In this document: piece by piece, positions 1-64,000 of the stretch
Position numbering within the stretch: the stretch's first letter is position 1
Layout: the number at the start of each line of letters is the position of its first letter
NCBI GenBank assembly: GCA_044230415.1
Contig: JBGARE010000001.1
Span: 433,195 to 497,194 of the forward strand
DNA length: 64,000 bases
Direction: 5' to 3'
DNA from: Kofleriaceae bacterium
Lineage (GTDB): Bacteria > Myxococcota_A > Polyangia > Haliangiales > Haliangiaceae
The notes under the pieces: model-generated
Told to the model about the DNA's origin: nothing
What the model saw: only the letters and a program-made list of their open reading frames with translations
The model's database searches: none
Made by a program: the position numbers and the translations under genes

Positions 1-355
1 CCGCGAACAGTGACAGTGGCAACTCGAACGTGGCGTAGCCGGTGTTTGTCTCGGGATCGATCAACGCGTACAGCTCGACGTCCGACCATCGTAGCCACGC
101 GCGTTCGGGAATCATGGAGTCACCGACACGAAACCACGCGTGAAGATCGAGGGAGAGCGTGAGCGACACGATGTCGTGACTCGCATCGACGATCGCTGCG
201 AGAAGTCGCTCGCGAAATGCGGTGTAGGCGCCGTCACTCCAGACGATGGTTCGTGGGTCATCATTCGTCAGGGTCGCCTCGTTCACCCGAGTCAGAGGAC
301 TGAAATCCTCGAGCCATGCTTCGACGAACGAGCGCCACCACTGCGTACGCGACAT
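1..355 (-). CDS. Hypothetical protein, partial (runs off the window edge); possible partner/immunity gene of the upstream DUF4157 protein
   Basis: ATG at 355..353 on the minus strand. I checked every + strand triplet in this frame from position 2 to 355 and found no TTA/CTA/TCA, so there is no minus-strand stop. Translation: MSRTQWWRSFVEAWLEDFSPLTRVNEATLTNDDPRTIVWSDGAYTAFRERLLAAIVDASHDIVSLTLSLDLHAWFRVGDSMIPERAWLRWSDVELYALIDPETNTGYATFELPLSLFA..., with GC-rich third positions. It begins about 100 bp after the stop of the 457..4488 gene on the same strand. It is absent from the ORF track only because there is no stop inside the window. Confidence 0.45.
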   Translation of the reverse strand, partial: MSRTQWWRSFVEAWLEDFSPLTRVNEATLTNDDPRTIVWSDGAYTAFRERLLAAIVDASHDIVSLTLSLDLHAWFRVGDSMIPERAWLRWSDVELYALIDPETNTGYATFELPLSLFA

Positions 356-456
356 GCCCGCTGGCTGAACGAGCTCCGTGTGCCATGCCGCTCCATCCTG
401 CTCCCAGCCCCAAGTATCGGTACGCGGTTGGCGCGGCGGTGAATCGTCGTTCGTGC

Positions 457-3400
457 TCACGGGTACACTCGTGTCGTTCCGGTTGCGTCGATGGTCACGG
501 CGCCCCGGTCGACTTTCAACAGAAGGCGCTGTGATTCACCCGCAGCGTTCTTGTCCAGAACTTCGACCCAACCGACATGATCGCTTCGAGCGCCCTTCAA
601 GCTCTGCTTGAGCTGGCCCTGCACCTCGTTCGCGATCTGTTCGTTGCTCCTCGCGATTCGCCCGGTGGCGCTCGCATCGAGTCGAATGTATCCCGGAGCT
701 GTTGTCGCGTCCGCGCGCGCCGAGATCTGCGAGGCAGCCTTGCGAAGGTTGCGTTGGATGGCGTCCTTTCCGATGGTTCCTTCGGCATTCCCGAGGGCCT
801 TTACCTCGACCGGAACCTTCGGCTGACGACCGCCGGTCACGAGGAACTCGGGCGTCTTGACCCCCTGTACTTCGCCGGCTGTCAGGCCATGCAGGGACCG
901 ATCGGATCCCAAGGGCGATCTTCCCTCGAGAACGTCGACAGCGGTGCTTAGCTCGGCATTCGCCTGATCGAGCTCGGCGGTGGCTTTTGCGATCTTCTCC
1001 TTCCCACCTTTCGCTGCGAGCTTCGCGAGCTTTGCCTCCGCTTCCACGACGCTCTCGAACCGGGAGATGAAGTCGCCGCTGACGCGGCCCGCGTACTTGT
1101 CGAAGAACGCCGCCGTTCGCTGCAGCGTCTCTGCACCGACCGCGTGGCTGGTGTTCCCCAACAACTTCCGCATCGCTGCCATCAGCTCGGCGTCCCCGAG
1201 CTTCGCCAGCTTCTGGAACGCGAGCACTGCTTCTTCGCCCATGCGAGTGAGCGCGAGCGCTTCCTCGCCGGCGAGCCCTGCTTCGAGCAGCTTGAGAACA
1301 CGCGGTGCATTCTGGGTTTCGAGCAGGAGCTTCGTGAGGATCGCTTCGTCGGCGAGAGCGCGCATCTTGAGGAGCTGTCCTGGGCGCGCGACCCCGAGGA
1401 GCTCGGCGAGCTTTCCTGCGTTCTTGAATTGCCCCAGGAGCTCGACGAGCTTTTCGGCGGAGGCAGCTCCGTGCCCGGTACCGACGAGCAGATCGAGCAG
1501 GAGGTCTGCATCCTTCACCTCGGAGATCAGCTTGACCAGCGTCTCGCCGTTCTTCGCGTACGCGAGCACCTCGAGGAGCGTGGCGGTATTGCCTCCGAGC
1601 TTCGCGACCAGCGCGTCGGCGAGCTTGAGGTTTCCGCCCATCCGATCGAGGAGCTTCGCCGCGAGGATCGGATCGGCCTTCGCGAGGGCCGCGAGGTTCG
1701 GGAACCGCCAGTCCTTGAGACCCTTGATCGCGGCGGCGCCGGTGAGCACCGTGAACACGCCCGCGAGGACAGCCTCGATGACGAACGAGACCCACGCCAT
1801 CTTCAGCGCGTGCTCCGCCTGCGCGACGGTAATGCCTTGGATGTTTAGCTGCGTGTCGAGGCGCGCGAGGTCGAGGCGGCGCTCGGCTTCACCGATGTGT
1901 TTGGCCGAGCCGTAGAGGCCGATGCCGATATCGATGCCCGCGAGGATCAGGCCGCCGACGCCGGGGACGAGCAGCGCTCCTACGGTCAGCAGTCCTTTGA
2001 GGAACATGCCGACCAGCGACGACGCGATCTGATCGACGATGTGCTCGACGCGCCAGACCGCGATCGCGTAGGCCTGGAATGGATTCTCGCGGACGACGAC
2101 CTGCCGCGTGGCCTGCTGCCACAGCGACGAGTACTCGAATACGCCGATGCCGAGCCGGTGCTTCGCTTCGACGACGACGTCCTCACCGTAGCTGTGCGGC
2201 GAGTAGGTACCGTCGACGATGTTCGACTTCACGCGCGCGAAGGCTTCGATCGCATCGGCGAGCTCGGACTTCTTCTTGCTGCGGCCCGCGGGCGACTCGA
2301 GCTCGTCGGCCTTCGCGCGCATCACCTTCACGGCGTTGCGGAGGTCGGGGAGGTCCTCGAGCGTGACGATGTGTCCGTTGACCGTCGACGATTTGATCTC
2401 GCCGGACTCGATCTGATCGGCGGCGTTCTCGATCAGCCATGCAGCGATTCGATAGCGACCGGCGGTCTCCGGAATCCGCGTCTCGAAGTTGTCGTGGAAG
2501 TCTTTGATCTCGTCGTAGTTCTTGGTGACCCATTCGAGGGCCACCTCCTTCAGCATCGGGACCCACGTGTTGTCGAGGAACCACGCAGCTTCCTCGCCGC
2601 GCGCTTCGACGATGTCGCGGATGTTCTCCCAGCTCAGATCGACGCGCTCGGCGATCTCCTTCTTCGCGGCGTCTCGCTGCGTTTCGAGCTCGGTCTTGAG
2701 AGCGAGGAGCTCCGTGCCGATCGTGAGCAACGCGGTCAAGAAGCCGAGCTGTGGTGGGAGCGTGGCTTTGCCGGAAATCGCGACGGCGTTTGCGACCAGC
2801 GCTTCGTCGACGCGCCCACCGCTGTTCACGGTGTCGAAGATCGTGCGTAGCGCCTGCGCGACGTAGAACGAGCTCTCGTAGAACCCACGCGGATTCGCGA
2901 TCAGCGCAGCGAGCTCGGGCTCCGAGGTCGCCTCGGGGTCATCGATCTTCGCTACGAGATCGCGGTTGCGCCGCTCCGCATCCTTGCCGGCCGTCGCGAG
3001 CTTCTGGAGGATCGCGAACGTCGCCTTCTCGTCGGCGTTCCGCGCGATGTTCCGCATCATGTCGGGGTCCTTGCGGGCCTCCTTCATGTACTCGGCGGAG
3101 ATGTAGTCGAGGATCTGCGCGCGCTTCGAATCGAGATCGAGGTTGTCGATGTAGACCTGGAAATCGAGACGGCTCCTCGTCCAGTCGTCGAGCACCCATC
3201 CCGTCGTCAGCTGTGGACCAGCCCAGCCGATCCACGCGTCGATCTTCTCGTGGCGCTGCTCCGCGGCGCGGTCGACGCCTTTCGGTCGATAGCGTTCGAG
3301 ATCGAAGCTCCTCGGGACAAAGACGAGGTCTGCCGCACTATCGACGTAGTTGCCGAGGAACTTCTCGGATAGGACCTGATTCGTCTCCGTGCCGAAGCTC

Positions 3401-4488
3401 CGGCTCATGACGTAGTCCCAGATCGACACCGCGAGGTCGTCGGGAACCACACCGCCGTCGACCGGAGGCGCGCTCGCGACCTCGTTCTCGAGGAGAAGCA
3501 AGAACGTCTCGACGCGGTCCCGCTCGGCATTCTCGCGCATGGACGTTCCGCCCATCATGAAGACGTCGCTCCGAACCGATGGAAGCGCCGTCTGCCAGTC
3601 GACGGTGCCGGGATCGACCTCGAGGTACTCCTCGAGAGCGACACGATGCTTTTGCTGCCGGAGAAACTCGCTGCGCCAGTCGAGAAGAAACGAGACGGTC
3701 GGGAAGCCAGCTGTCGGCATGATCGACCACACCGGCAGTGCCCTCTCGATCATCGCGGTGACGCCCGGTCCCCCGAGATACGTCGTGGTCTCGAGCAATG
3801 GCCTTCCGCGCGGCGAGAACAGCTCGGTCAGCGCAGTGACGAGCTGCGCCTCGAGCGCGGGATCGGCGTCGAAGCGCGAGAGAGTGTCGTCGTCGACGTG
3901 TAGCGAGAGAAACACCCCGGCGTCGCGAAACGGCACGCCGAGTTGAAACAGCGTGACGCCGTCGTCGTCGGAGCCGCGGATCAGCGGATCCTTCTGGACC
4001 GCTTTGCGCGTCGGGCCGCCGGCGTGTTGATCGAGGAGTGCTTCTGCCGAGCCGCCCGCGACGACCGTGTCCGCGACCGCATCGGCGTGACGTTCGTAGC
4101 GATCACCGCGCTGACCGGCCCGGCTGTCGACGCCGCGGCTCTGTTGCACGACGTGAGCGGCCTCGTGCGCCGCGGTGCGGAGGTCCGGTTGTTCGCCGAA
4201 CGCGACCCGATCACCGACGGTGAATGCGCGTGCACCCATCTGCGTCGCGGCGTCGCCACCCGCGCCACCGACCGACGCTCGCGCATCACCGATGTCGTGA
4301 TGACCGAATGATTCCTGAATGCGATCGCGGTGCGGCAACGGCCCGTGGGCTTGCTCTACGCCGGCGGATGCGCGGACGTAGAGTGGGATGCCGGTCTTCG
4401 CAGGCGGCTTCGCGCGACCGCGCGTTGACGACGAGGGCGCGGCGCCCCTATCCCCCTTCGACGGCTTCTTCGTCGGAACGAACGCCAA
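457..4488 (-). CDS. Large (1343 aa) protein with an N-terminal DUF4157-like zinc-metallopeptidase-type domain (HExxH), a central hydrophobic/helical repeat region and a C-terminal domain of unknown function
   Basis: The N-terminus reads ...GARAFTVGDRVAFGEQPDLRTAAHEAAHVVQQSRG..., which matches the DUF4157 signature including the HEaaH motif. The middle contains a Gly/Ile-rich probable membrane segment (GALLVPGVGGLILAGIDIGIGLYG) and repeated LAKLG/LLEAG helical units. It is a long single ORF with good codon bias. Confidence 0.8.
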   Translation of the reverse strand: MAFVPTKKPSKGDRGAAPSSSTRGRAKPPAKTGIPLYVRASAGVEQAHGPLPHRDRIQESFGHHDIGDARASVGGAGGDAATQMGARAFTVGDRVAFGEQPDLRTAAHEAAHVVQQSRGVDSRAGQRGDRYERHADAVADTVVAGGSAEALLDQHAGGPTRKAVQKDPLIRGSDDDGVTLFQLGVPFRDAGVFLSLHVDDDTLSRFDADPALEAQLVTALTELFSPRGRPLLETTTYLGGPGVTAMIERALPVWSIMPTAGFPTVSFLLDWRSEFLRQQKHRVALEEYLEVDPGTVDWQTALPSVRSDVFMMGGTSMRENAERDRVETFLLLLENEVASAPPVDGGVVPDDLAVSIWDYVMSRSFGTETNQVLSEKFLGNYVDSAADLVFVPRSFDLERYRPKGVDRAAEQRHEKIDAWIGWAGPQLTTGWVLDDWTRSRLDFQVYIDNLDLDSKRAQILDYISAEYMKEARKDPDMMRNIARNADEKATFAILQKLATAGKDAERRNRDLVAKIDDPEATSEPELAALIANPRGFYESSFYVAQALRTIFDTVNSGGRVDEALVANAVAISGKATLPPQLGFLTALLTIGTELLALKTELETQRDAAKKEIAERVDLSWENIRDIVEARGEEAAWFLDNTWVPMLKEVALEWVTKNYDEIKDFHDNFETRIPETAGRYRIAAWLIENAADQIESGEIKSSTVNGHIVTLEDLPDLRNAVKVMRAKADELESPAGRSKKKSELADAIEAFARVKSNIVDGTYSPHSYGEDVVVEAKHRLGIGVFEYSSLWQQATRQVVVRENPFQAYAIAVWRVEHIVDQIASSLVGMFLKGLLTVGALLVPGVGGLILAGIDIGIGLYGSAKHIGEAERRLDLARLDTQLNIQGITVAQAEHALKMAWVSFVIEAVLAGVFTVLTGAAAIKGLKDWRFPNLAALAKADPILAAKLLDRMGGNLKLADALVAKLGGNTATLLEVLAYAKNGETLVKLISEVKDADLLLDLLVGTGHGAASAEKLVELLGQFKNAGKLAELLGVARPGQLLKMRALADEAILTKLLLETQNAPRVLKLLEAGLAGEEALALTRMGEEAVLAFQKLAKLGDAELMAAMRKLLGNTSHAVGAETLQRTAAFFDKYAGRVSGDFISRFESVVEAEAKLAKLAAKGGKEKIAKATAELDQANAELSTAVDVLEGRSPLGSDRSLHGLTAGEVQGVKTPEFLVTGGRQPKVPVEVKALGNAEGTIGKDAIQRNLRKAASQISARADATTAPGYIRLDASATGRIARSNEQIANEVQGQLKQSLKGARSDHVGWVEVLDKNAAGESQRLLLKVDRGAVTIDATGTTRVYP

Positions 4489-4554
4489 CGCCGCAGTCGA
4501 CGACGATCAGCCATCTCGAACAATCGGGAGCGCTGCCGCAAAACGCGGCAGGGA

Positions 4555-5319
4555 TCACAACACGTCGAGGAGCACGCGCGCGCCGATCGAGACGACCGCC
4601 GGGTTCGGCGAGCGCACGCCGAACTCGGCGCGAGCGAACACGTCGAACACCGGCGTGCGGTGCTTGCCGATCGGCGTGAGCCGGATGCCGATCTCCGGAC
4701 CGACGAGGAACTGGTTCTTCGCACCGTCGGCCGCGGGGAAGTTGCCGGACATCGACAGGCCGAGGCTCACTTTGGAGATGCCGTAGCCGACCATCGCGCG
4801 CGCGCCGAAGCCATCGGCATCGCCGAACGACTTCTGGCCCTCGACGACGATCGTCAGCGCGGGCGACGGGAAGCTCTGCGAGCCATAGGCGCCTTCGAGG
4901 ACATCACGGATCACCTTCTCGATGATGTCGTGCACGAGTTGATCGCCGTCGACCTCGCCGCGCGCGATCGCGAGACGCACCTCTTCCTTCACGCGCTCTT
5001 TGATCACCTCTTCGAGCGCGAGACCGGTGGGCACCTTGAACGTGTACAGGCCCAGGCCGAACGAGAGGCCGCCGCCCGAGACCGAGTCCTTCGCGTCGAT
5101 GATGCCGACGCCGCCGATGTGCGGGCCGATCGCGATCGCACGGCGCGCGCGGCCGACCGCGGCTCGCGCGATCGCTTTGGCGACCTTGTCGTCGATGCCG
5201 TAGCGATCGAGCTTGTCGGCGGCGCGCGACGCGAAGTCAGCGATTCGCGATGCCGTATCCGCTGACGCCGAGCGTGCGAGCGAGACCACGCACAACGAAG
5301 CCAAGAGAAGTCGTTTCAT
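4555..5319 (-). CDS. Secreted hypothetical protein (signal peptide)
   Basis: The refined start is the internal ATG giving MKRLLLASLCVVSLARSASA, a classic signal peptide. The ORF-track start at 5421 adds a 34-aa non-signal extension. The mature part is Gly/Val-rich with no recognisable catalytic motif. Confidence 0.6.
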   Translation of the reverse strand: MKRLLLASLCVVSLARSASADTASRIADFASRAADKLDRYGIDDKVAKAIARAAVGRARRAIAIGPHIGGVGIIDAKDSVSGGGLSFGLGLYTFKVPTGLALEEVIKERVKEEVRLAIARGEVDGDQLVHDIIEKVIRDVLEGAYGSQSFPSPALTIVVEGQKSFGDADGFGARAMVGYGISKVSLGLSMSGNFPAADGAKNQFLVGPEIGIRLTPIGKHRTPVFDVFARAEFGVRSPNPAVVSIGARVLLDVL

Positions 5320-5438
5320 GATTTCTAGGTAACCTCGGGCCTCGTCGCGGCTTACGGCGATCACGCGAGTTTCACGTTTTCGTGAACACCAGGATACGCA
5401 GGCGGTGCTGCGTTTTTTCACGCCGTGCGCGACGGCAA

Positions 5439-6413
5439 CTACTTCGTCAGGACGAGGTAGGCGAGGACCGCGATCGCACCGACGAGGATCGCGATCAGCA
5501 CGAACACGAGCGCGTTGGACTTCGACGGTGCGGCGATGCGCGGATCCATCGGCGCCTGCGCGGCGAAGCCGAAGCTGTTGCTCGACGGCGACGAGCTCGG
5601 TCCCGACGAGAAGCCGGGCGGACGCGATCCACTACCAGGACCCGTCGGCGGCTTCGAGCCGAGCTGCGGACGGCTCGGGGGCTTGAGGTTCGAGCCGCTG
5701 CCGGTGCTGCCCGGATTGCTGCCGGGACCGCTGCCATGCTTCGCGAGCACCGATGCGGGCTGCGTGCTCGTGCGCTGGATCGAAGGCAGCGATGGAACGC
5801 TCGGCTTGGATCCGCCGGAGAGGTTCGGCTGGCTCGCGCGCGAGCGGACCTTCTTGCCGCCGTTGTTGTCGCCGTTGGATCCGCGACCGAGGTCGCGCAT
5901 CGCACCGTTGATCTTGTCGGGCTCGGCGAGCTTCTTCTGGTTCGAGAGGAACGCGAAGTAGCTATCCGGCATGTCGTCGAAGTCCATGACGAGATCGCAC
6001 TCGTCACAGCGACACGTGGGCGGCTCGTGTGGCGGCGGACCCATGTCCGTTGCCTCGACGAGCAGGACCTTCTCCTCGTCGCACTCCGGGCAGAAGTACG
6101 GAACGTAGAAGCTCTTGACGACGCCGTTGCCGGTGAAGTTGTTGACGAGGTTGATCTGCGCGACGATCGCCGGCGAGCACTCGACGAGAACCGAGCGCGT
6201 GCCGTTCGTCTCGAGCTTCGAGAGCCAGTTCACCCAGTCGCGAACGCCGCACGAGTTGATGCGCTCGATCTCGCCGAGATCGATCACGGCTGTTCCCGTC
6301 GGAATCTTGTCGACGAGATCCGCGAGCTCGTTGTCCTCGTCGATAACACCGCCGAGCTTCACGTAGCTCACGTCACCGCGGTGTTGCACCGATGCTTGGA
6401 ACTTCTGGCTCAT
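5439..6413 (-). CDS. STAS-domain protein with a Cys-rich zinc-ribbon-like segment, a Pro/Ser-rich linker and a C-terminal transmembrane anchor
   Basis: The N-terminal 110 aa ([20 protein letters not shown]...[21 protein letters not shown]...[10 protein letters not shown]) resemble an anti-sigma-antagonist/STAS fold. This is followed by CPECD...CRCDECD, a long P/S/G-rich linker and the C-terminal hydrophobic helix [21 protein letters not shown]. Confidence 0.6.
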
Positions 6414-6526
6414 CGTTCCGCCACGTAACGACAGTAGTATTGATTACACCGCACCCGCATAAGCCGCACGCCAAACTCTACTCCGCGGGAACAGAGTGAT
6501 CCAGGATGCCTAAGTAGTTTTGGTGC

Positions 6527-9500
6527 CTACACGGTTCCCGCGAGGGCGTCACGTAGCTGCTGGTAGTCGTCGGAGAGATAAAACCGCACCAGATCAGGAC
6601 CACCGAGGACAGATCCGAGCGCGACGGTGGCGTCGTGGCTCGCGAGCTGCTCCCCGGATAGGCGGGCAACTGCCCAAATGGCCGCCGTGAAATCGTCGCA
6701 TGCGAGGAGGCCGGCCCGCTTTGCACAGGCGTGCATGCCGTCGATCCACGCCCCCGCATCGACATCGCGAATACCGGCGTGGGCCTCGAGGACCTTGTGC
6801 GCTTCGGCGCTCGCGTTGTTGATCATGTCGGCCGCGGGCCCGGTGAGATCGACATCGGCGGCGAGCAGCGCGCGCAGCAATGCGGCGAGCTCGCGGCGCT
6901 GGCGTGCACCGAGCTGGAGGATCGACGCGTAGCCACCGCGGATCGCCTCGAACGCATAGCCGAGGATGAACCGCAGCGCGAGATCGCTCTCGACGAGCAG
7001 CGTGCGATCGATGACGAGCAGGCGCGTGGGATATGCGGTGATCGCGATCAGGCCGGGCACGCGCTCGCCGACGAAGATCTCCGCCTCGACCTGATAGAGG
7101 TAGCCGAGCTCCTGCGCGAGCGCTTCGAGGCGCGGCTCGTTGCCCTGCGCGGGCATCAGGTTCTCGCCGAGCGATGGCTGCGCGAGCATCGAGGACAGCT
7201 CCTCGGCGAACGCGGAGAACACCTCGCCGAGCGGCTCGCGCGCGGCCGGCGTGATCAGCCAGCGTTCGCGATTCTCGTCGTCGATCGGGCGGCGCAGTGG
7301 TTCGCCGACGCGGTTCGCGCGCAGGCGCTGCGCAGCCGAGCGATCCGGATCCTCCGCGAAGCCGAGCAAGTCGAGCGCGGTGAGCACGCGCGTCGCGCGC
7401 TCGTGATCGCCCATGCGGCTGTAGAACGATGCGAGCAAGCGATACGCGGGCGCGTGGTGGATGTCGCGCTCGAGCACCTTGCGTAGCTCGCCGATCGCGC
7501 GGCGCGGATCGTCGACGGCGTAGATCTCCGCGAGGGCGACGCGATCGCTCGGGCTATCGGGCTCGACGTTCAAGATGCCGCGGTACGCCTCGATCGCGGC
7601 GGGGCGATCGCCGCTCGCGAGCAGGATGCGCGCGAGTCCGCGCTGCAGCGGAACCGCGGCGCGTTGACCGCCTTGCGCCATCGCGGCGTGCGCGGCGTCG
7701 AGGAGCAGCGTCTCGGCTTGACGTTGATCGCCACCGTCGGCGGCGCGGCGCGCGAGCACGAGCGCGGGCGGTGCGTAACCCGGGTCGTACTCGATCGCCC
7801 GGCGATACTGCGGCGCGGCGGCGCGGTGATCGCCCGACGCGTCGAGGATGCGGCCCTTGTAGTAGTAGTAGCGCGCGAGCGCGGCGGCGATCAGCGGCTG
7901 CCCCGGGGCGGTCGCGAGCTCGATCACGCGATCGATCGCGGCGCGCGCGTCGGCGTGGCGACCGACGAGGTAGTACTGCTGCGCGAGCATGTAGTACGCG
8001 TCTTGATGCGATGGCTCGGTCTTGATGACATCGCGAAGCACGCCGATCGCGCGGGTCGCGTCCATCTCGCCGTCCGCGTGGATCGCGGCCATGCGCATGC
8101 GCGCGCGGAGCCGATCCGCGGGCGCGGCGGCGTTGGTATTCACGAAGCGCTCGATCGCGGTGATCGCCTGCGACCAGTGGCGCGTGTCGGTGTGGAAATC
8201 GACGAGCGCGGACAGCACGACGAAGTCGCCGGGCGCGAGATCGACGGCCTCGCGGTACAGCTCGGCCGCACCGTCGAGATCGCCATCGCGCTCGATGATC
8301 GAGGCGCGACCGACGTGCACGCGCGCGAGCAGCGGGCCCGAGTCCTCGCGCTTGCGATACAGCTTGTCGAGCTCGCGATAGGTGACGTCGAAGTCCCACG
8401 CTTCGGGGCGTTCGCGCGCGAGCCCGCCGAGATCGTCGAGGGCCTCGGGGTTGATCGGCTTGATCTCGAGCGCGACGATGAAGCTCTCGGCCGCGGCGCG
8501 CGGATCGCCGGTCTTCCACGCGACGACGCCGCGCCTGCGATAGAAGTCCGAGCGCGTCGACGGATCGCCTTCGCGCATCGCCTTCTGCGCGAGCGCGTTC
8601 GCGATCGGCTGCGCCTTGTCCCACTCGCCGCGATCGAAGTAGTGCTCGAACAGCGCCTGGTTCGCGGGCAAGCAGTCGGGATCGACGGTGAGCGCGCTCT
8701 CGTAGAACTGCATCGCCCGCTCGGCGTCGCCGAGTTGCTTCTCGTAGATGCGGCCGATCTGCGCGAACACACCGGCGCGCTCCTTGTCGTCCTGCCAGAG
8801 CTTCACCTCGAGCTCGAGCGATTCGATGACGCGCGGCCACTCCTCGCGGCGGCGATACAGATCGCGAAGCCCGTGCACCGCGGGCAAGCACGCCGACGAC
8901 GTCTTGATCGCCGCGTCGTAGTAGCGAATCGCATCCTGCTCGCGACCGAACTTCGCTTCCATGACGGAACCGCAGCGGAAGTAGAGCAGAGCCTTCGTGT
9001 TGCGATCGCTCGTGACCTTGATCAGCTTGCGCGTGACATCGATGAACTCGGCCCACTGCTCGGTCGATTCGTAGATGCGACCGAGCGCGTCGAGCGCGTC
9101 GCGATTCTCGGGTTGGAGCTCGAGGATCTTGAGGTAGTGCTCGGTCGCCGAGTCGACATCGCGCGCGCCTTCCTCGGACACGCGGGCGATGCGCTTGAGC
9201 AGCTCGACGGACTCCGCTTTGTCGCGCGCGGAGACGAGCCGCATCTTGAGCACGTCGATGAGGCCGCTCTTGTCCTGTTCGTCCTCGTAGTACTGCTCGA
9301 GGCTCGACACGGCCTCGGCATCGTTGGGATCGATGGTGAGCAGCTTGCGCTGGATGCGAAGCGACTGGCGGCGATCGCCCGCGTTCTTCTGCGCGAGCTG
9401 CGCGGCGGCGCGCAACGCGTCGGCCTTGCGCTGCGGATCCTTCTGCGTTTCGGCGCGCTTCTCGTACGCGGCGATCAGCGGCTGCCAATCGCCGCGGCGC

Positions 9501-12500
9501 TCGGACAGCTCCTCGAGGACCTTGATCGCGGCCTGCGGCTGCGAGTCCACCTCGACGACCTTGAGGTACGACGCGATCGCTTCGTCGACCTGGCCGAGGA
9601 AGTTGAGCTGCACGTTGCCGCGCCGCGAGTACAGATCGCCGAGGCGATACGCGCGCGAGGCGCCGCTCTCCACATGCGCGATCGCGCTCTCGTAGAGCTG
9701 CATCGCAGCGGCCCAGCGCTCGGCCTTGTAGCAGACGCGCTCCATCGCGGTGAACACGTCGCGGTTCGTGGGATCCGCGGCGAACGCGGCGGTGTACGCG
9801 GCGAGCGCGCCCTCGATGTCGCCGCGATTCGAGCGCAGCGTCGCGACGCGTGCGAACAGCGCGGCGCGGAGCTGTGGATCGAGGGTTGCCTCGGCTTTGC
9901 CCTCGAGGATCCGCGCGAGCTCGCGATCCTTGCCGGTCTTCTCGTACAGCCCTTCGAGCGCACCGAGGGCGATCGGGTTCTCGGACTGGCGCTCGAGCAC
10001 GCTCTCGTACGCCGTGACGGCATCGGCGGCCCGATTGAGCTTGTTCGCGCGCAGGTCCGCGAGCTCGAGCAGGATGTCGAGTTGGCGCTTCGTGTCCGTC
10101 GGCTTGATGTTCGGCAGCTCGCGCTCGAGCACGACGACCACCTCGGCCCACCGCTGCGTGCGGCGCAACAGCTCGAGGAGCTTCGCGTTGCGTTTGTCGT
10201 CGGGCTGCGCCGCTTGCGCGATCAGCAGCATGCGCACGGCGCCGTCGATATCGCCGAGCTGCTCTTCGTACAGCACGGCGAGCTCGTTCGCGCGACGCGC
10301 CTTCTCTTGCGTCGTATCGGCGGCTTCGAGCTGCTTGCGACGAACCTCGACGAGCTCGGACCACTCCGCGATCTTCGCGAGCGCTTCGGCGAGCACCTCC
10401 ACGTTCCGCGGAGTCTGCGGTGCGCCGCGGAACGCACGCGCGAGCTCGTCCCACAGGTTCAACCGCCGTGCGGGCTCCTCGATCCCGGCGAGCGCTTCGG
10501 TGTGATCGGGCTCGTACTCGAGGACATCGAGGTAAGCGGCGACTACGCCCTGCGGCTCGCGACCGAGCTCCGTGAGCAGCTGCGCGATCTCGTTCTGCAG
10601 GACGATCCGCCGCTCGATCGGCGGATCCGCGGCGAGCTCGGCGCGGACGATCTCGAGCGCTTTCTCCGTCTGCCCCGACACGCGCAGCATACGGATCTGG
10701 TGCGTGCGCGCGCCGGCGTGGTTGTTCTCGGCCGCCTTCTCGAGGGCAGCGATCGCGGCCTTGTGATCGCCGCGGCGATCCTCCGAGCGCGCGATGTCCA
10801 TCCAGATCTCGCCACGCTTCTGGGGAGTCTGGGCGAGCTCCGCTGCTTTCGTGCGCAGCTCGATCGCGCGTGGCCATAGCTCGTCGCGCTCGCACAGCTT
10901 CGCGAGCGCGAGCATCGCTTCGGTATCCTCGGGCCGATCCGTGATCATGCGCTCGAGGGCCGCACGTGCACCCGCGCGATCACCCAAGTGATCGTCGAGG
11001 AGCTCCGCGTGCTCGCGAGCTGCTTGCGCGCGCCCATCGCGGCTCGTCAGCGATGTCGATAGCTCGTGCAGAACCTGGGCGAGCGCGTCGTAGCGCTTGC
11101 CGGCGCGATACACCGCCGCGAGCGCCGCGCGCGCGAACGGATCGTTCGGGCCGAGCTGCCGTGCCTTCTCGAGAGACTCTTCCGCATCGACGAAGTCACC
11201 GCGCGCGAGATCGACGATTCCGCGCGCACACCACAGCGCTGCCGCGTTGCGCGGATCCTTCTCGGCGCGCGCGCACTCGGCGTACGCTTCGGCGAGTCGA
11301 TCCTCGTCGGCGCCGCGGTACAGGCGCACCAGGTGATCGCGCGTGGTCGGCAGCTCGGCTTCACCGGCGGCGCGCGCCCAGAGCGCGAGGGACTTCGCGA
11401 GATCACCGCGGCGCTCGGCGATCGCGGCGGCCCACCGCACGAACAAGCCGCCGCGCTCCTCGAAGCGCTGCTGCGTCGCGGGCGTGGGCGAGAGCAGCTC
11501 GAGGCGATCGAGCCAGCGCTCCGCGATCACGCTGTCGACGGAATCGACGACGGTGATCGCGAGCTCGCCGAGCGATGGATCGTTCGTCAGGCTCGCGAGC
11601 TCGAGGGCGCGCCATGCGTGCGTCGCGGCGACCTCGATACACGTCGTGTCTCCGGCGAGCCAGCGATGCGCGGCGAGTGCGGTCGCGTGCTCCTTCGCGC
11701 CCGCCGCGGACCACGCGAGGCGCAGCTGCGCGATGCGCTTGGCCGCGTTGGGCGCCGCCGACATCGGATCGTCGACGAGCTGTTGCCACAGCACGGTGAC
11801 CTGTCCGTGTTCGCGGTCGCGTTCCAGCTCGGCCGCGACGGCGTGCCGCGTCGCGAGCGCTTCCACGCCACCACCGGCGAGCTCCGAGATCAGCTCGGCG
11901 CGCTTGTCGAGCAGCTCGAACCGGCGCTCGTCGTCGAGGATCGTCGCCGCGGTGATCGCGATATCGAAGCACCGCAGCCAGCCGAGCGCGCTCCCATCGG
12001 CCGTCGTCCCGGGGCGAGTTCCGGGCCCTGGATAGAACTCGAGCTTCGCCCAGCACAGACCGAGTGCTTCCGTCGCGTCGTCCGCGCGATCGAGCAGGAG
12101 CGCCGCGGTGGCCGCGACCTCCTCGGGTTCGCTGTCGACCGTCAACGACCGGCGGCGCAGCTCGACCACGCGGGACCAGTTCCCGGCGACCGCGTGCGTG
12201 AGGGAGGCGAGCTCGGTCGCGTGCTTCGCGAGCGACGGATCCGGCGATGCCGCGAGCGCGAGCTCGATCGCCTCGACCGCCCGCGCCGGCTTGCTGTGCC
12301 GCCACAGCCAGGCCTCGGCTGCTTCGATCAACAGGTGCGGGTTGCCGACGATCTTGGACATCACCGCATCGAGCGATGCTTCCTCGCTTCCGACGAGCGC
12401 CGCCGCGAACCGCAGCCGCGGCGCGAGCGGGTGCCGATCCGCGAGCTCGAGGAACCGCATTGCCTCGTCGCTCTGATGCAACGCATCCCAGCTCGCGAGC

Positions 12501-12589
12501 GCGGTGCGCACGTTCAGGTCCGCGAGCCGGCCATCCGCGTCGTCCCCCGCGAGCAACGCCTCGCCCTCGGACGCGACCATCTCGAGCAT
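6527..12589 (-). CDS. Giant tetratricopeptide (TPR) repeat protein, about 2000 aa
   Basis: Dozens of 34-aa TPR-like units run end to end, with recurring A..Y...G....A......L..DP.n..al..L patterns (for example [18 protein letters not shown] and [20 protein letters not shown]). The start is ambiguous. The track ORF runs to 13453 through low-complexity sequence. An ATG at 12772 would overlap the divergent ATG at 12771. I chose the next in-frame Met, [10 protein letters not shown]..., at 12589. Confidence 0.8.
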   Translation of the reverse strand: [2020 protein letters not shown]

Positions 12590-12833
12590 TCGCTCGACGA
12601 GGACCTCGGCATCCGCGACTTCGAGGTTGCGCGTGTCCTCCGCGAGATCCGCATCGTCGACAACGGACGCAATAGGCACGACGTCCGTACGCCCTGCTGC
12701 TGGAGCAACCGGGACGCGCGGCAACGGCGGCGGCTTGGTCCCCGGCCGTCGGATCGGTGGCGGATCCGCCATGCGACTGGCGATCGTAGCAGGGCTGACG
12801 TCAAAGGGGCCAGCTCGTGTATCCTTCTCCGCG

Positions 12834-13712
12834 ATGAGGCTCGGTCGTGCGATCTGCGTCAGCCTCGACGAAGGAGTATGTCGGGTAGTCGCCGATGCCC
12901 TGACGTCCGCGGGCCTGACAGTCGAGCACACTACTTCTATACCTGCCGACGTCACCGGCGCCGTCGCTGTCATCGTCGATCGCGCCACTCGGCTGGCCGC
13001 TCCGACCGTCCTGCGCGGCCTGTCCGTTCCGGTGGTTGTCGTCGGAGATGACCTCGACGACGACGGCCTCATCACCCTCATGCTCGAGGGTCCGGTCAGC
13101 CATCTCGTCCGCGATCCAGGTGATCCCCAGCTCCAGATCACGTCCGAAAAGCTCGCCACCGGCGACATGTTCGGTCTCGAGAAGTACGTGTCCCCGGGCG
13201 TCACCGTGGGAGAGCGGCTGATCAACACCGACTCGGACAAACGCCATGCCATCGACGAGGTCTGCGCCTGGGCCGAGGCCGTGGGCGCCCGGCGCCCCAT
13301 CGTCGCTCGCATCTCGTCGGTCGTCGACGAGCTCGTCATGAATGCACTCCGCGAGTCCGATGGAGACCTACGCCGTCGCGCCCGAGGCGCGGTCCTTCGC
13401 TGGGCCAAGGACGACGGCACGATCGCCATCTCCGTCGGCGATCGCTTCGGCACGCTGCGCCAACACGATGTCCTCGATCACGTCCGCCGGGCGCGCACCG
13501 AAAAGGGTCGTCCCCAATCTCCCGCCGAATCGCAAGGCGCGGGCCTCGGTCTCTATTTGGTGCTCGCCAACGTCGCGTCGCTGATCGTCAACGTCACGCC
13601 GGGCGAGCAGACCGAGGTCGTGTGTCTGTTCGATCTCGCCGCGCCGTCGAAGCGGGGAGCGATCGGCAGCGGAGTTCGCTCGCTGCACGTGTTCCAGATG
13701 GTCGGCACCTAG
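12834..13712 (+). CDS. GHKL-type ATPase-like protein (anti-sigma-factor/HATPase_c-like) with an N-terminal receiver-like domain
   Basis: The N-terminus (ICVSLDEG...VAVIVD...VVVVGDDLDDDGLITLMLEG) looks like a degenerate receiver. The C-terminus carries the G-rich ATP-lid motifs DELVMNAL...GTIAISVGDRFG...GAGLGLYLV typical of HATPase_c_2. I chose the start MRLGRAI... at 12834 over the ATG at 12771 to avoid overlapping divergent start codons. Confidence 0.55.
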   Translation: MRLGRAICVSLDEGVCRVVADALTSAGLTVEHTTSIPADVTGAVAVIVDRATRLAAPTVLRGLSVPVVVVGDDLDDDGLITLMLEGPVSHLVRDPGDPQLQITSEKLATGDMFGLEKYVSPGVTVGERLINTDSDKRHAIDEVCAWAEAVGARRPIVARISSVVDELVMNALRESDGDLRRRARGAVLRWAKDDGTIAISVGDRFGTLRQHDVLDHVRRARTEKGRPQSPAESQGAGLGLYLVLANVASLIVNVTPGEQTEVVCLFDLAAPSKRGAIGSGVRSLHVFQMVGT

Positions 13713-14128
13713 CTATTCGTTCGTTCGCGGCTCCCACTGTCCGTGGACTTTGCTCGCTCCTTCGCGATCTCCTCGGCGACGATGTCGGGGAACGCGCGGG
13801 TATCGATCGGCTTCGCGATGTAGGCGTTGCAGCCCGCTGCGAGCGCCGCTTCCATGTCGCCCTTCATCGCATTCGCCGTGACCGCGATGATCACGAGATC
13901 GGCGTACCGCGGGTCGCGACGCAGTTGGCGTGCGAACGAGAGCCCATCCATCCCGGGCAAGCTGATGTCGAGGAGGAGACACGCGAACGTCTTGCTCGCG
14001 AGGATCGGCGCTGCTTCTTCGGCCGAGGTCGCGCTGTCGACCTGGTAGCCACGCGCGGCGAGCACCACGGTCAAAAGCTTCACGTTCATTTCGGCGTCAT
14101 CGACAACGAGCAAGCGCTCTCTCTGCAT
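13709..14128 (-). CDS. Single-domain response regulator (CheY-like receiver)
   Basis: MQRERLLVVDDAEMNVKLLTVVLAARGYQV...LLDISLPGMDGLSFARQLR...IIAVTANAMKGD...NAYIAKPID carries the canonical receiver acidic pocket, the phosphoacceptor Asp in LLDISLPGMDG, and a conserved Lys. It converges on the previous gene with a 4-nt overlap. Confidence 0.8.
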   Translation of the reverse strand: MQRERLLVVDDAEMNVKLLTVVLAARGYQVDSATSAEEAAPILASKTFACLLLDISLPGMDGLSFARQLRRDPRYADLVIIAVTANAMKGDMEAALAAGCNAYIAKPIDTRAFPDIVAEEIAKERAKSTDSGSRERTNS

Positions 14129-14268
14129 CAGACTCGCTCCTTGCAAACTCGAAGAGAGGCGCGGGCGTTGCTGACGAACACCTCGTCAGCGCGACACGTA
14201 ACGCATCGGAGCAGAATCGCCCGTCGGAACTGAGCGTGGGAGTTAGCTCACGGGTAGTTAACGCCGAT

Positions 14269-15531
14269 TTAACGTGTCGGGTGCCGCAATACGCTGCACC
14301 CGATCACTACGAGCGTCGCTCCACCGACGAGTGCGACTCCCTCGATCGGTAATGTCTGACGGAGTGTCGCGAACAGCCCCGGTGCGAGAACGAAGATCGT
14401 CCACCATCCGACGATCCACGCGAGCTTCGCGCGACGTCGCGCAGCAGTGGAGATCGGTAGTGACTGCGAGAGTCGGATCAGCTCGATCGGTGGCCGATGC
14501 AGCCGTCCACCGACGGCGATTCCGTATGCTGTCATCGTCACGAGTGTCGCGACGAGCCACGGCATCGGATCGACGGGCTGCTTGAAGCCGATGATCGCGA
14601 GCACGAGGAACGCGAGCGCACCGAGCGCGAACGCCATCGGATAACGACGGCGCATCAGCCGCGCGTCCTTGGAGTACGCGAGCGCTGCATCGCCGATCAG
14701 CGCGGCGATCAGTCGCTCGATTCCCGTCGGGGGACGGATCTCCAACGTCGCGAGTCGCTGGCGATCGAGCGCGGACACGTCACGTAGGATCGTTCCCATC
14801 ACGCGCGGCGTGCCGCTGCGCGTCGCGACGATCGCGAGGATGGAGACCCCGACGAGGATCCCGAGCGTGATCGCGGGTGGCGCCGACGGTGTGCCGCCCG
14901 TGAGCCACGACGTCAGGAGCAGGATCGCGACGAACACACCGGTGGACGCGAAGCCGGGCAGGGCGCCGAGGAGCGCGGTGTTCGGCGTCGGTGGCTTGGC
15001 CGTCGCATCGACGCCGGTGGCCGTGCGCAGCTGCGCGACGGCTTCGGAGGCACTGAGCGCGACGAGCTGCGCGCCGAACAGCGCGACCGCGGGGATCAGC
15101 AACGCGGCGGTGACACCGAGTGCTCCGCCGAGAGCGAGGTGCCGCACCGCGAGATCCACGCTGTGATCGAACAGCGGAGCGGCTCCGATCGCGACGATCA
15201 GCGTCGTGGCGATCGCGGATCGCACGCACCGATACAGCGCCGCCGCGAGCAACGCTTCGCCTTCGATCGGAAGCTGCGCGAGGAGCGCCGCGTCCGCGCG
15301 CCAGTACAGGTGGAACGGCACGCGCATGAACGTGATCATGAATGCGACGCACGTACCCGCCAGCCACGCGTGACTACCGGCGTCGTACGACGCGTGCGCG
15401 CGCCACGCGACCCATCCGGCGAACGCGGCACCGAGGGCAGCGACGATCGCGAGTGGTCGCGTGAAGACGGAGCTACTGCGGCGCTCGTACAGATTCGACC
15501 AGCGAACGAGGTCGCGGCCCGCGATCGCCAT
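14269..15531 (-). CDS. Polytopic membrane protein, probable ABC-2-type permease partner of the upstream ABC ATPase
   Basis: About 420 aa with at least 10 hydrophobic helices. Its ATG overlaps the stop of the ABC ATPase gene at 15531, indicating an operon with translational coupling. Confidence 0.65.
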   Translation of the reverse strand: MAIAGRDLVRWSNLYERRSSSVFTRPLAIVAALGAAFAGWVAWRAHASYDAGSHAWLAGTCVAFMITFMRVPFHLYWRADAALLAQLPIEGEALLAAALYRCVRSAIATTLIVAIGAAPLFDHSVDLAVRHLALGGALGVTAALLIPAVALFGAQLVALSASEAVAQLRTATGVDATAKPPTPNTALLGALPGFASTGVFVAILLLTSWLTGGTPSAPPAITLGILVGVSILAIVATRSGTPRVMGTILRDVSALDRQRLATLEIRPPTGIERLIAALIGDAALAYSKDARLMRRRYPMAFALGALAFLVLAIIGFKQPVDPMPWLVATLVTMTAYGIAVGGRLHRPPIELIRLSQSLPISTAARRRAKLAWIVGWWTIFVLAPGLFATLRQTLPIEGVALVGGATLVVIGCSVLRHPTR

Positions 15532-16256
15532 TACGTCGGGCCCTCGTCGGCGATCAGCGAGACGTAGAGATCCTCGACGGCAGTCGGGCCTTTCGCGAGG
15601 AGCTCGCTAACCTCGGCGCCGCGCTTGTCGGCGACGAGCTTGCCCTTGTCCATGATCAAGATGCGATCGCACATGCGCTCGGCCACGCCGAGCAGGTGCG
15701 TGGACATCAGCACTGCTGCGCCGCGATCAGCCGCACCTCGCAACGCTGTGCGTGCGGAGCGCGACGCGTGGGGATCGAGACCGTTGAGCGTCTCGTCGAG
15801 GAGGATCAGCTCCACGGGACCGACGAGCGCGGCCGCGAGCCCGACACGCTGGCGCATGCCGAACGACAGCTCGCGGCAGGGGCGCTGCGTGATCTTTGCG
15901 AGCCCGAGGTCACCGAGGATCGCCGCCGCGGCCGCCTCGTCGCTGCCGCGCGCTTGCGCGACGAACGTGACGTGCTCGAGCACGGTGAAGAACTCGTACA
16001 GCGCGGGTGGCTGATCCGCGAAGCCGACTCTGGCGCGAGCGGATCGCGGCGCGGTCGCGAGATCCTGTCCACCGACGGTGATCGTGCCCGTGGTCGGGAC
16101 GATCGAGCCCGCCATCGCGGACAACGTGGTGCTCTTGCCCGCGCCGTTGGGCCCGAGCATCAGCGCGATTTGCTTTGGCTCCAGCTCGAACGAGAGGTTG
16201 TCCACCGCGACGCGCTTGCCGTAGTGAATCGTGAGCCCGGCGACCTTGGCGATCAC
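15531..16256 (-). CDS. ABC transporter ATP-binding protein
   Basis: Walker A GPNGAGKST, Q-loop, ABC signature LSFGMRQRVGLAAAL, Walker B ILLDETLNGLD and an H-loop are all present. The length of 241 aa is typical. Confidence 0.9.
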   Translation of the reverse strand: MIAKVAGLTIHYGKRVAVDNLSFELEPKQIALMLGPNGAGKSTTLSAMAGSIVPTTGTITVGGQDLATAPRSARARVGFADQPPALYEFFTVLEHVTFVAQARGSDEAAAAAILGDLGLAKITQRPCRELSFGMRQRVGLAAALVGPVELILLDETLNGLDPHASRSARTALRGAADRGAAVLMSTHLLGVAERMCDRILIMDKGKLVADKRGAEVSELLAKGPTAVEDLYVSLIADEGPT

Positions 16257-17572
16257 AGCCCCGTGTATACGACGACGTAGAGCACTTTGGCCTCACTCCG
16301 CGGCGGCGCGATCGTTCGCAGCGAGATTTGTTGCGGGCCCTCCTTGGTCGGCTCGGACGCGGTCTGATATGCGAGCGTCCAGTTCTGTCCCCGATACAGG
16401 TGCTCGCGCAGGACCACCTCGACGGCGTACGCGCGGGTGTTCTTGATCGTGAGCACGAACTCCTCGACGACGCGGCGGTTGTCCTCGTCGTACGACAGCT
16501 CCCGGCGCTCGCGTGTACCGGTGACGCCCTCCGCCGTGCCGAGGGCGATCGTATCGACGGCGGCGACGCGCGTGGCGGCATCGAACAGCCGCGATTCGCC
16601 GAGCACGGCGAGCGTGCCATCCGGGCGGCGCTCGAGGAGGCGCACGGGGCCCGCGGGCAACCCCTCGGTCGAGGCGTGCGGGCGGACCACCTCGAAGCTC
16701 TCGGTCACCCGCGGTGACGCTCGCTCCATGCCGAGGGATGCATCGATGATCGGGCGTGCGCCGCTGTTGTCGAGCTTCGTGCCGATCGGATCGTAGACGA
16801 GCACGGAGCGCATCGCGCGCGGCAGATCGCCGGGCAGGAGCTCGATGCGAGTCTCGCCATTGGTGATCACGAGATCGCCGAGGACGCGCGGAGTCGCCGT
16901 CGGTGTGGTGCTCGGTGCGCCACCGGTCAGCGTGGTGCCGACGTTCTCGGCGATCTGCCCACGCCACGCGCCGAGCTCGGAGTCCACGACCTGCGTCCGC
17001 GCGGCGGGCAGGGGCGCCGTCAGCGTGTTGCGGATCGCGATCGCCCCGCGCAGCGTGACCCGCGTGCGCGCCGGCGTCGTGGTCATCGTGTACGCCGCAT
17101 CCCACGTGAGCCGATCGGTGACGAACGCGATCGCGAGACTGTAGCGGCCGGCCTTCGGTGCACTCACGTCGAACGTGACCGTCGTCGGTCCGCTCGGAGG
17201 CGGTGCGGTCTTCTGCGGCGCTTCCGCGTCCTTCGTCGCCTCCTCGAGATCGAGTTCCTTGTCGAATTCGTCGTCGATAGACGTCTCGGGCTGGGGCACG
17301 ACGGGCACGTCGGTGATCGGTCCGCGTAGCTCGCCGACGGTGAGCACGCCGCGATCCACGATCGCGACATCGTCGAGCGAAACTCCCTCGGGCACCACGT
17401 ACGAGACGGTGGCGTGACTCGCCTCGGGGACCACGACATCGATGCGATGCTTGATCAGCGCGCGATCGCGATACAGCGTGATCTCGTCGGCGGCGACGGC
17501 CGTACCGCTCGGCAATGCGCGCGTATGACCGCCGCACGCGGCGAGCGCGACGACGATCGCGAGCAACTTCAC
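16253..17572 (-). CDS. DUF4139-like (MuiA/TIGR02231-like) lipoprotein, paralogue 2
   Basis: The refined start is a GTG giving VKLLAIVVALAACGG, a lipoprotein signal with lipobox LAAC. This GTG overlaps the upstream gene's TGA as GTGA. The body resembles the upstream paralogue, with LTWDAAY/MQWTADY W-x-A-x-Y motifs and a C-terminal ...YVVVYTGL/...YTLVYTW beta-strand tail. The 518-aa track ORF has an Arg-rich artefactual N-terminal extension. Confidence 0.7.
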   Translation of the reverse strand: MKLLAIVVALAACGGHTRALPSGTAVAADEITLYRDRALIKHRIDVVVPEASHATVSYVVPEGVSLDDVAIVDRGVLTVGELRGPITDVPVVPQPETSIDDEFDKELDLEEATKDAEAPQKTAPPPSGPTTVTFDVSAPKAGRYSLAIAFVTDRLTWDAAYTMTTTPARTRVTLRGAIAIRNTLTAPLPAARTQVVDSELGAWRGQIAENVGTTLTGGAPSTTPTATPRVLGDLVITNGETRIELLPGDLPRAMRSVLVYDPIGTKLDNSGARPIIDASLGMERASPRVTESFEVVRPHASTEGLPAGPVRLLERRPDGTLAVLGESRLFDAATRVAAVDTIALGTAEGVTGTRERRELSYDEDNRRVVEEFVLTIKNTRAYAVEVVLREHLYRGQNWTLAYQTASEPTKEGPQQISLRTIAPPRSEAKVLYVVVYTGL

Positions 17573-18924
17573 CACGTGTACACCAGCGTGTAGCCCACGG
17601 TGCGTTTGCCGCCGGGCGGAAGGGCGACGCGATACTCGAACGTCTGCGCGCCACCTTTCGCGCTCTTCTGATCTTCGGCGTCGATGTGGAACAGCGTCCA
17701 TCGCCAGGCGAACTCGCGGACGACGACATCGATCGCGCGCTTGCTCTTGTTCTCGACCTTGACCTCGATGCGCTCGGTCAGCGTGCGCGCCTTCTCGTCG
17801 TTGGTGCACGTCACTGCCTTGCGATCACCGACGACGTCCGTGCTGCGATCGAGTCGGATCCGCGCGGCCCCCGCACGCGATCGCAGCGGCTCCTCGGACA
17901 CGACCTCGACGCGATCGCCCTTGCGCTTGAACATCCGGACACGGCCCGGAGGCAATGGTTCCTTCGTCGGGACCTCGACCTCGACGGCGATCTCCGCGGT
18001 GCCCGGTCCGGTGTTCGCGTTGTACTGTGCGCAGTCCGTGTTCGCGTAGCCTTGAAAGCCGGCGGACAGATCGGGAATCGCTTCGTACAGCACGACGGTC
18101 TTCGCCGTCGCCTTTCGCTGAGCGGCGACTAGCGGCACTTGCACTTGCTGCCCGGCGAGGAGCTTCACGGGTTGCGCGATCGCGTAGCGCGCCGGGGACT
18201 TGCCGCCGTCGACGAGCGTGACGTCCGCGGACTCGAACGACGCGCCGGTCGTGTTCTTGATCGAGGCCCACGCCGAGAAATCGAGCGACGTGCCGGCCTC
18301 GTCGAGCACCGCGAGATAATCGGCGGTCCACTGCATGCCCGTCGCGCGATACGACAGCTCGAGCTGGTGCTTGCCGGGCGTCTTCGTCGCGAGGCGCAAT
18401 GCGAGGCTGCCGCGATCGGTGCCCGGCGGAAGGCGCAGGTCTTGTACGTAGTCGCGTCGCAGGACTTGCAGGCGTCGCTGTTCGCCGGCGCCGACCTCGA
18501 TGACGATCGCCTGCGCGTCGACGGATCGCAGGACGCCGCTGACGTCGCCCTTGGGCGTGATCGCGGTGACTGACTCGCCGACATGGCGCGCGATGAGCGC
18601 CGTCGGCGTCGTCGCGCCGGGCGTGAATCGCTGCTCGACGAGCGTGGTCGTCGCGTCGGTGAGATCGCGGATCTGCACGCTCGCCGGATCCAAGGTCGAC
18701 GCGACACCGGCGATTCGCACGTCTCCGGAGGCGGCAACATCGACCTCGGTCTGTTGCGTGATCATCGCTCCCGAGGGCGGTGCGAACCCACCATAGGTGA
18801 GACCGCCATAGGCCGACGCGGCGGGCGCTTGCACCGCCCACACGGTGATCTTCGTGCGCGAGGAGCCCGCCGACGCCACTGCCATGGTCGCGATGGCCAC
18901 GAGGCTTACGAAGGCGACCCGCAT
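17569..18924 (-). CDS. DUF4139-like secreted protein, paralogue 1
   Basis: ATG start with the signal peptide MRVAFVSLVAIATMAVASAG. The 451-aa body has the same domain order as the downstream paralogue: LRSVDAQAIVIEVG...QWTADYLAVLDEAG...TLVYTW. The family assignment is from memory of the DUF4139/DUF4140 architecture and has not been searched. Confidence 0.7.
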   Translation of the reverse strand: MRVAFVSLVAIATMAVASAGSSRTKITVWAVQAPAASAYGGLTYGGFAPPSGAMITQQTEVDVAASGDVRIAGVASTLDPASVQIRDLTDATTTLVEQRFTPGATTPTALIARHVGESVTAITPKGDVSGVLRSVDAQAIVIEVGAGEQRRLQVLRRDYVQDLRLPPGTDRGSLALRLATKTPGKHQLELSYRATGMQWTADYLAVLDEAGTSLDFSAWASIKNTTGASFESADVTLVDGGKSPARYAIAQPVKLLAGQQVQVPLVAAQRKATAKTVVLYEAIPDLSAGFQGYANTDCAQYNANTGPGTAEIAVEVEVPTKEPLPPGRVRMFKRKGDRVEVVSEEPLRSRAGAARIRLDRSTDVVGDRKAVTCTNDEKARTLTERIEVKVENKSKRAIDVVVREFAWRWTLFHIDAEDQKSAKGGAQTFEYRVALPPGGKRTVGYTLVYTW

Positions 18925-18994
18925 TTCTCGATCATACGCTGTCGTACTTCGATAAGCCCGCGACGACCCAAACAGGCGGGCGGACCGCTTCTCT

Positions 18995-21900
18995 GTGTAT
19001 GATTCGTCCGTGGCGGTCGCGACCTATCCGGGCACGGTGTCGCCGTTGCGGGGGCTAGATCCTTTCGGGGAGGCCGAACGCGACGTGTGGCACGGTCGCG
19101 AGACCGAGCGCGACGAGATCGCGAAGATGGTCACGGCCGATCAGTTCCGCTCGGGGCTCGTCTATGGGGAACCCGGTGTCGGCAAGACGTCGCTGGTTCG
19201 CGCGGGCCTGATCCCGTACCTGCGCGATCACGGCATCGTCGCGCTCGCGTGTGAAGATCTGACCCAGCCCGCAGCGAGCTTCGCGCAGGGGCTGTCGGCG
19301 TTCGGAATCCAGCCGAACCCGAACGAGCTGCCGGCGCTGTTCGCGCAGCGCGCGGTGACGAACGCCGTCGCGGGGCAACAGTTCGTGTTCGTCGTCGACG
19401 ATATCGATCTGCTATGCCAGGACGAGCGCGCCGTCGGCGAGCTCAGCGATCTCTATCAGCGCGTGGTCTCGCGCGGCGCGGGTCGTGCGCGATTCCTGTT
19501 CGTCTGCGCGAGCGAGCGACAGCACTTGCTCGGTGCGCTCGAGCGGCGGACGGGCTCGCTGTTCCCGCCATCGTCGCGCTACGAGCTGCAGCGCATCTCG
19601 GTCAACGCCGCGAGCGGCATCTTCGATCGCATGCTGTCGCTGTCGGGCGTCGCGGCGGATCCGGAGCTCGCCGACGCGGTCGTGCAAGGCATCTCGCACG
19701 GCCAGCCGCTCCTCGCTGCGGATCTGCAGATCGCCGGCATGGCGATGCGCGATCTGCGGATCTCGTCGAAGACCGCGCTCGAAAAAGCGGGTGGACCCGG
19801 CGAGCTCGAGTCCGAGTGGCTGCACGAAGCCTGTCGCGCGACCGGAAACGAACGCTCGGGCCTTCGCTTGTGCGCGGAGATCGCCTCGACGACGGCACCA
19901 CGCACCGCGGAGTCGATCGTTCGCAAGGTCAACCTCGATCCCGCGTACACGAGCTCCGCGCTCGTCGTGCTCGAGCAGCGCGGCGTGATCAGCCGCGCGG
20001 ACGCGACGGGAAACACGTGGATGCTGCGCCACGAGGTGCTGACGCCACGCGTGCGCGAGCTGACCGCGCCGGCGCGTGCGGCTGCGCGGCGCGGGTTCGA
20101 TCTGCTCGGCAGCAAGACGCAGGGCAACCAGCGCCTCAAGCTGCGCGAGCTGCGCGCGCTGCGCACCGAGGGCATCGCGGCGGTCACGCCCGAGGAGCAA
20201 GCGGTCGTCGATCGCAGCAAGCGCTATTACATGATGCTCGCGGGCGCGATCGCGGCGGCGCCGATCGTGATCCTGATCTTCATCTGGATCGCGATGCGCG
20301 GGAAGGTCTACTTCGACCTCGAGCCGCACGCCGGTGGTGATCGCATCGTCGTGCGCTACGGACGCGCCGGACTGTCGAGCTTCCACTGGTTGCCGGGCGG
20401 ATTCGGCGACGAGATCGCCGACACGGGGCTCACGCGCCCGATGTCCGCGGCCGAGGCGTGGAAGAAGATCGATGGCCACGACATCGGCGGCAGCGACGAC
20501 GATTGGGACACGCAGCTGCGCTCGTTGATGGCGCCGCAACTCGGTGGGCTCGTCGATTACGCGACCACGGGCAACGAGAAGGCGCTCGATGCGCTCGCGA
20601 AGGCGGCAAAGGATCCCGAGGATCTCGCCGAGCTGCTCACGTCGTTGCGGCCGATCGCGCGCGGCACCGCGAGCGAGGTCGCGCTCGTCGAGAGCGCGCT
20701 CAAGACGCAGTCACCGGCGGTGCAGCGTGCAGCGGTCGCCGTCGCCGGTGCGGCGGCGGGACGCGGCACGGACGCGTATCAAGACAAGCTCAGCGCGGCG
20801 CTGACGTCCTCGGATCCCGAGCTGCGGCGCATCGCCTTTGGTGCGGTGCGCGGACTCGGCGAGCGCGGTGCGGCGCTGTTCGCGAAGGCGCTCGAATCGG
20901 GACCGGATCCCGAGATCAAGCGCGAGCTGATGGTCGAGGTCTCGACGGCGTCGGTCCCCACCGCCGACGACGGCGAGGGCCCATCGGTCGCGACCATGAT
21001 CGGCGTACTGGGTGAACCCGACGCGACGCCCGCGATGCGCGATCGCGCGAAGACGCAGATCAAGGGTGCGCTCGCGAAGAATGCGGATGCAGTCGCCGTC
21101 GAGCTCGTGAAGCTCGTCGCATCGGACAAAGCGCCGGTCGAAGCCCGCGTGTACGCGATCGGCCTGTTGCGCGAGATGGATCCGCTGCCCAAGTCGGCGG
21201 ACCTCGTCGAGAGCGCGCGCACCGCGTTCCAGTCGCGCTCGCCCGCGGTTCGCGCAGCCGCATTGCCGCTCTACGCGAAGGCGGATCCCGAACGCGCCGG
21301 TGGTGACCTCTCGAACATGCTCGAGGACAAGAAGCTCGAGAAGCCGCTGCGCATCGCCGCCGCGCTCGCATGGGGCGAGGTCGCGGCCACGAACAAGATG
21401 GCGGCGCAGAACGCGCTCGATCGCATGCTTACCGACGAGGACTCGGACGTGCGGGCCGCCGCGGCGGAGGCCGCTGGCAAGGCGGGGCGCGCGTACCAAG
21501 AGAAGCTCGTGAAGATGGCGAAGGGCGAGAACTACAACGTCCGTATCGGCGCCGCGCGTGGGTTGGCCGTCAGCGCCGAGAGTGGTGGCAACCCGAGCGT
21601 CGCCGTCGGCGGCATCTTCCAGCTCTGGCGCGAGAAGGGTCGCCCGCGCCGCGAGGCGGCGAAGGTCTACGCGCAGCTCGCGAAGAAGAAGCCCGCGATC
21701 GTGCTCGAGTACCTGTCCGCGGCCGCGCGCACGCCCGAGGACGAGGGCCTGCATCCGATCGGTGTCGAGGGTCTGTGCAACGCGGCCCTCGCCGGAAGCG
21801 CGGGTGCGCGCGCCCAGCTCGCGAAGTCCACCGACGATCCATCCGTCGAGGTACGCAAGCTCGTCATGGCGTGCGTCGCGGACGGTCCCGATCCCGCGAA

Positions 21901-22924
21901 GAACGGCGTGGTGATCGCGGCGAAGCTCGTCGGGGATTCGAGCGCCGAGATCCGCGCCGATGCCGCGCGCGTCCTCGCGCTGTCCGCGGCGAAGGGCAAC
22001 AAGGCCGTGGGGGAGTCGCTCGTGAAGATGCTCGACGATTCGGACCGCGATGTTCGCGTGATCGCGATCCGCGCCGTCGGTGGCCTCGGCGCCGACGCCC
22101 CGAAGACCGCGCAGACCACGATGTCCAAGATGTTCGAGCGCGGCGACGAAGCCGAGAAGCTCGCGCTCCTCCGCGCGGCTCGCCAGATCGGCGCATCGGA
22201 TCTCATCGGCCTCGCGGTCGCCGACTCGTCGCCGATCGTACGCGTCGAAGCCGTCGATGCCGCGCTGTCCTCGGGCCAGCGCGCGAAAGAGACGCTCTCC
22301 GCCGCGCTCGCCGATCCCGATCCGCAGGTGCGCAAGGCCGCCCTCGAGCGCCTCGCCGCGCAGAAGGACAAGCTCGAGCCCGCGGTCATCGAGCGCACCC
22401 TCGCACTCGCCGTGCGCGATCCGAACCCGGAGCTCAGCCAGCTCGCGCTGACCACCGTCGCCCGCGTCGCGCCGAAGGAAGCCGTCGCCGCGCGCCTCAC
22501 GCGCTCGCTCGGCTCTCGCGCGGAACGCGAGCGTGCCCAAGCCGCCGCAGCAGCGATCGGTCTCGTCGAGCGCGACGCCGCGTTGACCTCGCAGCTCCTC
22601 TCGCCGCTGCTGTCGGACCCGTCGCACGACGTTCGCGTCGCCATGCTGCCCGCGCTCGCGGCTGCCTACGCGAAGACCAACGAGCCCGAGAAGCTCGCCG
22701 GTCTGCTCCGTGATTCCGAGACCAACGCGATGCGCCGCATCGTCGTCGCGGCTGCGTTCATCACGCTCGCGAAGACAGATGCCGGCCGCGCCGCCACGGA
22801 GTCGTCGCTCGGCAAGGTCGCGAAGAACGGACCGCCGATGGCGCGTCAGATCGCGAAGCTTGTCGGTGGCCTGATCGGCGGCAAAGCCGACGGGATGGCG
22901 TTCCTTCAGGAACTGATCCCGTAG
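18995..22924 (+). CDS. STAND-like P-loop NTPase with a transmembrane segment and a long C-terminal HEAT-repeat (PBS-lyase-type) array, 1309 aa
   Basis: Walker [23 protein letters not shown] lies near the N-terminus and a Walker B-like [11 protein letters not shown] follows. A hydrophobic helix ([24 protein letters not shown]) sits around residue 410. After it come at least 12 HEAT-like repeats with [12 protein letters not shown] spacing, for example [49 protein letters not shown] and [15 protein letters not shown]. The start codon is GTG. The gene is divergent from the DUF4139 operon, 70 bp away. Confidence 0.75.
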
Positions 22925-22984
22925 CGCCAACGTCTAGATCCAGTACCGCCACCCAGCGCGATTCGACGATTGGCTCCTTGGCGG

Positions 22985-25639
22985 CTATCCCGCCGTCTGC
23001 AGGCCCGCGGCGATGCCACCGATCGTCGTGAAGATAATGCGCGCGAGGCGGTCGGCATCGCCGCCCGCGCGCCGGCGACGAATCGCCTCGATCTGCGAAT
23101 GCGACAGGATATCGAGCGTCGGGTTGCGCCGTTCGATCGAGCCGGCGAGGTAGGGGCGCGTCGCGAGCGGCGTCGTGATGCCGAGCGTGTCGCTCAGCGC
23201 GGCGCGGGTGCGCGCGTGTTCGGCTTCGATCATCGCGAAGATGCGGCGCGCGTCGTCGTCGGCCAATCGCGCGTACTCGCGAGCAACATCGATATCGGAG
23301 CGCACCAACGACAGCTCGCAGTTGCGAATCAGCGCGCGGAACGCCTTCGATCGGCCGCACAGCTCGCGGACTCCGTCGGCGCCGAGCTCCTTCGCGAGCG
23401 CACCGACCGCGGTGCCGACGCCGAACCAGCCCGGGATGCCGTGCCGCGATTGCGTCCACGAGAACACCCACGGGATCGCGCGCAGCGTGTCGAGCGTGAT
23501 GCCCTTGCCGCGGGACGCGGGACGCGAGCCGAGCGGGAGGTGCGCGACGTCTTCGATCGGCGTGGCGGCCACGGTGTAGCGAACGAGGCGATCCTCGTCG
23601 CGCGTGAGCTCGAGGTACGCATCGCGTGCGGCATCGGCGGCGCGATGGAGCAGGCCCTCGTCGCGCACGTCGTCCTCGGTCGGGTGAGGATCGCTGCTCG
23701 CGGCGAGCACGGCGGACAACATCAGCTCGATGTCGCGCTCGGCGATCTCGGGCTGCGCGTACCGTGCGGTGACGGTCTCACCCTGCTCTGTCACACGCAG
23801 GCGGCCGCGAACGGCGGACGCGGGCTGCGCTCGGATCGCTTCGCTCTCGGGGCCGCCGCCGCGACCGAGGGCGCCGCCGCGGCCATGGAACACGGTAAGC
23901 GTCACACCGGCGCGCTCGGCCGCCGATGCGAGTGCGATCTGCGCGTCGCGAAGCGCGATCGTCGAAGCGACATAGCCGACCTGCTTGCCGGAATCGGAGT
24001 AGCCGACCATCACCTCGAGCTCGCCGTCGATCTCGTTGCGGAGCGTCTCCTGTGCGAGGACATCGTTCGCGATCGCACCGGCGCGCTCGAGATCCTCGAG
24101 CTGTTCGAGGAGCGGAACGGGATGCACTTCGCCGGGGGCGAGGCCTGCGGCTCGCGCGAGGAACACGACCTCGAGCAGATCGGACACTTCGCGCGTGAAG
24201 CTGACCACGTAGCGCTCGCACGCACGTGGCCCGAGCTCGCGGCGCGCACGGCCGACGACCTCGAGGGTCTCGAGCAGCTCTTGGCCCTCGGGAGAAACAC
24301 CGTCCCAGTCGCGCTCCGGCGTGATCGGACGTGCGAGCACTTCGCCGAGCATCGCGCGCCGACCGGCCTCGTCGCGCTCGAGGTAGCCGATCCGTCCGCC
24401 GCGGGCGAGTAGCTCCGCGACGACGCGATCGTGTACGCCCGAGTGCTGGCGCACGTCGAGCGAGGCGAGGTGAAAGCCGAACACGTCGACGCGGCGAAGC
24501 GAATCGCGCAGCTCTTGATCCGTGATCGCGCCGAAGCCCGCGGCGCGCAGCGTGCGATCGAGGAGCTCGAGCTCGTCCTGGTAGACCTCGGCGTCGATGT
24601 AGCCTTCGTCGCGGCGTTCGAGCGTCGCGCGGAGTCGCGCCTGGATGTACCAGAGCTTCTCGCGCCATGGCTCGTGCACCGTTCGCACGCGAGCATGCGC
24701 CGCGACCTCGGGCAGCCGCGCGCGATCGAGCTCGAGCGATGCTTCCAGCTCTTCGATCGAACCGCGCACGCGCAGCGACGACAGCGACAGCGTGCGTCCG
24801 AGGACGACGACGTCGTCGAGGTAGCGCCCGAGGATCGTCGCGCGATGCCGAGCGAACGCTCCGCGCGTGACCGCGGCGGTGACGTTCGGGTTGCCATCGC
24901 GATCGCCGCCGACCCACGTGCCCCAGCGGAAGAACGAGGGCAGCTTCCAGCTGCTGTTCGGGAACCGTGCGGACAGGCGATCCTCGAGAGTGCGATAGAT
25001 CCGCGGCGTCACGTCGAGTAGCGAGCGGCGGAACACGTCGAGCGTGTTCTCGACCTCGTCGAGCGGAGACGGCCGGCGAGCGCGTGCGTCTTCCGTCGCG
25101 TGCAGTGCGAGCACTTCGGCGGCGAGCATCGTGGTGGTGGAGCCGGTCGCGCGATCGAGCTGATCGAGGATCTGAGAGATGCGCCCGAGGTGATCGAGCG
25201 ACGAGCGCCGTCGCGCCTCCGTCGGGTGCGCCGTGATCACGGGCATGACGAGCGCGCGATCGAACAAGCCGCGCAGATCGCCCTCCGTGGCGCCCACGTC
25301 GATCAACGCATCGACCGATGCGGCGAGGCCGTCCGGTGCGTCCGTGCCGCGCTCGCGCAACACGCGTAGGCGATGCCGCTCCTCGGCGATGTTCATGAGG
25401 TGACACCACAGCGCGTACGCGCGTGCGCTCTCGTCGAGCTCGTCCTCCGTCAGGTGGCTGATCTGCTCGCCGAAGGCGCGCCTGCCGCCGGCGAGATCAC
25501 CGCCGCGAAGCTCGATCGCCGTCGCTCCGAGGCGGCGGCACAGCTCGAGCGATCCGGGACCGCCGAGCGCTTTGACCGCGTGCCACAGCGCCGACGAGAG
25601 TCGCAGGATGTCGTGATCGAGCAGGGTCGGATCATGCAC
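22985..25639 (-). CDS. ppc: Phosphoenolpyruvate carboxylase
   Basis: The 884-aa length and the hallmark motifs VFHGRGGALGRGGGP and FSWTQSRHGIPGWFGVG are present, together with the N-terminal regulatory region and the characteristic C-terminal ...TIGGIAAGLQTAG. Confidence 0.95.
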   Translation of the reverse strand: MHDPTLLDHDILRLSSALWHAVKALGGPGSLELCRRLGATAIELRGGDLAGGRRAFGEQISHLTEDELDESARAYALWCHLMNIAEERHRLRVLRERGTDAPDGLAASVDALIDVGATEGDLRGLFDRALVMPVITAHPTEARRRSSLDHLGRISQILDQLDRATGSTTTMLAAEVLALHATEDARARRPSPLDEVENTLDVFRRSLLDVTPRIYRTLEDRLSARFPNSSWKLPSFFRWGTWVGGDRDGNPNVTAAVTRGAFARHRATILGRYLDDVVVLGRTLSLSSLRVRGSIEELEASLELDRARLPEVAAHARVRTVHEPWREKLWYIQARLRATLERRDEGYIDAEVYQDELELLDRTLRAAGFGAITDQELRDSLRRVDVFGFHLASLDVRQHSGVHDRVVAELLARGGRIGYLERDEAGRRAMLGEVLARPITPERDWDGVSPEGQELLETLEVVGRARRELGPRACERYVVSFTREVSDLLEVVFLARAAGLAPGEVHPVPLLEQLEDLERAGAIANDVLAQETLRNEIDGELEVMVGYSDSGKQVGYVASTIALRDAQIALASAAERAGVTLTVFHGRGGALGRGGGPESEAIRAQPASAVRGRLRVTEQGETVTARYAQPEIAERDIELMLSAVLAASSDPHPTEDDVRDEGLLHRAADAARDAYLELTRDEDRLVRYTVAATPIEDVAHLPLGSRPASRGKGITLDTLRAIPWVFSWTQSRHGIPGWFGVGTAVGALAKELGADGVRELCGRSKAFRALIRNCELSLVRSDIDVAREYARLADDDARRIFAMIEAEHARTRAALSDTLGITTPLATRPYLAGSIERRNPTLDILSHSQIEAIRRRRAGGDADRLARIIFTTIGGIAAGLQTAG

Positions 25640-25680
25640 GAGGCACTTGTACCCTCCATCGCGGGTGGCGTCACCTCGCG

Positions 25681-28600
25681 TCAGCCAAACCGACCGCTCG
25701 GAAAGAACACTTCGGTCGCTCTCTCTGGGGCAACCATCCCCGCCGTGCGCGCGCGCTCGTCACCCGCTGCGATCAGCTGTGCGCCCTCGGTGCCTCCGAG
25801 CTCCTCGCCGAGTCTGCGCTCGAGGCTGAACATGGTCACCGCGATGCCACGCGCGTTCGACTCGGAGATCGCCGCGCGCAACGCCCTGACCCGTGCATCG
25901 CGATCGTCGCCGAGCATCGCGATCGCGGCGCGCAGCGACGTGGCGGCGGTGAGCGCGCCGGGGAAGTCGAGCTTCGCGAGCTTGTCCGCCTGTGCTGACG
26001 CCGCGCGAAGATGCGCGAGCGCCTCGCTCGGCGCGCCGCGATGGCGTGCGGCGATCGCGAGTCCCGCGAGATACGTGCCGTACGCGTGCAGCCATTCGAG
26101 GCGCAGGATCGGGATGCGACCGACGAGCGAGCGCTGCATGCGCCGGCACTCCTCGCCCAGCTCGGACTCGAGCGTCGCGAATGCATTCGTGTAGAGCGCG
26201 ATGCGAATGCGACTCCACAGTCCCCACGCACGTTGGTTGCCGAACGAGTCCTTGCCCGGCAGCCAGGACGCGAGCGCATCGAGGACATCGACGCGCGCCG
26301 TGTCCGCACGATCCGCGATCACGTGGCGCATCGCGAACCGCACGCGAAGCGTGACGTCCTGGAACAGATCGCCTTTGCGCTTCGCGAGCTGGATCTGCGC
26401 GGTCGCCCGCTCGGCCATCTCGTTGTAGCGACCGAGCATCTGGAGCGACGACAGCGCGAAGTGCAGCGCGATGTCCGTCTCCCATCCCGGACCGCGCCCC
26501 GCGCGATACCACTCGTGCTCGAGGCGCGTTGCACTCTCGAGCGCACGCACGAAGTCGTTGTCGAGGACAAACACCTTCGCCGTCTGCGCGAGCTCCGCGT
26601 ACCACGCGGACACGGGCATCGCCGCGGCGTCGGCGGCGCGTCGCGTGGCGGCCATCAAGCGATCCGCGCGATCGTGGCGACCGAGGACCGCAGCGCCGAT
26701 CGTCGCCGAGGCCAGCGCGCGCGCGATCTGCTGTGGCGACCCGTACTCGAGTGCGAGGCGCGCCGCGCGGCCCGAGAAGTACGCACCGAGGAGCGTGTCG
26801 ACCATGCCGAGGCCCGCGCCGATCGACCAGCAGATGTCGGCATGGATGGACCGCGGATCGATCTCGGTGCGCGGCTTCCAATCGAGCGCGCGCCGCATGC
26901 GCAGCTGGTTCCACACGATGCCGGCGATCGTGCGCACGCGCGTCGTCGGTAGCGACATGTCCGCGCGCGCGAGGACGGCCCGTGTGGTCTCGAGTCCGCG
27001 ATCGAGCCGCCCCGCCATCAGGAACCGCTCGGCCGCACGCCGGAGGAGATCGAGCTGCTGCGGAGAATCGGCGGACTCGAGGTTCGCGGCTTCGAGGTAG
27101 CACTCGGCAGCGTCCGCCGTACGGCCGTCGTTCGCGAGTGCATCTGCGAGCGCGACGAGCAGCGGGCCGCGACGCTCGGGCTGCGGCGTGGCCGCGAGCG
27201 CGCGCTGGTACAGCTCGGCGGCGCGGCCGAACGCGAATGCGTCGAGCGCGGCCTTCGCGGCGGCGACAACGTAGTGCGCCGCGCGCTTGAGATCGCCGGC
27301 GGACTCGAACCGCTCGAGCAGCGCCGCCGCGGACGCGCCCATCTCCTCGAGCCCCCGCGCGATCGCGCCGTGCAGCCGACGCTGATCGGCATCGGCCACG
27401 TGCGCGAGGATCGCCTGCCGGATCCGATCGTGAAACGGCTCGATCGCATCCTGTGGTCGCGAACCATGGACACGCACGAGCTGCTCGTCGACGAGAGCCG
27501 TCACGTGGCGTTCCGCGGCATCGACGATTCCCGCCGCAGCGCATGCGACGTGGCGTGGAACCGGTGAGCCCGCGACCGCGACCGCCGCGAGGAGCTCGCG
27601 CGTGGCTGGATCGAGCGCGAGCGTGCGCTCCCAGATCACGTCCTCGAGGCGCGATGCTTTCAACGCCGTCCTGCGATGCCGCACGAGCTCGCGCAGGAAC
27701 AGCGGGTGGCCGCGGCTCTCGACGACGATCTGCGCGGTCTCCACGTCCGGATCCGATGCGACGAGCCGCACGAGCTGCGCGGCCGCGGCGGCGCTCAGTC
27801 CGCTGAGAGCGATCGTCCGCGTGTGCGGTGCAGCGGCGATCCGCTCCGCGATCTGTGTTCCTTCGCGCGGGCGCTTCGTCGCGATGATGCAGATCGGCGC
27901 GCCGCTACCGGCGAGCTCCTCGAGGAGCAACGTGCTGTCCGCGTCGGCCCACTGCACGTCGTCGATCGCGATCACCACGGGGCGGCGCTCGCCGATCCGC
28001 ACGAACAGGTGTCGTAGCGCTGCGAACGCGCGTTCGCGAACATCCGATCCGAAGGCGAGGCCCTCGTCGTCCTCGCGATCGGCGAGCGCGGGCACGGCAC
28101 GCAGCGCGGTGAACACGGCGAGCAAGTCGCTGACCTGGCCCGGCACGACGCGCTCGACGGAGGCCGGTGTACGCGACATCAGATAGCGCGCGAGATCATC
28201 GACCACACCGTCGACGGCGTTGAACGGCACGCGTTCGCGCTCGTGACAGCGGCCGCGCAGCACGACGAGCCGCGGCTGCGCTGCCGACGCTTGCTCGAGA
28301 AAGCGATCGACGAGCACGCTCTTGCCGACACCCGACTCTCCCTCGACGAACACGCACGCGAGCTGTGTCCGGCTCGTGTCGAGGGCGGCAGCGAGCACCG
28401 CGAGCTCGTCTTCGCGGCCCACGAACGGCTGTCGCGGGATCTCGAGCGCGATCTCGTCCGCACCGGCGAGCATCGCGAGGATCTGCTGCTCGGTCGGACG
28501 CTGTCTCGGATCGGCGCTCAAGAGGTTCGTGCACAGCCATTCGAGATCCGCCGGGATCCCGGCGACGAGCGTGCTGGGCGAGGGAGCGGCGAGATGCTGC

Positions 28601-29400
28601 TTGAGCACCAGGAGCTCGTTGCCCGTGACGTCTCCAAACGGCGTGCGTCCGGTGAGCGCTTGGAACAACAGCACGCCGACGGCGTACCAATCGGCCGCGG
28701 GGGTGATCGCATCACCGCGCGCCTGCTCGGGGGCCATATACGTCACGGTGCCGATCACCGCTTCGTCGCGCGCAGCGGTCGCGTGCAGCTCGGCGACGGC
28801 GCCGAAATCGAGCAGCACCGCACGACCGCTCGCTTCGACGAGGATGTTCGATGGTTTCACGTCGCGATGGACGATGCCCGCCGCGTGCAGCGCCGAGAGT
28901 CCGCGCGCGAGACCGAGGAGCGCGACGCGCAGGCGATCGAGCTCGCACCGCGGAGCGGGCGCGCGGTCGGCGGCGTACACCGGTGGGGTCACCACCGTCG
29001 AGTCGGCGGGTCCGTCGAGCTTCGACGTCTCCTCCGATCGAGACTCGACGACGCGGCTCGACGTGGCGACGCTCTGGGGCGAGCTCGAGCGCACCCAATC
29101 GACGAGGTTGTCACCGTGGAGGCGATCCATGGTGAAGAACCACGTGCCCGACGACTCGAACAGCTCGCCGAGCTGCACGAGGTTGGGATGCTTCACGTCG
29201 CGCAACATGCGGAACTCGGACTTGAAGCGCAGCACTGCATCGGGTGAGAGGCCACGCAGTGTCTTGAGCGCGACCTCGACGCCCCGCTCCTTGTCGTACG
29301 CGCGATAGACGACGCCCATTCCGCCGCGACCGAGGACATCGAGGACCTCGAATCGGCCGTCGATCATCGATGGGAGTCCGCTCGGATTCCCCTCATCCAC
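25681..29400 (-). CDS. Ser/Thr protein kinase fused to an AAA/P-loop ATPase and TPR-like repeats (STAND-type signalling kinase)
   Basis: The N-terminal Hanks kinase shows [29 protein letters not shown] and APE. A P-loop ([11 protein letters not shown]) with Walker B ([12 protein letters not shown]) follows, and the C-terminal half is helical and TPR-like. This architecture is typical of myxobacteria. Confidence 0.9.
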
Positions 29401-29593
29401 ACCCCATCATAACGGGTATCGCCTCGGTATGCGTCCGGCGTGGCTGGCAGTGGTGATTCTCGGGGCTTGTGGGACGGGACTTAGCTCGCGACGTGGTCGA
29501 GTCCGGCACCCGCTGACGGTGAACGTTCACCAACGCGCAGTGGAACCATCGTGAGTTAGCGCATGGCACGTGCGTTGCGTCGTTCGCGCTCTC

Positions 29594-32056
29594 ATGTCGT
29601 CGCGATCTGTTCGGTATGTCGCCTGGCTCGCTCGCAGCACGCGCGTGATCGTCCTCGCTTCCGTCGCTGCCGTCATCGCGTCGGCACTCCTCGTACGGTT
29701 TCATCTCCCGCTCGAAGCAGACCTTTCCCACCTCTTGCCAGATGACGCACCGAGCGTGCGCGATGCTGAAAAGCTGGCAGCACGCATGCCTGCCAAGGAC
29801 ACGATGGTCGCTCTCGTCGTCGCGCCGACGCCGGAGCAGCGCGCGGTCGTCGCGGGCCAGCTGCTCGTCGGCATCCGTGGCCTCGATCGCGATCTCGTCG
29901 ACAGCGTCGACAGCGACGACGCGGAGCTACGCGCGTATATCGGCGCGAACCGCTACCTGCTCGCGCCGCTCTCGGAGCTGACCGCGGCGCGCGACGTGCT
30001 CGCGACCCACATCGCCGACGCGAAAGCGAAGGCAAACCCGCTGTTCGTGGATCTCGACGACGCCGCGGCGCCATCGACCGCCGCCGTCGACGATCTGCGC
30101 GCGAAGCAGCGCGCCGCCGATGCCAAGCTCGCGAAGTCAGCATTCATCAGCGCCGATGGGCTCACGCAGGTCATGGTGATCCGCACGTCGTTCCGTGCGA
30201 CGGACATCGATCGCGACAAGCGCATCATGGCGCCGCTGACCGCACTCGCGTCGCAGCTCGAGCGCACGCATCCAGGCGTGCAGATCGGCTTCGCGGGCGG
30301 CGCGCCGGGAACCCTCGTCGAGCAAGCGGCGCTCACGCGAGGCATCGCGATCTCGAGCGCGGTGACGCTCGTGCTCGTCGCGCTCGTGCTGCTCGTGTAT
30401 CTGCGGTCCGTGCGCATGCTCGCGATGCTCACCGCGAACATCGTGATTTCGACGCTCGTCGCGTTCGGCTTCGCCGCGGTCACCGTCGGCCACTTGAACG
30501 CGGCGACCGCGTTCCTCGGCGCGATCATCGCGGGCAACGGCGTCAACTACGGCATCCTGCTCGTCGCGCGCTTCCTCGAGGAGCGCAAGACATCGCCCGC
30601 ACCCACGGCGCTCGCCGCTGCGATCGCGGGCACGCTTCGGCCCACACTCGTCGCGTCGCTCGGCGCCGCGATCGCCTACGCCGCCCTCGGTGCAACGCGC
30701 TTCCGCGGCTTCGCGGACTTCGCGTGGATCGGTGGCATCGGCATGCTCGTGTGCTGGGTCGCGTCGTTCACGCTGTTGCCCGCACTCGTCCTTCGCTACG
30801 CACGCCAGGAAGCGCGCGAGCCGTCGCAGCTCTTCGGATCGTTCGTCGTCCGCGTGTTCGGCTTTCGCCGTCCCGCGGTCGCGTGCGCGATCGCCGGTGT
30901 GCTCACCGTCGGCGCGGGCCTCATCACGTATCGCTACGCGACGAACGATCCGTTCGAGTACGACATGACGCAGCTCCGCTCGCAGGCCGAGGACGCGCAG
31001 AAGATCCACGCGTGGCTCGAGCTGTCGGACAAGACGTTCGGGCGTGGGCTCGCCGGCATCGCGGGGCAGACGTTCGTCGCGGTCGATCGCGCAGAGGATG
31101 TCCCGCTCGCGGTCACCGAGCTCCGCGCGATCGCGCAGACGGAGCCCATCCTCGGCCCCGTGGCATCGATCGCCGATGTGATCCCTCCCGACCAAGCCGC
31201 GAAGCTCGCCATCCTCGCCGAGTTGCGTGCACAGATCGACGACGCGGCGACGGTGCTCGAAGGCTCCGCGCGCGACGAGCTGCTCGCGCTGCGTCCGTCC
31301 GACGAGCTGCGCGCGCTCACCGTCGCGGATCTCCCTCCCGCGCTCCGCGCGAAGCTGACCGAGCGCGATGGCTCGATCGGCCGCGTGATCGCGGTCAAGC
31401 CGGGCGCCACGTTCGACGAGCGTGATGGTCGCGATCTGATCGCGTTCGCGGCTGCGATCCGCGGCGTGCGCGTGGATGGCCAGCCCGTCGCGACCGCAGG
31501 CGCATCGGTCCTATTCGCCGACGTGCTCGTGCAGATCCGTCGCGATGGTCCGCTCGTCACGGTGATCGCGATCGCCGGCCTCGTCGTGATGGTGCTGCTC
31601 GTCGTGGGCCGGTCGCGCCGCGCGTACGCCGTGCTCGCCGCCACGGCCGCCGGCACGCTCGCGATGATCGCCGCCTGCGCGCTCGCGGGCCTCAAGATCA
31701 ACTTCCTCGACTTCGTCGCGCTGCCGATCACGCTCGGCCTCGGCGTCGACTACGCGATCAACCTCGCGGACCGTGCATCGCGCTCCGATCCGCGCACCGC
31801 ATTGCGCTCGACCGGCGGCACCGTGTTCGTGTGCTCGATCACCACGATGATCGGCTACGCGTCGCTGATGGTCAGCGACAACCTCGCGATCCGAGGCTTT
31901 GGCCTCGCGTCGCTACTCGGCGAGATCACCTGTGTGGTCTCGGCATTCGTGATCGTCCCCGCGTTCATTGCTCTACGGATCCGTCAGTCCGTCAGGCGTT
32001 CGACGTCGAATGAACTGCCTTTCGTCGGCGTGGATCCAGCAAGTTCGATGGGTTAG
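29594..32056 (+). CDS. MMPL/RND-superfamily membrane transporter (two 6-TM SSD-like halves with periplasmic loops)
   Basis: The roughly 820-aa protein has two hydrophobic blocks (ISSAVTLVLVALVLLVYLRS... and VTVIAIAGLVVMVLLVVG...), each followed by a large soluble loop. The refined start MSSRSVRYVAWL... lies downstream of the GTG at 29570. It may be HpnN-like given the adjacent radical-SAM gene, but that is unproven. Confidence 0.8.
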   Translation: MSSRSVRYVAWLARSTRVIVLASVAAVIASALLVRFHLPLEADLSHLLPDDAPSVRDAEKLAARMPAKDTMVALVVAPTPEQRAVVAGQLLVGIRGLDRDLVDSVDSDDAELRAYIGANRYLLAPLSELTAARDVLATHIADAKAKANPLFVDLDDAAAPSTAAVDDLRAKQRAADAKLAKSAFISADGLTQVMVIRTSFRATDIDRDKRIMAPLTALASQLERTHPGVQIGFAGGAPGTLVEQAALTRGIAISSAVTLVLVALVLLVYLRSVRMLAMLTANIVISTLVAFGFAAVTVGHLNAATAFLGAIIAGNGVNYGILLVARFLEERKTSPAPTALAAAIAGTLRPTLVASLGAAIAYAALGATRFRGFADFAWIGGIGMLVCWVASFTLLPALVLRYARQEAREPSQLFGSFVVRVFGFRRPAVACAIAGVLTVGAGLITYRYATNDPFEYDMTQLRSQAEDAQKIHAWLELSDKTFGRGLAGIAGQTFVAVDRAEDVPLAVTELRAIAQTEPILGPVASIADVIPPDQAAKLAILAELRAQIDDAATVLEGSARDELLALRPSDELRALTVADLPPALRAKLTERDGSIGRVIAVKPGATFDERDGRDLIAFAAAIRGVRVDGQPVATAGASVLFADVLVQIRRDGPLVTVIAIAGLVVMVLLVVGRSRRAYAVLAATAAGTLAMIAACALAGLKINFLDFVALPITLGLGVDYAINLADRASRSDPRTALRSTGGTVFVCSITTMIGYASLMVSDNLAIRGFGLASLLGEITCVVSAFVIVPAFIALRIRQSVRRSTSNELPFVGVDPASSMG

Positions 32057-32090
32057 CCGACTGGCATCGGGCTGGCAGAGGTCCGACCAC

Positions 32091-33179
32091 ATGACCGACG
32101 TCGCCTCGCATATCCCGCTCCAGCCAACGCTCCGACGCAAGCGCCAGCCGATCCGCGACGCGAAGATCCTGCTCAAGGTGCTCGGCGCCGCGGCCGACAC
32201 GGATCGCCCGCTCGTCACCCACGTGGTCATCACGCGCCGCTGCAATCTCTCGTGCGGTTACTGCTTCGAATACGACAAGGTCAGCCAGCCCGTTCCGCTC
32301 GCCGATCTCAAAGCGCGCATCGATCACCTCGCGAAGCTGAAGTCCGTGTTCGTCACGCTGACGGGCGGCGAGTCGCTGCTGCACCCCGACGCGATCGAGA
32401 TCGTTCGCTACGTCAACGAGAAGGGCATGGTCCCGTTCCTCAACACGAACGGATATCTGCTCACGAAGAAGATCATCGAAGGCCTCAACGATGCCGGCCT
32501 CTACGGCATGCAGCTCTCGATCGACAACGCGCGCCCCAACGACGTCAGCAAGAAGTCGCTCAAGCCGCTGATGCCCAAGCTCCGCCTCCTCGCGCTGCAC
32601 GCGAAGTTTCACGTGCGCATCAACACGGTGCTCGGTTCGTCGCCACCCGCCGAAGCGCTCGAGGTCGCGAAGGCCGTCGTCGCGTTCGGCTTCGATTCGA
32701 ACTGCTCGCTCGTACGTGACGCGACCGGCGCGCTGATCACGCCGGACCCCGAGACCCGCGCGGCGTACGAAGAGATCCGCGGCCTCGGTCGCCGACTTCC
32801 CTCGTTCCTCGACGACGACTACACGCGCGAGCTGCTCGACCACGGCACGATGGAGTGGAAGTGCCGCGCGGGTGCTCGTACGTTCCTCGTCGACGAGCAT
32901 GGCAACGTGCACCTGTGTCAGCCGCGCATGGGCACGCCGGGCACACCGCTGCTCCAGTACACCCTCGAGCACATTCGCCGCGAGTTCAACGCGCCCAAGC
33001 CGTGCGCGAAGACGTGCCCGATCGCCTACGCGCATCACGCGAGCAAGCTCGATGGTTGGCGCTCGCAAAAGGGCGTGCCGCTGCTGCTGCCCGCGCCGAC
33101 ACCGTCGACCTCGCTGCCCGCGCTACCCGCCGCGAGCAAAGGCGTGCGCAGCACGAAGCTGTCCGTGCTCGTGGGCTAG
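32091..33179 (+). CDS. Radical SAM protein
   Basis: CNLSCGYCFEY is the CxxxCxxC 4Fe-4S/SAM cluster motif and LTGGESLL is the GGE SAM motif. Extra Cys residues near the C-terminus (CQPR...CAKTCP) suggest an auxiliary cluster. The start is 35 bp after the MMPL gene stop, so the two are probably co-transcribed. Confidence 0.8.
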   Translation: MTDVASHIPLQPTLRRKRQPIRDAKILLKVLGAAADTDRPLVTHVVITRRCNLSCGYCFEYDKVSQPVPLADLKARIDHLAKLKSVFVTLTGGESLLHPDAIEIVRYVNEKGMVPFLNTNGYLLTKKIIEGLNDAGLYGMQLSIDNARPNDVSKKSLKPLMPKLRLLALHAKFHVRINTVLGSSPPAEALEVAKAVVAFGFDSNCSLVRDATGALITPDPETRAAYEEIRGLGRRLPSFLDDDYTRELLDHGTMEWKCRAGARTFLVDEHGNVHLCQPRMGTPGTPLLQYTLEHIRREFNAPKPCAKTCPIAYAHHASKLDGWRSQKGVPLLLPAPTPSTSLPALPAASKGVRSTKLSVLVG

Positions 33180-33294
33180 CCCGACTGCGCGCACAGTTCG
33201 CGCGCGCAGTTCGCGCGTTCGAGTGACGGCCACATCGCTGCGCACGCCTCGCACGCGGAAACCGCGTGGCGCGCTGCTTGCTCGAGCCGTGGCC

Positions 33295-33810
33295 ATGCTC
33301 GTCGCGCGTGGCTCTCGGTCGATCGCCGTCGCATCCCTCGTCGCGAGCGGCTGTTTGGGGACCGCGCGGTTCACGACCTCGAGCTCGGCCCCACGCTCGA
33401 TCGCGTCGTCGCCATCGTCGTCGCCGTCGCCATCGTCGTCGCCATCGTCGGAGTCGGTGGAGTCAGGATCGCTGCCTCCCTCGCACGTCACCACGCAGCT
33501 CGACGGTTGGCCCATGCCACCGCCACCTCCGGAGGGGCTCCGGCTGTGTGCGAAGCCGGGACGCCCGTTGATCTACTGCGGAGACAACGGCTACGAGAGC
33601 TTTGGTCTGCCCGCGGACTACGCGAAGCGTGCAGCAACGGCGTGGGGGTGGTCGGGTGTTCGCATCGTCGAAGAGAGCCACTTCTCCGAGGGCTGCATCA
33701 TCGGCAGGGTCTGCCGCGCCAACTACCACATCGACAGCGCCGCCAACGGCGACGTCCTCACCCTGTACATCCTCGTCCCCGCGGCGATCGCTGCGCCCCC
33801 ACCCGAATGA
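33295..33810 (+). CDS. Small lipoprotein with a Ser/Pro-rich linker
   Basis: MLVARGSRSIAVASLVASGCLG gives a signal peptide with lipobox ASGC. It is followed by the low-complexity SSPSSSPSPSSSPSSES and a Cys-containing globular C-terminus. Confidence 0.55.
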   Translation: MLVARGSRSIAVASLVASGCLGTARFTTSSSAPRSIASSPSSSPSPSSSPSSESVESGSLPPSHVTTQLDGWPMPPPPPEGLRLCAKPGRPLIYCGDNGYESFGLPADYAKRAATAWGWSGVRIVEESHFSEGCIIGRVCRANYHIDSAANGDVLTLYILVPAAIAAPPPE

Positions 33811-33836
33811 TCGTCGTCGTCCGAACAGGAGCAATC

Positions 33837-35396
33837 ATGTCGAAGCTCGTCATCGCCGTCCTCACCTTGGCAGGGCTCCAAACCGCCGACGCAGCACCCG
33901 TCCCCGCGTGGTGCAAGGATCACAGCTTCTCGGGCCCCGCAGACCTGCAGCTCCTCGCGAGCTCGGATGCGACCACCGTCGTCGTCGAGCTCGCACAAGC
34001 CATGTGTGTTCCATCGTCCGAAGTCGACGCGAACCGCGCGTCGCTCGAGCAGAGCCGGCGGGCGTGGGGCGCGCGGCTCGGCATGCAGGACGCCGACTGG
34101 GCCGACGTTGTCGCGTTCGAGAAGCACCGCTCGCCGCAGCCGGCGTTCTCGACCAAGGACGTGACCAAGTACACGGCGGTGGATCAGTACATCGCGATCG
34201 TCGAAGGGTTCGATCGCCCTGGCGGTCAAGGTCCGTTGCGAGAGCCGATCTACGCGACCGACGTCTTCGACGGAAGGCTCACGGAAGTCGGTCGATTCGG
34301 CTATCTCTCTCGCTGCATCGGCTCGGACGGCGTGAATCCTCGAGGGCCCGTCGAATGGGCGATCTGTGCGGGCGACATCGAGGCGTTCGATCTGGCGAAG
34401 TTTCACGAGCAACTTCGTCTCGATACCGTGCACGACGGTGCGTACAAGATGGGGATCCGGTTCGCCGCGCTCACGATCGCCGCTGATCTGAAGAAGCACG
34501 CGCTCGCAGTGCAGGCGGCGTGGAAGACAGATCCGGCGTACAAGAAGATGTTCGACATCGCGTCGGCCGCGCGGAGCGAATGGAGCGCGACGCTGGCGAA
34601 GGAGACGCAGCTCCTCGAGCTGGTCTTCGCGGCAGAGTCCGCGCACTTCTCGGGATCACGCTCCGCCCTCGAGGCCTGCGCCGCGAAGACACCCGCTGCG
34701 CTCGCAGAGCAGGTCGGCAAGGTGCCGGCGAAGTCGTTCGCGAAGATGTTCGACGTTCGCTTCGAGCCCGACCACGGCGCTGGATTCCAGATGGCTCCCG
34801 TCCTCGCCGGCACACCTGCCGTGAACCTCGCGGCGACGGCATACACGCTGTGCAACCGCGACGCGTGGAGCAAGTTCCTCGCGATCGCTCTTCAGGCCAC
34901 CCCCGGAACACGCGGCCCTCGCACCCTCGCGTTCACCCGGATGCTGACCGAGAAGATCCAGCTCGACGACGTGAACGAGCGGATCACGTTTCCTCCCTAC
35001 GAACGTCCCTACGATCGTGCGAACGGCGGAATCATCACGTCCGGCGGTGTCGTTGCTTCGACCGTCGCGAACGGCGAGCTCGTCACCGTGAAGTTCGAGA
35101 AGCTGGTGGTCAAACGCGAGGAGTGCGTCGCGAGCCATCAGACCAAGAAGATCTACAAGCTCCATCCCGACGGTCGTGTCGAGTACGAGCAGGTCTGCGA
35201 CAAGATGGGCATCGTGGCGCACGACGAGCAGTGGATGGACTTCCAGGTGAAGCGGAAGGCGCTTCCGTTGCTGAAGAAGGGAACGCGGATCTCCGTCGTT
35301 CACGGGGATGGGAACGAGGGAGCCGAGGTGTTCGCCACGTGGGCCTCCAGCAAGGCGGAGGTTCCGAACTGGCTCTTGGGCGCGAGCCTCCGGTAG
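33837..35396 (+). CDS. Secreted hypothetical protein (519 aa)
   Basis: A strong RBS (AGGAG) sits 6 nt upstream of the ATG. The protein starts MSKLVIAVLTLAGLQTADA, a signal peptide. No known catalytic motif was recognised. Confidence 0.65.
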   Translation: MSKLVIAVLTLAGLQTADAAPVPAWCKDHSFSGPADLQLLASSDATTVVVELAQAMCVPSSEVDANRASLEQSRRAWGARLGMQDADWADVVAFEKHRSPQPAFSTKDVTKYTAVDQYIAIVEGFDRPGGQGPLREPIYATDVFDGRLTEVGRFGYLSRCIGSDGVNPRGPVEWAICAGDIEAFDLAKFHEQLRLDTVHDGAYKMGIRFAALTIAADLKKHALAVQAAWKTDPAYKKMFDIASAARSEWSATLAKETQLLELVFAAESAHFSGSRSALEACAAKTPAALAEQVGKVPAKSFAKMFDVRFEPDHGAGFQMAPVLAGTPAVNLAATAYTLCNRDAWSKFLAIALQATPGTRGPRTLAFTRMLTEKIQLDDVNERITFPPYERPYDRANGGIITSGGVVASTVANGELVTVKFEKLVVKREECVASHQTKKIYKLHPDGRVEYEQVCDKMGIVAHDEQWMDFQVKRKALPLLKKGTRISVVHGDGNEGAEVFATWASSKAEVPNWLLGASLR

Positions 35397-35398
35397 TG

Positions 35399-35956
35399 TC
35401 ACGACCGGCGCAGCGTCGCGCGCGGCAGCGGCGCGTCCTCGACCTCGCCGAGGATCAGCTCGCCCCGCGGGTCGTGACTGATCACCACGGTGGAGTGCGG
35501 CGCGAACAGCGTCGGGATCCGCGCGAGATCCGCGCCGTGAAGACTACGCGACCACGACCGAGTGAGCCGCGCGGTGAACGTGCGCTCGCCATCGCGGATC
35601 TCGATGCGCACGTACGAAAACCCGAACCGATCGCGCTGCTCGCTGCCGAGGGCGCGGGCTTCCCCCACCTGCGCGTTCCGCGTGAACTGCTTCACCTCCG
35701 CGGATCGCCGCGCCGAGCGCACGCCGAGCCCGACGAGCCCCACGACGCTCGCCGACGCGAGCCCGATGAACAGCGGCGGGAACAGCATCGAAGGTGCGAG
35801 GAGCAACGGGCCGACGAACTTTGCCACCGTGAGCGTCGGGCTCGTTCGCGCCTCGCGCAGCCGCATCTGCACCGCGTACAGCTCGTTGGCCAGCTCGTCG
35901 GCGTGCGGCGGCGTCGAGGCGCGCACCTTCGCGAACAGCTTGGTCCCGATGTCCAC
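35399..35956 (-). CDS. Membrane protein, possibly with a bacterial PH-like (DUF304/bPH_2-like) fold
   Basis: Two N-terminal TM helices (LTVAKFVGPLLLAPSMLFPPLFIGLASASVVGLVGLG) precede a soluble domain, FGFSYVRIEIRDGERTFTARL.... It converges on the previous gene. Confidence 0.45.
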   Translation of the reverse strand: MDIGTKLFAKVRASTPPHADELANELYAVQMRLREARTSPTLTVAKFVGPLLLAPSMLFPPLFIGLASASVVGLVGLGVRSARRSAEVKQFTRNAQVGEARALGSEQRDRFGFSYVRIEIRDGERTFTARLTRSWSRSLHGADLARIPTLFAPHSTVVISHDPRGELILGEVEDAPLPRATLRRS

Positions 35957-36068
35957 GCTCTCACTGTAGCGCCGTGTCTCGATGGCACGAGTCGAGTGCG
36001 CCGCTGCCTGTCATCGCGGAGTTAGCGGGCCATCCCGCGTGGCGCGGCGCTTGGAATGCCGAGCTGCT

Positions 36069-38264
36069 ATGCGTGTTCGCCTCGCGGCTGTGATGACGGT
36101 GTCTCTGTTGGCCGGGTGGCTCGTGTCGGTCGCGAGCGCGGAGACGTCGAGCGAGCTCCCGGTCCCCGGCGAGGACGACAAGCTCTACGCGTGCAAGAAG
36201 AGCACGGGCTCGATCGAGGTCACGTTCAAGCCGGAGACCGAGGTCAAAGATCTCGTCACGTGGGTGATGGGCTTCACGTGCAAGAACTTCATCTACGCGC
36301 CGCACCTCGTGGCGCAGGGACGCAAGCTGACGATCGTCGCACCGACGAAGATGACCGCGGGCGAGGCGTATCGGTTGTTCCTCGCGTCGCTGTCGACGCT
36401 CGGCCTCACGGTCGTGCCGCAGGGAAACATCGTGAAGATCGTGGAGTCCAACACCGGCAAGCATCTCCCGGTGCCGCTCTACAAGAACGGCGCGCCCGAC
36501 AACACCGACCAGCTCGTGCGCTACGTGATGCGCCCGCAGTTCATGCAGGCCGAGGCGCTCGCGAAGGCGATCGGCAGCGTGAAGAGCGATCCGGGCGAGA
36601 TCACCGTCGCGGGCTCGCTGCTGCTGATCGTCGACTACGGCAGTCACGTGCGCGACATGTTGTCGATCGCGAAGCTCGTCGACGTGCCGAGTGGCAGTGA
36701 AGGCGTCTACACGATCCCGCTCCAGCACGCGGATGCGACGAAGCTGTTGCCGAAGCTGACGGGCATCCTCGGCATGGATGGCAGTGGTGCGCCCGCGGCC
36801 GGCAAAGCCGCGGCACCGACCGACATGGCGCAGGGCGTCGCCCCGTCGAAGATCCTCGTCGACGATCGGACGAACACGCTCGTGGTCGCGGCGAGCGTGG
36901 CCGCGTACGAACGCGTGAAGGCGCTGGTCGAGCGGCTCGATATTCCGCTCGATATCGAGGGCGGCAGCTCGATCCACGTGTATCCGCTCGGCAGCGCGAT
37001 CGCCGAGGAGGTCGCGAAGACGCTCAACGAAGCGATCCAGAAGACGCAAGCGCCCGCGGGCACGTCGAGTCCCGGGCGTCCGGGTGCGCCGCTGCCGGCA
37101 CCGGCCGCGGGCCTCGGTGAAGGGCTCGACGGTCGCGCGCAGGTCGTCGCCGACAAGCCGACGAACAAGCTGATCGTCGTGTCGAGCGGCCGCGACTTCC
37201 TCGCGATCAAGGAGGTCATCAAGGAGCTCGATCAGCCTCGACGCCAGGTCTACATCGAGGCGTTGATCCTCGAGGTCACGCTCGGAAGCGAGTCCGAGTT
37301 CGGGATCAGCGCGCACGGCGGCAAGACCCTCGGCGGACAGAACGGGACGACGCTCGGGCTCGGCGGCATCCAGCTCGGCAATGGCGTCACTTCTCTCGAT
37401 CCGACCTCGCTCGCGAGTGCGACGGGGTTGATCGGCGGGGTCATCGGAAAGGCACTCCCCGGATCCGAGGATCTGTTCGGTCAGAGCATTCCGTCGTTCG
37501 GGATCCTGCTGCAGGCGATCGCGAATCGTTCGAACACCAATGTTCTTTCGGCCCCCAGTATCATCGCGCTGGACAACGAGGAGGCGAAGTACAAGGTCGG
37601 CGTCAACATTCCCTACTCGAAGGGCGTCATTCCGACGACGACGCTGACCCAGAACGCGCCGATCTCGACGAACGTCGATCGCAAGGATCTCGTGCTCGAG
37701 CTCAAGATCAAGCCGCACATCTCGACGGGCGACCAGGTGCTCCTCGAGATCTCGCACGAAGCGAACGACTACGGCGAGGATCTCGCGCTCGGTCCGAGCT
37801 GGGCGACGCGCGGCTTCGAGACGCGCGCCGTCGTGAAGGATCAACAGACGTTCGTGCTCGGCGGGTTGATGCAGGAGAAGGACATCCAGCAAGCACGGCA
37901 AATCCCGCTCCTCGGTGACATCCCGATCCTCGGCAACCTGTTCAAGTACTCGAAGAAGATCAAGAAGAAGACCAACCTGATCATCATGCTCACGCCGTAC
38001 ATCATCAAAGACGACCTCGATCTCGAGGCGATCCGCGAGCGAAAGATGCGCGAGCACACCGAGTACACGCAGTCGAAGCGTACGTTCGAACAGCTGCGGT
38101 TCCAGCCGCGCATCGACTATCGCCGCAAGCGCGGCCTCGTCGAGGACATCAATCGCACCGTGATGCAGGTCGAGACAGACCTCGCGACGCTCGAAGCGCT
38201 GAAGCGTCCCGAGGCGATGAAGTCAGGGCCCGTGCAAACCGCGCCGGCGAGTCAGCCCGAGTAG
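36069..38264 (+). CDS. gspD: Secretin, GspD family (type II secretion / T2SS-like outer-membrane channel)
   Basis: The signal peptide is MRVRLAAVMTVSLLAGWLVSVASA. N0/N1-type domains are present (KDLVTWVMGFTCKNFIYAP..., ILVDDRTNTLVVAAS..., LIVVSSGRDFLAIKEVIKELD). The C-terminal secretin core reads VLGGLMQEKD...IPLLGDIPILGNLFKYSKKIKKKTNLIIMLTPYIIKD. Confidence 0.9.
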   Translation: MRVRLAAVMTVSLLAGWLVSVASAETSSELPVPGEDDKLYACKKSTGSIEVTFKPETEVKDLVTWVMGFTCKNFIYAPHLVAQGRKLTIVAPTKMTAGEAYRLFLASLSTLGLTVVPQGNIVKIVESNTGKHLPVPLYKNGAPDNTDQLVRYVMRPQFMQAEALAKAIGSVKSDPGEITVAGSLLLIVDYGSHVRDMLSIAKLVDVPSGSEGVYTIPLQHADATKLLPKLTGILGMDGSGAPAAGKAAAPTDMAQGVAPSKILVDDRTNTLVVAASVAAYERVKALVERLDIPLDIEGGSSIHVYPLGSAIAEEVAKTLNEAIQKTQAPAGTSSPGRPGAPLPAPAAGLGEGLDGRAQVVADKPTNKLIVVSSGRDFLAIKEVIKELDQPRRQVYIEALILEVTLGSESEFGISAHGGKTLGGQNGTTLGLGGIQLGNGVTSLDPTSLASATGLIGGVIGKALPGSEDLFGQSIPSFGILLQAIANRSNTNVLSAPSIIALDNEEAKYKVGVNIPYSKGVIPTTTLTQNAPISTNVDRKDLVLELKIKPHISTGDQVLLEISHEANDYGEDLALGPSWATRGFETRAVVKDQQTFVLGGLMQEKDIQQARQIPLLGDIPILGNLFKYSKKIKKKTNLIIMLTPYIIKDDLDLEAIRERKMREHTEYTQSKRTFEQLRFQPRIDYRRKRGLVEDINRTVMQVETDLATLEALKRPEAMKSGPVQTAPASQPE

Positions 38265-40129
38265 ACCGACCAGCGGCGCACCTTGACGACGTCGGGCAGC
38301 GCCTTCGACGTGTACTCGAGCTCCTCGACCGTCCCGTTCTGGGCCGCGATCAACTCGGGCACGCCGCTCGCGCGGTAGGTGCTCTCGCTCATCGCGATCT
38401 GGTACCCCTCGGCGAGCGCTTGCAGCTTCGCGGCGATGTTGACCGTACCGCCGAAAAAGTCGGCGTTCGCGTTGAGGCGCACGGCGATGCACGGGCCGGT
38501 GTTCAACGAGATGCGCAGGCGGATCGGCGTGTCCGCGCGCTCCGGGTGAAACGCTTGGTGGATCCGGTGCGACGCGCGCACGGCGTCGACGGGGTTTCCG
38601 AACGTCGCCATCACCGCGTCGCCGATCGTCTTCACCACCGCGCCGCGGCAGTCCGCGACGATCGCGAAGACCTCGTCGAAGTGCCTCTTGATCTCGATGA
38701 ACGCGGCGGGGTCACCGCGCGACGCGTAGAACGCCGTCGACCCGACGACATCGGTGAACAAGAGCGTCTGCTCGCCGACGCCGAGGCGAACATCCGCGCC
38801 GATGTACTCCGCGCTGAACAGATCGCGGAAGTCCTGGAACGAGAGCAGCTTGCCGGCCCGCAGCGCGTGATCGCTCCACTTCGCTTCTTCGATCTGGAAC
38901 TGCGCGGCCGCATCGCCCTGGTTGGAGAGCTCGATCGTCGAGGACGATCGCGCTTTCACGATCGTTCCTTCGGGCAGCAGCTTCCACGTCACCGTGTCCG
39001 CGCCGTCGTCGCCGATATCGAGGTACCAGCCGCCGTCGTGATCGCGCCACACGACATAGCGACCGGGCGCGAGGTTCGGCGTGATCGTCACGGTCTCGCC
39101 GGCGGGTACGTCGACCTGCACGCGAACGTGATCCTTCTTCGCGGGCTCGGCGCTGCAGTACACGACATCGGGCACGTCGCGGATCGACGAGTGGACGTGG
39201 AACGTGACCTCGACGGTCTCGACCCTGTCCGTCGTGAAGTCGACGTCGCATGCATCGCAGTGCGCGTGCGTCGTCAGCGACGACAACGTCTCGAGCTCGT
39301 CGCGCACGCCGCGGCAGTGCGGGCACACGGTGTCCCATGACATGCGCAACAGGCCCTGTCGCGTCGCATGCAGCGCGACGCGCAACAGATCGTCCTCGGG
39401 CAACTTCCACACGCGCGCGCGCTCGCGGATCTGGATGCGATGCAGCTCGGTGTCATCGCCGGTGCGGATCCACTCGATCAGCGCGTCGACGCTCTCGGCG
39501 GGCAAGCCTTCGGCGACGAGCGCCGCGCGTTGCGCATCGAGGCGGGCCCGCGCGTCCTCGGTCAGCGTCGGCGGCGGGAGCATCAGCGCTTCGGGACGCA
39601 GGCGATCGAGTTGCTGCGCGAGCGCGGGGACCACGCGGCGATACGCGCGCTCGATCGTCGGAAACCCGAGCCGGATCGCCGCCGAGCCGAACGCTCCGCG
39701 CGGCACCGCGCCGAAGTAGAGATAGAGGCGGCATCCCGTCGGCGTCGGATCGACGCGGTGGATCGCGTACATCACCTTCATGAAGCCGCGCTCGTACACG
39801 CGCGTGCACGTGAGCCACTGATTCGAGACCCAGTTCCACGGAATCTCGCACCACTCGTGGCGCACGCCGCCGGGCTTCGCGCTTCCCCAGCGCTTGCCGT
39901 CGCGCTCCTCGAACATCATCGCCGCGGTTCCGAGAGCGCGGTTCATGCGCGAGGTGTCGGCGATGTGCGGCCAGATCGCATCGGCGGTGCACGGGAGGTC
40001 GAACGTCCACAACCGCTGGATCCGCTTCTCCTTCGCGTACTGCGTCGGATACGGATGAAGCGCCAACAGCTCGTCGACGGTGAGCGCCGCGCTACCGTTC
40101 CCTGCTAAGGTCGACTTCGAGGTCGCCAT
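38252..40129 (-). CDS. Class III adenylate/guanylate cyclase with an N-terminal SRPBCC-like domain and a Cys-rich (CxxC...CxxC) middle domain
   Basis: The C-terminal catalytic domain reads TLLFTDVVGSTAFYASRGDP...VVKTIGDAVMATFG...RISLNTGPCIAV...FGGTVNIAAKL. The middle has CPHCRGV...HCDACDV. The start is uncertain. An ATG at 40129 would overlap the divergent ATG at 40128 of the next gene, so the true start may be an internal TTG or ATG downstream, for example around 40066 or 39946. Confidence 0.8.
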   Translation of the reverse strand: MATSKSTLAGNGSAALTVDELLALHPYPTQYAKEKRIQRLWTFDLPCTADAIWPHIADTSRMNRALGTAAMMFEERDGKRWGSAKPGGVRHEWCEIPWNWVSNQWLTCTRVYERGFMKVMYAIHRVDPTPTGCRLYLYFGAVPRGAFGSAAIRLGFPTIERAYRRVVPALAQQLDRLRPEALMLPPPTLTEDARARLDAQRAALVAEGLPAESVDALIEWIRTGDDTELHRIQIRERARVWKLPEDDLLRVALHATRQGLLRMSWDTVCPHCRGVRDELETLSSLTTHAHCDACDVDFTTDRVETVEVTFHVHSSIRDVPDVVYCSAEPAKKDHVRVQVDVPAGETVTITPNLAPGRYVVWRDHDGGWYLDIGDDGADTVTWKLLPEGTIVKARSSSTIELSNQGDAAAQFQIEEAKWSDHALRAGKLLSFQDFRDLFSAEYIGADVRLGVGEQTLLFTDVVGSTAFYASRGDPAAFIEIKRHFDEVFAIVADCRGAVVKTIGDAVMATFGNPVDAVRASHRIHQAFHPERADTPIRLRISLNTGPCIAVRLNANADFFGGTVNIAAKLQALAEGYQIAMSESTYRASGVPELIAAQNGTVEELEYTSKALPDVVKVRRWSVYSG

Positions 40130-42260
40130 GCCCACGACAGTGTATCGCAGCTGTCCGCTCTGCGAAGCGACCTGCGGAGTCGCCATCGAGCTCGACGGAC
40201 ACAAAGTCGTCAGCGTGCGCGGTGATGACGCCGATCCCTTCAGCAAGGGCTACATCTGCCCGAAGGGGACGGCGCTCGCCGACCTGCACGAGGACCCCGA
40301 TCGTCTTCGCCGCCCGATGCGGCGCGAGGGCTCGACGTGGATCGAGATGGAGTGGGAGGAGGCGTTCGACCTCGTCGGTACGAAGCTCGCCAACATCCGA
40401 CGCGCGTACGGCCGCGACTCGATCGCCGTCTATCAGGGCAACCCGACCGCACACAACCTCGGCCTCCTCACGTACGGCCAGCTGCTGCTGCGCTCGCTCG
40501 GGACGAAGAACATCTACTCGGCGACCTCGCTCGATCAGCTGCCGCACATGCTCGCGGCGCTGCAGATGTTCGGCAACCAGCTGCTGATGCCGGTGCCCGA
40601 TCTCGACCGCACGGATCTCATGATCTGCCTCGGCGCGAATCCGCTCGCGTCGAACGGAAGCATCATGACGGCGCCCGACATGCGCGCGCGCCTCAAGGCG
40701 ATCCGCGATCGCGGCGGTCAGGTCATCGTCCTCGATCCTCGTCGCACTGAAACCGCGGAGAAGGCCGATCGCCACCTGTTCATCCGCCCGGGGACCGACG
40801 CGGTGCTTCTCCTCGCGATGGCGAACGTGATCTTCGCCGACGGTGTCCGGCCCACGCGCGTCCCGCTCACCGGCGTCGACGAGCTGCGCACCGCCGCGTC
40901 GGCGTGGACACCCGAGCGCGCCGCCGCGATCACGGGCATCACCGCCGACGACATTCGCGAGCTCGCGCGCAAGCTCGCCTCCACACAGCGCGCGGTGCTC
41001 TACGGACGCCTCGGCGTGTGCACGCAGGAGTTCGGCGGTCTCGCCGCGTGGCTGTGTTACGCGCTGAACGCGCTGACCGGCCACCTCGACGAGCCGGGCG
41101 GCCTCATGTTCACGACGCCGGCCGTGGATCCGGTGCCGCTCGCCGCGATGCTCGGCTTCGACGGTGGCTTCGCGCGGTGGAAGTCGCGCGTCAGCGGTAA
41201 GCCCGAGTTCGGCGGAGAGCTGCCGATGACCGCGCTCGCCGAGGAGATCGAGACAGCGGGCAACGGCGAAGAGAAGATCCAGATCCGCGCGCTGATCACG
41301 AGCGCCGGCAATCCCGTGCTGTCCGCCCCCGGCGGCCCGCGTCTCGAGAAGGCGTTCCAGACGCTCGACTTCATGGTGTCGATCGATCCGTACCTCAACG
41401 AGACCACGCGCCTCGCGAACGTGATCCTCCCGCCGACCTCGGTGCTCGAGCGCTCGCACTACGATGTCGCGCTCAACGCGTTCGCCGTGCGCAACATCGC
41501 GAAATACTCGCCGCCCACGTTCGAGCGCTCGGCCGACACGCGCCACGACTGGGAGATCTGTCTCGCGCTGTGGCGTCGCGTCGGTCTGCCGAATCGCCTG
41601 GGCCCCGGCGCGAAGCTGATCGAGAAGCTCGCAAGCTCGCTCGGTCCCGAGGCCGTCATCGACGCGGGCCTGCGCACCGGCCCGTACGGCATGTTCCGCG
41701 GTGGCCTCTCGATCGCGAAGCTGCGCAAGAACCCGCACGGCATCGATCTCGGTGCACTCGAGCCGCGCTTGCCCGCGCGCCTGAACACCAAGGACAAGCG
41801 CGTCCACCTCGCGCCGGCGATCTACCTCGCCGATCTCGCGCGCCTCGAGGCGCGCATGGGCCGCGCGGCGAACGGCCTCGTCCTCATCGGTCGGCGCCAC
41901 CTGCGCAGCAACAACTCGTGGATGCACAACAGCGAGCGCCTCGTGAAAGGCCCGGATCGCTGCACCGTGATGATGCACCCCACCGACGCCGCGGCGCGCT
42001 CGCTCACCGACGGTGCGGTCGCGCGCGTCTCGACGAAGACCGGCGCGATCGAGCTGTCCGTGGAGGTCACCGACACGATGATGCCGGGCGTGGTCTCGGT
42101 GCCGCACGGCTGGGGCCACACGCGCAAAGGCTCGCGCCTCCGCGTCGCCGAGTCCGTCCCCGGCGCATCGGTGAACGACATCGTCGATCCATCGCTGATC
42201 GACGAGCTCTCGGGCACGAGCGCGCTGACCGGTCAGCCCGTCGAGGTGCGTGCCAAGTGA
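40128..42260 (+). CDS. Molybdopterin-dependent oxidoreductase (MopB family; NasA/NarB- or FdhF-like catalytic subunit)
   Basis: The N-terminal 4Fe-4S motif CPLCEATCG...C directly follows the start MPTTVYRS. The roughly 710-aa length is typical. Mo-bisPGD domain blocks are present (VIVLDPRRTETA, ICLGANP) together with a C-terminal beta-barrel domain. Confidence 0.85.
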   Translation: MPTTVYRSCPLCEATCGVAIELDGHKVVSVRGDDADPFSKGYICPKGTALADLHEDPDRLRRPMRREGSTWIEMEWEEAFDLVGTKLANIRRAYGRDSIAVYQGNPTAHNLGLLTYGQLLLRSLGTKNIYSATSLDQLPHMLAALQMFGNQLLMPVPDLDRTDLMICLGANPLASNGSIMTAPDMRARLKAIRDRGGQVIVLDPRRTETAEKADRHLFIRPGTDAVLLLAMANVIFADGVRPTRVPLTGVDELRTAASAWTPERAAAITGITADDIRELARKLASTQRAVLYGRLGVCTQEFGGLAAWLCYALNALTGHLDEPGGLMFTTPAVDPVPLAAMLGFDGGFARWKSRVSGKPEFGGELPMTALAEEIETAGNGEEKIQIRALITSAGNPVLSAPGGPRLEKAFQTLDFMVSIDPYLNETTRLANVILPPTSVLERSHYDVALNAFAVRNIAKYSPPTFERSADTRHDWEICLALWRRVGLPNRLGPGAKLIEKLASSLGPEAVIDAGLRTGPYGMFRGGLSIAKLRKNPHGIDLGALEPRLPARLNTKDKRVHLAPAIYLADLARLEARMGRAANGLVLIGRRHLRSNNSWMHNSERLVKGPDRCTVMMHPTDAAARSLTDGAVARVSTKTGAIELSVEVTDTMMPGVVSVPHGWGHTRKGSRLRVAESVPGASVNDIVDPSLIDELSGTSALTGQPVEVRAK

Positions 42261-42709
42261 CCGCGCTGTACGACAAGATCGGCGCCGACAAGCTGCGCGC
42301 CGTGATCGCCGACTTCTACGATCGCGTGTTCAAGGACGTGATGATCGGCTTCATGTTCCAGGGCAAAGACAAGCAGCACCTGATCGATCGCGAGTGGGAG
42401 TTCGCGGCGAACTTCCTCGGCGCGCCCGACGTGAAGTACACGGGCCGCCCGCTGCGCACCGCGCACGCGAACCACACGATCTTCGGCGGGCACTTCGAGC
42501 GCCGCTTGCAGATCCTGCGCGAGGCGATGCGCGACCACGATGTCGACGCCGACGTGCAGCGATCGTGGATCGATCACACGAACGCGCTGCGCGCGCAGAT
42601 CACGCGCGACAAGGGCAGCGAGTGCAAAGACACGGGCGAAGCGCGCCCGAAGCTCGCGATCGCGAAGCCCGACGAGCCCGACAAGCCGATCAAGCTCGGT
42701 CGCCGCTAA
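42257..42709 (+). CDS. Truncated haemoglobin (2/2 Hb, group I/trHbN-like)
   Basis: The GTG start overlaps the upstream TGA as GTGA. The sequence LYDKIGADKLRAVIADFYDRVFKD...FQGKDKQHLIDREWEFAANFLGAPDVKYTGRPLRTAHANHTIFGGHFERRLQILREAM matches the trHb fold, including the proximal His in the F-helix region and the Y/Q distal site. The length is 150 aa. Confidence 0.75.
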   Translation: MTALYDKIGADKLRAVIADFYDRVFKDVMIGFMFQGKDKQHLIDREWEFAANFLGAPDVKYTGRPLRTAHANHTIFGGHFERRLQILREAMRDHDVDADVQRSWIDHTNALRAQITRDKGSECKDTGEARPKLAIAKPDEPDKPIKLGRR

Positions 42710-42912
42710 GGCGCCGGCGCGGGCTTGGGCTTGTTCACTTCGTAGAGCGCGTGCATCTCTTTGGACATCGTCGCGATCTGCGCCTCGAGATTCGCGATTC
42801 GCTTCTCGAGCGCCTCGATCTTCACCGAGTTGCGTTTGCCGCGCGGACGCATCTCCGCACCTGCTGCACACCCGATCGCCATCACGCACAACACCGCAGC
42901 CACCTTCCGCAT
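42706..42912 (-). CDS. Small coiled-coil lipoprotein (68 aa)
   Basis: MRKVAAVLCVMAIGCAAG gives a signal peptide with lipobox AIGC. A heptad-like helix follows (IEALEKRIANLEAQIATMSKEMHALYE). A GAGG RBS sits about 13 nt upstream. The gene is short, so confidence is limited. Confidence 0.4.
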   Translation of the reverse strand: MRKVAAVLCVMAIGCAAGAEMRPRGKRNSVKIEALEKRIANLEAQIATMSKEMHALYEVNKPKPAPAP

Positions 42913-42985
42913 GCCCTCACGATCCTCAGTAGGGGTTCTTCACCGAACGGCGAGCCCGTCGCACGCACCGCGCCGAGATATCGAA

Positions 42986-43140
42986 CCAGATCTCTGGGCA
43001 TTGCGCCGTGCGAGCCGGGTACCGCCCGAGCGCCCAGAACCCAGATCTACACGGAGTACACGGAGCCCACAGAGGTCAGAGGAGGACCTTTTTCGCTTCG
43101 CGAAGAAACGACTCGCACAGACCTCTGGGCATTGCGCCGT
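42986..43140 (+). repeat. Two 23-nt direct repeats with one mismatch, CAGA(T/C)CTCTGGGCATTGCGCCGT, 132 bp apart in the 296-bp intergenic region; they flank a hairpin plus T-tract
   Basis: Copy 1 is at 42986..43008 and copy 2 at 43118..43140. Between them lie a stem-loop and a 10-bp palindrome, CTTCGCGAAG, at 43096..43105. Confidence 0.5.
43072..43093 (+). terminator. Rho-independent-terminator-like hairpin GAGGTC-agaggag-GACCTT followed by TTTT on the + strand
   Basis: The stem is 5–6 bp with only moderate GC, the loop is 7 nt, and the U-tract is ttttt. No annotated + strand gene ends immediately upstream, so it could terminate an unannotated small transcript. Confidence 0.3.
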
Positions 43141-43207
43141 AACGGGAGCGAACGACTGGTTGTTCAGGAAACCACACACAACGCCGCACCCAGCGCATGC
43201 CGTCACC

Positions 43208-44050
43208 TCAGTACGGGTTCGGCTTCTCGGTCGTGACCTTGTCGTACCACTCGCCGATGCGCGTGCCGCTCGCCTTCGCCTTCTTCCAAGCATCGCGCTC
43301 GTCGCGAATGATGCTGTTGAAGTTCTCGATCGGCTGCGCGCCCGACAGCGGCCGGCCGTTGATCCAGAACACGGGGACCGCACCTTGGCCGTGCGCTTGG
43401 AACATCGCGATGTCGCGTTGCTGCGCGGCTTCGCAGGTGGGGAGGTCGCGATCGTACTGCTTGAGGTTCAAGCGCAACGCGCGCGCGATCTCGCGAGCCT
43501 CGCCGTCGGGGATCTCGCGCAAGCCCATCTGCTGACCCGTGGTCGGATCGGGTTGCGACGACGCGTCGTAGAGGGCAGCCTCCATGCGATCGAGCTCGCC
43601 TTGCATGCCGGCGGCGCACGCGGCGATCGACGAGCGCGTGTGTCGGGGATGCACCACGAAGTTCTTCACGACGAGCCGCACGTCTTTGTTGTCCTTCAGG
43701 AGCTGCATCAACGTCGGCCACGCTCTGTGCGTGTACGGCTCGGGGAACTGGAGTGCGGCGACGATCGTGACCGGTGCTGGCGACGGTCCCATCGACGGGC
43801 TGTCGTCGAGCGGCACGCGGTAGTGCCGCTGTGAATCGAGCTGCGGGCGCGACGGACGCATCGGTGGCGGTGCGGTCTTCGCCAGCTTTGCCTTCGCATC
43901 GGCGAGCTCGCGCTCGAGGTCCGCGACCTTCTGTTCGAGCTCGCGGATGCGCTGGGCGTCGCTCTTCACGAGAGGAGCCGCGCGCTCCGCGATCGCGGTG
44001 GCGGGTCCGGATGCAACGAGCGCGAGTGCGATGGGTAGCAGGAATCGCAT
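43208..44050 (-). CDS. DsbA-like thioredoxin-fold periplasmic protein lacking the catalytic CxxC (pseudo-oxidoreductase), with an N-terminal signal peptide and coiled coil
   Basis: The signal peptide is MRFLLPIALALVASGPATAIA. It is followed by the coiled coil IRELEQKVADLERELADAKAKL. The thioredoxin fold has a cis-Pro loop (GAVPVFWINGRPLSG), but the active-site position reads ALQFPEPYTHRAW, where EPYT replaces the expected CPHC. Confidence 0.7.
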   Translation of the reverse strand: MRFLLPIALALVASGPATAIAERAAPLVKSDAQRIRELEQKVADLERELADAKAKLAKTAPPPMRPSRPQLDSQRHYRVPLDDSPSMGPSPAPVTIVAALQFPEPYTHRAWPTLMQLLKDNKDVRLVVKNFVVHPRHTRSSIAACAAGMQGELDRMEAALYDASSQPDPTTGQQMGLREIPDGEAREIARALRLNLKQYDRDLPTCEAAQQRDIAMFQAHGQGAVPVFWINGRPLSGAQPIENFNSIIRDERDAWKKAKASGTRIGEWYDKVTTEKPNPY

Positions 44051-44068
44051 GGTCCCGAGCATGCGCGA

Positions 44069-45772
44069 TCAGGTGCGCCGCTGCCACGCACGCGAGGCGA
44101 AGATGATGACCTCGATGGCGAGCGTGAGAGCGAACGTGACCGCGGCGCAGGCGACGGCGACTTCGACCGCGGGGATCATCACGAGCCACACGGGACCGGG
44201 CAGGGTGACGTACGGCGGCGGATAGAACGCCCACGCGAGGCCGGCGGGGAGCATCGCGAGGAGGAGACCGACCCACGCGATGCCATTCGCGCTCGCGAGG
44301 CGATCCGCGAGCGTCGGCTTGTTGCGAAGCGCCCACAGGTTCGCGAGGAGCTGGACGACGGTCGCGGCGAGACCGTAGCGAACGAGCGTGCCGGCGAGGT
44401 GACCTTGCGCGGGCAGGAGCGACGGCGAGAAGTGTTGGCCGAGGAGGCCGATCAGCGCGTAGTACACGATGAAGAACGCGGGCACCGTCACGAGCAGCAC
44501 GCGGAGATCGAAGTGCAGCACGCGACGACGGCGCAGCATGACCGCGACGATGATCGCGAGGAGCGCCGCGCCACCGACGAGGCCGAAGCGAGCCGCGCGA
44601 TGCGCGAGGACGGCGACGGCGGCGCGCGCCTCGGCGGCGGCGACGATCGCGGTGCTCGCGGTGAGGCGCGCGTTGTCCGCGGCGACGCGGCGCGCGGCAT
44701 CGTCGGGCGAGAGCGAGAGGATCTCGACCAGCGTGCGACCGAGGCCGTGACCCGGCGCGGGCATGCCGAGCAAGCTGGAGACGGTGGGCGAGACGTCGAT
44801 CAAGCGCGCGTCGCGCGGCGCCGCGCCGGGGACGATGCCGGCACCCGCCGCGATCAGCGGGACCGCGACGACCTCGGGCTCGACGCCTCCGTGACCGCCG
44901 CGCGCCGTGTGGCCGTGATCCGCGACGACGATGATCGTGTCCTGCGTCAGGTCCACGCGGCCGAGTGCGCGGGCGAGCGCGCGATCCGCGCCTTCGCTCG
45001 CGATGCGGTACTCCTCGCTCGCCGCGCCGTGCGCGTGACCCGCGGCGTCGACCGCACCGACGAGCAGGACGACGAGCTCCGCGGTGCCCGCGGCGACGGC
45101 GGCGCCCGCTTCGCTGAAGCCACCTGGCCACGGCGCGTAGCGCGCGTCGTCGAATGGAGACACGAGGTCGGCGTCGGGGGCGCGCACGCCGGCGGCCGCG
45201 TCGTCGATCTCGATCGAGCCGGCCTCCGCTTCGGCGTCGTCCATCGCCTCCGGTGGGATCGGCGCGCGCGCATCGCCGCGGCGGCGCAGGAACAGGCGCG
45301 GCAACACGTCGTAGTCCGTGGCGCTCGCGACGCCGAGCTTCGCCGCGTGCGCGCGATCCATCAGCGAATCGAGCTGCACCGGCGTCCCGTGATGGTTCGT
45401 GCGCACGCCGCTCGCCATCGGTGGCACGCCCGTCAGGATCGACACGTAGTTCGGTCGCGACCACGTCGGGTAGTGCGAGCTCGCTTCGGCATCCACGCCG
45501 CGGCGGCGAAGCTCGTCGAGAAACGGCAGCTCGTAGCTGCGATCGAGCGAGAGGCCATCGACGATCACGAGGAACACGCGACGCGCCAAGCGCGGCGTGT
45601 GCGCATCGGGGACCACCGGCTCGGTGCGTGCGAGCGCGGGCGTGACCTGCTCGAGATCGAACATGAACGAGCCACCCGCATCGGCCGCTTGGATCGCGCC
45701 GATCGTGCCGACGACGAGCAGGCCCAGCGCGGCGGCGACCACGCGTCCTGTCGATGCCGTCGTCGCCGCCAT
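44069..45772 (-). CDS. Alkaline-phosphatase-superfamily enzyme (type I phosphodiesterase/nucleotide pyrophosphatase-like) with a C-terminal polytopic membrane domain
   Basis: The N-terminal catalytic core reads VIVDGLSLDR...HYPTWSRPNYVSILTGVPPMASGVRTNHHG...VVLLVGAVDAAGHAHG...IIVVADHGHTARGGHGG, with metal-binding Asp/His clusters. It is followed by at least 6 TM helices. The refined start is MAATTASTGRVVAAALGLLVVG. Confidence 0.75.
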   Translation of the reverse strand: MAATTASTGRVVAAALGLLVVGTIGAIQAADAGGSFMFDLEQVTPALARTEPVVPDAHTPRLARRVFLVIVDGLSLDRSYELPFLDELRRRGVDAEASSHYPTWSRPNYVSILTGVPPMASGVRTNHHGTPVQLDSLMDRAHAAKLGVASATDYDVLPRLFLRRRGDARAPIPPEAMDDAEAEAGSIEIDDAAAGVRAPDADLVSPFDDARYAPWPGGFSEAGAAVAAGTAELVVLLVGAVDAAGHAHGAASEEYRIASEGADRALARALGRVDLTQDTIIVVADHGHTARGGHGGVEPEVVAVPLIAAGAGIVPGAAPRDARLIDVSPTVSSLLGMPAPGHGLGRTLVEILSLSPDDAARRVAADNARLTASTAIVAAAEARAAVAVLAHRAARFGLVGGAALLAIIVAVMLRRRRVLHFDLRVLLVTVPAFFIVYYALIGLLGQHFSPSLLPAQGHLAGTLVRYGLAATVVQLLANLWALRNKPTLADRLASANGIAWVGLLLAMLPAGLAWAFYPPPYVTLPGPVWLVMIPAVEVAVACAAVTFALTLAIEVIIFASRAWQRRT

Positions 45773-45816
45773 TCCAGAGTGTAGCGCTCGCGCGCCGAGC
45801 GGCATAAGGTGCCTTC

Positions 45817-46677
45817 ATGAGGCGAATCGCGGCGATCTCGTGCTTGCTCCTGGGCTGCGGCGACGACGGCGGCAGCACCGGGGACAATCGCCCCACGACT
45901 CTCGGCACGGCCGACCGTCCCGTGGATCTGAAGATCCCCACGAACCTCGACGAGAGTCAGACGTATCCGCTCGTCATGGTGCTGCATGGCTACGGCGCGT
46001 CCGGGTTCGTCCAGCAGGCCTACTTCGGTGCGGGGCCGCTCGCGACATCGAGCGCCGCGTTCGTCATCTCGCCCGATGGCACCGTCGACTCGAGCGGCAA
46101 GCAGTTCTGGAACGCGGATCCCGCGTGCTGCGACTTCGGCGGCACGGGCGTCGACGATGTCGGCTACTTGGGCAAGATCCTCGACGATGCACTCGCGAGC
46201 GACTGGCCGATCGATCCGGACCGCGTCTTCGTGATCGGCCACTCGAACGGCGGGTTCATGTCGTATCGGATGGCGTGCGAGCGCGCGGACATCATCGCGG
46301 CGATCGCACCGCTCGCGGGCCTCGCGTCATCGCAGCCCGCGATGTGCACGCCGGAGCGTCCGGTCAACGTGCTGCACATGCATGGAACGGCCGACGGCAC
46401 CGTTCCATTCACGAGCGGCCCCACGGGCGCCGAAGCGAGCGCCGCGCAGTGGGCGCAGAAGAACGGCTGCGGCACGACGCGCACCGCGGGCGCCGATCTC
46501 GACCTCGAGAAGAACCTCGCGGGCGCCGAGACGCACACCGCGAGCTCGGACGGGTGCCCGGCCGGCGGAGCGGTCGAGCTGTGGTCGATCGAGGGCGCCA
46601 GCCACGTCCCGGTGTGGAACCCGACGTTCACGCAGACCTGGTTCGATTGGTTCCAGGCGCACGCCCGCACTCGGTGA
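45817..46677 (+). CDS. Lipoprotein esterase of the PHB-depolymerase/LpqC-like alpha/beta-hydrolase family
   Basis: MRRIAAISCLLLGCG has the lipobox LLGC. The nucleophile elbow is VFVIGHSNGG (G-x-S-x-G). VMVLHGYGASG precedes it and a His-containing HMHGTADGTVPF block follows. Confidence 0.75.
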   Translation: MRRIAAISCLLLGCGDDGGSTGDNRPTTLGTADRPVDLKIPTNLDESQTYPLVMVLHGYGASGFVQQAYFGAGPLATSSAAFVISPDGTVDSSGKQFWNADPACCDFGGTGVDDVGYLGKILDDALASDWPIDPDRVFVIGHSNGGFMSYRMACERADIIAAIAPLAGLASSQPAMCTPERPVNVLHMHGTADGTVPFTSGPTGAEASAAQWAQKNGCGTTRTAGADLDLEKNLAGAETHTASSDGCPAGGAVELWSIEGASHVPVWNPTFTQTWFDWFQAHARTR

Positions 46678-46770
46678 CCGCCGATTCATGATTGGCCTCG
46701 TGTGCTTGGCGTGATATCGAACCAGTATGTGGTACCTGGGCTCTGTCCCTCACCAACCGGACGTCGAGTA

Positions 46771-46789
46771 GCGCGAACACGTGTCGCGT
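46771..46789. promoter_or_regulatory. Near-perfect palindrome GCGCGAA-CACGTG-TCGCG centred on an E-box-like CACGTG, about 50 bp upstream of the kamA-family gene start, in a locally lower-GC intergenic region
   Basis: The sequence gcgcgaacacgtgtcgcgt was read directly. It lies within the 156-bp intergenic region 46678..46832, which is visibly less GC-rich than its surroundings (gttttctcttccgtgttgttgagacgtgagg). Confidence 0.35.
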
Positions 46790-46832
46790 CCCGTTCGTTT
46801 TCTCTTCCGTGTTGTTGAGACGTGAGGTTCCC

Positions 46833-48257
46833 ATGGACACCCAGCTGAAGCTCCTCGGCAATCAAGCGCCCGAGCTAGCCCCGATCAAGCACATCAAGCC
46901 CAACGTCGATCCGTCGACGTTGTTCCATCGCCAGCTCCTCGATGGAGCGTTCTGGCAAAAGATTCCGGCCTATCGCCTCGTCGACGAAGCCACGTTCCTC
47001 GACCACACGTGGCAGGCGAAGAACACGATCACGAGCCCGCAGAAGCTCCTCCAGGCCGTGCAGGATCTGGTTCCTCAGAGCTTTTACGACGACGTCTCGC
47101 AAGGGTTCGCCGTCGCGCCGATGTCGATCCGCGTGTCGCCGTATCTCCTCTCGCTGATCGATTGGTCCAACGCGTACACCGATCCGCTGCGCCGTCAGTT
47201 CGTGCCGGTCGCCTCGCGCCTCCTGCCGGATCACCCGAAGTTGACGCTCGACTCGCTGCACGAGCAAGCGGATGCACCGGTCCCCGGGCTCACGCATCGC
47301 TATCCCGACAAGGCGCTGTTCCTCGCGCTCGACACGTGCCCCGTCTACTGCCGGTTCTGCACGCGCAGCTATGCGGTCGGCGTCGACACCGACGAGGTCG
47401 AGAAGGTGTCACTCAAGGCGACGGAAGAGCGGTGGGAGCGCGCGTTCCGCTACATCTCCGAGCGCCCCGAGCTCGAGGACATCGTCGTCTCCGGCGGTGA
47501 CTCGTATCAGCTCAAGGCGCGGCAGATCACGCTGATCGGCAACAAGCTCCTCGAGCTGCCGAACATCCGGCGCATCCGGTTCGCGACCAAGGGTCCGGCC
47601 GTGATGCCGATGAAGCTGATCACGGATCACGAGTGGCTCGATGCGCTGACCGCTGTCGTCGAGCGCGGACGCAAGCTGCACAAGGAAGTCGTGCTCCACA
47701 CGCACTTCAACCACCCGAACGAGATCACCGCGATCACCAAGCGCGCACTCGACAACGTGTTCGAGCGCGGCATCATCACGCGCAACCAGAGCGTGCTCCA
47801 GCGCGGCGTGAACGACGGCATCGCGACGATGCAGCTCCTCACGAAGCGCCTCGGTCACTGCCAGGTCCAGCCGTACTACGTCTACGTGCATGACCTCGTG
47901 AAGGGCGTCGAGGATCTGCGGACCACGCTGCAGACGGCGCTCGATATCGAGAAGGCCGTGCGTGGAACCACCGCGGGCTTCCACACGCCGACGTTCGTCG
48001 TCGACGCACCGGGTGGCGGCGGCAAGCGCGTCGCGCACAGCTTCGAGCACTACGATCGCGACACCGGCATCTCGGTGTTCGCAGCGCCGTCGGTGAAGCC
48101 GGGCTACTTCCTCTACTTCGATCCGGTCGACACGCTCGAGCCGGAGTACCAGGCGAAGTGGAAGGACAAGGCCGAGCAGGACAAGATGATCGCGAAGGCG
48201 GTCGAAGCGGCCAAGGCACAGATGGACGCCACCGCGCGCGCTTCGTCGGTCCGCTAA
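46833..48257 (+). CDS. kamA: KamA-family radical-SAM aminomutase (lysine 2,3-aminomutase-like)
   Basis: CPVYCRFCTRS is the KamA-type CxxxCxxC. The PLP/SAM region reads IVVSGGDSYQL, followed by FATKGPAVMP and the VHDLVKGVEDLRTT block. The refined ATG (MDTQLKLLGN...) has a GAGGT RBS. Confidence 0.9.
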   Translation: MDTQLKLLGNQAPELAPIKHIKPNVDPSTLFHRQLLDGAFWQKIPAYRLVDEATFLDHTWQAKNTITSPQKLLQAVQDLVPQSFYDDVSQGFAVAPMSIRVSPYLLSLIDWSNAYTDPLRRQFVPVASRLLPDHPKLTLDSLHEQADAPVPGLTHRYPDKALFLALDTCPVYCRFCTRSYAVGVDTDEVEKVSLKATEERWERAFRYISERPELEDIVVSGGDSYQLKARQITLIGNKLLELPNIRRIRFATKGPAVMPMKLITDHEWLDALTAVVERGRKLHKEVVLHTHFNHPNEITAITKRALDNVFERGIITRNQSVLQRGVNDGIATMQLLTKRLGHCQVQPYYVYVHDLVKGVEDLRTTLQTALDIEKAVRGTTAGFHTPTFVVDAPGGGGKRVAHSFEHYDRDTGISVFAAPSVKPGYFLYFDPVDTLEPEYQAKWKDKAEQDKMIAKAVEAAKAQMDATARASSVR

Positions 48258-48787
48258 CTGCGATACGGGTCGCTGTCCTCGGGCGCGAGGTCGGTGAAGT
48301 TCATGACGCCGCCTTGCGCCGTGCGCGGGAACACGACCATCCCCTTGATGATCGTCGTCGAGTCGTTGATGAACCCGGGCGTCATGTTCGGCGGACCGCT
48401 GTCGATCGTCACGCCGATCACACTCCCACCTGGATCGTAGCGAATGCGAAACGTGACATCGCCGCTGACGCCGTGTTTGGCGCGCGTGTGACGAAGCGGT
48501 CCTTTCACTTTGCGCAGCGTCTCGTCGAGCTCGTCGAGACGGCGCTGCTCGAGCTGCGGCGTGACGCCGGGAAGTGCGAGCAGCGTGCTCGGCGAGCGGC
48601 GATTGCCACACCGGACGCACGTCGCGAACGGATTGTTCGCGGCGATGATGATCCAGGGCAACACCCAGAGCCCGCCGGTGAACACCGACAGCACCAAGTG
48701 AAGGACGTGGTTCGGCGTCGGTTGGTTGTGGGGCGTGAGCTCGCCGCAGACTCCGGTGCACTGGAGTTGGATCTGGCGCATGCTCAT
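48254..48787 (-). CDS. Hypothetical membrane protein with a split zinc-ribbon around a hydrophobic hairpin (LITAF-like arrangement) and a C-terminal beta-rich domain
   Basis: CTGVCGE...(HVLHLVLSVFTGGLWVLPWIIIAA)...CVRCGN is CxxC, a hydrophobic segment, then CxxC. The C-terminal part reads DVTFRIRYDPGGSVIGVTIDSG. Confidence 0.45.
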   Translation of the reverse strand: MSMRQIQLQCTGVCGELTPHNQPTPNHVLHLVLSVFTGGLWVLPWIIIAANNPFATCVRCGNRRSPSTLLALPGVTPQLEQRRLDELDETLRKVKGPLRHTRAKHGVSGDVTFRIRYDPGGSVIGVTIDSGPPNMTPGFINDSTTIIKGMVVFPRTAQGGVMNFTDLAPEDSDPYRS

Positions 48788-48805
48788 GGCGAACGCAGTA
48801 TATGA

Positions 48806-49603
48806 CTAACGGCAGGACGTGATGGAGAGCTGCATGCCACCGCCTGCTTGGCTGTCCTCGCGTGCTTTCGTGTACAGCGTTCCGGTCGTGGTCGTCGGGA
48901 CGAGGAGGAGCGAGAGCTGCATTCCGTCGATCCAGTTGCGCGCCTCGGTGATCTGACTCGCCACGAGGTCGATCGGAACGAACAGCCGGTCTTGCTGTGC
49001 TTCGATGTCGATGACGGTGACGTCAGCGAGCGACACCATGCTGCGATCGGTGGCGCCGTCCGCCCCTTGTGCCATCCACATCGTTCCCGTGCCGGGACCG
49101 CCGAGCTGCTTGCGCATGCACCACGCCGCGCCGATGTTTCCGGTGTTCTGTCCCTCGTTCCAATCGTTGTTCGCGGCGAAGATGGAGAATTGCATCGCGG
49201 AGCTCGGACAAGGCGCCGCACAAGCGTCCGGCTTGAGAGGGATCGTCAGCGTGCCGCTCTCGAAGCCGCCGCCGGGCGCGAACGCCTCGACCATCTCGGA
49301 CAGGAGCGCGAACCGCACGAGGATCCGCGAGCGCGTCGACGCGGACGCCGGCTGCCCGAGGTTGACGTTGATGTAGCCGCCGAAGCGATTGCCGGGATCA
49401 CACGCGCCGGTGTTGTCGCGGATGAGCATCGTGTCCGCGACAGCGACGACCGATGCCGTGCGCCGCGTGCATGGAGGTGGTGCGTCGATGTCCGGCGGTG
49501 CATCGACCTCGGGCGGAGCATCGGGGGCAACGCGGTCGCCGAGCCCGTAGACGAGATCGCATCCGCTGATCGCGAAGAGTACCAGCGGGAGTGCGGATCT
49601 CAT
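48806..49603 (-). CDS. Lipoprotein, hypothetical (265 aa)
   Basis: The refined start MRSALPLVLFAISGCDLVYG has the lipobox AISGC. A PPEVDAPPDIDAPPP linker follows, then a Cys-containing domain. The track ORF extends to 50029 through Arg/Leu-rich artefact sequence. Confidence 0.55.
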   Translation of the reverse strand: MRSALPLVLFAISGCDLVYGLGDRVAPDAPPEVDAPPDIDAPPPCTRRTASVVAVADTMLIRDNTGACDPGNRFGGYINVNLGQPASASTRSRILVRFALLSEMVEAFAPGGGFESGTLTIPLKPDACAAPCPSSAMQFSIFAANNDWNEGQNTGNIGAAWCMRKQLGGPGTGTMWMAQGADGATDRSMVSLADVTVIDIEAQQDRLFVPIDLVASQITEARNWIDGMQLSLLLVPTTTTGTLYTKAREDSQAGGGMQLSITSCR

Positions 49604-49629
49604 CTCGATCACTCTAGTACCCTGGCGGC

Positions 49630-51874
49630 CATGGGTGGAGCGAAGAAGGGCAAGACTGCGAAGAAGGCGCCGGGCAAGACAGCTAGTAAGACAGCGAAGC
49701 CAGCCAACGCGAAAGCGAAGCCCGCGAAGACTGCCAAGGCCCCGCCTCCAACGCCGCTGCCGAGCAATGTTCCGAAGGCGCTCGCGGCGAAGGTGGAGAA
49801 GGCCGCGAAGCACATCGATGGGAAGTTCTGTTACGGGCTCCCGCACTACGACGTGTCGTCGAAGATGAAGTTCGATCTCGTCGAGCTGGGCGACATGGAG
49901 CTGTTCGAGGAGAACGAGGTCGACGCCGACGAGTGGACCGGGTGGATCCCGTTCGCGACGCTCGGCAGCGAAGCGCAGTTCCTCGCGATCCACACCGAAG
50001 CGCCGTATCGCGTCGGCATGTGGGAGCACGAGAACGGCAAGATCTACGACGTGTGGGCATCGCTCGATGACTTCACGGGGCGCGTGCTCGCGAGCAAGAA
50101 GGACAAGACGCCGTACGAGCTGCTCGACAAGGTGATGGACAAGGCGAGCAAGCTCGTCGATGACGACAAGGATGCCGAAGCGCTCGCGCTGCTCGAGCCG
50201 GCGATCGCGAAGCTACCGACGGTGTCGACGGACAAGCACGACGACCAGCTGTCGCGATTGAACAACCTGTGGGGCCTGTCGCTGAAGGGCGTGAAGCGCT
50301 ACGAGGAAGCGCTCGCGGCGTTCGAGCGCGCGGCGAAGGCGGGCGAGGACTACGCGGTCCTCAACATCTGCGACATCTTGCTCGAGACGATGAAGGAACC
50401 GAAGCGCGCTCTCGAACGCGCGGAGGCGATGCGCGAGGGGTACTTGACGCCGTACGAGCGCACGTGGTCGGCGATCTACATCGCGATGGCGTCGCTCGAT
50501 CTCGGGGATCCCGCGCGAGCGGAGAAGGAGCTGCGCGACATCGTCGAGCGCTACGCGATCAAGGACGCGAAGATGGTCGCGACAGCGCGCGAGAAGATCG
50601 AGGAGTACGTCGAGGAAGGCCGTGCGGGCAAAGCGGCGGCGGAGACGTACCTCGCGTGGCTGAAGCCGAAGTCGTACGACGACATCTCGCCCGCCGATGC
50701 GAAGGCAAATCGCGCGTGGTGGACGTCTCTCGACAAGACGATGCAGGAGAAGCTCCTCGAGGAAGTGAAGATCGAGGATGTCGAACCCGATGCCGCCACC
50801 GACGCGCACATCGCGCAGTGCCTCGATACCGAGGAGTGCGACGTGGACAATCGCGACAAGACTTCGATCGACGATGTCACGCCGTTTCTGCGGCTGACGA
50901 ACGCGCGCCGGATCAGCTTCTACGGCGATCCCGATTCGGTGGAGCCGTTTCGCGCGCTGTCGAAGCTCGAGCGACTCACGATCAACAACGTCGTGATCAA
51001 AGACTTCAAGTGGCCGAGTCGCGCGCAGCGCGATCTGTGGAACGCCGCCGCGAAGGCCGACAAGGCTGGGATGGAGAAGGCGCTCGCCGCGGGTGCGGAC
51101 ATCGACATGCACAGCCACGATTGGGGCAAGACGGCGTTCCAGCTGATTCCGTTTGGCGACGAGCATCGTCCGCTCGCGCTATGGCTCGTCGAGCAGGGCG
51201 CCGATCCGTTCGCGGGCAACCACGGCGATGGCGACAGCTATCAGGTCACGTGGTGGCCCGAGGACATGAAGAAGCGCGCGTTCGCGGCGATGAAGAAGTT
51301 CGGTCATCCGCCGATCGAGGACTCGCCGTGGCGAAAGTTCGATGTCGGTCGCGGGCAGCGCGCCGCGAGCTTCGATTCGCCCGACTTCCGGATCGAGGAC
51401 AAGGACTTCGACGATGGCGACTCGCTCGTCGACGAATGGCCGAAGGACGCGACGCTCCAGATGGAGCCGCCGAAGAAGGACGACAAGATCTACGACGTGA
51501 TGCGCGTGAAGTACGACGAGGCGGTCGTGTCCGAGAAGGTGGCCGAGGTGCTGCGAACGGATCCCAACATCGAGCTACTGCCGGTGACGCTGATCCGCCA
51601 CGACAAGAAGCCGGTGCCGGGCACGTGGTACTTCGTGAACCCGCTCGCGAAGGACTGCTTGATCCCCGAGAAGTGCAGCTTCCAGTGGAATCACATCAAC
51701 CCGGACAGCGCGTCGAACATCTGCAGCTACGCGATCGATGCGAGCAAGGTCGGCGATGCGCAGATGTTCCGTCCGACGATCCTGAACTCGCGGCCGATGA
51801 TCGTGACGAAGGCGATGGCCGACAAGCTCGCCGCGTTCGGCGATTGCGTGCGGATCACGACGCTGAAGCGCTAG
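49630..51874 (+). CDS. Multi-domain protein with a Lys/Ala-rich histone-H1-like N-terminal tail, a SUKH-1 (SMI1/KNR4-like) domain, a helical/TPR-like region, LRR-like and ankyrin repeats, and a C-terminal immunity-protein-like domain
   Basis: The start MGGAKKGKTAKKAPGKTASKTAKPANAKAKPAKTAKA is low-complexity and basic. The SUKH-1-like block is WTGWIPFATLGSEAQFLAIHTEAPYRVGMWEHENGKIYDVW. Ankyrin repeats appear as AAAKADKAGMEKALAAGADIDMHSHDWGKTAFQLIP...LVEQGADPF. The C-terminal 130 aa (WYFVNPLAKDCLIPEKCSFQWNH...) looks like an immunity-type domain (DUF1629-like), but that is a tentative recollection. Confidence 0.7.
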
Positions 51875-52859
51875 TCTCGAAGTCGATCACGCGGACCGCG
51901 CCCGTCGGCTCCGTCCACAGGACGAGCTTGGCTTGGCCGTGCACCGTGATGCCGACCTGGAGGACATCGCCCTTCTGCACGCCCGCAGCGCGCCACGGCA
52001 GCGTCACGCTGTGAGCGCCCGCGCGAACGAGCACCAGGCGCTCGCCCGCGAACAGCACCTCGGCGGCGACCATGCGCGGCGCGACGACCGGGCGCTCGAT
52101 GCGCGGGACCCACAGTCGCGTGACGAGGTTCGCGAGCTGCGCCGGTGCCGACGGCGGCAGCGCGGCATCGATGCGCTCGCGCAGCGACGTGCAGTCCTCG
52201 CCAAAGCGCTGGAGGAACGCCGCACCCGCGGCGCGCGTGATGGGATTCGCCTCGCGATCGTCGAGGATCTCGAGCGCGACCTCGACGCAGCGGCGAGGCC
52301 CCACGCCGATCTCGAGCAGCGCGAGCAACGCGAACGGCGAGATCGGCGAGGTCTCGAGCGCTTCGAGGTAGCGCGCCTGCAAGGCGGGCACGTGGATCGC
52401 GAGCGCGGCGAGCGGACGATCGAAGCGCGCGATCCATCCGAGGATCTCGTTCGTGTGATCGGCGATGATCCGGTGAAGGCGATCGCGCACCGGCGCCTCG
52501 AGGGTGTCGGCGGAGGCGACGTACTCGGCGATCAGCTCCGCGATGCGCTCGGACAGCGGCGAGCCGCGGCGAATGAAGTCGAACAGGAACGGCACGATCG
52601 TGACTGCGACCGGATACAGCACGCGATGCCGGAGTGCGTGGCGCTCGAGCACCGCGAACGCTTCTTCGATCTCTTCGGGGTGGTTCGTGTAGAGCTGCGC
52701 GTGGCGGAGGACCGAGAGCGCGCTCGGCACGTTCGCGTGCGCTCCGATGCTTCCATCCGAGGGACCGAACGCTCCGCGCAAGACGCCCCAGGGGAGCTCC
52801 GCGACGGAGTGCTCGATGTTCGCGACGTCGACGCGGCCGGTGGCACCGAACCTACTCAT
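51855..52859 (-). CDS. Hypothetical helical protein
   Basis: A 330-aa ORF with good codon bias and no recognised motif. It is convergent with the previous gene and overlaps it by 20 bp. The start was chosen at MSRFGATG. Confidence 0.45.
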   Translation of the reverse strand: MSRFGATGRVDVANIEHSVAELPWGVLRGAFGPSDGSIGAHANVPSALSVLRHAQLYTNHPEEIEEAFAVLERHALRHRVLYPVAVTIVPFLFDFIRRGSPLSERIAELIAEYVASADTLEAPVRDRLHRIIADHTNEILGWIARFDRPLAALAIHVPALQARYLEALETSPISPFALLALLEIGVGPRRCVEVALEILDDREANPITRAAGAAFLQRFGEDCTSLRERIDAALPPSAPAQLANLVTRLWVPRIERPVVAPRMVAAEVLFAGERLVLVRAGAHSVTLPWRAAGVQKGDVLQVGITVHGQAKLVLWTEPTGAVRVIDFETSASAS

Positions 52860-52980
52860 CACCCGGGAATGTAGAGCAAGCCCCCGGCCAATCAACCGGC
52901 AATGTGTGAACGGCCATTTGGATCACTCCGCAGGGGCCTACAGGCCACAGCAAGGTGGCAGGTCGGCTAGTCTTGCCGCC

Positions 52981-54057
52981 ATGAAGCGCTGGGCAACGAT
53001 CGCAGTGGTCGGGATCTTCCTCGGATGCGGCGGAAAGTCTCCACCGCCGATGGCGCCTGCACCTGCTCCCGCTCCCGCCCCGGTCGCCACCTGCGCCCCG
53101 ACCGTGGCGCCGCCGGCCGAGCTCGACGAAGCGAAGCTGTCCGAGCGCAGCAAAGCGCTCTACGACGCGATGGATGCGAACGACGTCACGCGGTTCTTGA
53201 AGCTCGCGGGGCCGGCGCTCGTGTTGTTCGAGGACGGACGCAGCTTCTCGTCGTCGATGCTCGTGCAGCAGATGTCGAGCCGCGTCGAGCGCAACCTGCC
53301 GCGGCGGACTCGCACGTGGAAAGAAGAGCGCGCGTACCTCGGACCGAACGTCGCCGTGTTCGTCGGGCTCGCCGTCGAGGTGCTGCCCACCGAAGGCGGG
53401 AAAACGACGGAGTTCGAGGGCTGGAACACCGCGGTGTGGGTCAACGATGGCACCGAGTGGAAGGCGTCACATCTGCAGTGGCAGCCCGGTGGCATCGAGG
53501 CCGAGCGCTCGATGTGGAACGAAGCCTTTCGCAAGCAGATCAGCTTCAAGACCACGCCGAATCAGCTGCTCGTCGACACGATCAAAGGCAAGAAGACCGG
53601 CGCCGCGCTGGACGTGATGATGGGGCAGGGCCGCAACGCCGTGTTCCTCGCGACGAAGGGCTGGAAGGTCACCGGCGTCGACATCTCCGACGAGGGAATC
53701 CGTCAGGCGAAGGAGGCCGCGCAGAAGAAGGGCGTGCAGCTCACCGCCGTCCAGGCCGACATCGAGAAGTTCGACTTCGGGACGAACAAGTGGGACCTCG
53801 TCACGATGATCTACGCCGGCAGCGACGCGTCGACGGTCGAGAAGATCAAAGCGAGCCTCAAGAAGAACGGCCTGTTCGTCGTCGAGTACTTCCACGCCGA
53901 AGGCACCGCGGGCTCCGGCATCGGTGGCTTCGCGACGGGCGAGCTCGCCGCGAAGCTCGAGGGCTGGAAGGTGCTCAAAGATGAAGTCGTCGAGGACGTC
54001 TCCGATTGGGGCCTGCGCAAGATGAAGCTCGTGCGCTTCGTCGCGCAGAAGCCCTGA
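52981..54057 (+). CDS. Lipoprotein with an NTF2/SnoaL-like N-terminal domain and a C-terminal class I SAM-dependent methyltransferase (TehB/TPMT-like)
   Basis: The refined start MKRWATIAVVGIFLGCGG has the lipobox FLGC. The linker APAPAPAP follows. The methyltransferase domain shows motif I ALDVMMGQGRNAVFLATKGWKVTGVDIS and motif II LVTMIYAG. Confidence 0.75.
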   Translation: MKRWATIAVVGIFLGCGGKSPPPMAPAPAPAPAPVATCAPTVAPPAELDEAKLSERSKALYDAMDANDVTRFLKLAGPALVLFEDGRSFSSSMLVQQMSSRVERNLPRRTRTWKEERAYLGPNVAVFVGLAVEVLPTEGGKTTEFEGWNTAVWVNDGTEWKASHLQWQPGGIEAERSMWNEAFRKQISFKTTPNQLLVDTIKGKKTGAALDVMMGQGRNAVFLATKGWKVTGVDISDEGIRQAKEAAQKKGVQLTAVQADIEKFDFGTNKWDLVTMIYAGSDASTVEKIKASLKKNGLFVVEYFHAEGTAGSGIGGFATGELAAKLEGWKVLKDEVVEDVSDWGLRKMKLVRFVAQKP

Positions 54058-54067
54058 ATCGCCCGGG

Positions 54068-54781
54068 CTAGGTCGACGACCAGCCCATCGCGAACTGATC
54101 CGCGTGCGTCGCGCACTGATGCACGTACGCGAGGCCCGAGTCGCCGAAGTCGACGATCTCGCCGCCTTGCAGCTGCAGCACGAAGCGCATCGGCTGATCG
54201 CACTTCTCGCAGCTCGGTGAGCTCGCGCTCTGGATCCAATCGGCCCATCCGCCGAGCTTGGTCCTGCCATACGGTCGCTGCTCGCTGTTCTGGACCGCGG
54301 ACATCTCCTTCGCATTCAGCTTGGCCGCGGCGTTCTCGCGCAGGTCCTGCCAGCCGGGCAGCTCCGGTGCCGCGTCGAAGCCGACGATCCGCTTCGCCAG
54401 CGAGAGGTGCGCGGGTGCATCACTCGCGCGTGCGGCGCCCTTCTCGTCGATCAACCGGACGAGCTTGCCGTCACCGTCGGGCGTCGACGTGTAGCCCTCG
54501 TCGCACGACGAGCGACCGCAGTGGAAGATCTGCGCGACCTTGCCCTTCGGCACGACGATGCCGCCGGCGGGTGCGTCGTCGGCGCGGAGCTGCAGCAAGA
54601 GCTGCATCGGCTTCTTGCAGCTCTTGCACTTCGGCCACTTCGATTTCGGTGCGAGCCACGCGACGCCGCCGATCTGCGACGCGATCGTCTTGCTGTCGCC
54701 GGTCTCGGTGCGGGGAACATGGCGCGTGCGAGCGAGGCCCGCGAGCTTTGTTTCGAGTCGTGCAGTGCGATCGGCGTTCAT
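54068..54781 (-). CDS. DUF1963/YwqG-like family protein
   Basis: The signature repeats twice: GGVAWLAPKSKWPKCKSCKKPMQLLLQL and GGWADWIQSASSPSCEKCDQPMRFVLQL (GG-x-W-x6-P-x-C-x2-C-x2-PM-x-F/L-Q-L). The start codon directly abuts the stop of the upstream ankyrin gene, indicating an operon. Confidence 0.75.
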   Translation of the reverse strand: MNADRTARLETKLAGLARTRHVPRTETGDSKTIASQIGGVAWLAPKSKWPKCKSCKKPMQLLLQLRADDAPAGGIVVPKGKVAQIFHCGRSSCDEGYTSTPDGDGKLVRLIDEKGAARASDAPAHLSLAKRIVGFDAAPELPGWQDLRENAAAKLNAKEMSAVQNSEQRPYGRTKLGGWADWIQSASSPSCEKCDQPMRFVLQLQGGEIVDFGDSGLAYVHQCATHADQFAMGWSST

Positions 54782-57700
54782 CTAGACCTCCAGGAGCTCG
54801 AGCAGATCGTGGTCGTAGCGGGTGTGATCGGCGGCGGTCTTGCCTTCGTTGTCGCGCAGGCCACGGTTCGCCCCGGCGGCGAGCAAGAGCTCGATCGCCT
54901 TCTTCTCGCGGAACCGCGCGGCGTGGATCAGCGCGGTGGATCCGTCCTCGTCCTGAAGATCGAGGTTCGCGCCTTCTTCGATCAGCAGCTCGACGCAGGC
55001 CGGGTTGTCGACGGCGCACATCAGCGCGGTGCGTCCGGCCGAGTCCTTCGCGTCGACGTGAGCGCCGCGCTTCAGCGCGAGCACGATGTGCGCCTTGTTG
55101 CCCGTCCACGCGGCGTTGATGGCGCACTCCGCGACGGACGCGCCGCGATCGAGGAACAGCTCGAACACCTTCTTCGACTTCGCGGCGGCTGCGTTCTGCA
55201 CCGGTGTCGATCCGGTGGAGTCCTTCTCTTCGAGCTCGCACACGTCGAGGAACTTCTCGACGAGCGCCATCTTGCCGGAGCTCGCACTCTCGGCGAGGCA
55301 GCCGGCGACGGCCGCCTTTCGCGCGAGGAAGAAGTCGACGATGTCCTCGTGACCGCGGCGTGCCGCGAAGTGGATCGCGGTCGCCTTCTTCTCCGTGGTC
55401 GCGTGGATGTCCGCGCCGTTGTCGACGAGCCACGTCACGAGCGACAGTGCATCGTCGCTGTCTTCGACGAGAGCGGCGACCATGAGCGGCGTCTTGCCGT
55501 CCTCGCTCGCTGCGTTGACGCTCGCACCGAGCTCGACGAGCAGCTTCGCGACGTCCTTGTCCGGCGTCTCGAGTGCGCGGCACAACGCGGTCTTGCCGTC
55601 GTCGCTCCGGGCATCGAGGTTGTCGCCGTTCGCGAGGCACAGCGCGGCGATCCGCTTTCGCTCCGCAGCCTTCTTCGGCAGCGCGTCGCGTTCGATCATC
55701 GCGGCGATGCACCCGTCGAGCTTCGCGCCCGCGGCGACGAGCTTGTCGAGGAGCGCGAACTGCTGCTCTCGGGCTGCGATCTGCGCGACGGTGCGATAGC
55801 TACGCGCGTTCGGATCGGCGCCCGCGGCGAGCAAGCGATCGACAATGGTCCAGTAGCTGTAGCCTGCGGCGCGCAGGATCGGCGGCTCGGCATCGGCGGA
55901 CTCCGCGAGGCTCGGATTCGCGCCTTGTGCGAGGGCGAGGTCGAGCGTGGCGAACTGATCGTCGCTGCCGGTCGCCGCGCTGGCGAGCGCCGCTTGCGGA
56001 TCGAGCAGCGTGATCGTGCGGCCCTCGCCGACCCAGGTCTCGATTCGCTCGCGTATCGAGTAGCTCGTGCCGTCGACGGGCGCGCCTTTCGCGAGCAGCT
56101 CCTCGACGAGGCCGGGAAGATCCTCGGCGTAGTCCACCGCGCGTGCCACGAGCGATGCGCCGGGCTTTCCGGTCACCTTCGTTCCGCGATCGAGCAGCAA
56201 GCGCACGAGCGCGGCGTTGCGTGACGACAACGCCGATTCGACGATCAGCGACTCGCCGTGGAGCTCGTTGGGGTCGAAGCCGGCATCGAGGAGCGCGGTC
56301 ACGATCTCGATGTCCTCGCGCCACACCGCGCGCTGGAGCGTGCCGTTCGCGCGCGGCTTCGCGCCGGCGGCGATCAGCGCCTGGACCGCGGCGAGCGTGC
56401 CCGATTCCGCGGCGCGGTACAGCGGCGTGTAGCCGTACTCGTTCAGCACGCGATCGACCTCCGCACCCGCGGCGACGAGCGCCGCGATCGACGCCGGCTT
56501 GCCCGCAGAGGCGGCGAACTCGAGCGGCTCTTTGTAACTGGGCAACGGCTTCGTGAACCCGTGCACCGGCGCGAGACGAGCGATCGTCTCGGTGTCCTCG
56601 TCCTCGATCGCGCGCTGCAGTGCGACCGCCGGATCGACATCCGCGGAGCGCTTCCGCATCAGCGCGACGACGTCGCCGCGGCGTGCTTCCTCGGCGAGCG
56701 CGAACGCGGTGAATCCCGTGCGATCGGCGAGGAACGGCGCTGCACCGCGATCGAGCAACAGCTCGACGATCGCGAGGTGGCCCATGTCCGCGGCTTCCAT
56801 CAGCGCGGTCCAGCCATCGTTGTCGGCGGCGTCGATGTCAGCACCCTTGTCGAGCAACGCGTGGACGATCGCGAGGCGGCCGTACTCCGCTGCTTCGTGC
56901 AGCGCGCGCCGTCTGTCGTCGTTCGCGACGTTTACATTGACCGGGCGCTCCAGCATCGCGAGGACCTCGGCATCCGTGCCGCGTCCCGCGAGCGCGATCA
57001 GCTCGACGAGCTGCAGCGTCGCGCCGCGTGCCTCGAGGAGCGCGGCGACGTCGCGGTGCTTGTTGTTGGTCGCGATGCGATGCGGGACGTTGCCATCCTT
57101 GTCGGCGAGGTTCGGATCCGCGCCGTGATCGAGCAGCACGCGCACGTTGTCGAGGTGCCCTCGATCCGATGCGCGATGCAGCGGCATCCAGCCGTACTCA
57201 CCGGGTGCGTTCGCATCGGGTGCGATCTCGAGCGCTCGCGTCATGCGCTCCGCGTTGTTGCTGTTCTGCGCGACGCCCATGACGATGCCGCTCGTCGTCG
57301 GATCGCCGAAGCCACGGTCCGCGAGTAGCTCGACGACCTCGATGTGACCGCCCGCGCCCGCACGGCGGATGGCGGTGTAGTCGTCGACCTCGTAGCCTTC
57401 GCGGGGGCCGGGCTCGGTCGCGCCGCGGTCGAGGAGCAGCTCTACCACCTCGCGGTGACCGCCGCGCGCCGCTTTGCGCAGCGCCGTGTCCTGATCGTAG
57501 CTGTCGTCGACCCAGTTCACGTCGGCGCCGCGGTCGAGGAGCAGCTCGACGATCTCGCGGTTGCCTTTCTCGGCAGCGGTGATCAGCGGCGGCTTGCGCG
57601 ACTTCGCGTTCATCGCGCCGCGATCGAGGAACAAGCGCACGAGCTCCACGCTCTCGCGCTCGATCGCGCGCTCGAGCGGCGAGTCGCTGTACGAGCGCGA

Positions 57701-58792
57701 ATCGACGGACAGCCGCGCGCCCGCCGCGAGCAAGCGTTTGACTACCTCGACGTGGCCGCGATTCGCCGCGGCGCCGAGCGCAGTCGTGTCGATGATGTTG
57801 CCGAGGTGAATGTCCGCACCGCGCTCGATCAACAGATCGACGACATCCGTCCAGCCATGCTCGGCGGCTTCGATCAGCGCCGTGTCGCGATTGCCTTCGT
57901 GACGCGCGTCGATATTGGCGCCGCGATCGAGCAGGAACGTCGCGATCTCGAGGAGGGCCGCGGGCCTGTCGTAGTTGTTCGCGACAAACGCCATCGCCGC
58001 GTCGAGATCTGCGCCGGCATCCGCGAGGAGCCGCACGATGTCGAGGTGGCCTTCGCGCGCTGCATGCGCGATCGCGGTGCGCCCTTCTCTGTCCGCGAGA
58101 TCCAGCGGGCTCGCCGACGCGGTCTTCGACTTCTTCGGCTTCGCTTTGGACGTCGACTTCGCGGCGGGCTTTGCCTTCGCGGGAACATCGAGCTGCTCGA
58201 CCAACCACGCGACGAGAGCGCGATGATTCCCCGCCGCGGCCAGCATCAGCGCGGACGTGCCTTGCTCGTCGACCACCGCCAGATCGTCGCCGGCCTTCAG
58301 CGCGCGCTTCGCCATCTCGAGATCGCCGGCCGCGACGGCACCGAGCAGCCAGCCGCGGACCGCTGCCTTCTTCTTCACGAGCCAGTCGACGATGTCGCCG
58401 CGCTTCGCCCGCGCCGCGTTGCCGAGGCCGCTCCAGCCGCTCTCGCGATCGTCGATCGATGCACCGTTCTCGACGAGCAGCTCGAGGAGCTCGATCGAGA
58501 CCGTCGCGCACGCGCTCGCGAACACTCCCTCGCGAGCGGCATCGCCCGGACGCTGCCCGAGGATCCACCGCGCGACCTTCTCGGCCTTGTCACCCAGCGC
58601 GCTGCCGAGGAGGTACTCGTCGACCGCTTCGCCGGCCGCGACGATCTCCTGAACGATCGCGAGGTCATCCCGCGCGATCGCTCGATACATCGCGCTCGAG
58701 CGGTCCGACTCGGTGACCGTGGCGATCAGCTTCCGGACCGTGGCGACATCGCCGCCATCGGCCGCGGCTACCCATTCCTCCTGGCTCATCAT
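54782..58792 (-). CDS. Giant ankyrin-repeat protein (about 1335 aa, at least 30 ankyrin repeats)
   Basis: The ankyrin consensus recurs continuously, with G-TPLH-AA--GH--iV-LLL--GAdvn units such as GRTAIAHAAREGHLDIVRLLADAGADLDAA and GWTALMEAADMGHLAIVELLLDRGAAP. The start was chosen at MMSQEEWVAAADGG at 58792. The track ORF runs to 59122 through non-repeat, Arg-rich sequence. Confidence 0.85.
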   Translation of the reverse strand: MMSQEEWVAAADGGDVATVRKLIATVTESDRSSAMYRAIARDDLAIVQEIVAAGEAVDEYLLGSALGDKAEKVARWILGQRPGDAAREGVFASACATVSIELLELLVENGASIDDRESGWSGLGNAARAKRGDIVDWLVKKKAAVRGWLLGAVAAGDLEMAKRALKAGDDLAVVDEQGTSALMLAAAGNHRALVAWLVEQLDVPAKAKPAAKSTSKAKPKKSKTASASPLDLADREGRTAIAHAAREGHLDIVRLLADAGADLDAAMAFVANNYDRPAALLEIATFLLDRGANIDARHEGNRDTALIEAAEHGWTDVVDLLIERGADIHLGNIIDTTALGAAANRGHVEVVKRLLAAGARLSVDSRSYSDSPLERAIERESVELVRLFLDRGAMNAKSRKPPLITAAEKGNREIVELLLDRGADVNWVDDSYDQDTALRKAARGGHREVVELLLDRGATEPGPREGYEVDDYTAIRRAGAGGHIEVVELLADRGFGDPTTSGIVMGVAQNSNNAERMTRALEIAPDANAPGEYGWMPLHRASDRGHLDNVRVLLDHGADPNLADKDGNVPHRIATNNKHRDVAALLEARGATLQLVELIALAGRGTDAEVLAMLERPVNVNVANDDRRRALHEAAEYGRLAIVHALLDKGADIDAADNDGWTALMEAADMGHLAIVELLLDRGAAPFLADRTGFTAFALAEEARRGDVVALMRKRSADVDPAVALQRAIEDEDTETIARLAPVHGFTKPLPSYKEPLEFAASAGKPASIAALVAAGAEVDRVLNEYGYTPLYRAAESGTLAAVQALIAAGAKPRANGTLQRAVWREDIEIVTALLDAGFDPNELHGESLIVESALSSRNAALVRLLLDRGTKVTGKPGASLVARAVDYAEDLPGLVEELLAKGAPVDGTSYSIRERIETWVGEGRTITLLDPQAALASAATGSDDQFATLDLALAQGANPSLAESADAEPPILRAAGYSYWTIVDRLLAAGADPNARSYRTVAQIAAREQQFALLDKLVAAGAKLDGCIAAMIERDALPKKAAERKRIAALCLANGDNLDARSDDGKTALCRALETPDKDVAKLLVELGASVNAASEDGKTPLMVAALVEDSDDALSLVTWLVDNGADIHATTEKKATAIHFAARRGHEDIVDFFLARKAAVAGCLAESASSGKMALVEKFLDVCELEEKDSTGSTPVQNAAAAKSKKVFELFLDRGASVAECAINAAWTGNKAHIVLALKRGAHVDAKDSAGRTALMCAVDNPACVELLIEEGANLDLQDEDGSTALIHAARFREKKAIELLLAAGANRGLRDNEGKTAADHTRYDHDLLELLEV

Positions 58793-58828
58793 CTCCCTTT
58801 CGGACGTAGCTCCCCGTACGATAGCCGC

Positions 58829-59143
58829 ATGAGCGAGGCGGCAAAGAAGTACAGGTCGGCCGTGGTGGAGCGAGTTCAGAGCGGTGATGGCCATGCACGC
58901 GCGGCGGATCGACGCGCCGCGTTCGCGAACGTCGACGTCCCCGCGGGAGCACGCGCGCTGATCGACAAGGTGGCGAAGACCGCGTGGAAGGTGACCGACG
59001 AGGACGTCGCCGCCGCGAAGGCCGCGGGAGTCACCGAGGACCAGGTGTTCGAGCTCGCGGTGTGCGCCGCGATCGGACAGGCTTCGCGCCAGTTCGATTC
59101 GGCCATGGCCGCACTCGACCAAGCTGCAAAGGAGACCCCGTGA
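58829..59143 (+). CDS. Small CMD (carboxymuconolactone decarboxylase/AhpD-like) helical-domain protein, 104 aa
   Basis: MSEAAKKYRS...ALIDKVAKTAWKVTDEDVAAAKAAGVTEDQVFELAVCAAIGQASRQFDSAMAAL resembles the C-terminal helical half of CMD-family proteins. Its stop overlaps the next gene's GTG start as GTGA. The upstream part of track ORF 57344..59143 is antisense to the ankyrin gene and was discarded. Confidence 0.5.
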   Translation: MSEAAKKYRSAVVERVQSGDGHARAADRRAAFANVDVPAGARALIDKVAKTAWKVTDEDVAAAKAAGVTEDQVFELAVCAAIGQASRQFDSAMAALDQAAKETP

Positions 59144-59727
59144 GGCTCTCGGTCCTCGATGGCAAGCACCACACGCTCGGCAAGCGCGCGCTGTTCGTGG
59201 TGATCCGCGCGATGTCGCGCATGCCGGTGCCCGACGTCGTCAAGACGCTGACGTATCGCCCCGACTTCTTCGGCGCGCCGATGAACGAGGTGTTCCAGGA
59301 AGTGATGCGGGGTCCGTCGGAGTGGTCGATCGGCGAGCGCGAGCTGATGGCCGCCTACGTCTCGAAGACGAACGAGTGCGAGTTTTGAACTCGCGCTCAC
59401 GGCGCGGTCGCGTCGAAGGTGCTCGGTAACACGGCGGTAGATGCAGCGCTCGCGGATCTCGCGGACGCGAAGATCAGCGACAAGCTACGCGCGACCCTCG
59501 CGATGCTGCGAAAGGTCACGCGCGATCACGCGTCGATCACCGCGGACGACATGCGCTCTCTGCTGGCGAGCGGTGTCACGCGCGCGCAGATCGAGGACGC
59601 GCTGCTCGTCGGCTGGTGCTTCAACGTGATCACGCGGCTCGCAGACACGTTCGAGTTCCACGTCGGCCCGCAGGCGGCGTTCGACTCGTCGGCGAACATG
59701 CTGCTCAAGCGCGGCTACAAGATCTAA
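59140..59727 (+). CDS. CMD/AhpD-family 'peroxidase-related enzyme' (TIGR01926-like) with an in-frame TGA at 59386..59388, precisely at the second Cys of the catalytic CxxC-xxx-H motif; candidate selenoprotein (CxxU), otherwise a pseudogene
   Basis: Track ORFs 58984..59388 and 59419..59727 are in the same frame and separated only by the TGA. Read through, the protein is ...ERELMAAYVSKTNECEF[TGA]TRAHGAVASKVLGNTAVDAALADLADAKISDKLRATLAML...VTRAQIEDALLVGWCFNVITRLADTFEFHVGPQAAF. This aligns with the family consensus ...LTASVEN-C-x-Y-C-xxx-H..., placing Cys at +0, TGA at +3 and His at +7. Both halves have CMD-like helices. A 5-bp GC hairpin, CGCGC-UCACG-GCGCG, begins 3 nt after the TGA. Confidence 0.5.
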
Positions 59728-59913
59728 GCGTCCAACGCGAACACGTCGACGTTTGCTTCGACCGGAACACAGTCATCGAGTTCATCCTCGACCGCGACAT
59801 CAACGCGGATCGTCGACGAGATCAGGCCAACCTCGAGGTTTCGAGTTGAGGTTGCGGCTGATGAGGAAGCCGACGTTCAGGTCCAACGCGATGTCTGCGT
59901 GTTCCGAACAGAC

Positions 59914-60681
59914 TCACGGCGCCACGTCGATGCCCTGCGCCCGGGCTTCGGCCTTGATGCGATCGCTCATCGCGTTCGTCTTGGCCTGCAGCTGAGGCGT
60001 CGGGTTGTTCTTCGCGACGGCCGCGCACGCGACGAGACCCTCGCTGAACTTGCCCTCCTGATAGAGGGACGTGCACAGGTTGAAGAAGTACTTGGCCTCC
60101 GGCACGCGCGCCACGGCCTCGCGGAACTTCGCGCTCGCCTCGGCATACTTCTTCGCGTACATGAGCTGCGCGCCTTCGTCGCTGAGCTTCGTCGCGATCG
60201 CTGCTTGACCACCACTCGCGGGTACGGGCGTCGAGTCCGGCGGCGTGTCGACAACGCCCTCGGGGCCCGGATCGCCACCGAACGTCATCGTCACGCCCTG
60301 CGCCTTCGCCTCCGCCTCGATGCGCGAGATCAACGCGTGCGCCTTCTCGGCGAGCGCGGGCGGGGGATCGCCCTTGTCGACCGCTTCACACGCGGTCTTC
60401 GCGTCGTAGAACTTTCCCTCCTGGAACAGCGACGTGCACAGATTGAAGAAGTACCGGGGCTCCGGCACGCGCGCGACCGCGTTGCGAAACTGCTCGCTCG
60501 CGAGCTCGTACTTGCCGGCGTACATCGCCTTCACGCCTTCCTCGTTGAAGCCCGCGGCCAACATCCCCTGCTTCCCGCTGGCCTCGGTCACGACCGGTGA
60601 CCGTTCGACATCGGGCTTCGCCGGCTCCGCCTTCCCGCCACATCCCGCGATCAACGCAACCACCACGACGAGCTTCATCAC
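59914..60681 (-). CDS. Lipoprotein built from two tandem roughly 100-aa TPR-like repeat modules
   Basis: MMKLVVVVALIAGCGG has the lipobox IAGC. The two modules share G.(K/Q)(M/L)MYA(G/K)KY(E/A)(L/E)AS.(Q/K)FR(N/E)AVARVPE.(R/K)YFFNLCTSL(F/Y)QEGKF...AC.AV.K..P.P.L..K..A...RI.AEA.AQG. The duplication is also visible at the DNA level. Confidence 0.7.
   Translation of the reverse strand: MMKLVVVVALIAGCGGKAEPAKPDVERSPVVTEASGKQGMLAAGFNEEGVKAMYAGKYELASEQFRNAVARVPEPRYFFNLCTSLFQEGKFYDAKTACEAVDKGDPPPALAEKAHALISRIEAEAKAQGVTMTFGGDPGPEGVVDTPPDSTPVPASGGQAAIATKLSDEGAQLMYAKKYAEASAKFREAVARVPEAKYFFNLCTSLYQEGKFSEGLVACAAVAKNNPTPQLQAKTNAMSDRIKAEARAQGIDVAP
60000..60600 (-). repeat. Intragenic tandem duplication of about 357 bp (two copies, roughly 80% identical)
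   Basis: The segment gttgaagaagtacttggcctccggcacgcgcgccacggcctcgcggaacttcgcgctcgc at about 60079 matches gttgaagaagtaccggggctccggcacgcgcgcgaccgcgttgcgaaactgctcgctcgc at about 60436. Both copies sit in the same frame of the lipoprotein gene. Confidence 0.6.
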
Positions 60682-60709
60682 CCGTTAGCCTAGCGTAGGC
60701 TCGTCGTGC

Positions 60710-61639
60710 GTGCCTGCACGACCGCCCATCAGGAGCCTACCGTTCGATCCGGCGAGCAAGCCGACGCTCGGCTTCGAGATGTTCAAGCTGTCGTCGCTCT
60801 ACGAGCGCGCGCATCGCAAGGTCCTCTCGCACGCGCTCGAGGTCCCGCAACGCCCCGAGTTCCACACGATCTACGTGGGCCTCCAAGGTCGCGGCGAGCT
60901 GCTCGTCGACTTCACCCCGACCCCGATCGGCGCCGACCACATCACGGTGGTCGCACGCAGCCGCGTCCAGCAATTCCACCGCGCGCCCAAGTCCGGCCTG
61001 GACGCCTGGATGCTCCTGTTCACCCCCGAGTTCATCGAGCTCCCGTCCGCGACCGACCCGCTCGCGATGCCCTCGATCCTGTGGCCGCTCGATCACGTGC
61101 CCTCGCTCACGCTCAACGCGGACGACCAGGCCGCCGTCCTCGCGATCACCGATCAACTCCACCTCGAGCGCAGCCGTCCACTCGACCGCTTCCAGCCCCT
61201 CGTGCTGTCGTCGCTCCTCCGGAGCATCCTGCTGCGCCTCGAACGCGCGGTCGCGTGGCACTCGCCGATGACGGTGCTCCGGCGGTTTTTTACCATCCTC
61301 GAGCGCGACTTCGCCCGGACGCGCGAGGTCGAGCACTACGCGCGCGAGTCCGGCATCTCGCCACGGCGTCTGAGCGAGCTTCTCCGCGAGGAGCTCGGCC
61401 GATCCACGAAGCAGGTGATCGACGAGCGCGTCATTCTCGAGCACAAGCGGCTACTTGCCCACACCGGGGTTAGTGTGAAGGAGCTCGCGGGTCTCACCGG
61501 CTTCGACGAGCCGACCAACCTGGTGAAGTTCTTTCGGCTGCATACCGGACAAACGCCCCTCGAGTTTCGGTCTGGCCACCTCACCGGGGTTACGGAAAAG
61601 CGGCCGAAGCGCCGCACCGGGGTTAGGGGAAAGCGCTAG
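60710..61639 (+). CDS. AraC-family transcriptional regulator (cupin-type N-terminal sensor plus C-terminal double HTH)
   Basis: The C-terminal region ILERDFARTREVEHYARESGISPRRLSELLREELGRSTKQVIDERVILEHKRLLAHTGVSVKELAGLTGFDEPTNLVKFFRLHTGQTPLEFR is the AraC HTH signature. A short basic tail, GHLTGVTEKRPKRRTGVRGKR, is encoded by the direct-repeat DNA. Confidence 0.85.
   Translation: MPARPPIRSLPFDPASKPTLGFEMFKLSSLYERAHRKVLSHALEVPQRPEFHTIYVGLQGRGELLVDFTPTPIGADHITVVARSRVQQFHRAPKSGLDAWMLLFTPEFIELPSATDPLAMPSILWPLDHVPSLTLNADDQAAVLAITDQLHLERSRPLDRFQPLVLSSLLRSILLRLERAVAWHSPMTVLRRFFTILERDFARTREVEHYARESGISPRRLSELLREELGRSTKQVIDERVILEHKRLLAHTGVSVKELAGLTGFDEPTNLVKFFRLHTGQTPLEFRSGHLTGVTEKRPKRRTGVRGKR
61581..61632 (+). 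promoter_or_regulatory. Two 19-nt imperfect direct repeats (CACCGGGGTTA-c/g-GG-a/g-AAAG) 33 bp apart, about 125–155 bp upstream of the MBL hydrolase start; candidate AraC-type operator half-sites
   Basis: The first copy is caccggggttacggaaaag at 61581..61599 and the second is caccggggttaggggaaag at 61614..61632. A third CACCGGGGTTA core lies at 61461..61471. AraC-family activators typically bind direct repeats spaced by whole helical turns upstream of their target promoters. Confidence 0.4.
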
Positions 61640-61736
61640 CGCCCACTGGGTGCCGAACGTCGCTCCGCCGATTTTTACCATTCGGCCGCGGGTCCTGACC
61701 TCGCGCCCCGGACACGCGCTGGCTAGCTTCGTCGCC

Positions 61737-62615
61737 ATGACCAAGCTCGCATCGATCGCGCTCCTCTCGTGTCTCGTGTCCGGCGTTGCCGTGGCCGAGA
61801 CGAAGCTGACCACGACCGTCTACACGGCGACCCCGAACGGGTTCTTGGTGACGTCCACCCTGATCGCGGGAGAGAAGGAAGCCATCCTGATCGACGCGCA
61901 GTTCACGCTGGCGGATGCGCACCGCGTGGTCGGGCAGATCCTGGACAGCAAGAAGACGCTGACCTCGGTCTACGTGACCCACGGTCATCCGGACCACTAC
62001 TTCGGTCTCGAGGTGATCAAGCAGGCGTTCCCGAAGGTGAAGATCGTGGCGCTCGACAAGCCGCTGGCCGAGATCAAGAAGACGGCCGCCGCGAAGGTGA
62101 AGCAGTGGGGCCCCGTGTACGGCGCGCAGATCACGGCGAAGCCGCTGACGCCCGCCGCGCAGAAGGCGGCGACGCTGACGCTCGAGGGACAGACGATCGA
62201 GCTGCGTGGGCCCACGCAAGGCGACAGTGGGGACAGCACGTACGTGTGGATCCCGTCGACGAAGACCGTGATCGCGGGCGACATCGTGTTCGCGGGCGTT
62301 CACGTGTGGACCGCAGAGACGAACGCGGAGCAGCGCAAGGCGTGGATCAAGACGCTCGACGAGATCGCCGCGCTCGCACCGACGACGGTGGTGCCGGGCC
62401 ATCAGGATCCGAAAGCGAAGAACGATCTGTCGGCCGTGAAGGCGACCAAGGACTACTTGATCGCGTTCGATGCGGCGGTGGCGTCGTCGAAGTCGGCGGA
62501 CGAGGCCGAGCAGAAGATGAAGGCGAAGTACAAGGACCTCCAGCTCGACGTGATCCTCCACTTCGGTGCCGGCGCGCAGTTCGCGCCGCCATCGCCGCCG
62601 CCCGCGAAGAAGTGA
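61737..62615 (+). CDS. Secreted MBL-fold metallo-hydrolase (beta-lactamase-like)
   Basis: The refined start MTKLASIALLSCLVSGVAVA is a signal peptide. VYVTHGHPDHYFG is the HxHxDH zinc-binding motif, and conserved His/Asp residues follow (VVPGHQDP). Confidence 0.85.
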   Translation: MTKLASIALLSCLVSGVAVAETKLTTTVYTATPNGFLVTSTLIAGEKEAILIDAQFTLADAHRVVGQILDSKKTLTSVYVTHGHPDHYFGLEVIKQAFPKVKIVALDKPLAEIKKTAAAKVKQWGPVYGAQITAKPLTPAAQKAATLTLEGQTIELRGPTQGDSGDSTYVWIPSTKTVIAGDIVFAGVHVWTAETNAEQRKAWIKTLDEIAALAPTTVVPGHQDPKAKNDLSAVKATKDYLIAFDAAVASSKSADEAEQKMKAKYKDLQLDVILHFGAGAQFAPPSPPPAKK

Positions 62616-63770
62616 TCACTGCGTGACCGGCGGCGAGACCGCCGTGCCGAACGCGCCGGCCTGCGACACGGGATAGATCACGATCACGCCGGCGCCGCCG
62701 CCACCGCCGCCACCGGAGGACGACACACCTTCCCCGGGAAGACCGTCGAGGCTGACCAGCGAACCTTCGCCACCGTTCGCACCGGTCCCGAGGCCTCCCT
62801 CTCCGGGGAACTGAGCGCTCGGAGATTCAGTGCCGGCGCTCCCGGGCGAGCTGTCCTGCGAACCGCCCGCGCCGCCGCCGCCGTTCGCGAACGCTTGGCC
62901 GCCCGTCGTCACGGTGAGCGAGGGCGCGTCGAAGCCGATCATTCCCCCGGATCCTCCTCCTCCTCCTCCCGTCGCGATCGCTGTCGAGCCTCCCGCGCCG
63001 GATGCGTTGATCGTCGCAGTTCCGACGGAGATTCCGGTCTCGGCGATGAAGTAGATCGCGCCGCCGCCGCGTCCACCGAGCGCTGACGGGTTGCCGTCGG
63101 TGCCCGGGCATCCGCCGCGCAGCACTTGGGGATCCACCGACGCCTGCGGGTTCACACCACTGCGACCACCTTTGCCGCCGATGCCGCCAAACGATCCGCC
63201 GTTACCGCCCGCGCCCGTCAACGGATTGCTCGTGCCCGCGCACCGCGCGTCGTTGCTGCCCGCCGCGGCCACGCCCGATCCTTCGATGCGTCGGCTCGCG
63301 ACGTCGATCACTCCGCCGAGCGTTATCCGATCCGTCGCGATCACGACGAGCGGCCGCGGTCCGATCGCGCGGACGTTCGCCAACTGGACGGTCGTCGCTG
63401 CGATCACGCACAGGTCGGGACCGTTGGTTTGCGGCACGACCGCGCACGTGGCCGACGCTGTATCGATCGACATCGACGTGATCTGGAGAGCGCCCGAAGG
63501 CTCCGCATCCAAACACACGCGAAGCAGGCCATGCCCGTAGCAGTACGCGGTGCTGTCGTCGGGGCGCATGTCGATCACGGCGCCATCGACCTCGCTACCG
63601 CCACACGTTCCGTCGGGCTCGCGACACCTGCCGTCCTCGGCGCACCGCAGCGAACCGGGACACGCGTCGGCCTGCCCGGCGGCAGCCGGATCGCATCGGG
63701 TCAGACACGCTGGATCCGCACCCGGGCGATAGCAGCCCGCGAGCAAGCCAACGATCGCGAACCAACGCAC
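62616..63770 (-). CDS. Gly-rich secreted lipoprotein with a Cys-rich N-terminal region
   Basis: MRWFAIVGLLAGCY has the lipobox LAGC. A Cys-rich stretch follows (CLTRCDPAAAGQADACPGSLRCAEDGRCREPDGTCGG). The C-terminal 200 aa are largely GGxGG low-complexity repeats. Confidence 0.6.
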   Translation of the reverse strand: MRWFAIVGLLAGCYRPGADPACLTRCDPAAAGQADACPGSLRCAEDGRCREPDGTCGGSEVDGAVIDMRPDDSTAYCYGHGLLRVCLDAEPSGALQITSMSIDTASATCAVVPQTNGPDLCVIAATTVQLANVRAIGPRPLVVIATDRITLGGVIDVASRRIEGSGVAAAGSNDARCAGTSNPLTGAGGNGGSFGGIGGKGGRSGVNPQASVDPQVLRGGCPGTDGNPSALGGRGGGAIYFIAETGISVGTATINASGAGGSTAIATGGGGGGSGGMIGFDAPSLTVTTGGQAFANGGGGAGGSQDSSPGSAGTESPSAQFPGEGGLGTGANGGEGSLVSLDGLPGEGVSSSGGGGGGGAGVIVIYPVSQAGAFGTAVSPPVTQ

Positions 63771-63869
63771 GACGGGATCGTACCTCAGAGCCGACGCGCA
63801 TCCGCGCCGAGAAACATCTGTGCGCGCGGAGGAAAAATCCGCGCCGGTCTGCGTGCTACGAACGACGCG

Positions 63870-64000
63870 ATGGCATCGCTCGACGAGCTCTCGCGTCCGA
63901 CTCCGATCACACCGGGCGCGTTCACGCTCGATGTCCCCGCGGGATGGCGACAGGGACGCGGCGCGTTCGGCGGCCTGTGCGTCGCATCGCTGGTCCGCGC
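63870..64000 (+). CDS. Partial CDS (N-terminus only), possibly a thioesterase-like protein
   Basis: The ATG at 63870 gives MASLDELSRPTPITPGAFTLDVPAGWRQGRGAFGGLCVASLVR..., and the pattern W-x-Q/G-GR-x-F-GG resembles acyl-CoA thioesterase-like folds. The ORF runs off the window. Confidence 0.35.
   Translation, partial: MASLDELSRPTPITPGAFTLDVPAGWRQGRGAFGGLCVASLVR

Follow-up and report, generated by a model that had tools for sequence, protein, structure and literature searches.

We have found that a 9-kb region of a Kofleriaceae chromosome, which a preliminary description had presented as a single immunity island, carries two units that occur independently of each other. The region forms part of a 64,000-nucleotide stretch (the window; GCA_044230415.1 JBGARE010000001.1:433195-497194) and holds five genes of alternating orientation, A(+), B(-), C(+), D(-) and E(-). 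We see about an even chance that it comprises two unrelated units in the conserved Kofleriaceae chromosomal backbone, gene A encoding an orphan polyvalent immunity-type protein and genes E and D a split ankyrin-YwqG binding complex. Gene A and the E-D pair are further instances of protein types already described.

The backbone runs in the order radical-SAM gene, hyp177, hyp265 (a lipoprotein gene), [A], B, C, [E-D], three small genes, TPR, AraC and MBL. Three of the five genes (A, D and E) had been noted before and lie essentially where they were placed; the two backbone genes between them had been missed. Gene B (51855..52859, -) encodes a 334-aa conserved hypothetical protein, is convergent with A with a 20-nt overlap, and has more than 216 homologs, most of them in Kofleriaceae, with identities of 52-96%; searches of Pfam, NCBIfam, PADLOC and PDB gave no match. 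Gene C (52981..54057, +) encodes a lipoprotein with DUF4440 (9.2e-8) and SAM methyltransferase (Pfam Methyltransf_25, 1.7e-15) domains and is syntenic in the related contigs L005, L006, L008, L009 and L016. On the far side of E, the small backbone gene hyp104 (58829..59143, +) diverges from E, 36 nt from its start codon; homology with L005 (78% in nucleotide sequence) sets in here, and L016 has a predicted 104-aa gene in the corresponding position. Three relatives, with backbone proteins mostly 83-94% identical to those of the window, show one presence/absence difference for A and one for E-D, the backbone being otherwise conserved. Because L005 carries A without E-D, and L016 carries E-D with A reduced to a deletion scar, A and E-D are independent units. 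Comparison across relatives, which had been proposed for a variable island, thus recovered separate units in a conserved backbone.

That A, D and E make up a single orphan-immunity arsenal, a polyimmunity island in which all members neutralise foreign toxins, is quite improbable and is already weakened by these synteny data. The idea draws on the immunity-type domains of A, on the listing of ankyrin repeats as Imm-ank by Zhang et al. (2012), on the variable presence of both A and E-D among close relatives, and on a cluster without a toxin gene, as is typical of polyimmunity loci. However, tandem, co-oriented immunity genes with short spacers, a trait of the polyimmunity loci of Zhang et al., are not seen: strands alternate, and the two conserved genes that split A from E-D, B and C, do not belong to immunity families. 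E-D, moreover, is found as a pair of constant length in unrelated surroundings that hold no other immunity genes, neither the available text of Zhang et al. (2012) nor Burroughs & Aravind (2014) treats YwqG/DUF1963 as an immunity family, and no recombinase gene was found near A-E in the window.

Gene A (49631..51874, +; an ORF with an exact start, also called in four metagenome contigs) encodes a cytoplasmic multi-domain protein of 747 aa, not 748 aa from position 49630 as first given. Its AlphaFold2 (AF2) model has a mean pLDDT of 87.4, and the only disordered segment is the Lys/Ala-rich tail (pLDDT <50 at residues 1-40) that had been recognised from the start. This Lys/Ala/Pro-rich tail (residues 1-45; 49631..49765, +) occurs only in a close clade, where its length varies. 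Residues 46-155 (49766..50095, +) adopt the alpha+beta SUKH fold. The SUKH-1-like domain previously proposed for A thus stands as a fold, but the protein scores 18.9 bits against a PF09346 (SUKH-1/SMI1_KNR4) gathering score of 25.4. Ten close homologs with listed scores reach 17-21 bits, the best E-value in all 31 full-length homologs scanned is 2.8e-4, and the distant full-length homolog P0218 passes, with 29.7 bits for SMI1_KNR4 and 34.4 bits for SUKH_5. Residues 160-345 (50108..50665, +) form TPR-like helical repeats, also with sub-threshold Pfam matches; these roughly 180 residues had been overlooked. Three LRR-like beta-alpha units follow (residues 400-462; 50828..51016, +), assigned solely from AF2 secondary structure and an LxxLxxLxIxN-like pattern; the LRR reported earlier is therefore visible in the model, but at the thresholds used A and its homologs gave no match to an LRR family profile.

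The ankyrin repeats of A (about three; residues 463-560; 51017..51310, +) had also been predicted and are confirmed by a search of the A-family profile against PDB sequences, which retrieved ankyrin/DARPin chains at E 1e-34; Ank_2 or Ank_4 matches are found in homologs. The C-terminal domain (residues 561-747; 51311..51871, +), tentatively assigned earlier to an immunity-protein family, is Imm11 (DUF1629). A itself gives no match to PF07791 (gathering score 22.1 bits) at E<0.1, and its membership was established transitively: the ortholog P0026 reaches 25.6 bits, about 42 bits were obtained for each of P0208 and P0294, and Imm11 was found in 41 of 43 scanned sequences (42 proteins retrieved with the A C-terminus plus the query itself). 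The domain has the fold of the prototype MXAN_0049, and the closest structural matches of A are bona fide immunity proteins. Pfam detects SUKH-1 in 18, Ank in 10 and Imm11 in 5 of the 31 homologs. Neither an enzymatic domain nor a signal peptide was found in A.

A has 38 full-length homologs, at 44-84% identity, and across Kofleriaceae/Haliangiales its orthologs keep their synteny down to about 50% identity. A lies next to the radical-SAM gene in L005-L008; in L009, a truncated contig, it is found beside gene C (49-78% identity). The backbone genes beside it recur throughout L005-L009. A locus conserved and syntenic across distant relatives with a housekeeping function had been held to speak against immunity; of these, conservation and synteny were found for A. 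In L016, what is left of A is a deletion scar of its first ~35 nt and last ~40 nt, and gene B is kept despite the loss. A is ancestral at this site and, because this one relative has deleted it, dispensable. Its domains are all about equally conserved; against L005, the protein is 78% identical whereas most neighbours are 83-91% identical.

The architecture extends beyond the phylum. It recurs end to end in a protein named "imm11 family protein" by NCBI, WP_169675562.1 of Flavivirga algicola (731 aa), which aligns over A residues 60-714 (26% identity, E 3e-56); the five-domain order is kept from Myxococcota to Bacteroidota (E 3e-56 and 2e-72). Like A, the Flavivirga protein is encoded by a stand-alone gene without toxin neighbours, but it comes from a different phylum and lacks the Lys/Ala tail. 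Two sampled long Imm11-ending proteins carry an N-terminal WGR domain; in one of them, P0218, which aligned with A end to end, it precedes the SUKH domain. The basic tail of A sits where WGR stands in these homologs.

No toxin gene was found beside A in any neighbourhood examined (L005-L009, L025 and Flavivirga), no toxin-type domain in the neighbouring genes examined, and no toxin partner within the visible 64 kb. A is not immediately preceded by a Tox-AHH/HNH/SHH toxin gene; its neighbours are genes for a lipoprotein, hypothetical proteins and a radical-SAM enzyme. In the available text of Zhang et al. (2012; Biol Direct 7:18; PMC3482391), SUKH, Imm-ank, LRR and Imm11 are listed as immunity domains, Imm11 and Imm-ank are both paired with Tox-AHH, and polyimmunity proteins, which combine at least two distinct immunity-type domains, are usually encoded without adjacent toxin genes. 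A carries at least three of these types (SUKH, Imm-ank and Imm11, with LRR also listed) with no toxin gene nearby, which fits that definition and supports the earlier immunity-type reading of A. It resembles the known examples in joining several structurally unrelated immunity-type domains in one cytoplasmic polypeptide with no toxin gene adjacent, but differs in an architecture that is fixed, colinear across two phyla and syntenic, rather than shuffled or strain-variable, and in a long TPR module absent from that list. The Imm11 prototype MXAN_0049 (PDB 6A4C; partner, an AHH nuclease) typifies stand-alone members of about 190 aa encoded directly downstream of a toxin, unlike A, where Imm11 forms the C-terminal part of a 747-aa protein with a sub-threshold Pfam score. 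Imm11 proteins have been established experimentally as AHH-nuclease immunity proteins in Myxococcus xanthus (PMC12077181).

A is a stand-alone cytoplasmic protein with five binding modules (SUKH, TPR, LRR-like, ankyrin and Imm11), none of them an enzyme, and may neutralise incoming toxin domains through stoichiometric binding. AHH/HNH/SHH-type nucleases would be the most plausible targets of its Imm11 and ankyrin modules, and further nuclease or deaminase-type toxins those of the SUKH module, with the repeat modules adding binding surface. Several observations run against an immunity reading of A: no toxin partner was found in the 64 kb of this genome that are visible, imm11 genes of M. xanthus are reported to lie always downstream of a toxin gene (PMC12077181), which is not so for A, and A itself falls under the Pfam gathering scores for both SUKH-1 and Imm11.

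A fixed cross-phylum architecture and about equal domain conservation, as in A, are not usual in shuffled polyimmunity proteins; they could indicate one machine with a different, endogenous role. Eukaryotic SUKH proteins (Smi1/Knr4, FBXO3) have been recruited to housekeeping roles. A may be a scaffold or sensor exapted for an endogenous role, such as an adaptor associated with the nucleoid or with nucleic acids, its SUKH and Imm11 ends binding cellular partners, a possibility that we take seriously but consider doubtful. Conservation of the five-domain order end to end between phyla, the similar conservation of the domains, synteny at about 50% identity and the constant want of a toxin neighbour, Flavivirga included, are all in keeping with it, as is the WGR domain (predicted to bind nucleic acid) of two Imm11-ending proteins, in the place of which A has its basic tail. 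Yet A was cleanly deleted in L016 with its neighbours retained and so is dispensable, its close homologs are few (38, compared with over 216 for B), it evolves faster than most backbone genes in the L005 comparison, and its nearest structural relatives are immunity proteins. Our preferred reading of A remains an orphan polyvalent immunity-type protein.

The second unit consists of E and D, which, as first described, lie side by side in one operon with the giant ankyrin gene immediately upstream. Gene E (54782..58792, -) encodes 1336 aa, made up end to end of about 40 ankyrin-type repeats with no other domain, as judged from sequence inspection and Ank_2 matches (1.2e-130; 426.9 bits, 13 stretches). 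Its orthologs (1331-1337 aa) align colinearly and almost without gaps at 47-72% identity. A Lys-rich low-complexity loop (residues 203-227; 58112..58186, -) has counterparts at the matching position in all five orthologs aligned, with differing sequences, (KT)n among them. When E and D were considered as a toxin-immunity pair, no toxin or enzymatic domain was found in E, which consists of the repeats and this loop.

The stop codon of E abuts the start of D, and the last codons of E (LEV*; CTG GAG GTC TAG, then ATG) form a GGAGG Shine-Dalgarno site for D (54787..54791, -). The junction, CTGGAGGT(C/G) and a stop codon 0-1 nt before the D start, recurs in five orthologous loci besides the window (three further lineages), and GGAGG in the final codons of E is conserved in orthologs down to 47% identity.

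Gene D (54068..54781, -) encodes a 237-aa DUF1963/YwqG protein of the TYPP superfamily, in which GG, CxxC plus Cys/His, and Q occur in each of two repeats. In Pfam, D scores 27.6 bits for DUF1963, above the gathering score of 23. Over positions 16-226, a D-family profile matches Bacillus subtilis YwqG (1PV5; E 4.5e-10); it also weakly matches the RPC10 zinc ribbon. The duplicated GG...CxxC...Q signature noticed at the outset is real and invariant among homologs: both GG motifs, with G39, C52, C55, Q64 and C88 in repeat 1 and G177, G178, C191, C194, Q203 and C223 in repeat 2. D thus shows the YwqG/TYPP features of two repeats with a GG(xP)-type motif and Q, and the optional paired CxxC. The YwqG domain had also been put forward as an immunity family, but it is not so presented in the available text of Zhang et al. 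(2012), where the term "YwqG" does not appear, or in Burroughs & Aravind (2014), in which the bacterial YwqG family figures as a protein-protein interaction, chaperone-like domain. Papers mentioning YwqG included none on toxin-immunity, judging by title and abstract, and no toxin gene lay beside D in any neighbourhood examined.

The interval that holds the pair (54058..58816), almost entirely D and E, is present in the window and L016 and absent in L005, L008 and L009, in which no remnants of E or D were found. Sequence similarity to L005 breaks off at the end of C and returns about 12 nt ahead of hyp104; neither flanking repeats nor a tRNA or recombinase gene were seen. The lineage of the window and L016 appears to have gained the E-D pair by insertion here. 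In all, the pair occurs in at least five different neighbourhoods, of unrelated context (D homologs at 40-100% identity), none of them, as far as examined, with a toxin beside it. E-D is an autonomous module.

In four loci with more distant D homologs, a single ORF (three distinct ones in all) has ankyrin repeats at its N-terminus and a YwqG domain at its C-terminus. These fusions account for all four of the 46 loci with distant YwqG homologs (at least 1 kb upstream; the window's own contig, L026, excluded) that have an ankyrin neighbour, and ankyrin occurs downstream of D in 0 of 52 loci. Ankyrin-YwqG fusions are also reported by Burroughs & Aravind (2014), who propose a protein-interaction or chaperone-like role. 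D shares with the YwqG/DUF1963 family the GG, Q and paired CxxC two-repeat signature, and E-D follows the ankyrin-then-YwqG order of the fusions, but as separate, translationally coupled genes with an ankyrin part of conserved length. The pair would thus be a split and greatly expanded form of such fusions, joining a 1336-aa ankyrin solenoid to a putatively zinc-ribbon-bearing YwqG/TYPP protein. D may bind E as a dedicated partner or chaperone-like factor, much as Tsr4 and PDCD2 serve as dedicated chaperones of the ribosomal protein uS5 (PMC6648895, PMC7736825), and E and D would probably act as one protein-binding complex. Tsr4/PDCD2, eukaryotic TYPP proteins of the same superfamily, offer a precedent for a single dedicated client bound co-translationally, and so a model for D on E, but their link to ribosome biogenesis would not apply and the client would be an ankyrin solenoid. 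The ankyrin partner of D varies in length from about 700 to 1337 aa, and most distant YwqG homologs have no ankyrin neighbour; both points tell against a D-E partnership.

Large bacterial ankyrin proteins are often secreted effectors, E and D are coupled in translation like effector-chaperone pairs, and the window also encodes a secretin and an eCIS-core domain protein. We nonetheless think it unlikely that E, as an ankyrin effector of eukaryote-like type, is delivered into prey or host cells, with D serving as chaperone or adaptor in its export. In the neighbourhoods examined, E-D is accompanied neither by a secretion signal nor by a gene for a secretion system or a known adaptor family, all matches to effector families are far below cut-offs (those of E to Legionella Ank effectors in NCBIfam reflect the repeats only), and the ankyrin-YwqG fusions would require the "chaperone" to be exported along with its cargo.

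With E-D read as a binding complex and A as an immunity-type protein, a more far-reaching pair of readings, unlikely when taken jointly, can be put forward. The giant-ankyrin/YwqG pair may serve in bacteria as a dedicated client-chaperone system, the counterpart of uS5-Tsr4/PDCD2, and the SUKH-TPR-LRR-ANK-Imm11 proteins may be an integrated, possibly nucleoid-tethered guard against nuclease toxins. Some of these proteins carry an N-terminal WGR domain, and A has a basic, histone-H1-like tail; such a guard contrasts with a string of independent immunity domains. If true, the client-chaperone reading would be the first to assign a defined function and client to bacterial TYPP proteins.

Gene calling based on GC3 and the gene calls of metagenome contigs concur in placing five genes in the 49.6-58.8 kb interval of the window. 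Gene A (49631-51874, + strand) encodes 747 aa, gene B (51855-52859, - strand) 334 aa, gene C (52981-54057, + strand) a 358-aa lipoprotein methyltransferase, gene D (54068-54781, - strand) 237 aa and gene E (54782-58792, - strand) 1336 aa. The preliminary description had reported three proteins here and suggested that A, D and E could be one orphan-immunity island. The three are real and correctly positioned, but the intervening genes B and C were missed; overall, the observation was largely right and the unifying interpretation wrong. The flanking genes are ordinary, encoding a DsbA-like protein, a phosphodiesterase, an esterase, a radical-SAM enzyme, an AraC regulator and a metallo-beta-lactamase-fold protein. 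The G+C content of the window is 64-72%. Several ENA and Logan metagenome contigs also carry a gene for exactly the A protein. The named relatives of this protein are all from Myxococcota, in MAGs of Kofleriaceae, Haliangiales and Polyangiales.

Synteny does not bear out the island. In three related loci (L005, L008 and L009), gene C is directly followed by hyp104, the small gene that adjoins E in the window, and no remnants of E or D are found; the window and the related genome L016 (GCA_964617845.1) carry E-D at this point. E-D was therefore most probably inserted between C and hyp104 in the window and L016. Gene A occurs without E-D in L005 and E-D without A in L016, and the two are separated by B and C. 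A polyimmunity locus, as described by Zhang et al. 2012 (PMC3482391), consists of immunity genes that follow one another in tandem and in one orientation, with no other genes between them and frequently close to a recombinase; the A-E locus does not have this form. Judged by synteny, A and E-D are thus two unrelated units and there is no island. A scan for promoters and terminators gave nothing exceeding shuffled expectation, and PADLOC returned no match for A, B or D.

The domains of A emerge mainly from its family. On its own, the protein has only sub-threshold Pfam matches, to TPR and, at 18.9 bits where the gathering score is 25.4, to SUKH-1. Database searching recovered 38 homologs, mostly full length and with 44-84% identity. 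When 31 homologs were scanned as single sequences, SUKH-1 was matched in 18, ankyrin in 10, TPR families in at most 9 and Imm11 (DUF1629) in 5, with one ortholog above the Imm11 gathering score (25.6 vs 22.1 bits). An AlphaFold2 model based on an alignment of the family (mean pLDDT 87.4, confident) predicts a disordered tail (residues 1-40), an alpha+beta domain (49-150), helical repeats (165-341), three beta-alpha units (400-462), ankyrin-type helices (464-556) and a beta-rich domain (567-747). The immunity family tentatively proposed for the C-terminus thus proved to be Imm11/DUF1629. SUKH and ankyrin were likewise confirmed, LRR is indicated by the model alone, and the TPR module had been overlooked. 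Shorter paralogs of A's N-terminal half occur in Kofleriaceae genomes and have a common VAMWEHE motif; some consist of SUKH and a helical domain only, and others combine transmembrane helices with SUKH (L010 and L015, ~330 aa; L013 and L014).

The window's proteins were compared with related genome loci by tblastn. In L005-L008, A lies at the matching chromosomal site, downstream of a radical-SAM (KamA-like) gene, and on the truncated contig L009 it adjoins gene C; the L005 copy shares 78% identity with that of the window, and those of L006-L009 share 49-52%. A is absent from L016, where all neighbours are kept and a 96-bp spacer aligns with both ends of A, over ~35 nt at the start and ~40 nt at the end, a deletion scar. 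Synteny in L005-L009 and this scar indicate that A is ancestral, vertically inherited and dispensable. A and B are convergent and their 3' ends overlap by 20 nt (51855-51874); the last ~40 nt of A were presumably kept in L016 because the C-terminus of B is encoded there. Gene B is a widespread Kofleriaceae hypothetical with more than 216 homologs; none of 17 family members has a Pfam match, and a PDB search gave no meaningful match. On its other side, A is divergent from hyp265, with start codons 27 nt apart (49603-49631) and equal spacing in L005, so the promoter of A must lie inside hyp265. The latter evolves unusually fast (54% identity vs 83-91% for most neighbours). Neither hyp265, a lipoprotein, nor hyp177, a small membrane protein, has a family match, and both were ruled out as a hidden toxin beside A.

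We propose that A is an orphan, polyvalent protein of the immunity type, one that would bind toxin domains arriving from outside. Both Imm11 and Imm-ank are paired with Tox-AHH in Zhang 2012 (PMC3482391), and AHH-Imm11 pairs are predominant in the kin discrimination of M. xanthus (PMC12077181). A serious rival is that A is an integrated scaffold with an endogenous role, possibly nucleic-acid-associated, as is suggested by an architecture fixed across phyla and by WGR or basic-tail N-termini. Conservation is similar across all domains of A, with the Lys/Ala tail restricted to the closest clade, and comparison of homologs indicates that the whole architecture predates its lineage. In Flavivirga algicola (Bacteroidota), a 731-aa protein named "imm11 family protein" at NCBI aligns with residues 60-714 of A (E 3e-56); a toxin was looked for among its neighbours and none was found. 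An 805-aa metagenomic protein aligns with A end to end, has an extra N-terminal WGR domain and exceeds the SUKH, Ank and Imm11 thresholds. A is a newly added member of the polyimmunity-type proteins that contain Imm11, and NCBI already labels its family in this way.

Gene D matches DUF1963 (YwqG; TYPP superfamily) at 27.6 bits, above the 23-bit threshold, and the profile of its family finds B. subtilis YwqG (1PV5) at E 4.5e-10. The duplicated signature noted earlier holds, each copy having GG, CxxC, Q and then further Cys/His, invariant among 18 homologs. E consists of ankyrin-type repeats throughout and one Lys-rich loop (residues 203-227), with no other domains; its NCBIfam matches were repeat-driven and far under cut-offs, and its PADLOC matches were repeat-driven only. 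The giant ankyrin gene does lie immediately upstream of the YwqG-like gene, the stop codon of E abutting the start of D. The final codons of E, CTG GAG GTC (Leu-Glu-Val), hold a GGAGG Shine-Dalgarno motif 5-6 nt ahead of the D start, and this is kept in the window and in five orthologous loci from three further lineages, with protein identity as low as 47%. The abutting stop and start and the conserved motif are good evidence that D is translationally coupled to E. The conserved C-terminal Leu-Glu-Val (54782-54793) is apparently under constraint as nucleotide sequence, since CTGGAGGTC also serves as the ribosome-binding site of D. E and D are in frame across one TAG in the window and L016, but in L017-L021 a 1-nt spacer shifts the frame between them. 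Stop-codon read-through yielding an E-D fusion was rejected on this basis, and the conserved feature is thus coupling through the embedded GGAGG.

The position of the Lys-rich loop of E (58112-58186) is conserved among close orthologs. The shorter ankyrin partner in L022 has no such loop and D of that clade itself has a Lys-rich insert; that the loop is a docking site for D is a weak possibility. Low-complexity tails or loops rich in Lys/Ala/Pro/Thr recur in unrelated proteins of the window's lineage, including, besides the loop of E, the N-terminus of A (49631-49765), the C-terminus of C in L005 (10333-10440) and L016, and a linker between the repeats of some D homologs (P0051-P0057). They are probably a lineage-wide habit and not a shared function. 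The tail of C varies in length regardless of the presence of E-D, and the idea that it was changed by the insertion was rejected. Beyond E, relatives also retain three small co-oriented genes (58829-59727, + strand; 104, 82 and 102 aa); the last of them has a weak peroxidase-related (AhpD/CMD-like) match (TIGR01926, E 1.3e-6).

Among D homologs of 40-100% identity, a co-oriented ankyrin gene precedes D in every readable neighbourhood. There are five: the shared site in the window and L016; L017-L019, where amino-acid permease and short-chain dehydrogenase genes lie alongside; L020 and L021, which have glycosidase and methyltransferase genes nearby; a GCA_041447075.1 contig with a 1311-aa ankyrin gene and a 257-aa D homolog; and L022, with two ankyrin ORFs (558 and 141 aa) and a 244-aa D homolog. 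No recognisable toxin genes were found in any of them. In the first three, the E orthologs (1331-1337 aa) are colinear with hardly any gaps. Distant D homologs (26-36% identity) were collected from 80 loci, 47 of which had at least 1 kb upstream. Ankyrin lies directly upstream in five of these 47, one being the window's own contig; the other four represent three distinct single ORFs in which N-terminal ankyrin repeats are fused to a C-terminal YwqG. Ankyrin was found downstream in none of 52 loci. A mobile-element origin of E-D was rejected, with no flanking direct repeats, no recombinase among the examined genes and no compositional deviation, and no relatives were found in viral contigs.

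D would be a dedicated partner of E, the two proteins forming one complex; neither an immunity nor an effector role of E-D has direct support. Ankyrin-YwqG fusions were described by Burroughs & Aravind (2014), who suggested that bacterial TYPP domains act in protein interactions, much like chaperones; relative to this known architecture, E-D is a split, expanded form.

Elsewhere in the window, a 1349-aa protein (457-4506, - strand) carries at its N-terminus an eCIS core domain (PF13699, previously DUF4157; E 5.6e-12) and has no family match outside it. This domain is typical of cargo or toxins of extracellular contractile injection systems. The protein is the sole toxin-like candidate in the window, 45 kb from the A-E region. 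A giant 2308-aa TPR protein (6527-13453, - strand) is encoded close upstream, with one small ORF between. A PEP carboxylase gene is flanked by two large STAND-type signalling genes, encoding 1322 aa (18956-22924, + strand; nSTAND1 NTPase and HEAT repeats) and 1241 aa (25681-29406, - strand; Ser/Thr kinase and AAA_16). Next to a GspD-type secretin gene (35970-38264, + strand; Secretin, 2.6e-42), no further genes of a secretion system were identified.

The corrected reading of this locus implies that proximity of immunity-type domains is insufficient to define an immunity island. The eukaryotic TYPP members Tsr4 and PDCD2 are chaperones dedicated to the ribosomal protein uS5 (PMC6648895, PMC7736825). 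No assigned function for their bacterial relatives was found in the searchable literature, and the coupled ankyrin-YwqG pair, together with the ANK-YwqG fusions, offers a candidate client for them. The five-domain Imm11/SUKH architecture is conserved end to end from Myxococcota to Bacteroidota, and such conservation across phyla suggests that some "polyimmunity" proteins may be stable, integrated machines.

Follow-up and report, generated by a model that had tools for sequence, protein, structure and literature searches.

A conserved in-frame UGA and a predicted SECIS hairpin point to selenocysteine in an AhpD-like protein of Kofleriaceae

AhpD-like selenoproteins with a CxxU motif, of the COG2128/TIGR01926 type described by Zhang and Gladyshev, have been known since 2005 (PMC1088965, PMC2398784, PMC13188914), as the original prediction for the locus described here correctly stated. 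They belong to the PF02627/TIGR00778 fold family, carry selenocysteine (Sec) at the second position of the CxxC motif, have widespread Cys homologues and contain a SECIS hairpin within the ORF, with a G opening the apical loop; the gene reported here is like them in each of these respects. The corresponding residue of M. tuberculosis AhpD, Cys133, is the second Cys of CxxC and is activated via a Glu118-His137-water proton relay, the relay residues Glu118/Cys130/Cys133/His137 being spaced as Glu-x11-Cys-x2-Cys-x3-His (PMC3141380). The Sec trait is documented in Myxococcota, Anaeromyxobacter having 11 selenoproteins (PMC1794560). A literature search on the Sec trait in Haliangium or Kofleriaceae specifically returned nothing relevant.

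In the 64-kb window, the whole stretch of Kofleriaceae DNA that was analysed, two collinear ORFs separated by a TGA read as one frame on the forward (+) strand, to which all coordinates below refer. This frame (59140..59727) starts with GTG at 59140, stops with TAA at 59725..59727 and contains 195 codons with the TGA at 59386..59388 as sole internal stop. Its start position is common to the orthologues, and a Shine-Dalgarno-like AGGAG read from the sequence (59130..59134) lies 5 nt 5’ of the GTG. Translation around the TGA gives N-E-C-E-F-*-T-R-A-H, confirming that the stop falls on the second Cys of a CxxC-xxx-H motif. Comparison of this locus with its orthologues leads us to conclude that it very probably encodes an AhpD-like (CMD family) thiol/selenol oxidoreductase of 195 residues, Sec83 counted in, with the UGA decoded as selenocysteine. 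The active-site motif is E68-x11-C80-E-F-U83-T-R-A-H87, whose E68, C80, U83 and H87 positions are invariant in the alignment and have exactly the spacing of the AhpD relay. The putative proton-relay glutamate Glu68 (codon 59341..59343) is separated by 11 residues from Cys80 (TGC, 59377..59379), the first position of the CxxU motif; Sec83 (UGA, 59386..59388) takes the second position and the putative relay histidine His87 (CAC, 59398..59400) follows at Sec+4, the last base of its codon being the first base of the SECIS stem described below.

The assignment to the peroxidase-related/CMD proteins made in the original prediction was borne out by profile searches with Cys put in for Sec, in which the protein scored above the cutoffs for Pfam CMD PF02627 (27.3 bits, cutoff 23) and the NCBIfam AhpD core TIGR00778 (30.1 bits, cutoff 27.8). 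Residues 20-175 aligned with positions 18-175 of the 178-position TIGR01926 model, almost from end to end, at a score of 75.6 bits, just under the trusted cutoff of 81.8. Going by these scores, we place the Kofleriaceae protein in a subfamily that is borderline or sister to TIGR01926. It differs from the described AhpD-like selenoproteins in this score and in the small half-domain partner encoded next to it. Sequence matches in the PDB were 2oyo, 6k40, 3c1l, 2pfx and 2prr. The fold was judged on a 62%-identical Cys homologue (P0001), whose predicted structure (pLDDT 78, core 87-97) is all-helical and AhpD-like, with 2pfx, 6k40, 2prr and 3c1l as best Foldseek matches (E ~2e-5, TM ~0.6-0.7). Through this homologue, the product of 59140..59727 is predicted to have the same fold. 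M. tuberculosis AhpD (1GU9), PA0269, D. radiodurans 6K40, 2OYO, 2PFX, 2PRR and 3C1L thus share with it the all-helical CMD fold and the relay signature. M. tuberculosis AhpD is a distant structural match to the P0001 model (TM 0.4-0.5), and it and the AhpD-like proteins have Cys at both redox positions, whereas the Kofleriaceae protein would have Sec at the second. Another AhpD-related family, NF041238 (AhpD_rel_CFYUT), likewise has Sec in a C-x-x-U-T motif, CFYUT there and CEFUT in the Kofleriaceae protein. The latter reached only 43.5 bits against a cutoff of 175 and matched only the C-terminal half of the 357-position model, and was therefore not counted as a member.

Genomes and metagenomes yielded another 43 orthologous loci with TGA at the same codon, their proteins being 56-93% identical in amino-acid sequence, so that all 44 Sec-type loci, a Kofleriaceae-type clade, carry it. 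More distant loci (23) have TGC or TGT at the Sec83 codon, and among 120 full-length database homologues, with the motif N-x-C-x-[FWY]-C-x3-H, 116 have Cys at this position, the motif search being without result in the other four. Given this distribution, it is, as judged from the alignments, far beyond chance that the TGA falls on the second Cys of CxxC. The codon preceding the UGA was considered as a possible Sec-specific context, since it was first seen as TTT in 20/20 cases, whereas the rest of the gene has TTC and TTT in a ratio of 175:11; as the Cys forms mostly have TTT too (17/21) and one Sec form has TTC, it was not counted as evidence.

Published criteria for bacterial SECIS elements (bSECIS) require an apical loop of 3-9 nt with G in the first two loop positions, then G or U, a stem of 4-16 bp, a distance of 16-37 nt between UGA and loop and an energy of -7.5 kcal/mol or lower (PMC13188914). 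Comparative folding with RNAalifold detected de novo a conserved 16-nt hairpin, CGGCGC-GGUC-GCGUCG, at 59400..59415, in which 59400..59405 pair with 59410..59415 (6 bp, rich in G+C) around the loop GGUC (59406..59409). It begins 11 nt after the UGA and has a stability of -8.1 or -10.8 kcal/mol; with a loop of 4 nt (GGUC), a stem of 6 bp, a UGA-to-loop spacing of 17 nt and -8.1 kcal/mol it lies within the published ranges on all four counts. The hairpin is fully paired in all 44 TGA forms but in none of the 23 Cys forms, and in the 38 distinct Sec-type sequences every one of 228 pair cells is formed. In the Cys forms only 59% of the cells are paired, which is the shuffle level, and mean structure energy is -2.3 kcal/mol compared to -8.9 kcal/mol in the TGA forms. 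Shifting the partner strand by 1-3 columns destroyed the pairing. At pair 3, 25 of the 38 distinct sequences have G·U and 13 have C-G; this double change replaces two amino acids (Gly to Ala and Ser to Ala). Pairs 1 and 2 each show one wobble-preserving variant. Going by the tree, the covariation at pair 3 suggests one or few events. Covariation is limited to this one base pair; the invariance of three of the six pairs counts neither for nor against the hairpin. The hairpin doubles as coding sequence for H-G-A-V-A-S; the third positions of codons 87-92 never vary, while those of other invariant Ala, Val and Gly codons of the gene do. We regard this hairpin as the predicted actual recoding signal. 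It resembles the reference SECIS of E. coli fdhF, which also lies within the ORF and has an identical GGUC loop, there 18 nt after the UGA compared to 17 nt here, but differs from it in that conservation is confined to a 6-bp upper stem, neither a lower stem nor a bulged U being conserved. In the window’s own sequence a lower helix does form; it is not conserved across the orthologues.

A downstream SECIS-like structure, whose absence the original prediction had named as evidence for a pseudogene or a sequencing error, thus exists, at a place other than the one first noticed. The hairpin then pointed out, CGCGC-ucacg-GCGCG, is indeed present 3 nt after the TGA (59392..59406), where it overlaps the SECIS stem and competes with it; only 0-5 of its 5 pairs are kept in 19 genome orthologues, and due to this lack of conservation we regard it neither as a SECIS nor as part of the mechanism. 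Single-sequence folding of 59386..59450 gave a stability not above that of shuffled sequences (z = +0.7); at ~70% G+C, a signal was obtained from the comparison of orthologues only. The Rfam SECIS models did not match, neither in the whole window at the gathering threshold nor in 59340..59480 at E values up to 10. This result was given little weight, because the few bacterial SECIS models in Rfam are lineage-specific.

A full-length product would also result if a near-cognate or suppressor tRNA inserted Trp, Cys or Gly at the UGA and the hairpin stimulated readthrough in a generic way. Readthrough can be stimulated by downstream structures, and no Sec machinery was found in the DNA covered: ARAGORN detected no tRNA-Sec in the 64-kb window and 21 related loci, a sample that is uninformative for whole genomes, and tblastn with E. 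coli SelA, SelB and SelD gave no match in the 294,910 bases of the window and these loci. The latter search is equally uninformative for whole genomes. A scan of the window and related loci for other genes with an in-frame TGA and coding signal on both sides yielded no convincing case, but the scan is weak since the window’s own gene failed its composition thresholds. Against a Sec-independent recoding stands that the recoded position is exactly the redox Cys, the hallmark of Sec/Cys pairs, that the GGUC loop and 17-nt spacing resemble the SelB-binding fdhF SECIS and agree with the bSECIS model, and that Sec is known to be used in Myxococcota such as Anaeromyxobacter (PMC1794560). Moreover, TGA serves as the ordinary stop of the gene directly upstream (59141..59143) and the code is therefore standard. 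We consider such a recoding very unlikely.

There is similarly only a slim chance that the TGA is a true stop and that an N-terminal peptide of 82 aa assembles non-covalently with a C-terminal peptide initiated on its own. A GTG at 59419 could restart translation and is the point from which a 102-aa product has been called, but this GTG is absent from most orthologues, and an ATG or GTG immediately following the TGA occurs in no more than 4 of the 44 loci. Residues 84-92 would go untranslated in such a split gene, yet they hold His87, invariant among the orthologues, and constraint at the protein level at residue 86 (alignment column 85), where Ala or Ser is kept with all four third-position bases in use. 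Residue 86 sits between the TGA and any possible restart codon. Both peptides would lose His87 and one of the two redox residues, and the hairpin fits the SelB-binding consensus rather than a ribosome-binding site.

A pseudogene, in which a nonsense mutation had turned TGC into TGA and the downstream half was decaying, would need only a single transversion, and gene callers do split the gene into 82-aa and 102-aa fragments labelled ‘hypothetical protein’. However, the TGA is kept in 44 loci across the whole range of identities, and none of these contains a further stop or a frameshift. In close pairs, the half 3’ of the TGA has a dN/dS of 0.085-0.24, and the upstream half gives similar values; by this comparative measure, the downstream sequence is translated and under purifying selection. 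The hairpin specific to the TGA forms is in addition maintained at synonymous sites. The clean downstream half had already been put forward as an argument against an old pseudogene, and the dN/dS values agree with it; close relatives, in which TGC or TGT had been expected in the case of a pseudogene, carry TGA and have an intact, selected downstream half. The comparative data thus effectively refute this reading, which we consider extremely improbable. An error of sequencing or assembly, a bare possibility that arises from the window being a single read-derived sequence, has practically no probability left and is refuted, because the 588 nt including the TGA are identical (0 mismatches) in four independent assemblies of the same strain from different samples, the 82-aa fragment occurs in 107 collection blocks by index and on 87 contigs by cluster look-up, and 43 other loci have TGA at the same codon.

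Altogether, decoding of the UGA as Sec, which the original prediction had proposed, is strongly supported by the conservation of the TGA, by the selection downstream of it and by the hairpin confined to the TGA forms. In the mechanism that we propose, a ribosome at the UGA would have the hairpin 59400..59415 just outside the mRNA channel, where it may recruit SelB·GTP·Sec-tRNASec and thereby outcompete RF2. Since Sec83 takes the place of AhpD Cys133, we infer that the nucleophilic attack would come from it and that Cys80 would be the resolving residue, with formation of a selenenylsulfide. The enzyme might have peroxidase activity, or it might reduce a peroxiredoxin or another oxidised thiol substrate. 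No peroxiredoxin or ahpC gene was called in the roughly 10 kb to either side; the neighbouring genes encode an AraC regulator, an MBL-fold hydrolase, a TPR lipoprotein and an ankyrin protein.

Directly 5’ of the selenoprotein gene lies a partner gene of 104 aa (58829..59143) that is translationally coupled to it, its TGA stop (59141..59143) overlapping the GTG start as GTGA. Of 21 genome loci, 20 have the partner directly upstream, as do 40 of the 42 metagenome loci whose sequence extends far enough 5’, Sec and Cys types alike. In almost every genome locus the two genes either overlap by 4 nt at the stop/start or lie 0-3 nt apart. Neither promoter-like nor terminator-like sites were found around the operon. 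The partner protein lacks the CxxC motif and weakly resembles the C-terminal helical half of the AhpD/TIGR01926 fold: 10 of 18 partner orthologues match TIGR01926 positions ~107-162 (best E 2.6e-5), and E values were 0.0055 against the PDB AhpD 6k40 and 5e-4 (probability 31%) against an AhpD-like alignment in hhalign. We infer that the two proteins probably act together. It is tempting, though we consider it rather doubtful, to go further and to see here an obligate two-gene cassette of a half-domain AhpD paralogue and a full AhpD-like redox protein, maybe forming a hetero-oligomeric selenoenzyme. On this view Sec would be ancestral in the subfamily, and the large Cys clade of soil Acidobacteriota/Dormibacterota would be derived through Sec-to-Cys replacement and decay of the SECIS. 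In an outgroup-rooted NJ tree, monophyly of the Cys clade was recovered in 100/100 and monophyly of all Sec forms in 1/100.

The gene is very probably a real but ordinary selenoprotein gene of soil myxobacteria (Kofleriaceae) in a family already known to use selenium, and what is known of selenoproteins or of AhpD chemistry remains unchanged by the finding. Its practical value is one of annotation. Public collections contain the gene only as 82-aa and 102-aa fragments, on roughly 87 contigs, the few named ones as ‘hypothetical protein’; it is therefore a currently mis-annotated addition to the known CxxU AhpD-like family, and in view of the comparative data a single selenoprotein entry should replace the two fragments. 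With its 16 nt, a GGUC loop and a start 11 nt 3’ of the UGA, the invariant SECIS is very compact and could be used as a motif in searches for more selenoproteins of this lineage. To the extent that sequence comparison can tell, the gene documents the use of Sec in the Kofleriaceae/Haliangiales, aerobic soil Myxococcota, and implies that a working Sec-insertion system would be present in these genomes.

The reading frame that opens with a GTG at 59140 on the forward strand, preceded by a Shine-Dalgarno-like AGGAG (59130..59134), runs for 195 codons to a TAA stop at 59725..59727 and contains a single internal stop, the TGA at 59386..59388 (codon 83). The local translation, N-E-C-E-F-*-T-R-A-H, is exactly that of the original prediction, which had placed this TGA at the active-site motif of an AhpD-like protein and read it as a candidate selenocysteine (Sec) codon. 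When the product with the stop replaced by Cys was used as query, profile searches matched PF02627 (Pfam CMD; 27.3 bits, cutoff 23) and TIGR00778 (NCBIfam AhpD core domain; 30.1 bits, cutoff 27.8), as well as nearly the full length of TIGR01926 ('peroxidase-related enzyme') with 75.6 bits, slightly below the 81.8-bit cutoff. Against NF041238 (CFYUT), a known selenoprotein model with a cutoff of 175, the score was 43.5 bits, and the protein is therefore not a member of that family. The Phe codon just before the UGA (59383..59385) is TTT in 43 of 44 Sec-type genes, which carry TGA at codon 83, although GC3 is about 90% and Phe codons in the rest of the gene are TTC rather than TTT by 175:11. TTT also precedes the homologous Cys codon in 17 of 21 Cys forms, so this constraint is not Sec-specific.

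When genomes were scanned with one representative per species, 21 related loci were recovered, almost all of them bearing the label Kofleriaceae/Haliangiales (Myxococcota). Nineteen of them, sharing 56-85% amino-acid identity, carry a stop at exactly codon 83 with both halves intact, and in all 19 this stop is TGA; the two outgroup loci (Dormibacteraceae and one Acidobacteriota MAG) encode Cys there. Close relatives with an intact gene and TGC or TGT, which had been named as an argument for a pseudogene or a sequencing error, were thus not what was found. Metagenomes added 24 TGA forms and 21 Cys forms. Among full-length database homologues (at most 64% identity), 116 of the best 120 have Cys at position 83, as NECEFCTKAH and variants, and the motif search gave no match in the remaining four. 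One Sec-type gene lies on a 3.4-kb contig labelled Acidobacteriota (L020) and clusters in trees with a Kofleriaceae locus (L016); this contig is likely mis-binned rather than a Sec form in Acidobacteriota.

A split gene, in which translation would reinitiate after the TGA, is argued against by constraint at the protein level: at residue 86 (column 85 of the alignment), which lies three codons 3' of the TGA and 5' of any possible restart codon, Ala or Ser is kept with all four third-position bases in use, and His87 is invariant. For close pairs, dN/dS 3' of the TGA was 0.24 (window versus L001), 0.16 (L001 versus L017) and 0.085 (L009 versus L012), resembling the values of the upstream half, which indicates that purifying selection extends beyond the TGA. 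This selection and the TGA in relatives with intact halves rule out a pseudogene. A sequencing error is ruled out by the TGA in orthologues and by the 588-nt gene being 100% identical, TGA included, across four independent assemblies from different samples; the 82-aa fragment occurs in 107 collection blocks according to the index and on 87 contigs according to the cluster look-up.

Folding of the window region as a single sequence was uninformative (z = +0.7), and an Rfam search returned no SECIS match. The alignment, however, was decisive: all Sec-type sequences share the block CAC GSC GCG GTC GCG KCG, nearly invariant at the nucleotide level, which RNAalifold folded de novo from the alignment into one hairpin at 59400..59415 on the forward strand, with a stem pairing 59400..59405 with 59410..59415 and a GGUC loop at 59406..59409. 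Standard pairs were found in 228 of 228 cells (38 distinct Sec-type sequences), and pairing collapsed when the 3' strand was slid by 1-3 columns. Stem pair 3 is G·U in 25 and C-G in 13 of these sequences, a double change that brings two amino-acid replacements, Gly to Ala and Ser to Ala. Pairs 1 and 2 have one single change apiece, both wobble-preserving. Covariation is thereby limited to one base pair, for which trees suggest one or few events, and the three pairs that never vary are neutral evidence. Third positions never vary in codons 87-92, whereas elsewhere in the gene they do vary where Ala, Val or Gly is invariant. The Cys forms served as negative control: 59% of cells were paired at the hairpin columns, no better than in shuffles, the full hairpin was present in 0 of 23, and mean structure energy was -2.3 kcal/mol versus -8.9 kcal/mol in Sec forms.

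The published bacterial SECIS model specifies a loop of 3-9 nt, a stem of 4-16 bp, 16-37 nt between UGA and loop, a G among the first two loop positions with G/U after it, and an energy of at most -7.5 kcal/mol (PMC13188914). With a 4-nt GGUC loop, a 6-bp stem, 17-nt spacing and -8.1 kcal/mol (-10.8 in the C-G variant), the hairpin fits these constraints. In the reference SECIS of E. coli K-12 fdhF, measured directly on its sequence, an identical GGUC loop lies 18 nt after the UGA, versus 17 here. The window element is a very compact, invariant, fdhF-like putative SECIS. The case for it rests mainly on synonymous sites that are invariant specifically in TGA forms, on the perfect association of TGA and hairpin, and on agreement with the SECIS consensus. 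Whether a SECIS follows the TGA had been left undecided in the original prediction, and a conserved SECIS-like hairpin does exist; the hairpin pointed out at the time (59392..59406) is present in the window, but orthologues keep only 0-5 of its 5 pairs, and it is therefore not the functional element. The SECIS is relocated to 59400..59415. With the conserved TGA, the downstream selection and the TGA-specific hairpin all supporting the selenoprotein reading, we consider it very likely that 59140..59727 is a selenoprotein gene with Sec encoded at 59386..59388.

A PDB sequence search retrieved TIGR01926-type AhpD-like proteins (2oyo, 6k40 (D. radiodurans AhpD), 3c1l, 2pfx and 2prr; E 6e-13 to 5e-9), whose CxxC-x3-H segments align with that of the window protein. 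A structure model of a 62%-identical Cys homologue (pLDDT 78, core 87-97) matched the same structures with TM 0.6-0.7, and the thiol-dependent debrominase Bmp8 appeared further down the list. The AhpD proton relay comprises Glu118, Cys130, Cys133 and His137 in M. tuberculosis and Glu36, Cys48, Cys51 and His55 in PA0269 (PMC3141380). E68, C80, U83 and H87 have identical spacing, and these positions are invariant in the family alignment. Cys133, the second Cys, is reported by Nunn et al. 2002 and Koshkin et al. 2003 to be deprotonated via the relay and to act as nucleophile. Given that role, Sec83 would be the expected substitution of catalytic Cys by Sec, with Cys80 as resolving partner. The substrate might be a peroxide, a peroxiredoxin or another compound; no peroxiredoxin gene was found among the called neighbours.

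Directly 5' lies a partner gene of 104 aa (58829..59143, forward strand), whose TGA stop overlaps the GTG start (GTGA), an arrangement predicting translational coupling. Of the 21 genome loci, 20 have the partner at this position, mostly overlapping by 4 nt as here or separated by 0-3 nt; in metagenomes it is there in 40 of 42 loci with enough upstream sequence, and the pair is co-conserved in about 60 loci. Since Sec and Cys types share it alike, the two-gene cassette is older than the Sec/Cys difference. No Pfam family matches the partner, and its sequence lacks a CxxC motif. Matches to positions ~107-162 of TIGR01926 (10 of 18 orthologues, E down to 2.6e-5), to PDB 6k40 (E 0.0055) and by hhalign (E 5e-4, probability only 31%) suggest that it weakly resembles the helical C-terminal half of the AhpD/TIGR01926 fold, and it may serve as a structural or regulatory subunit. 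In a Cys-type Acidobacteriota MAG (L021, 5746..6288) both frames are fused with no stop between them and the AhpD-like frame breaks after residue ~96, probably an assembly indel or frameshift and not biology.

Downstream on the forward strand, an AraC-family regulator (HTH_18; 60710..61639) and an MBL-fold hydrolase (Lactamase_B; 61650..62615) are syntenic with the cassette in four further loci (L002, L003, L013 and L018), and together they may form a conserved stress or detoxification module. In the window and its close relative L002, a predicted 255-aa lipoprotein (59914..60681, reverse strand; signal peptide followed by Cys) lies in between; tblastn found two overlapping self-similar matches in it, indicating an internally duplicated TPR-like unit, with faint TPR matches. 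The AraC gene directly follows the cassette in L003 and L018. Divergent from the cassette is an ankyrin-repeat protein (54782..58789, reverse strand; 1335 aa as called, ORF up to 1446 aa), of unusual size for a bacterium; the identical gene in locus L074 has many Pfam Ank_2/Ank_4/Ank_5 matches. About 5 kb upstream of the cassette, a methyltransferase with TehB/Methyltransf_11/25 and DUF4440 matches is located at ~52981..54057 on the forward strand (coordinates transferred from L074 3842..4918). TehB-type enzymes methylate tellurite and selenite, but any link to selenium metabolism is purely speculative, since such matches are generic for class I methyltransferases.

tRNA-Sec, selA, selB and selD were not found in the window and the related loci searched (294,910 bases), a result that is uninformative about the whole genomes. 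Maintenance of TGA and SECIS across dozens of lineages is strong indirect evidence that these genomes possess the Sec machinery. Another myxobacterium, Anaeromyxobacter, has the Sec trait with 11 selenoproteins (PMC1794560); a literature search retrieved nothing on this trait specifically in Haliangiales or Kofleriaceae.

In an outgroup-rooted NJ tree the Cys clade was monophyletic in 100/100 replicates and nested in paraphyletic Sec forms, with monophyly of all Sec forms in 1/100. This hints at Sec-to-Cys replacement in the subfamily, with the rooting dependent on one distant outgroup. Early-branching Cys forms (L047, L054-L056) keep an inner GC-[G/A/T]GTC-GC hairpin core, while derived ones have GC-AACC-GC; together with the tree, this core may represent a SECIS in decay once Sec had been replaced by Cys, or could equally reflect conservation of the encoded A-V-A.

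That AhpD-like selenoproteins had already been reported is borne out by the literature: 27 CxxU sequences (COG2128) in the Sargasso Sea selenoproteome (PMC1088965), AhpD-like 1 (299 sequences) and AhpD-like 2 (70) among the most abundant selenoprotein families in GOS data (PMC2398784), and a 2026 review listing them with TIGR01926 as defining model (PMC13188914). They are also present in BSepDB (PMC13326102). Public collections record the gene as fragments of 82 and 102 aa, the few named ones as 'hypothetical protein'. As CxxU AhpD-like selenoproteins have been described before, the window locus is a further, mis-annotated member of a known family.
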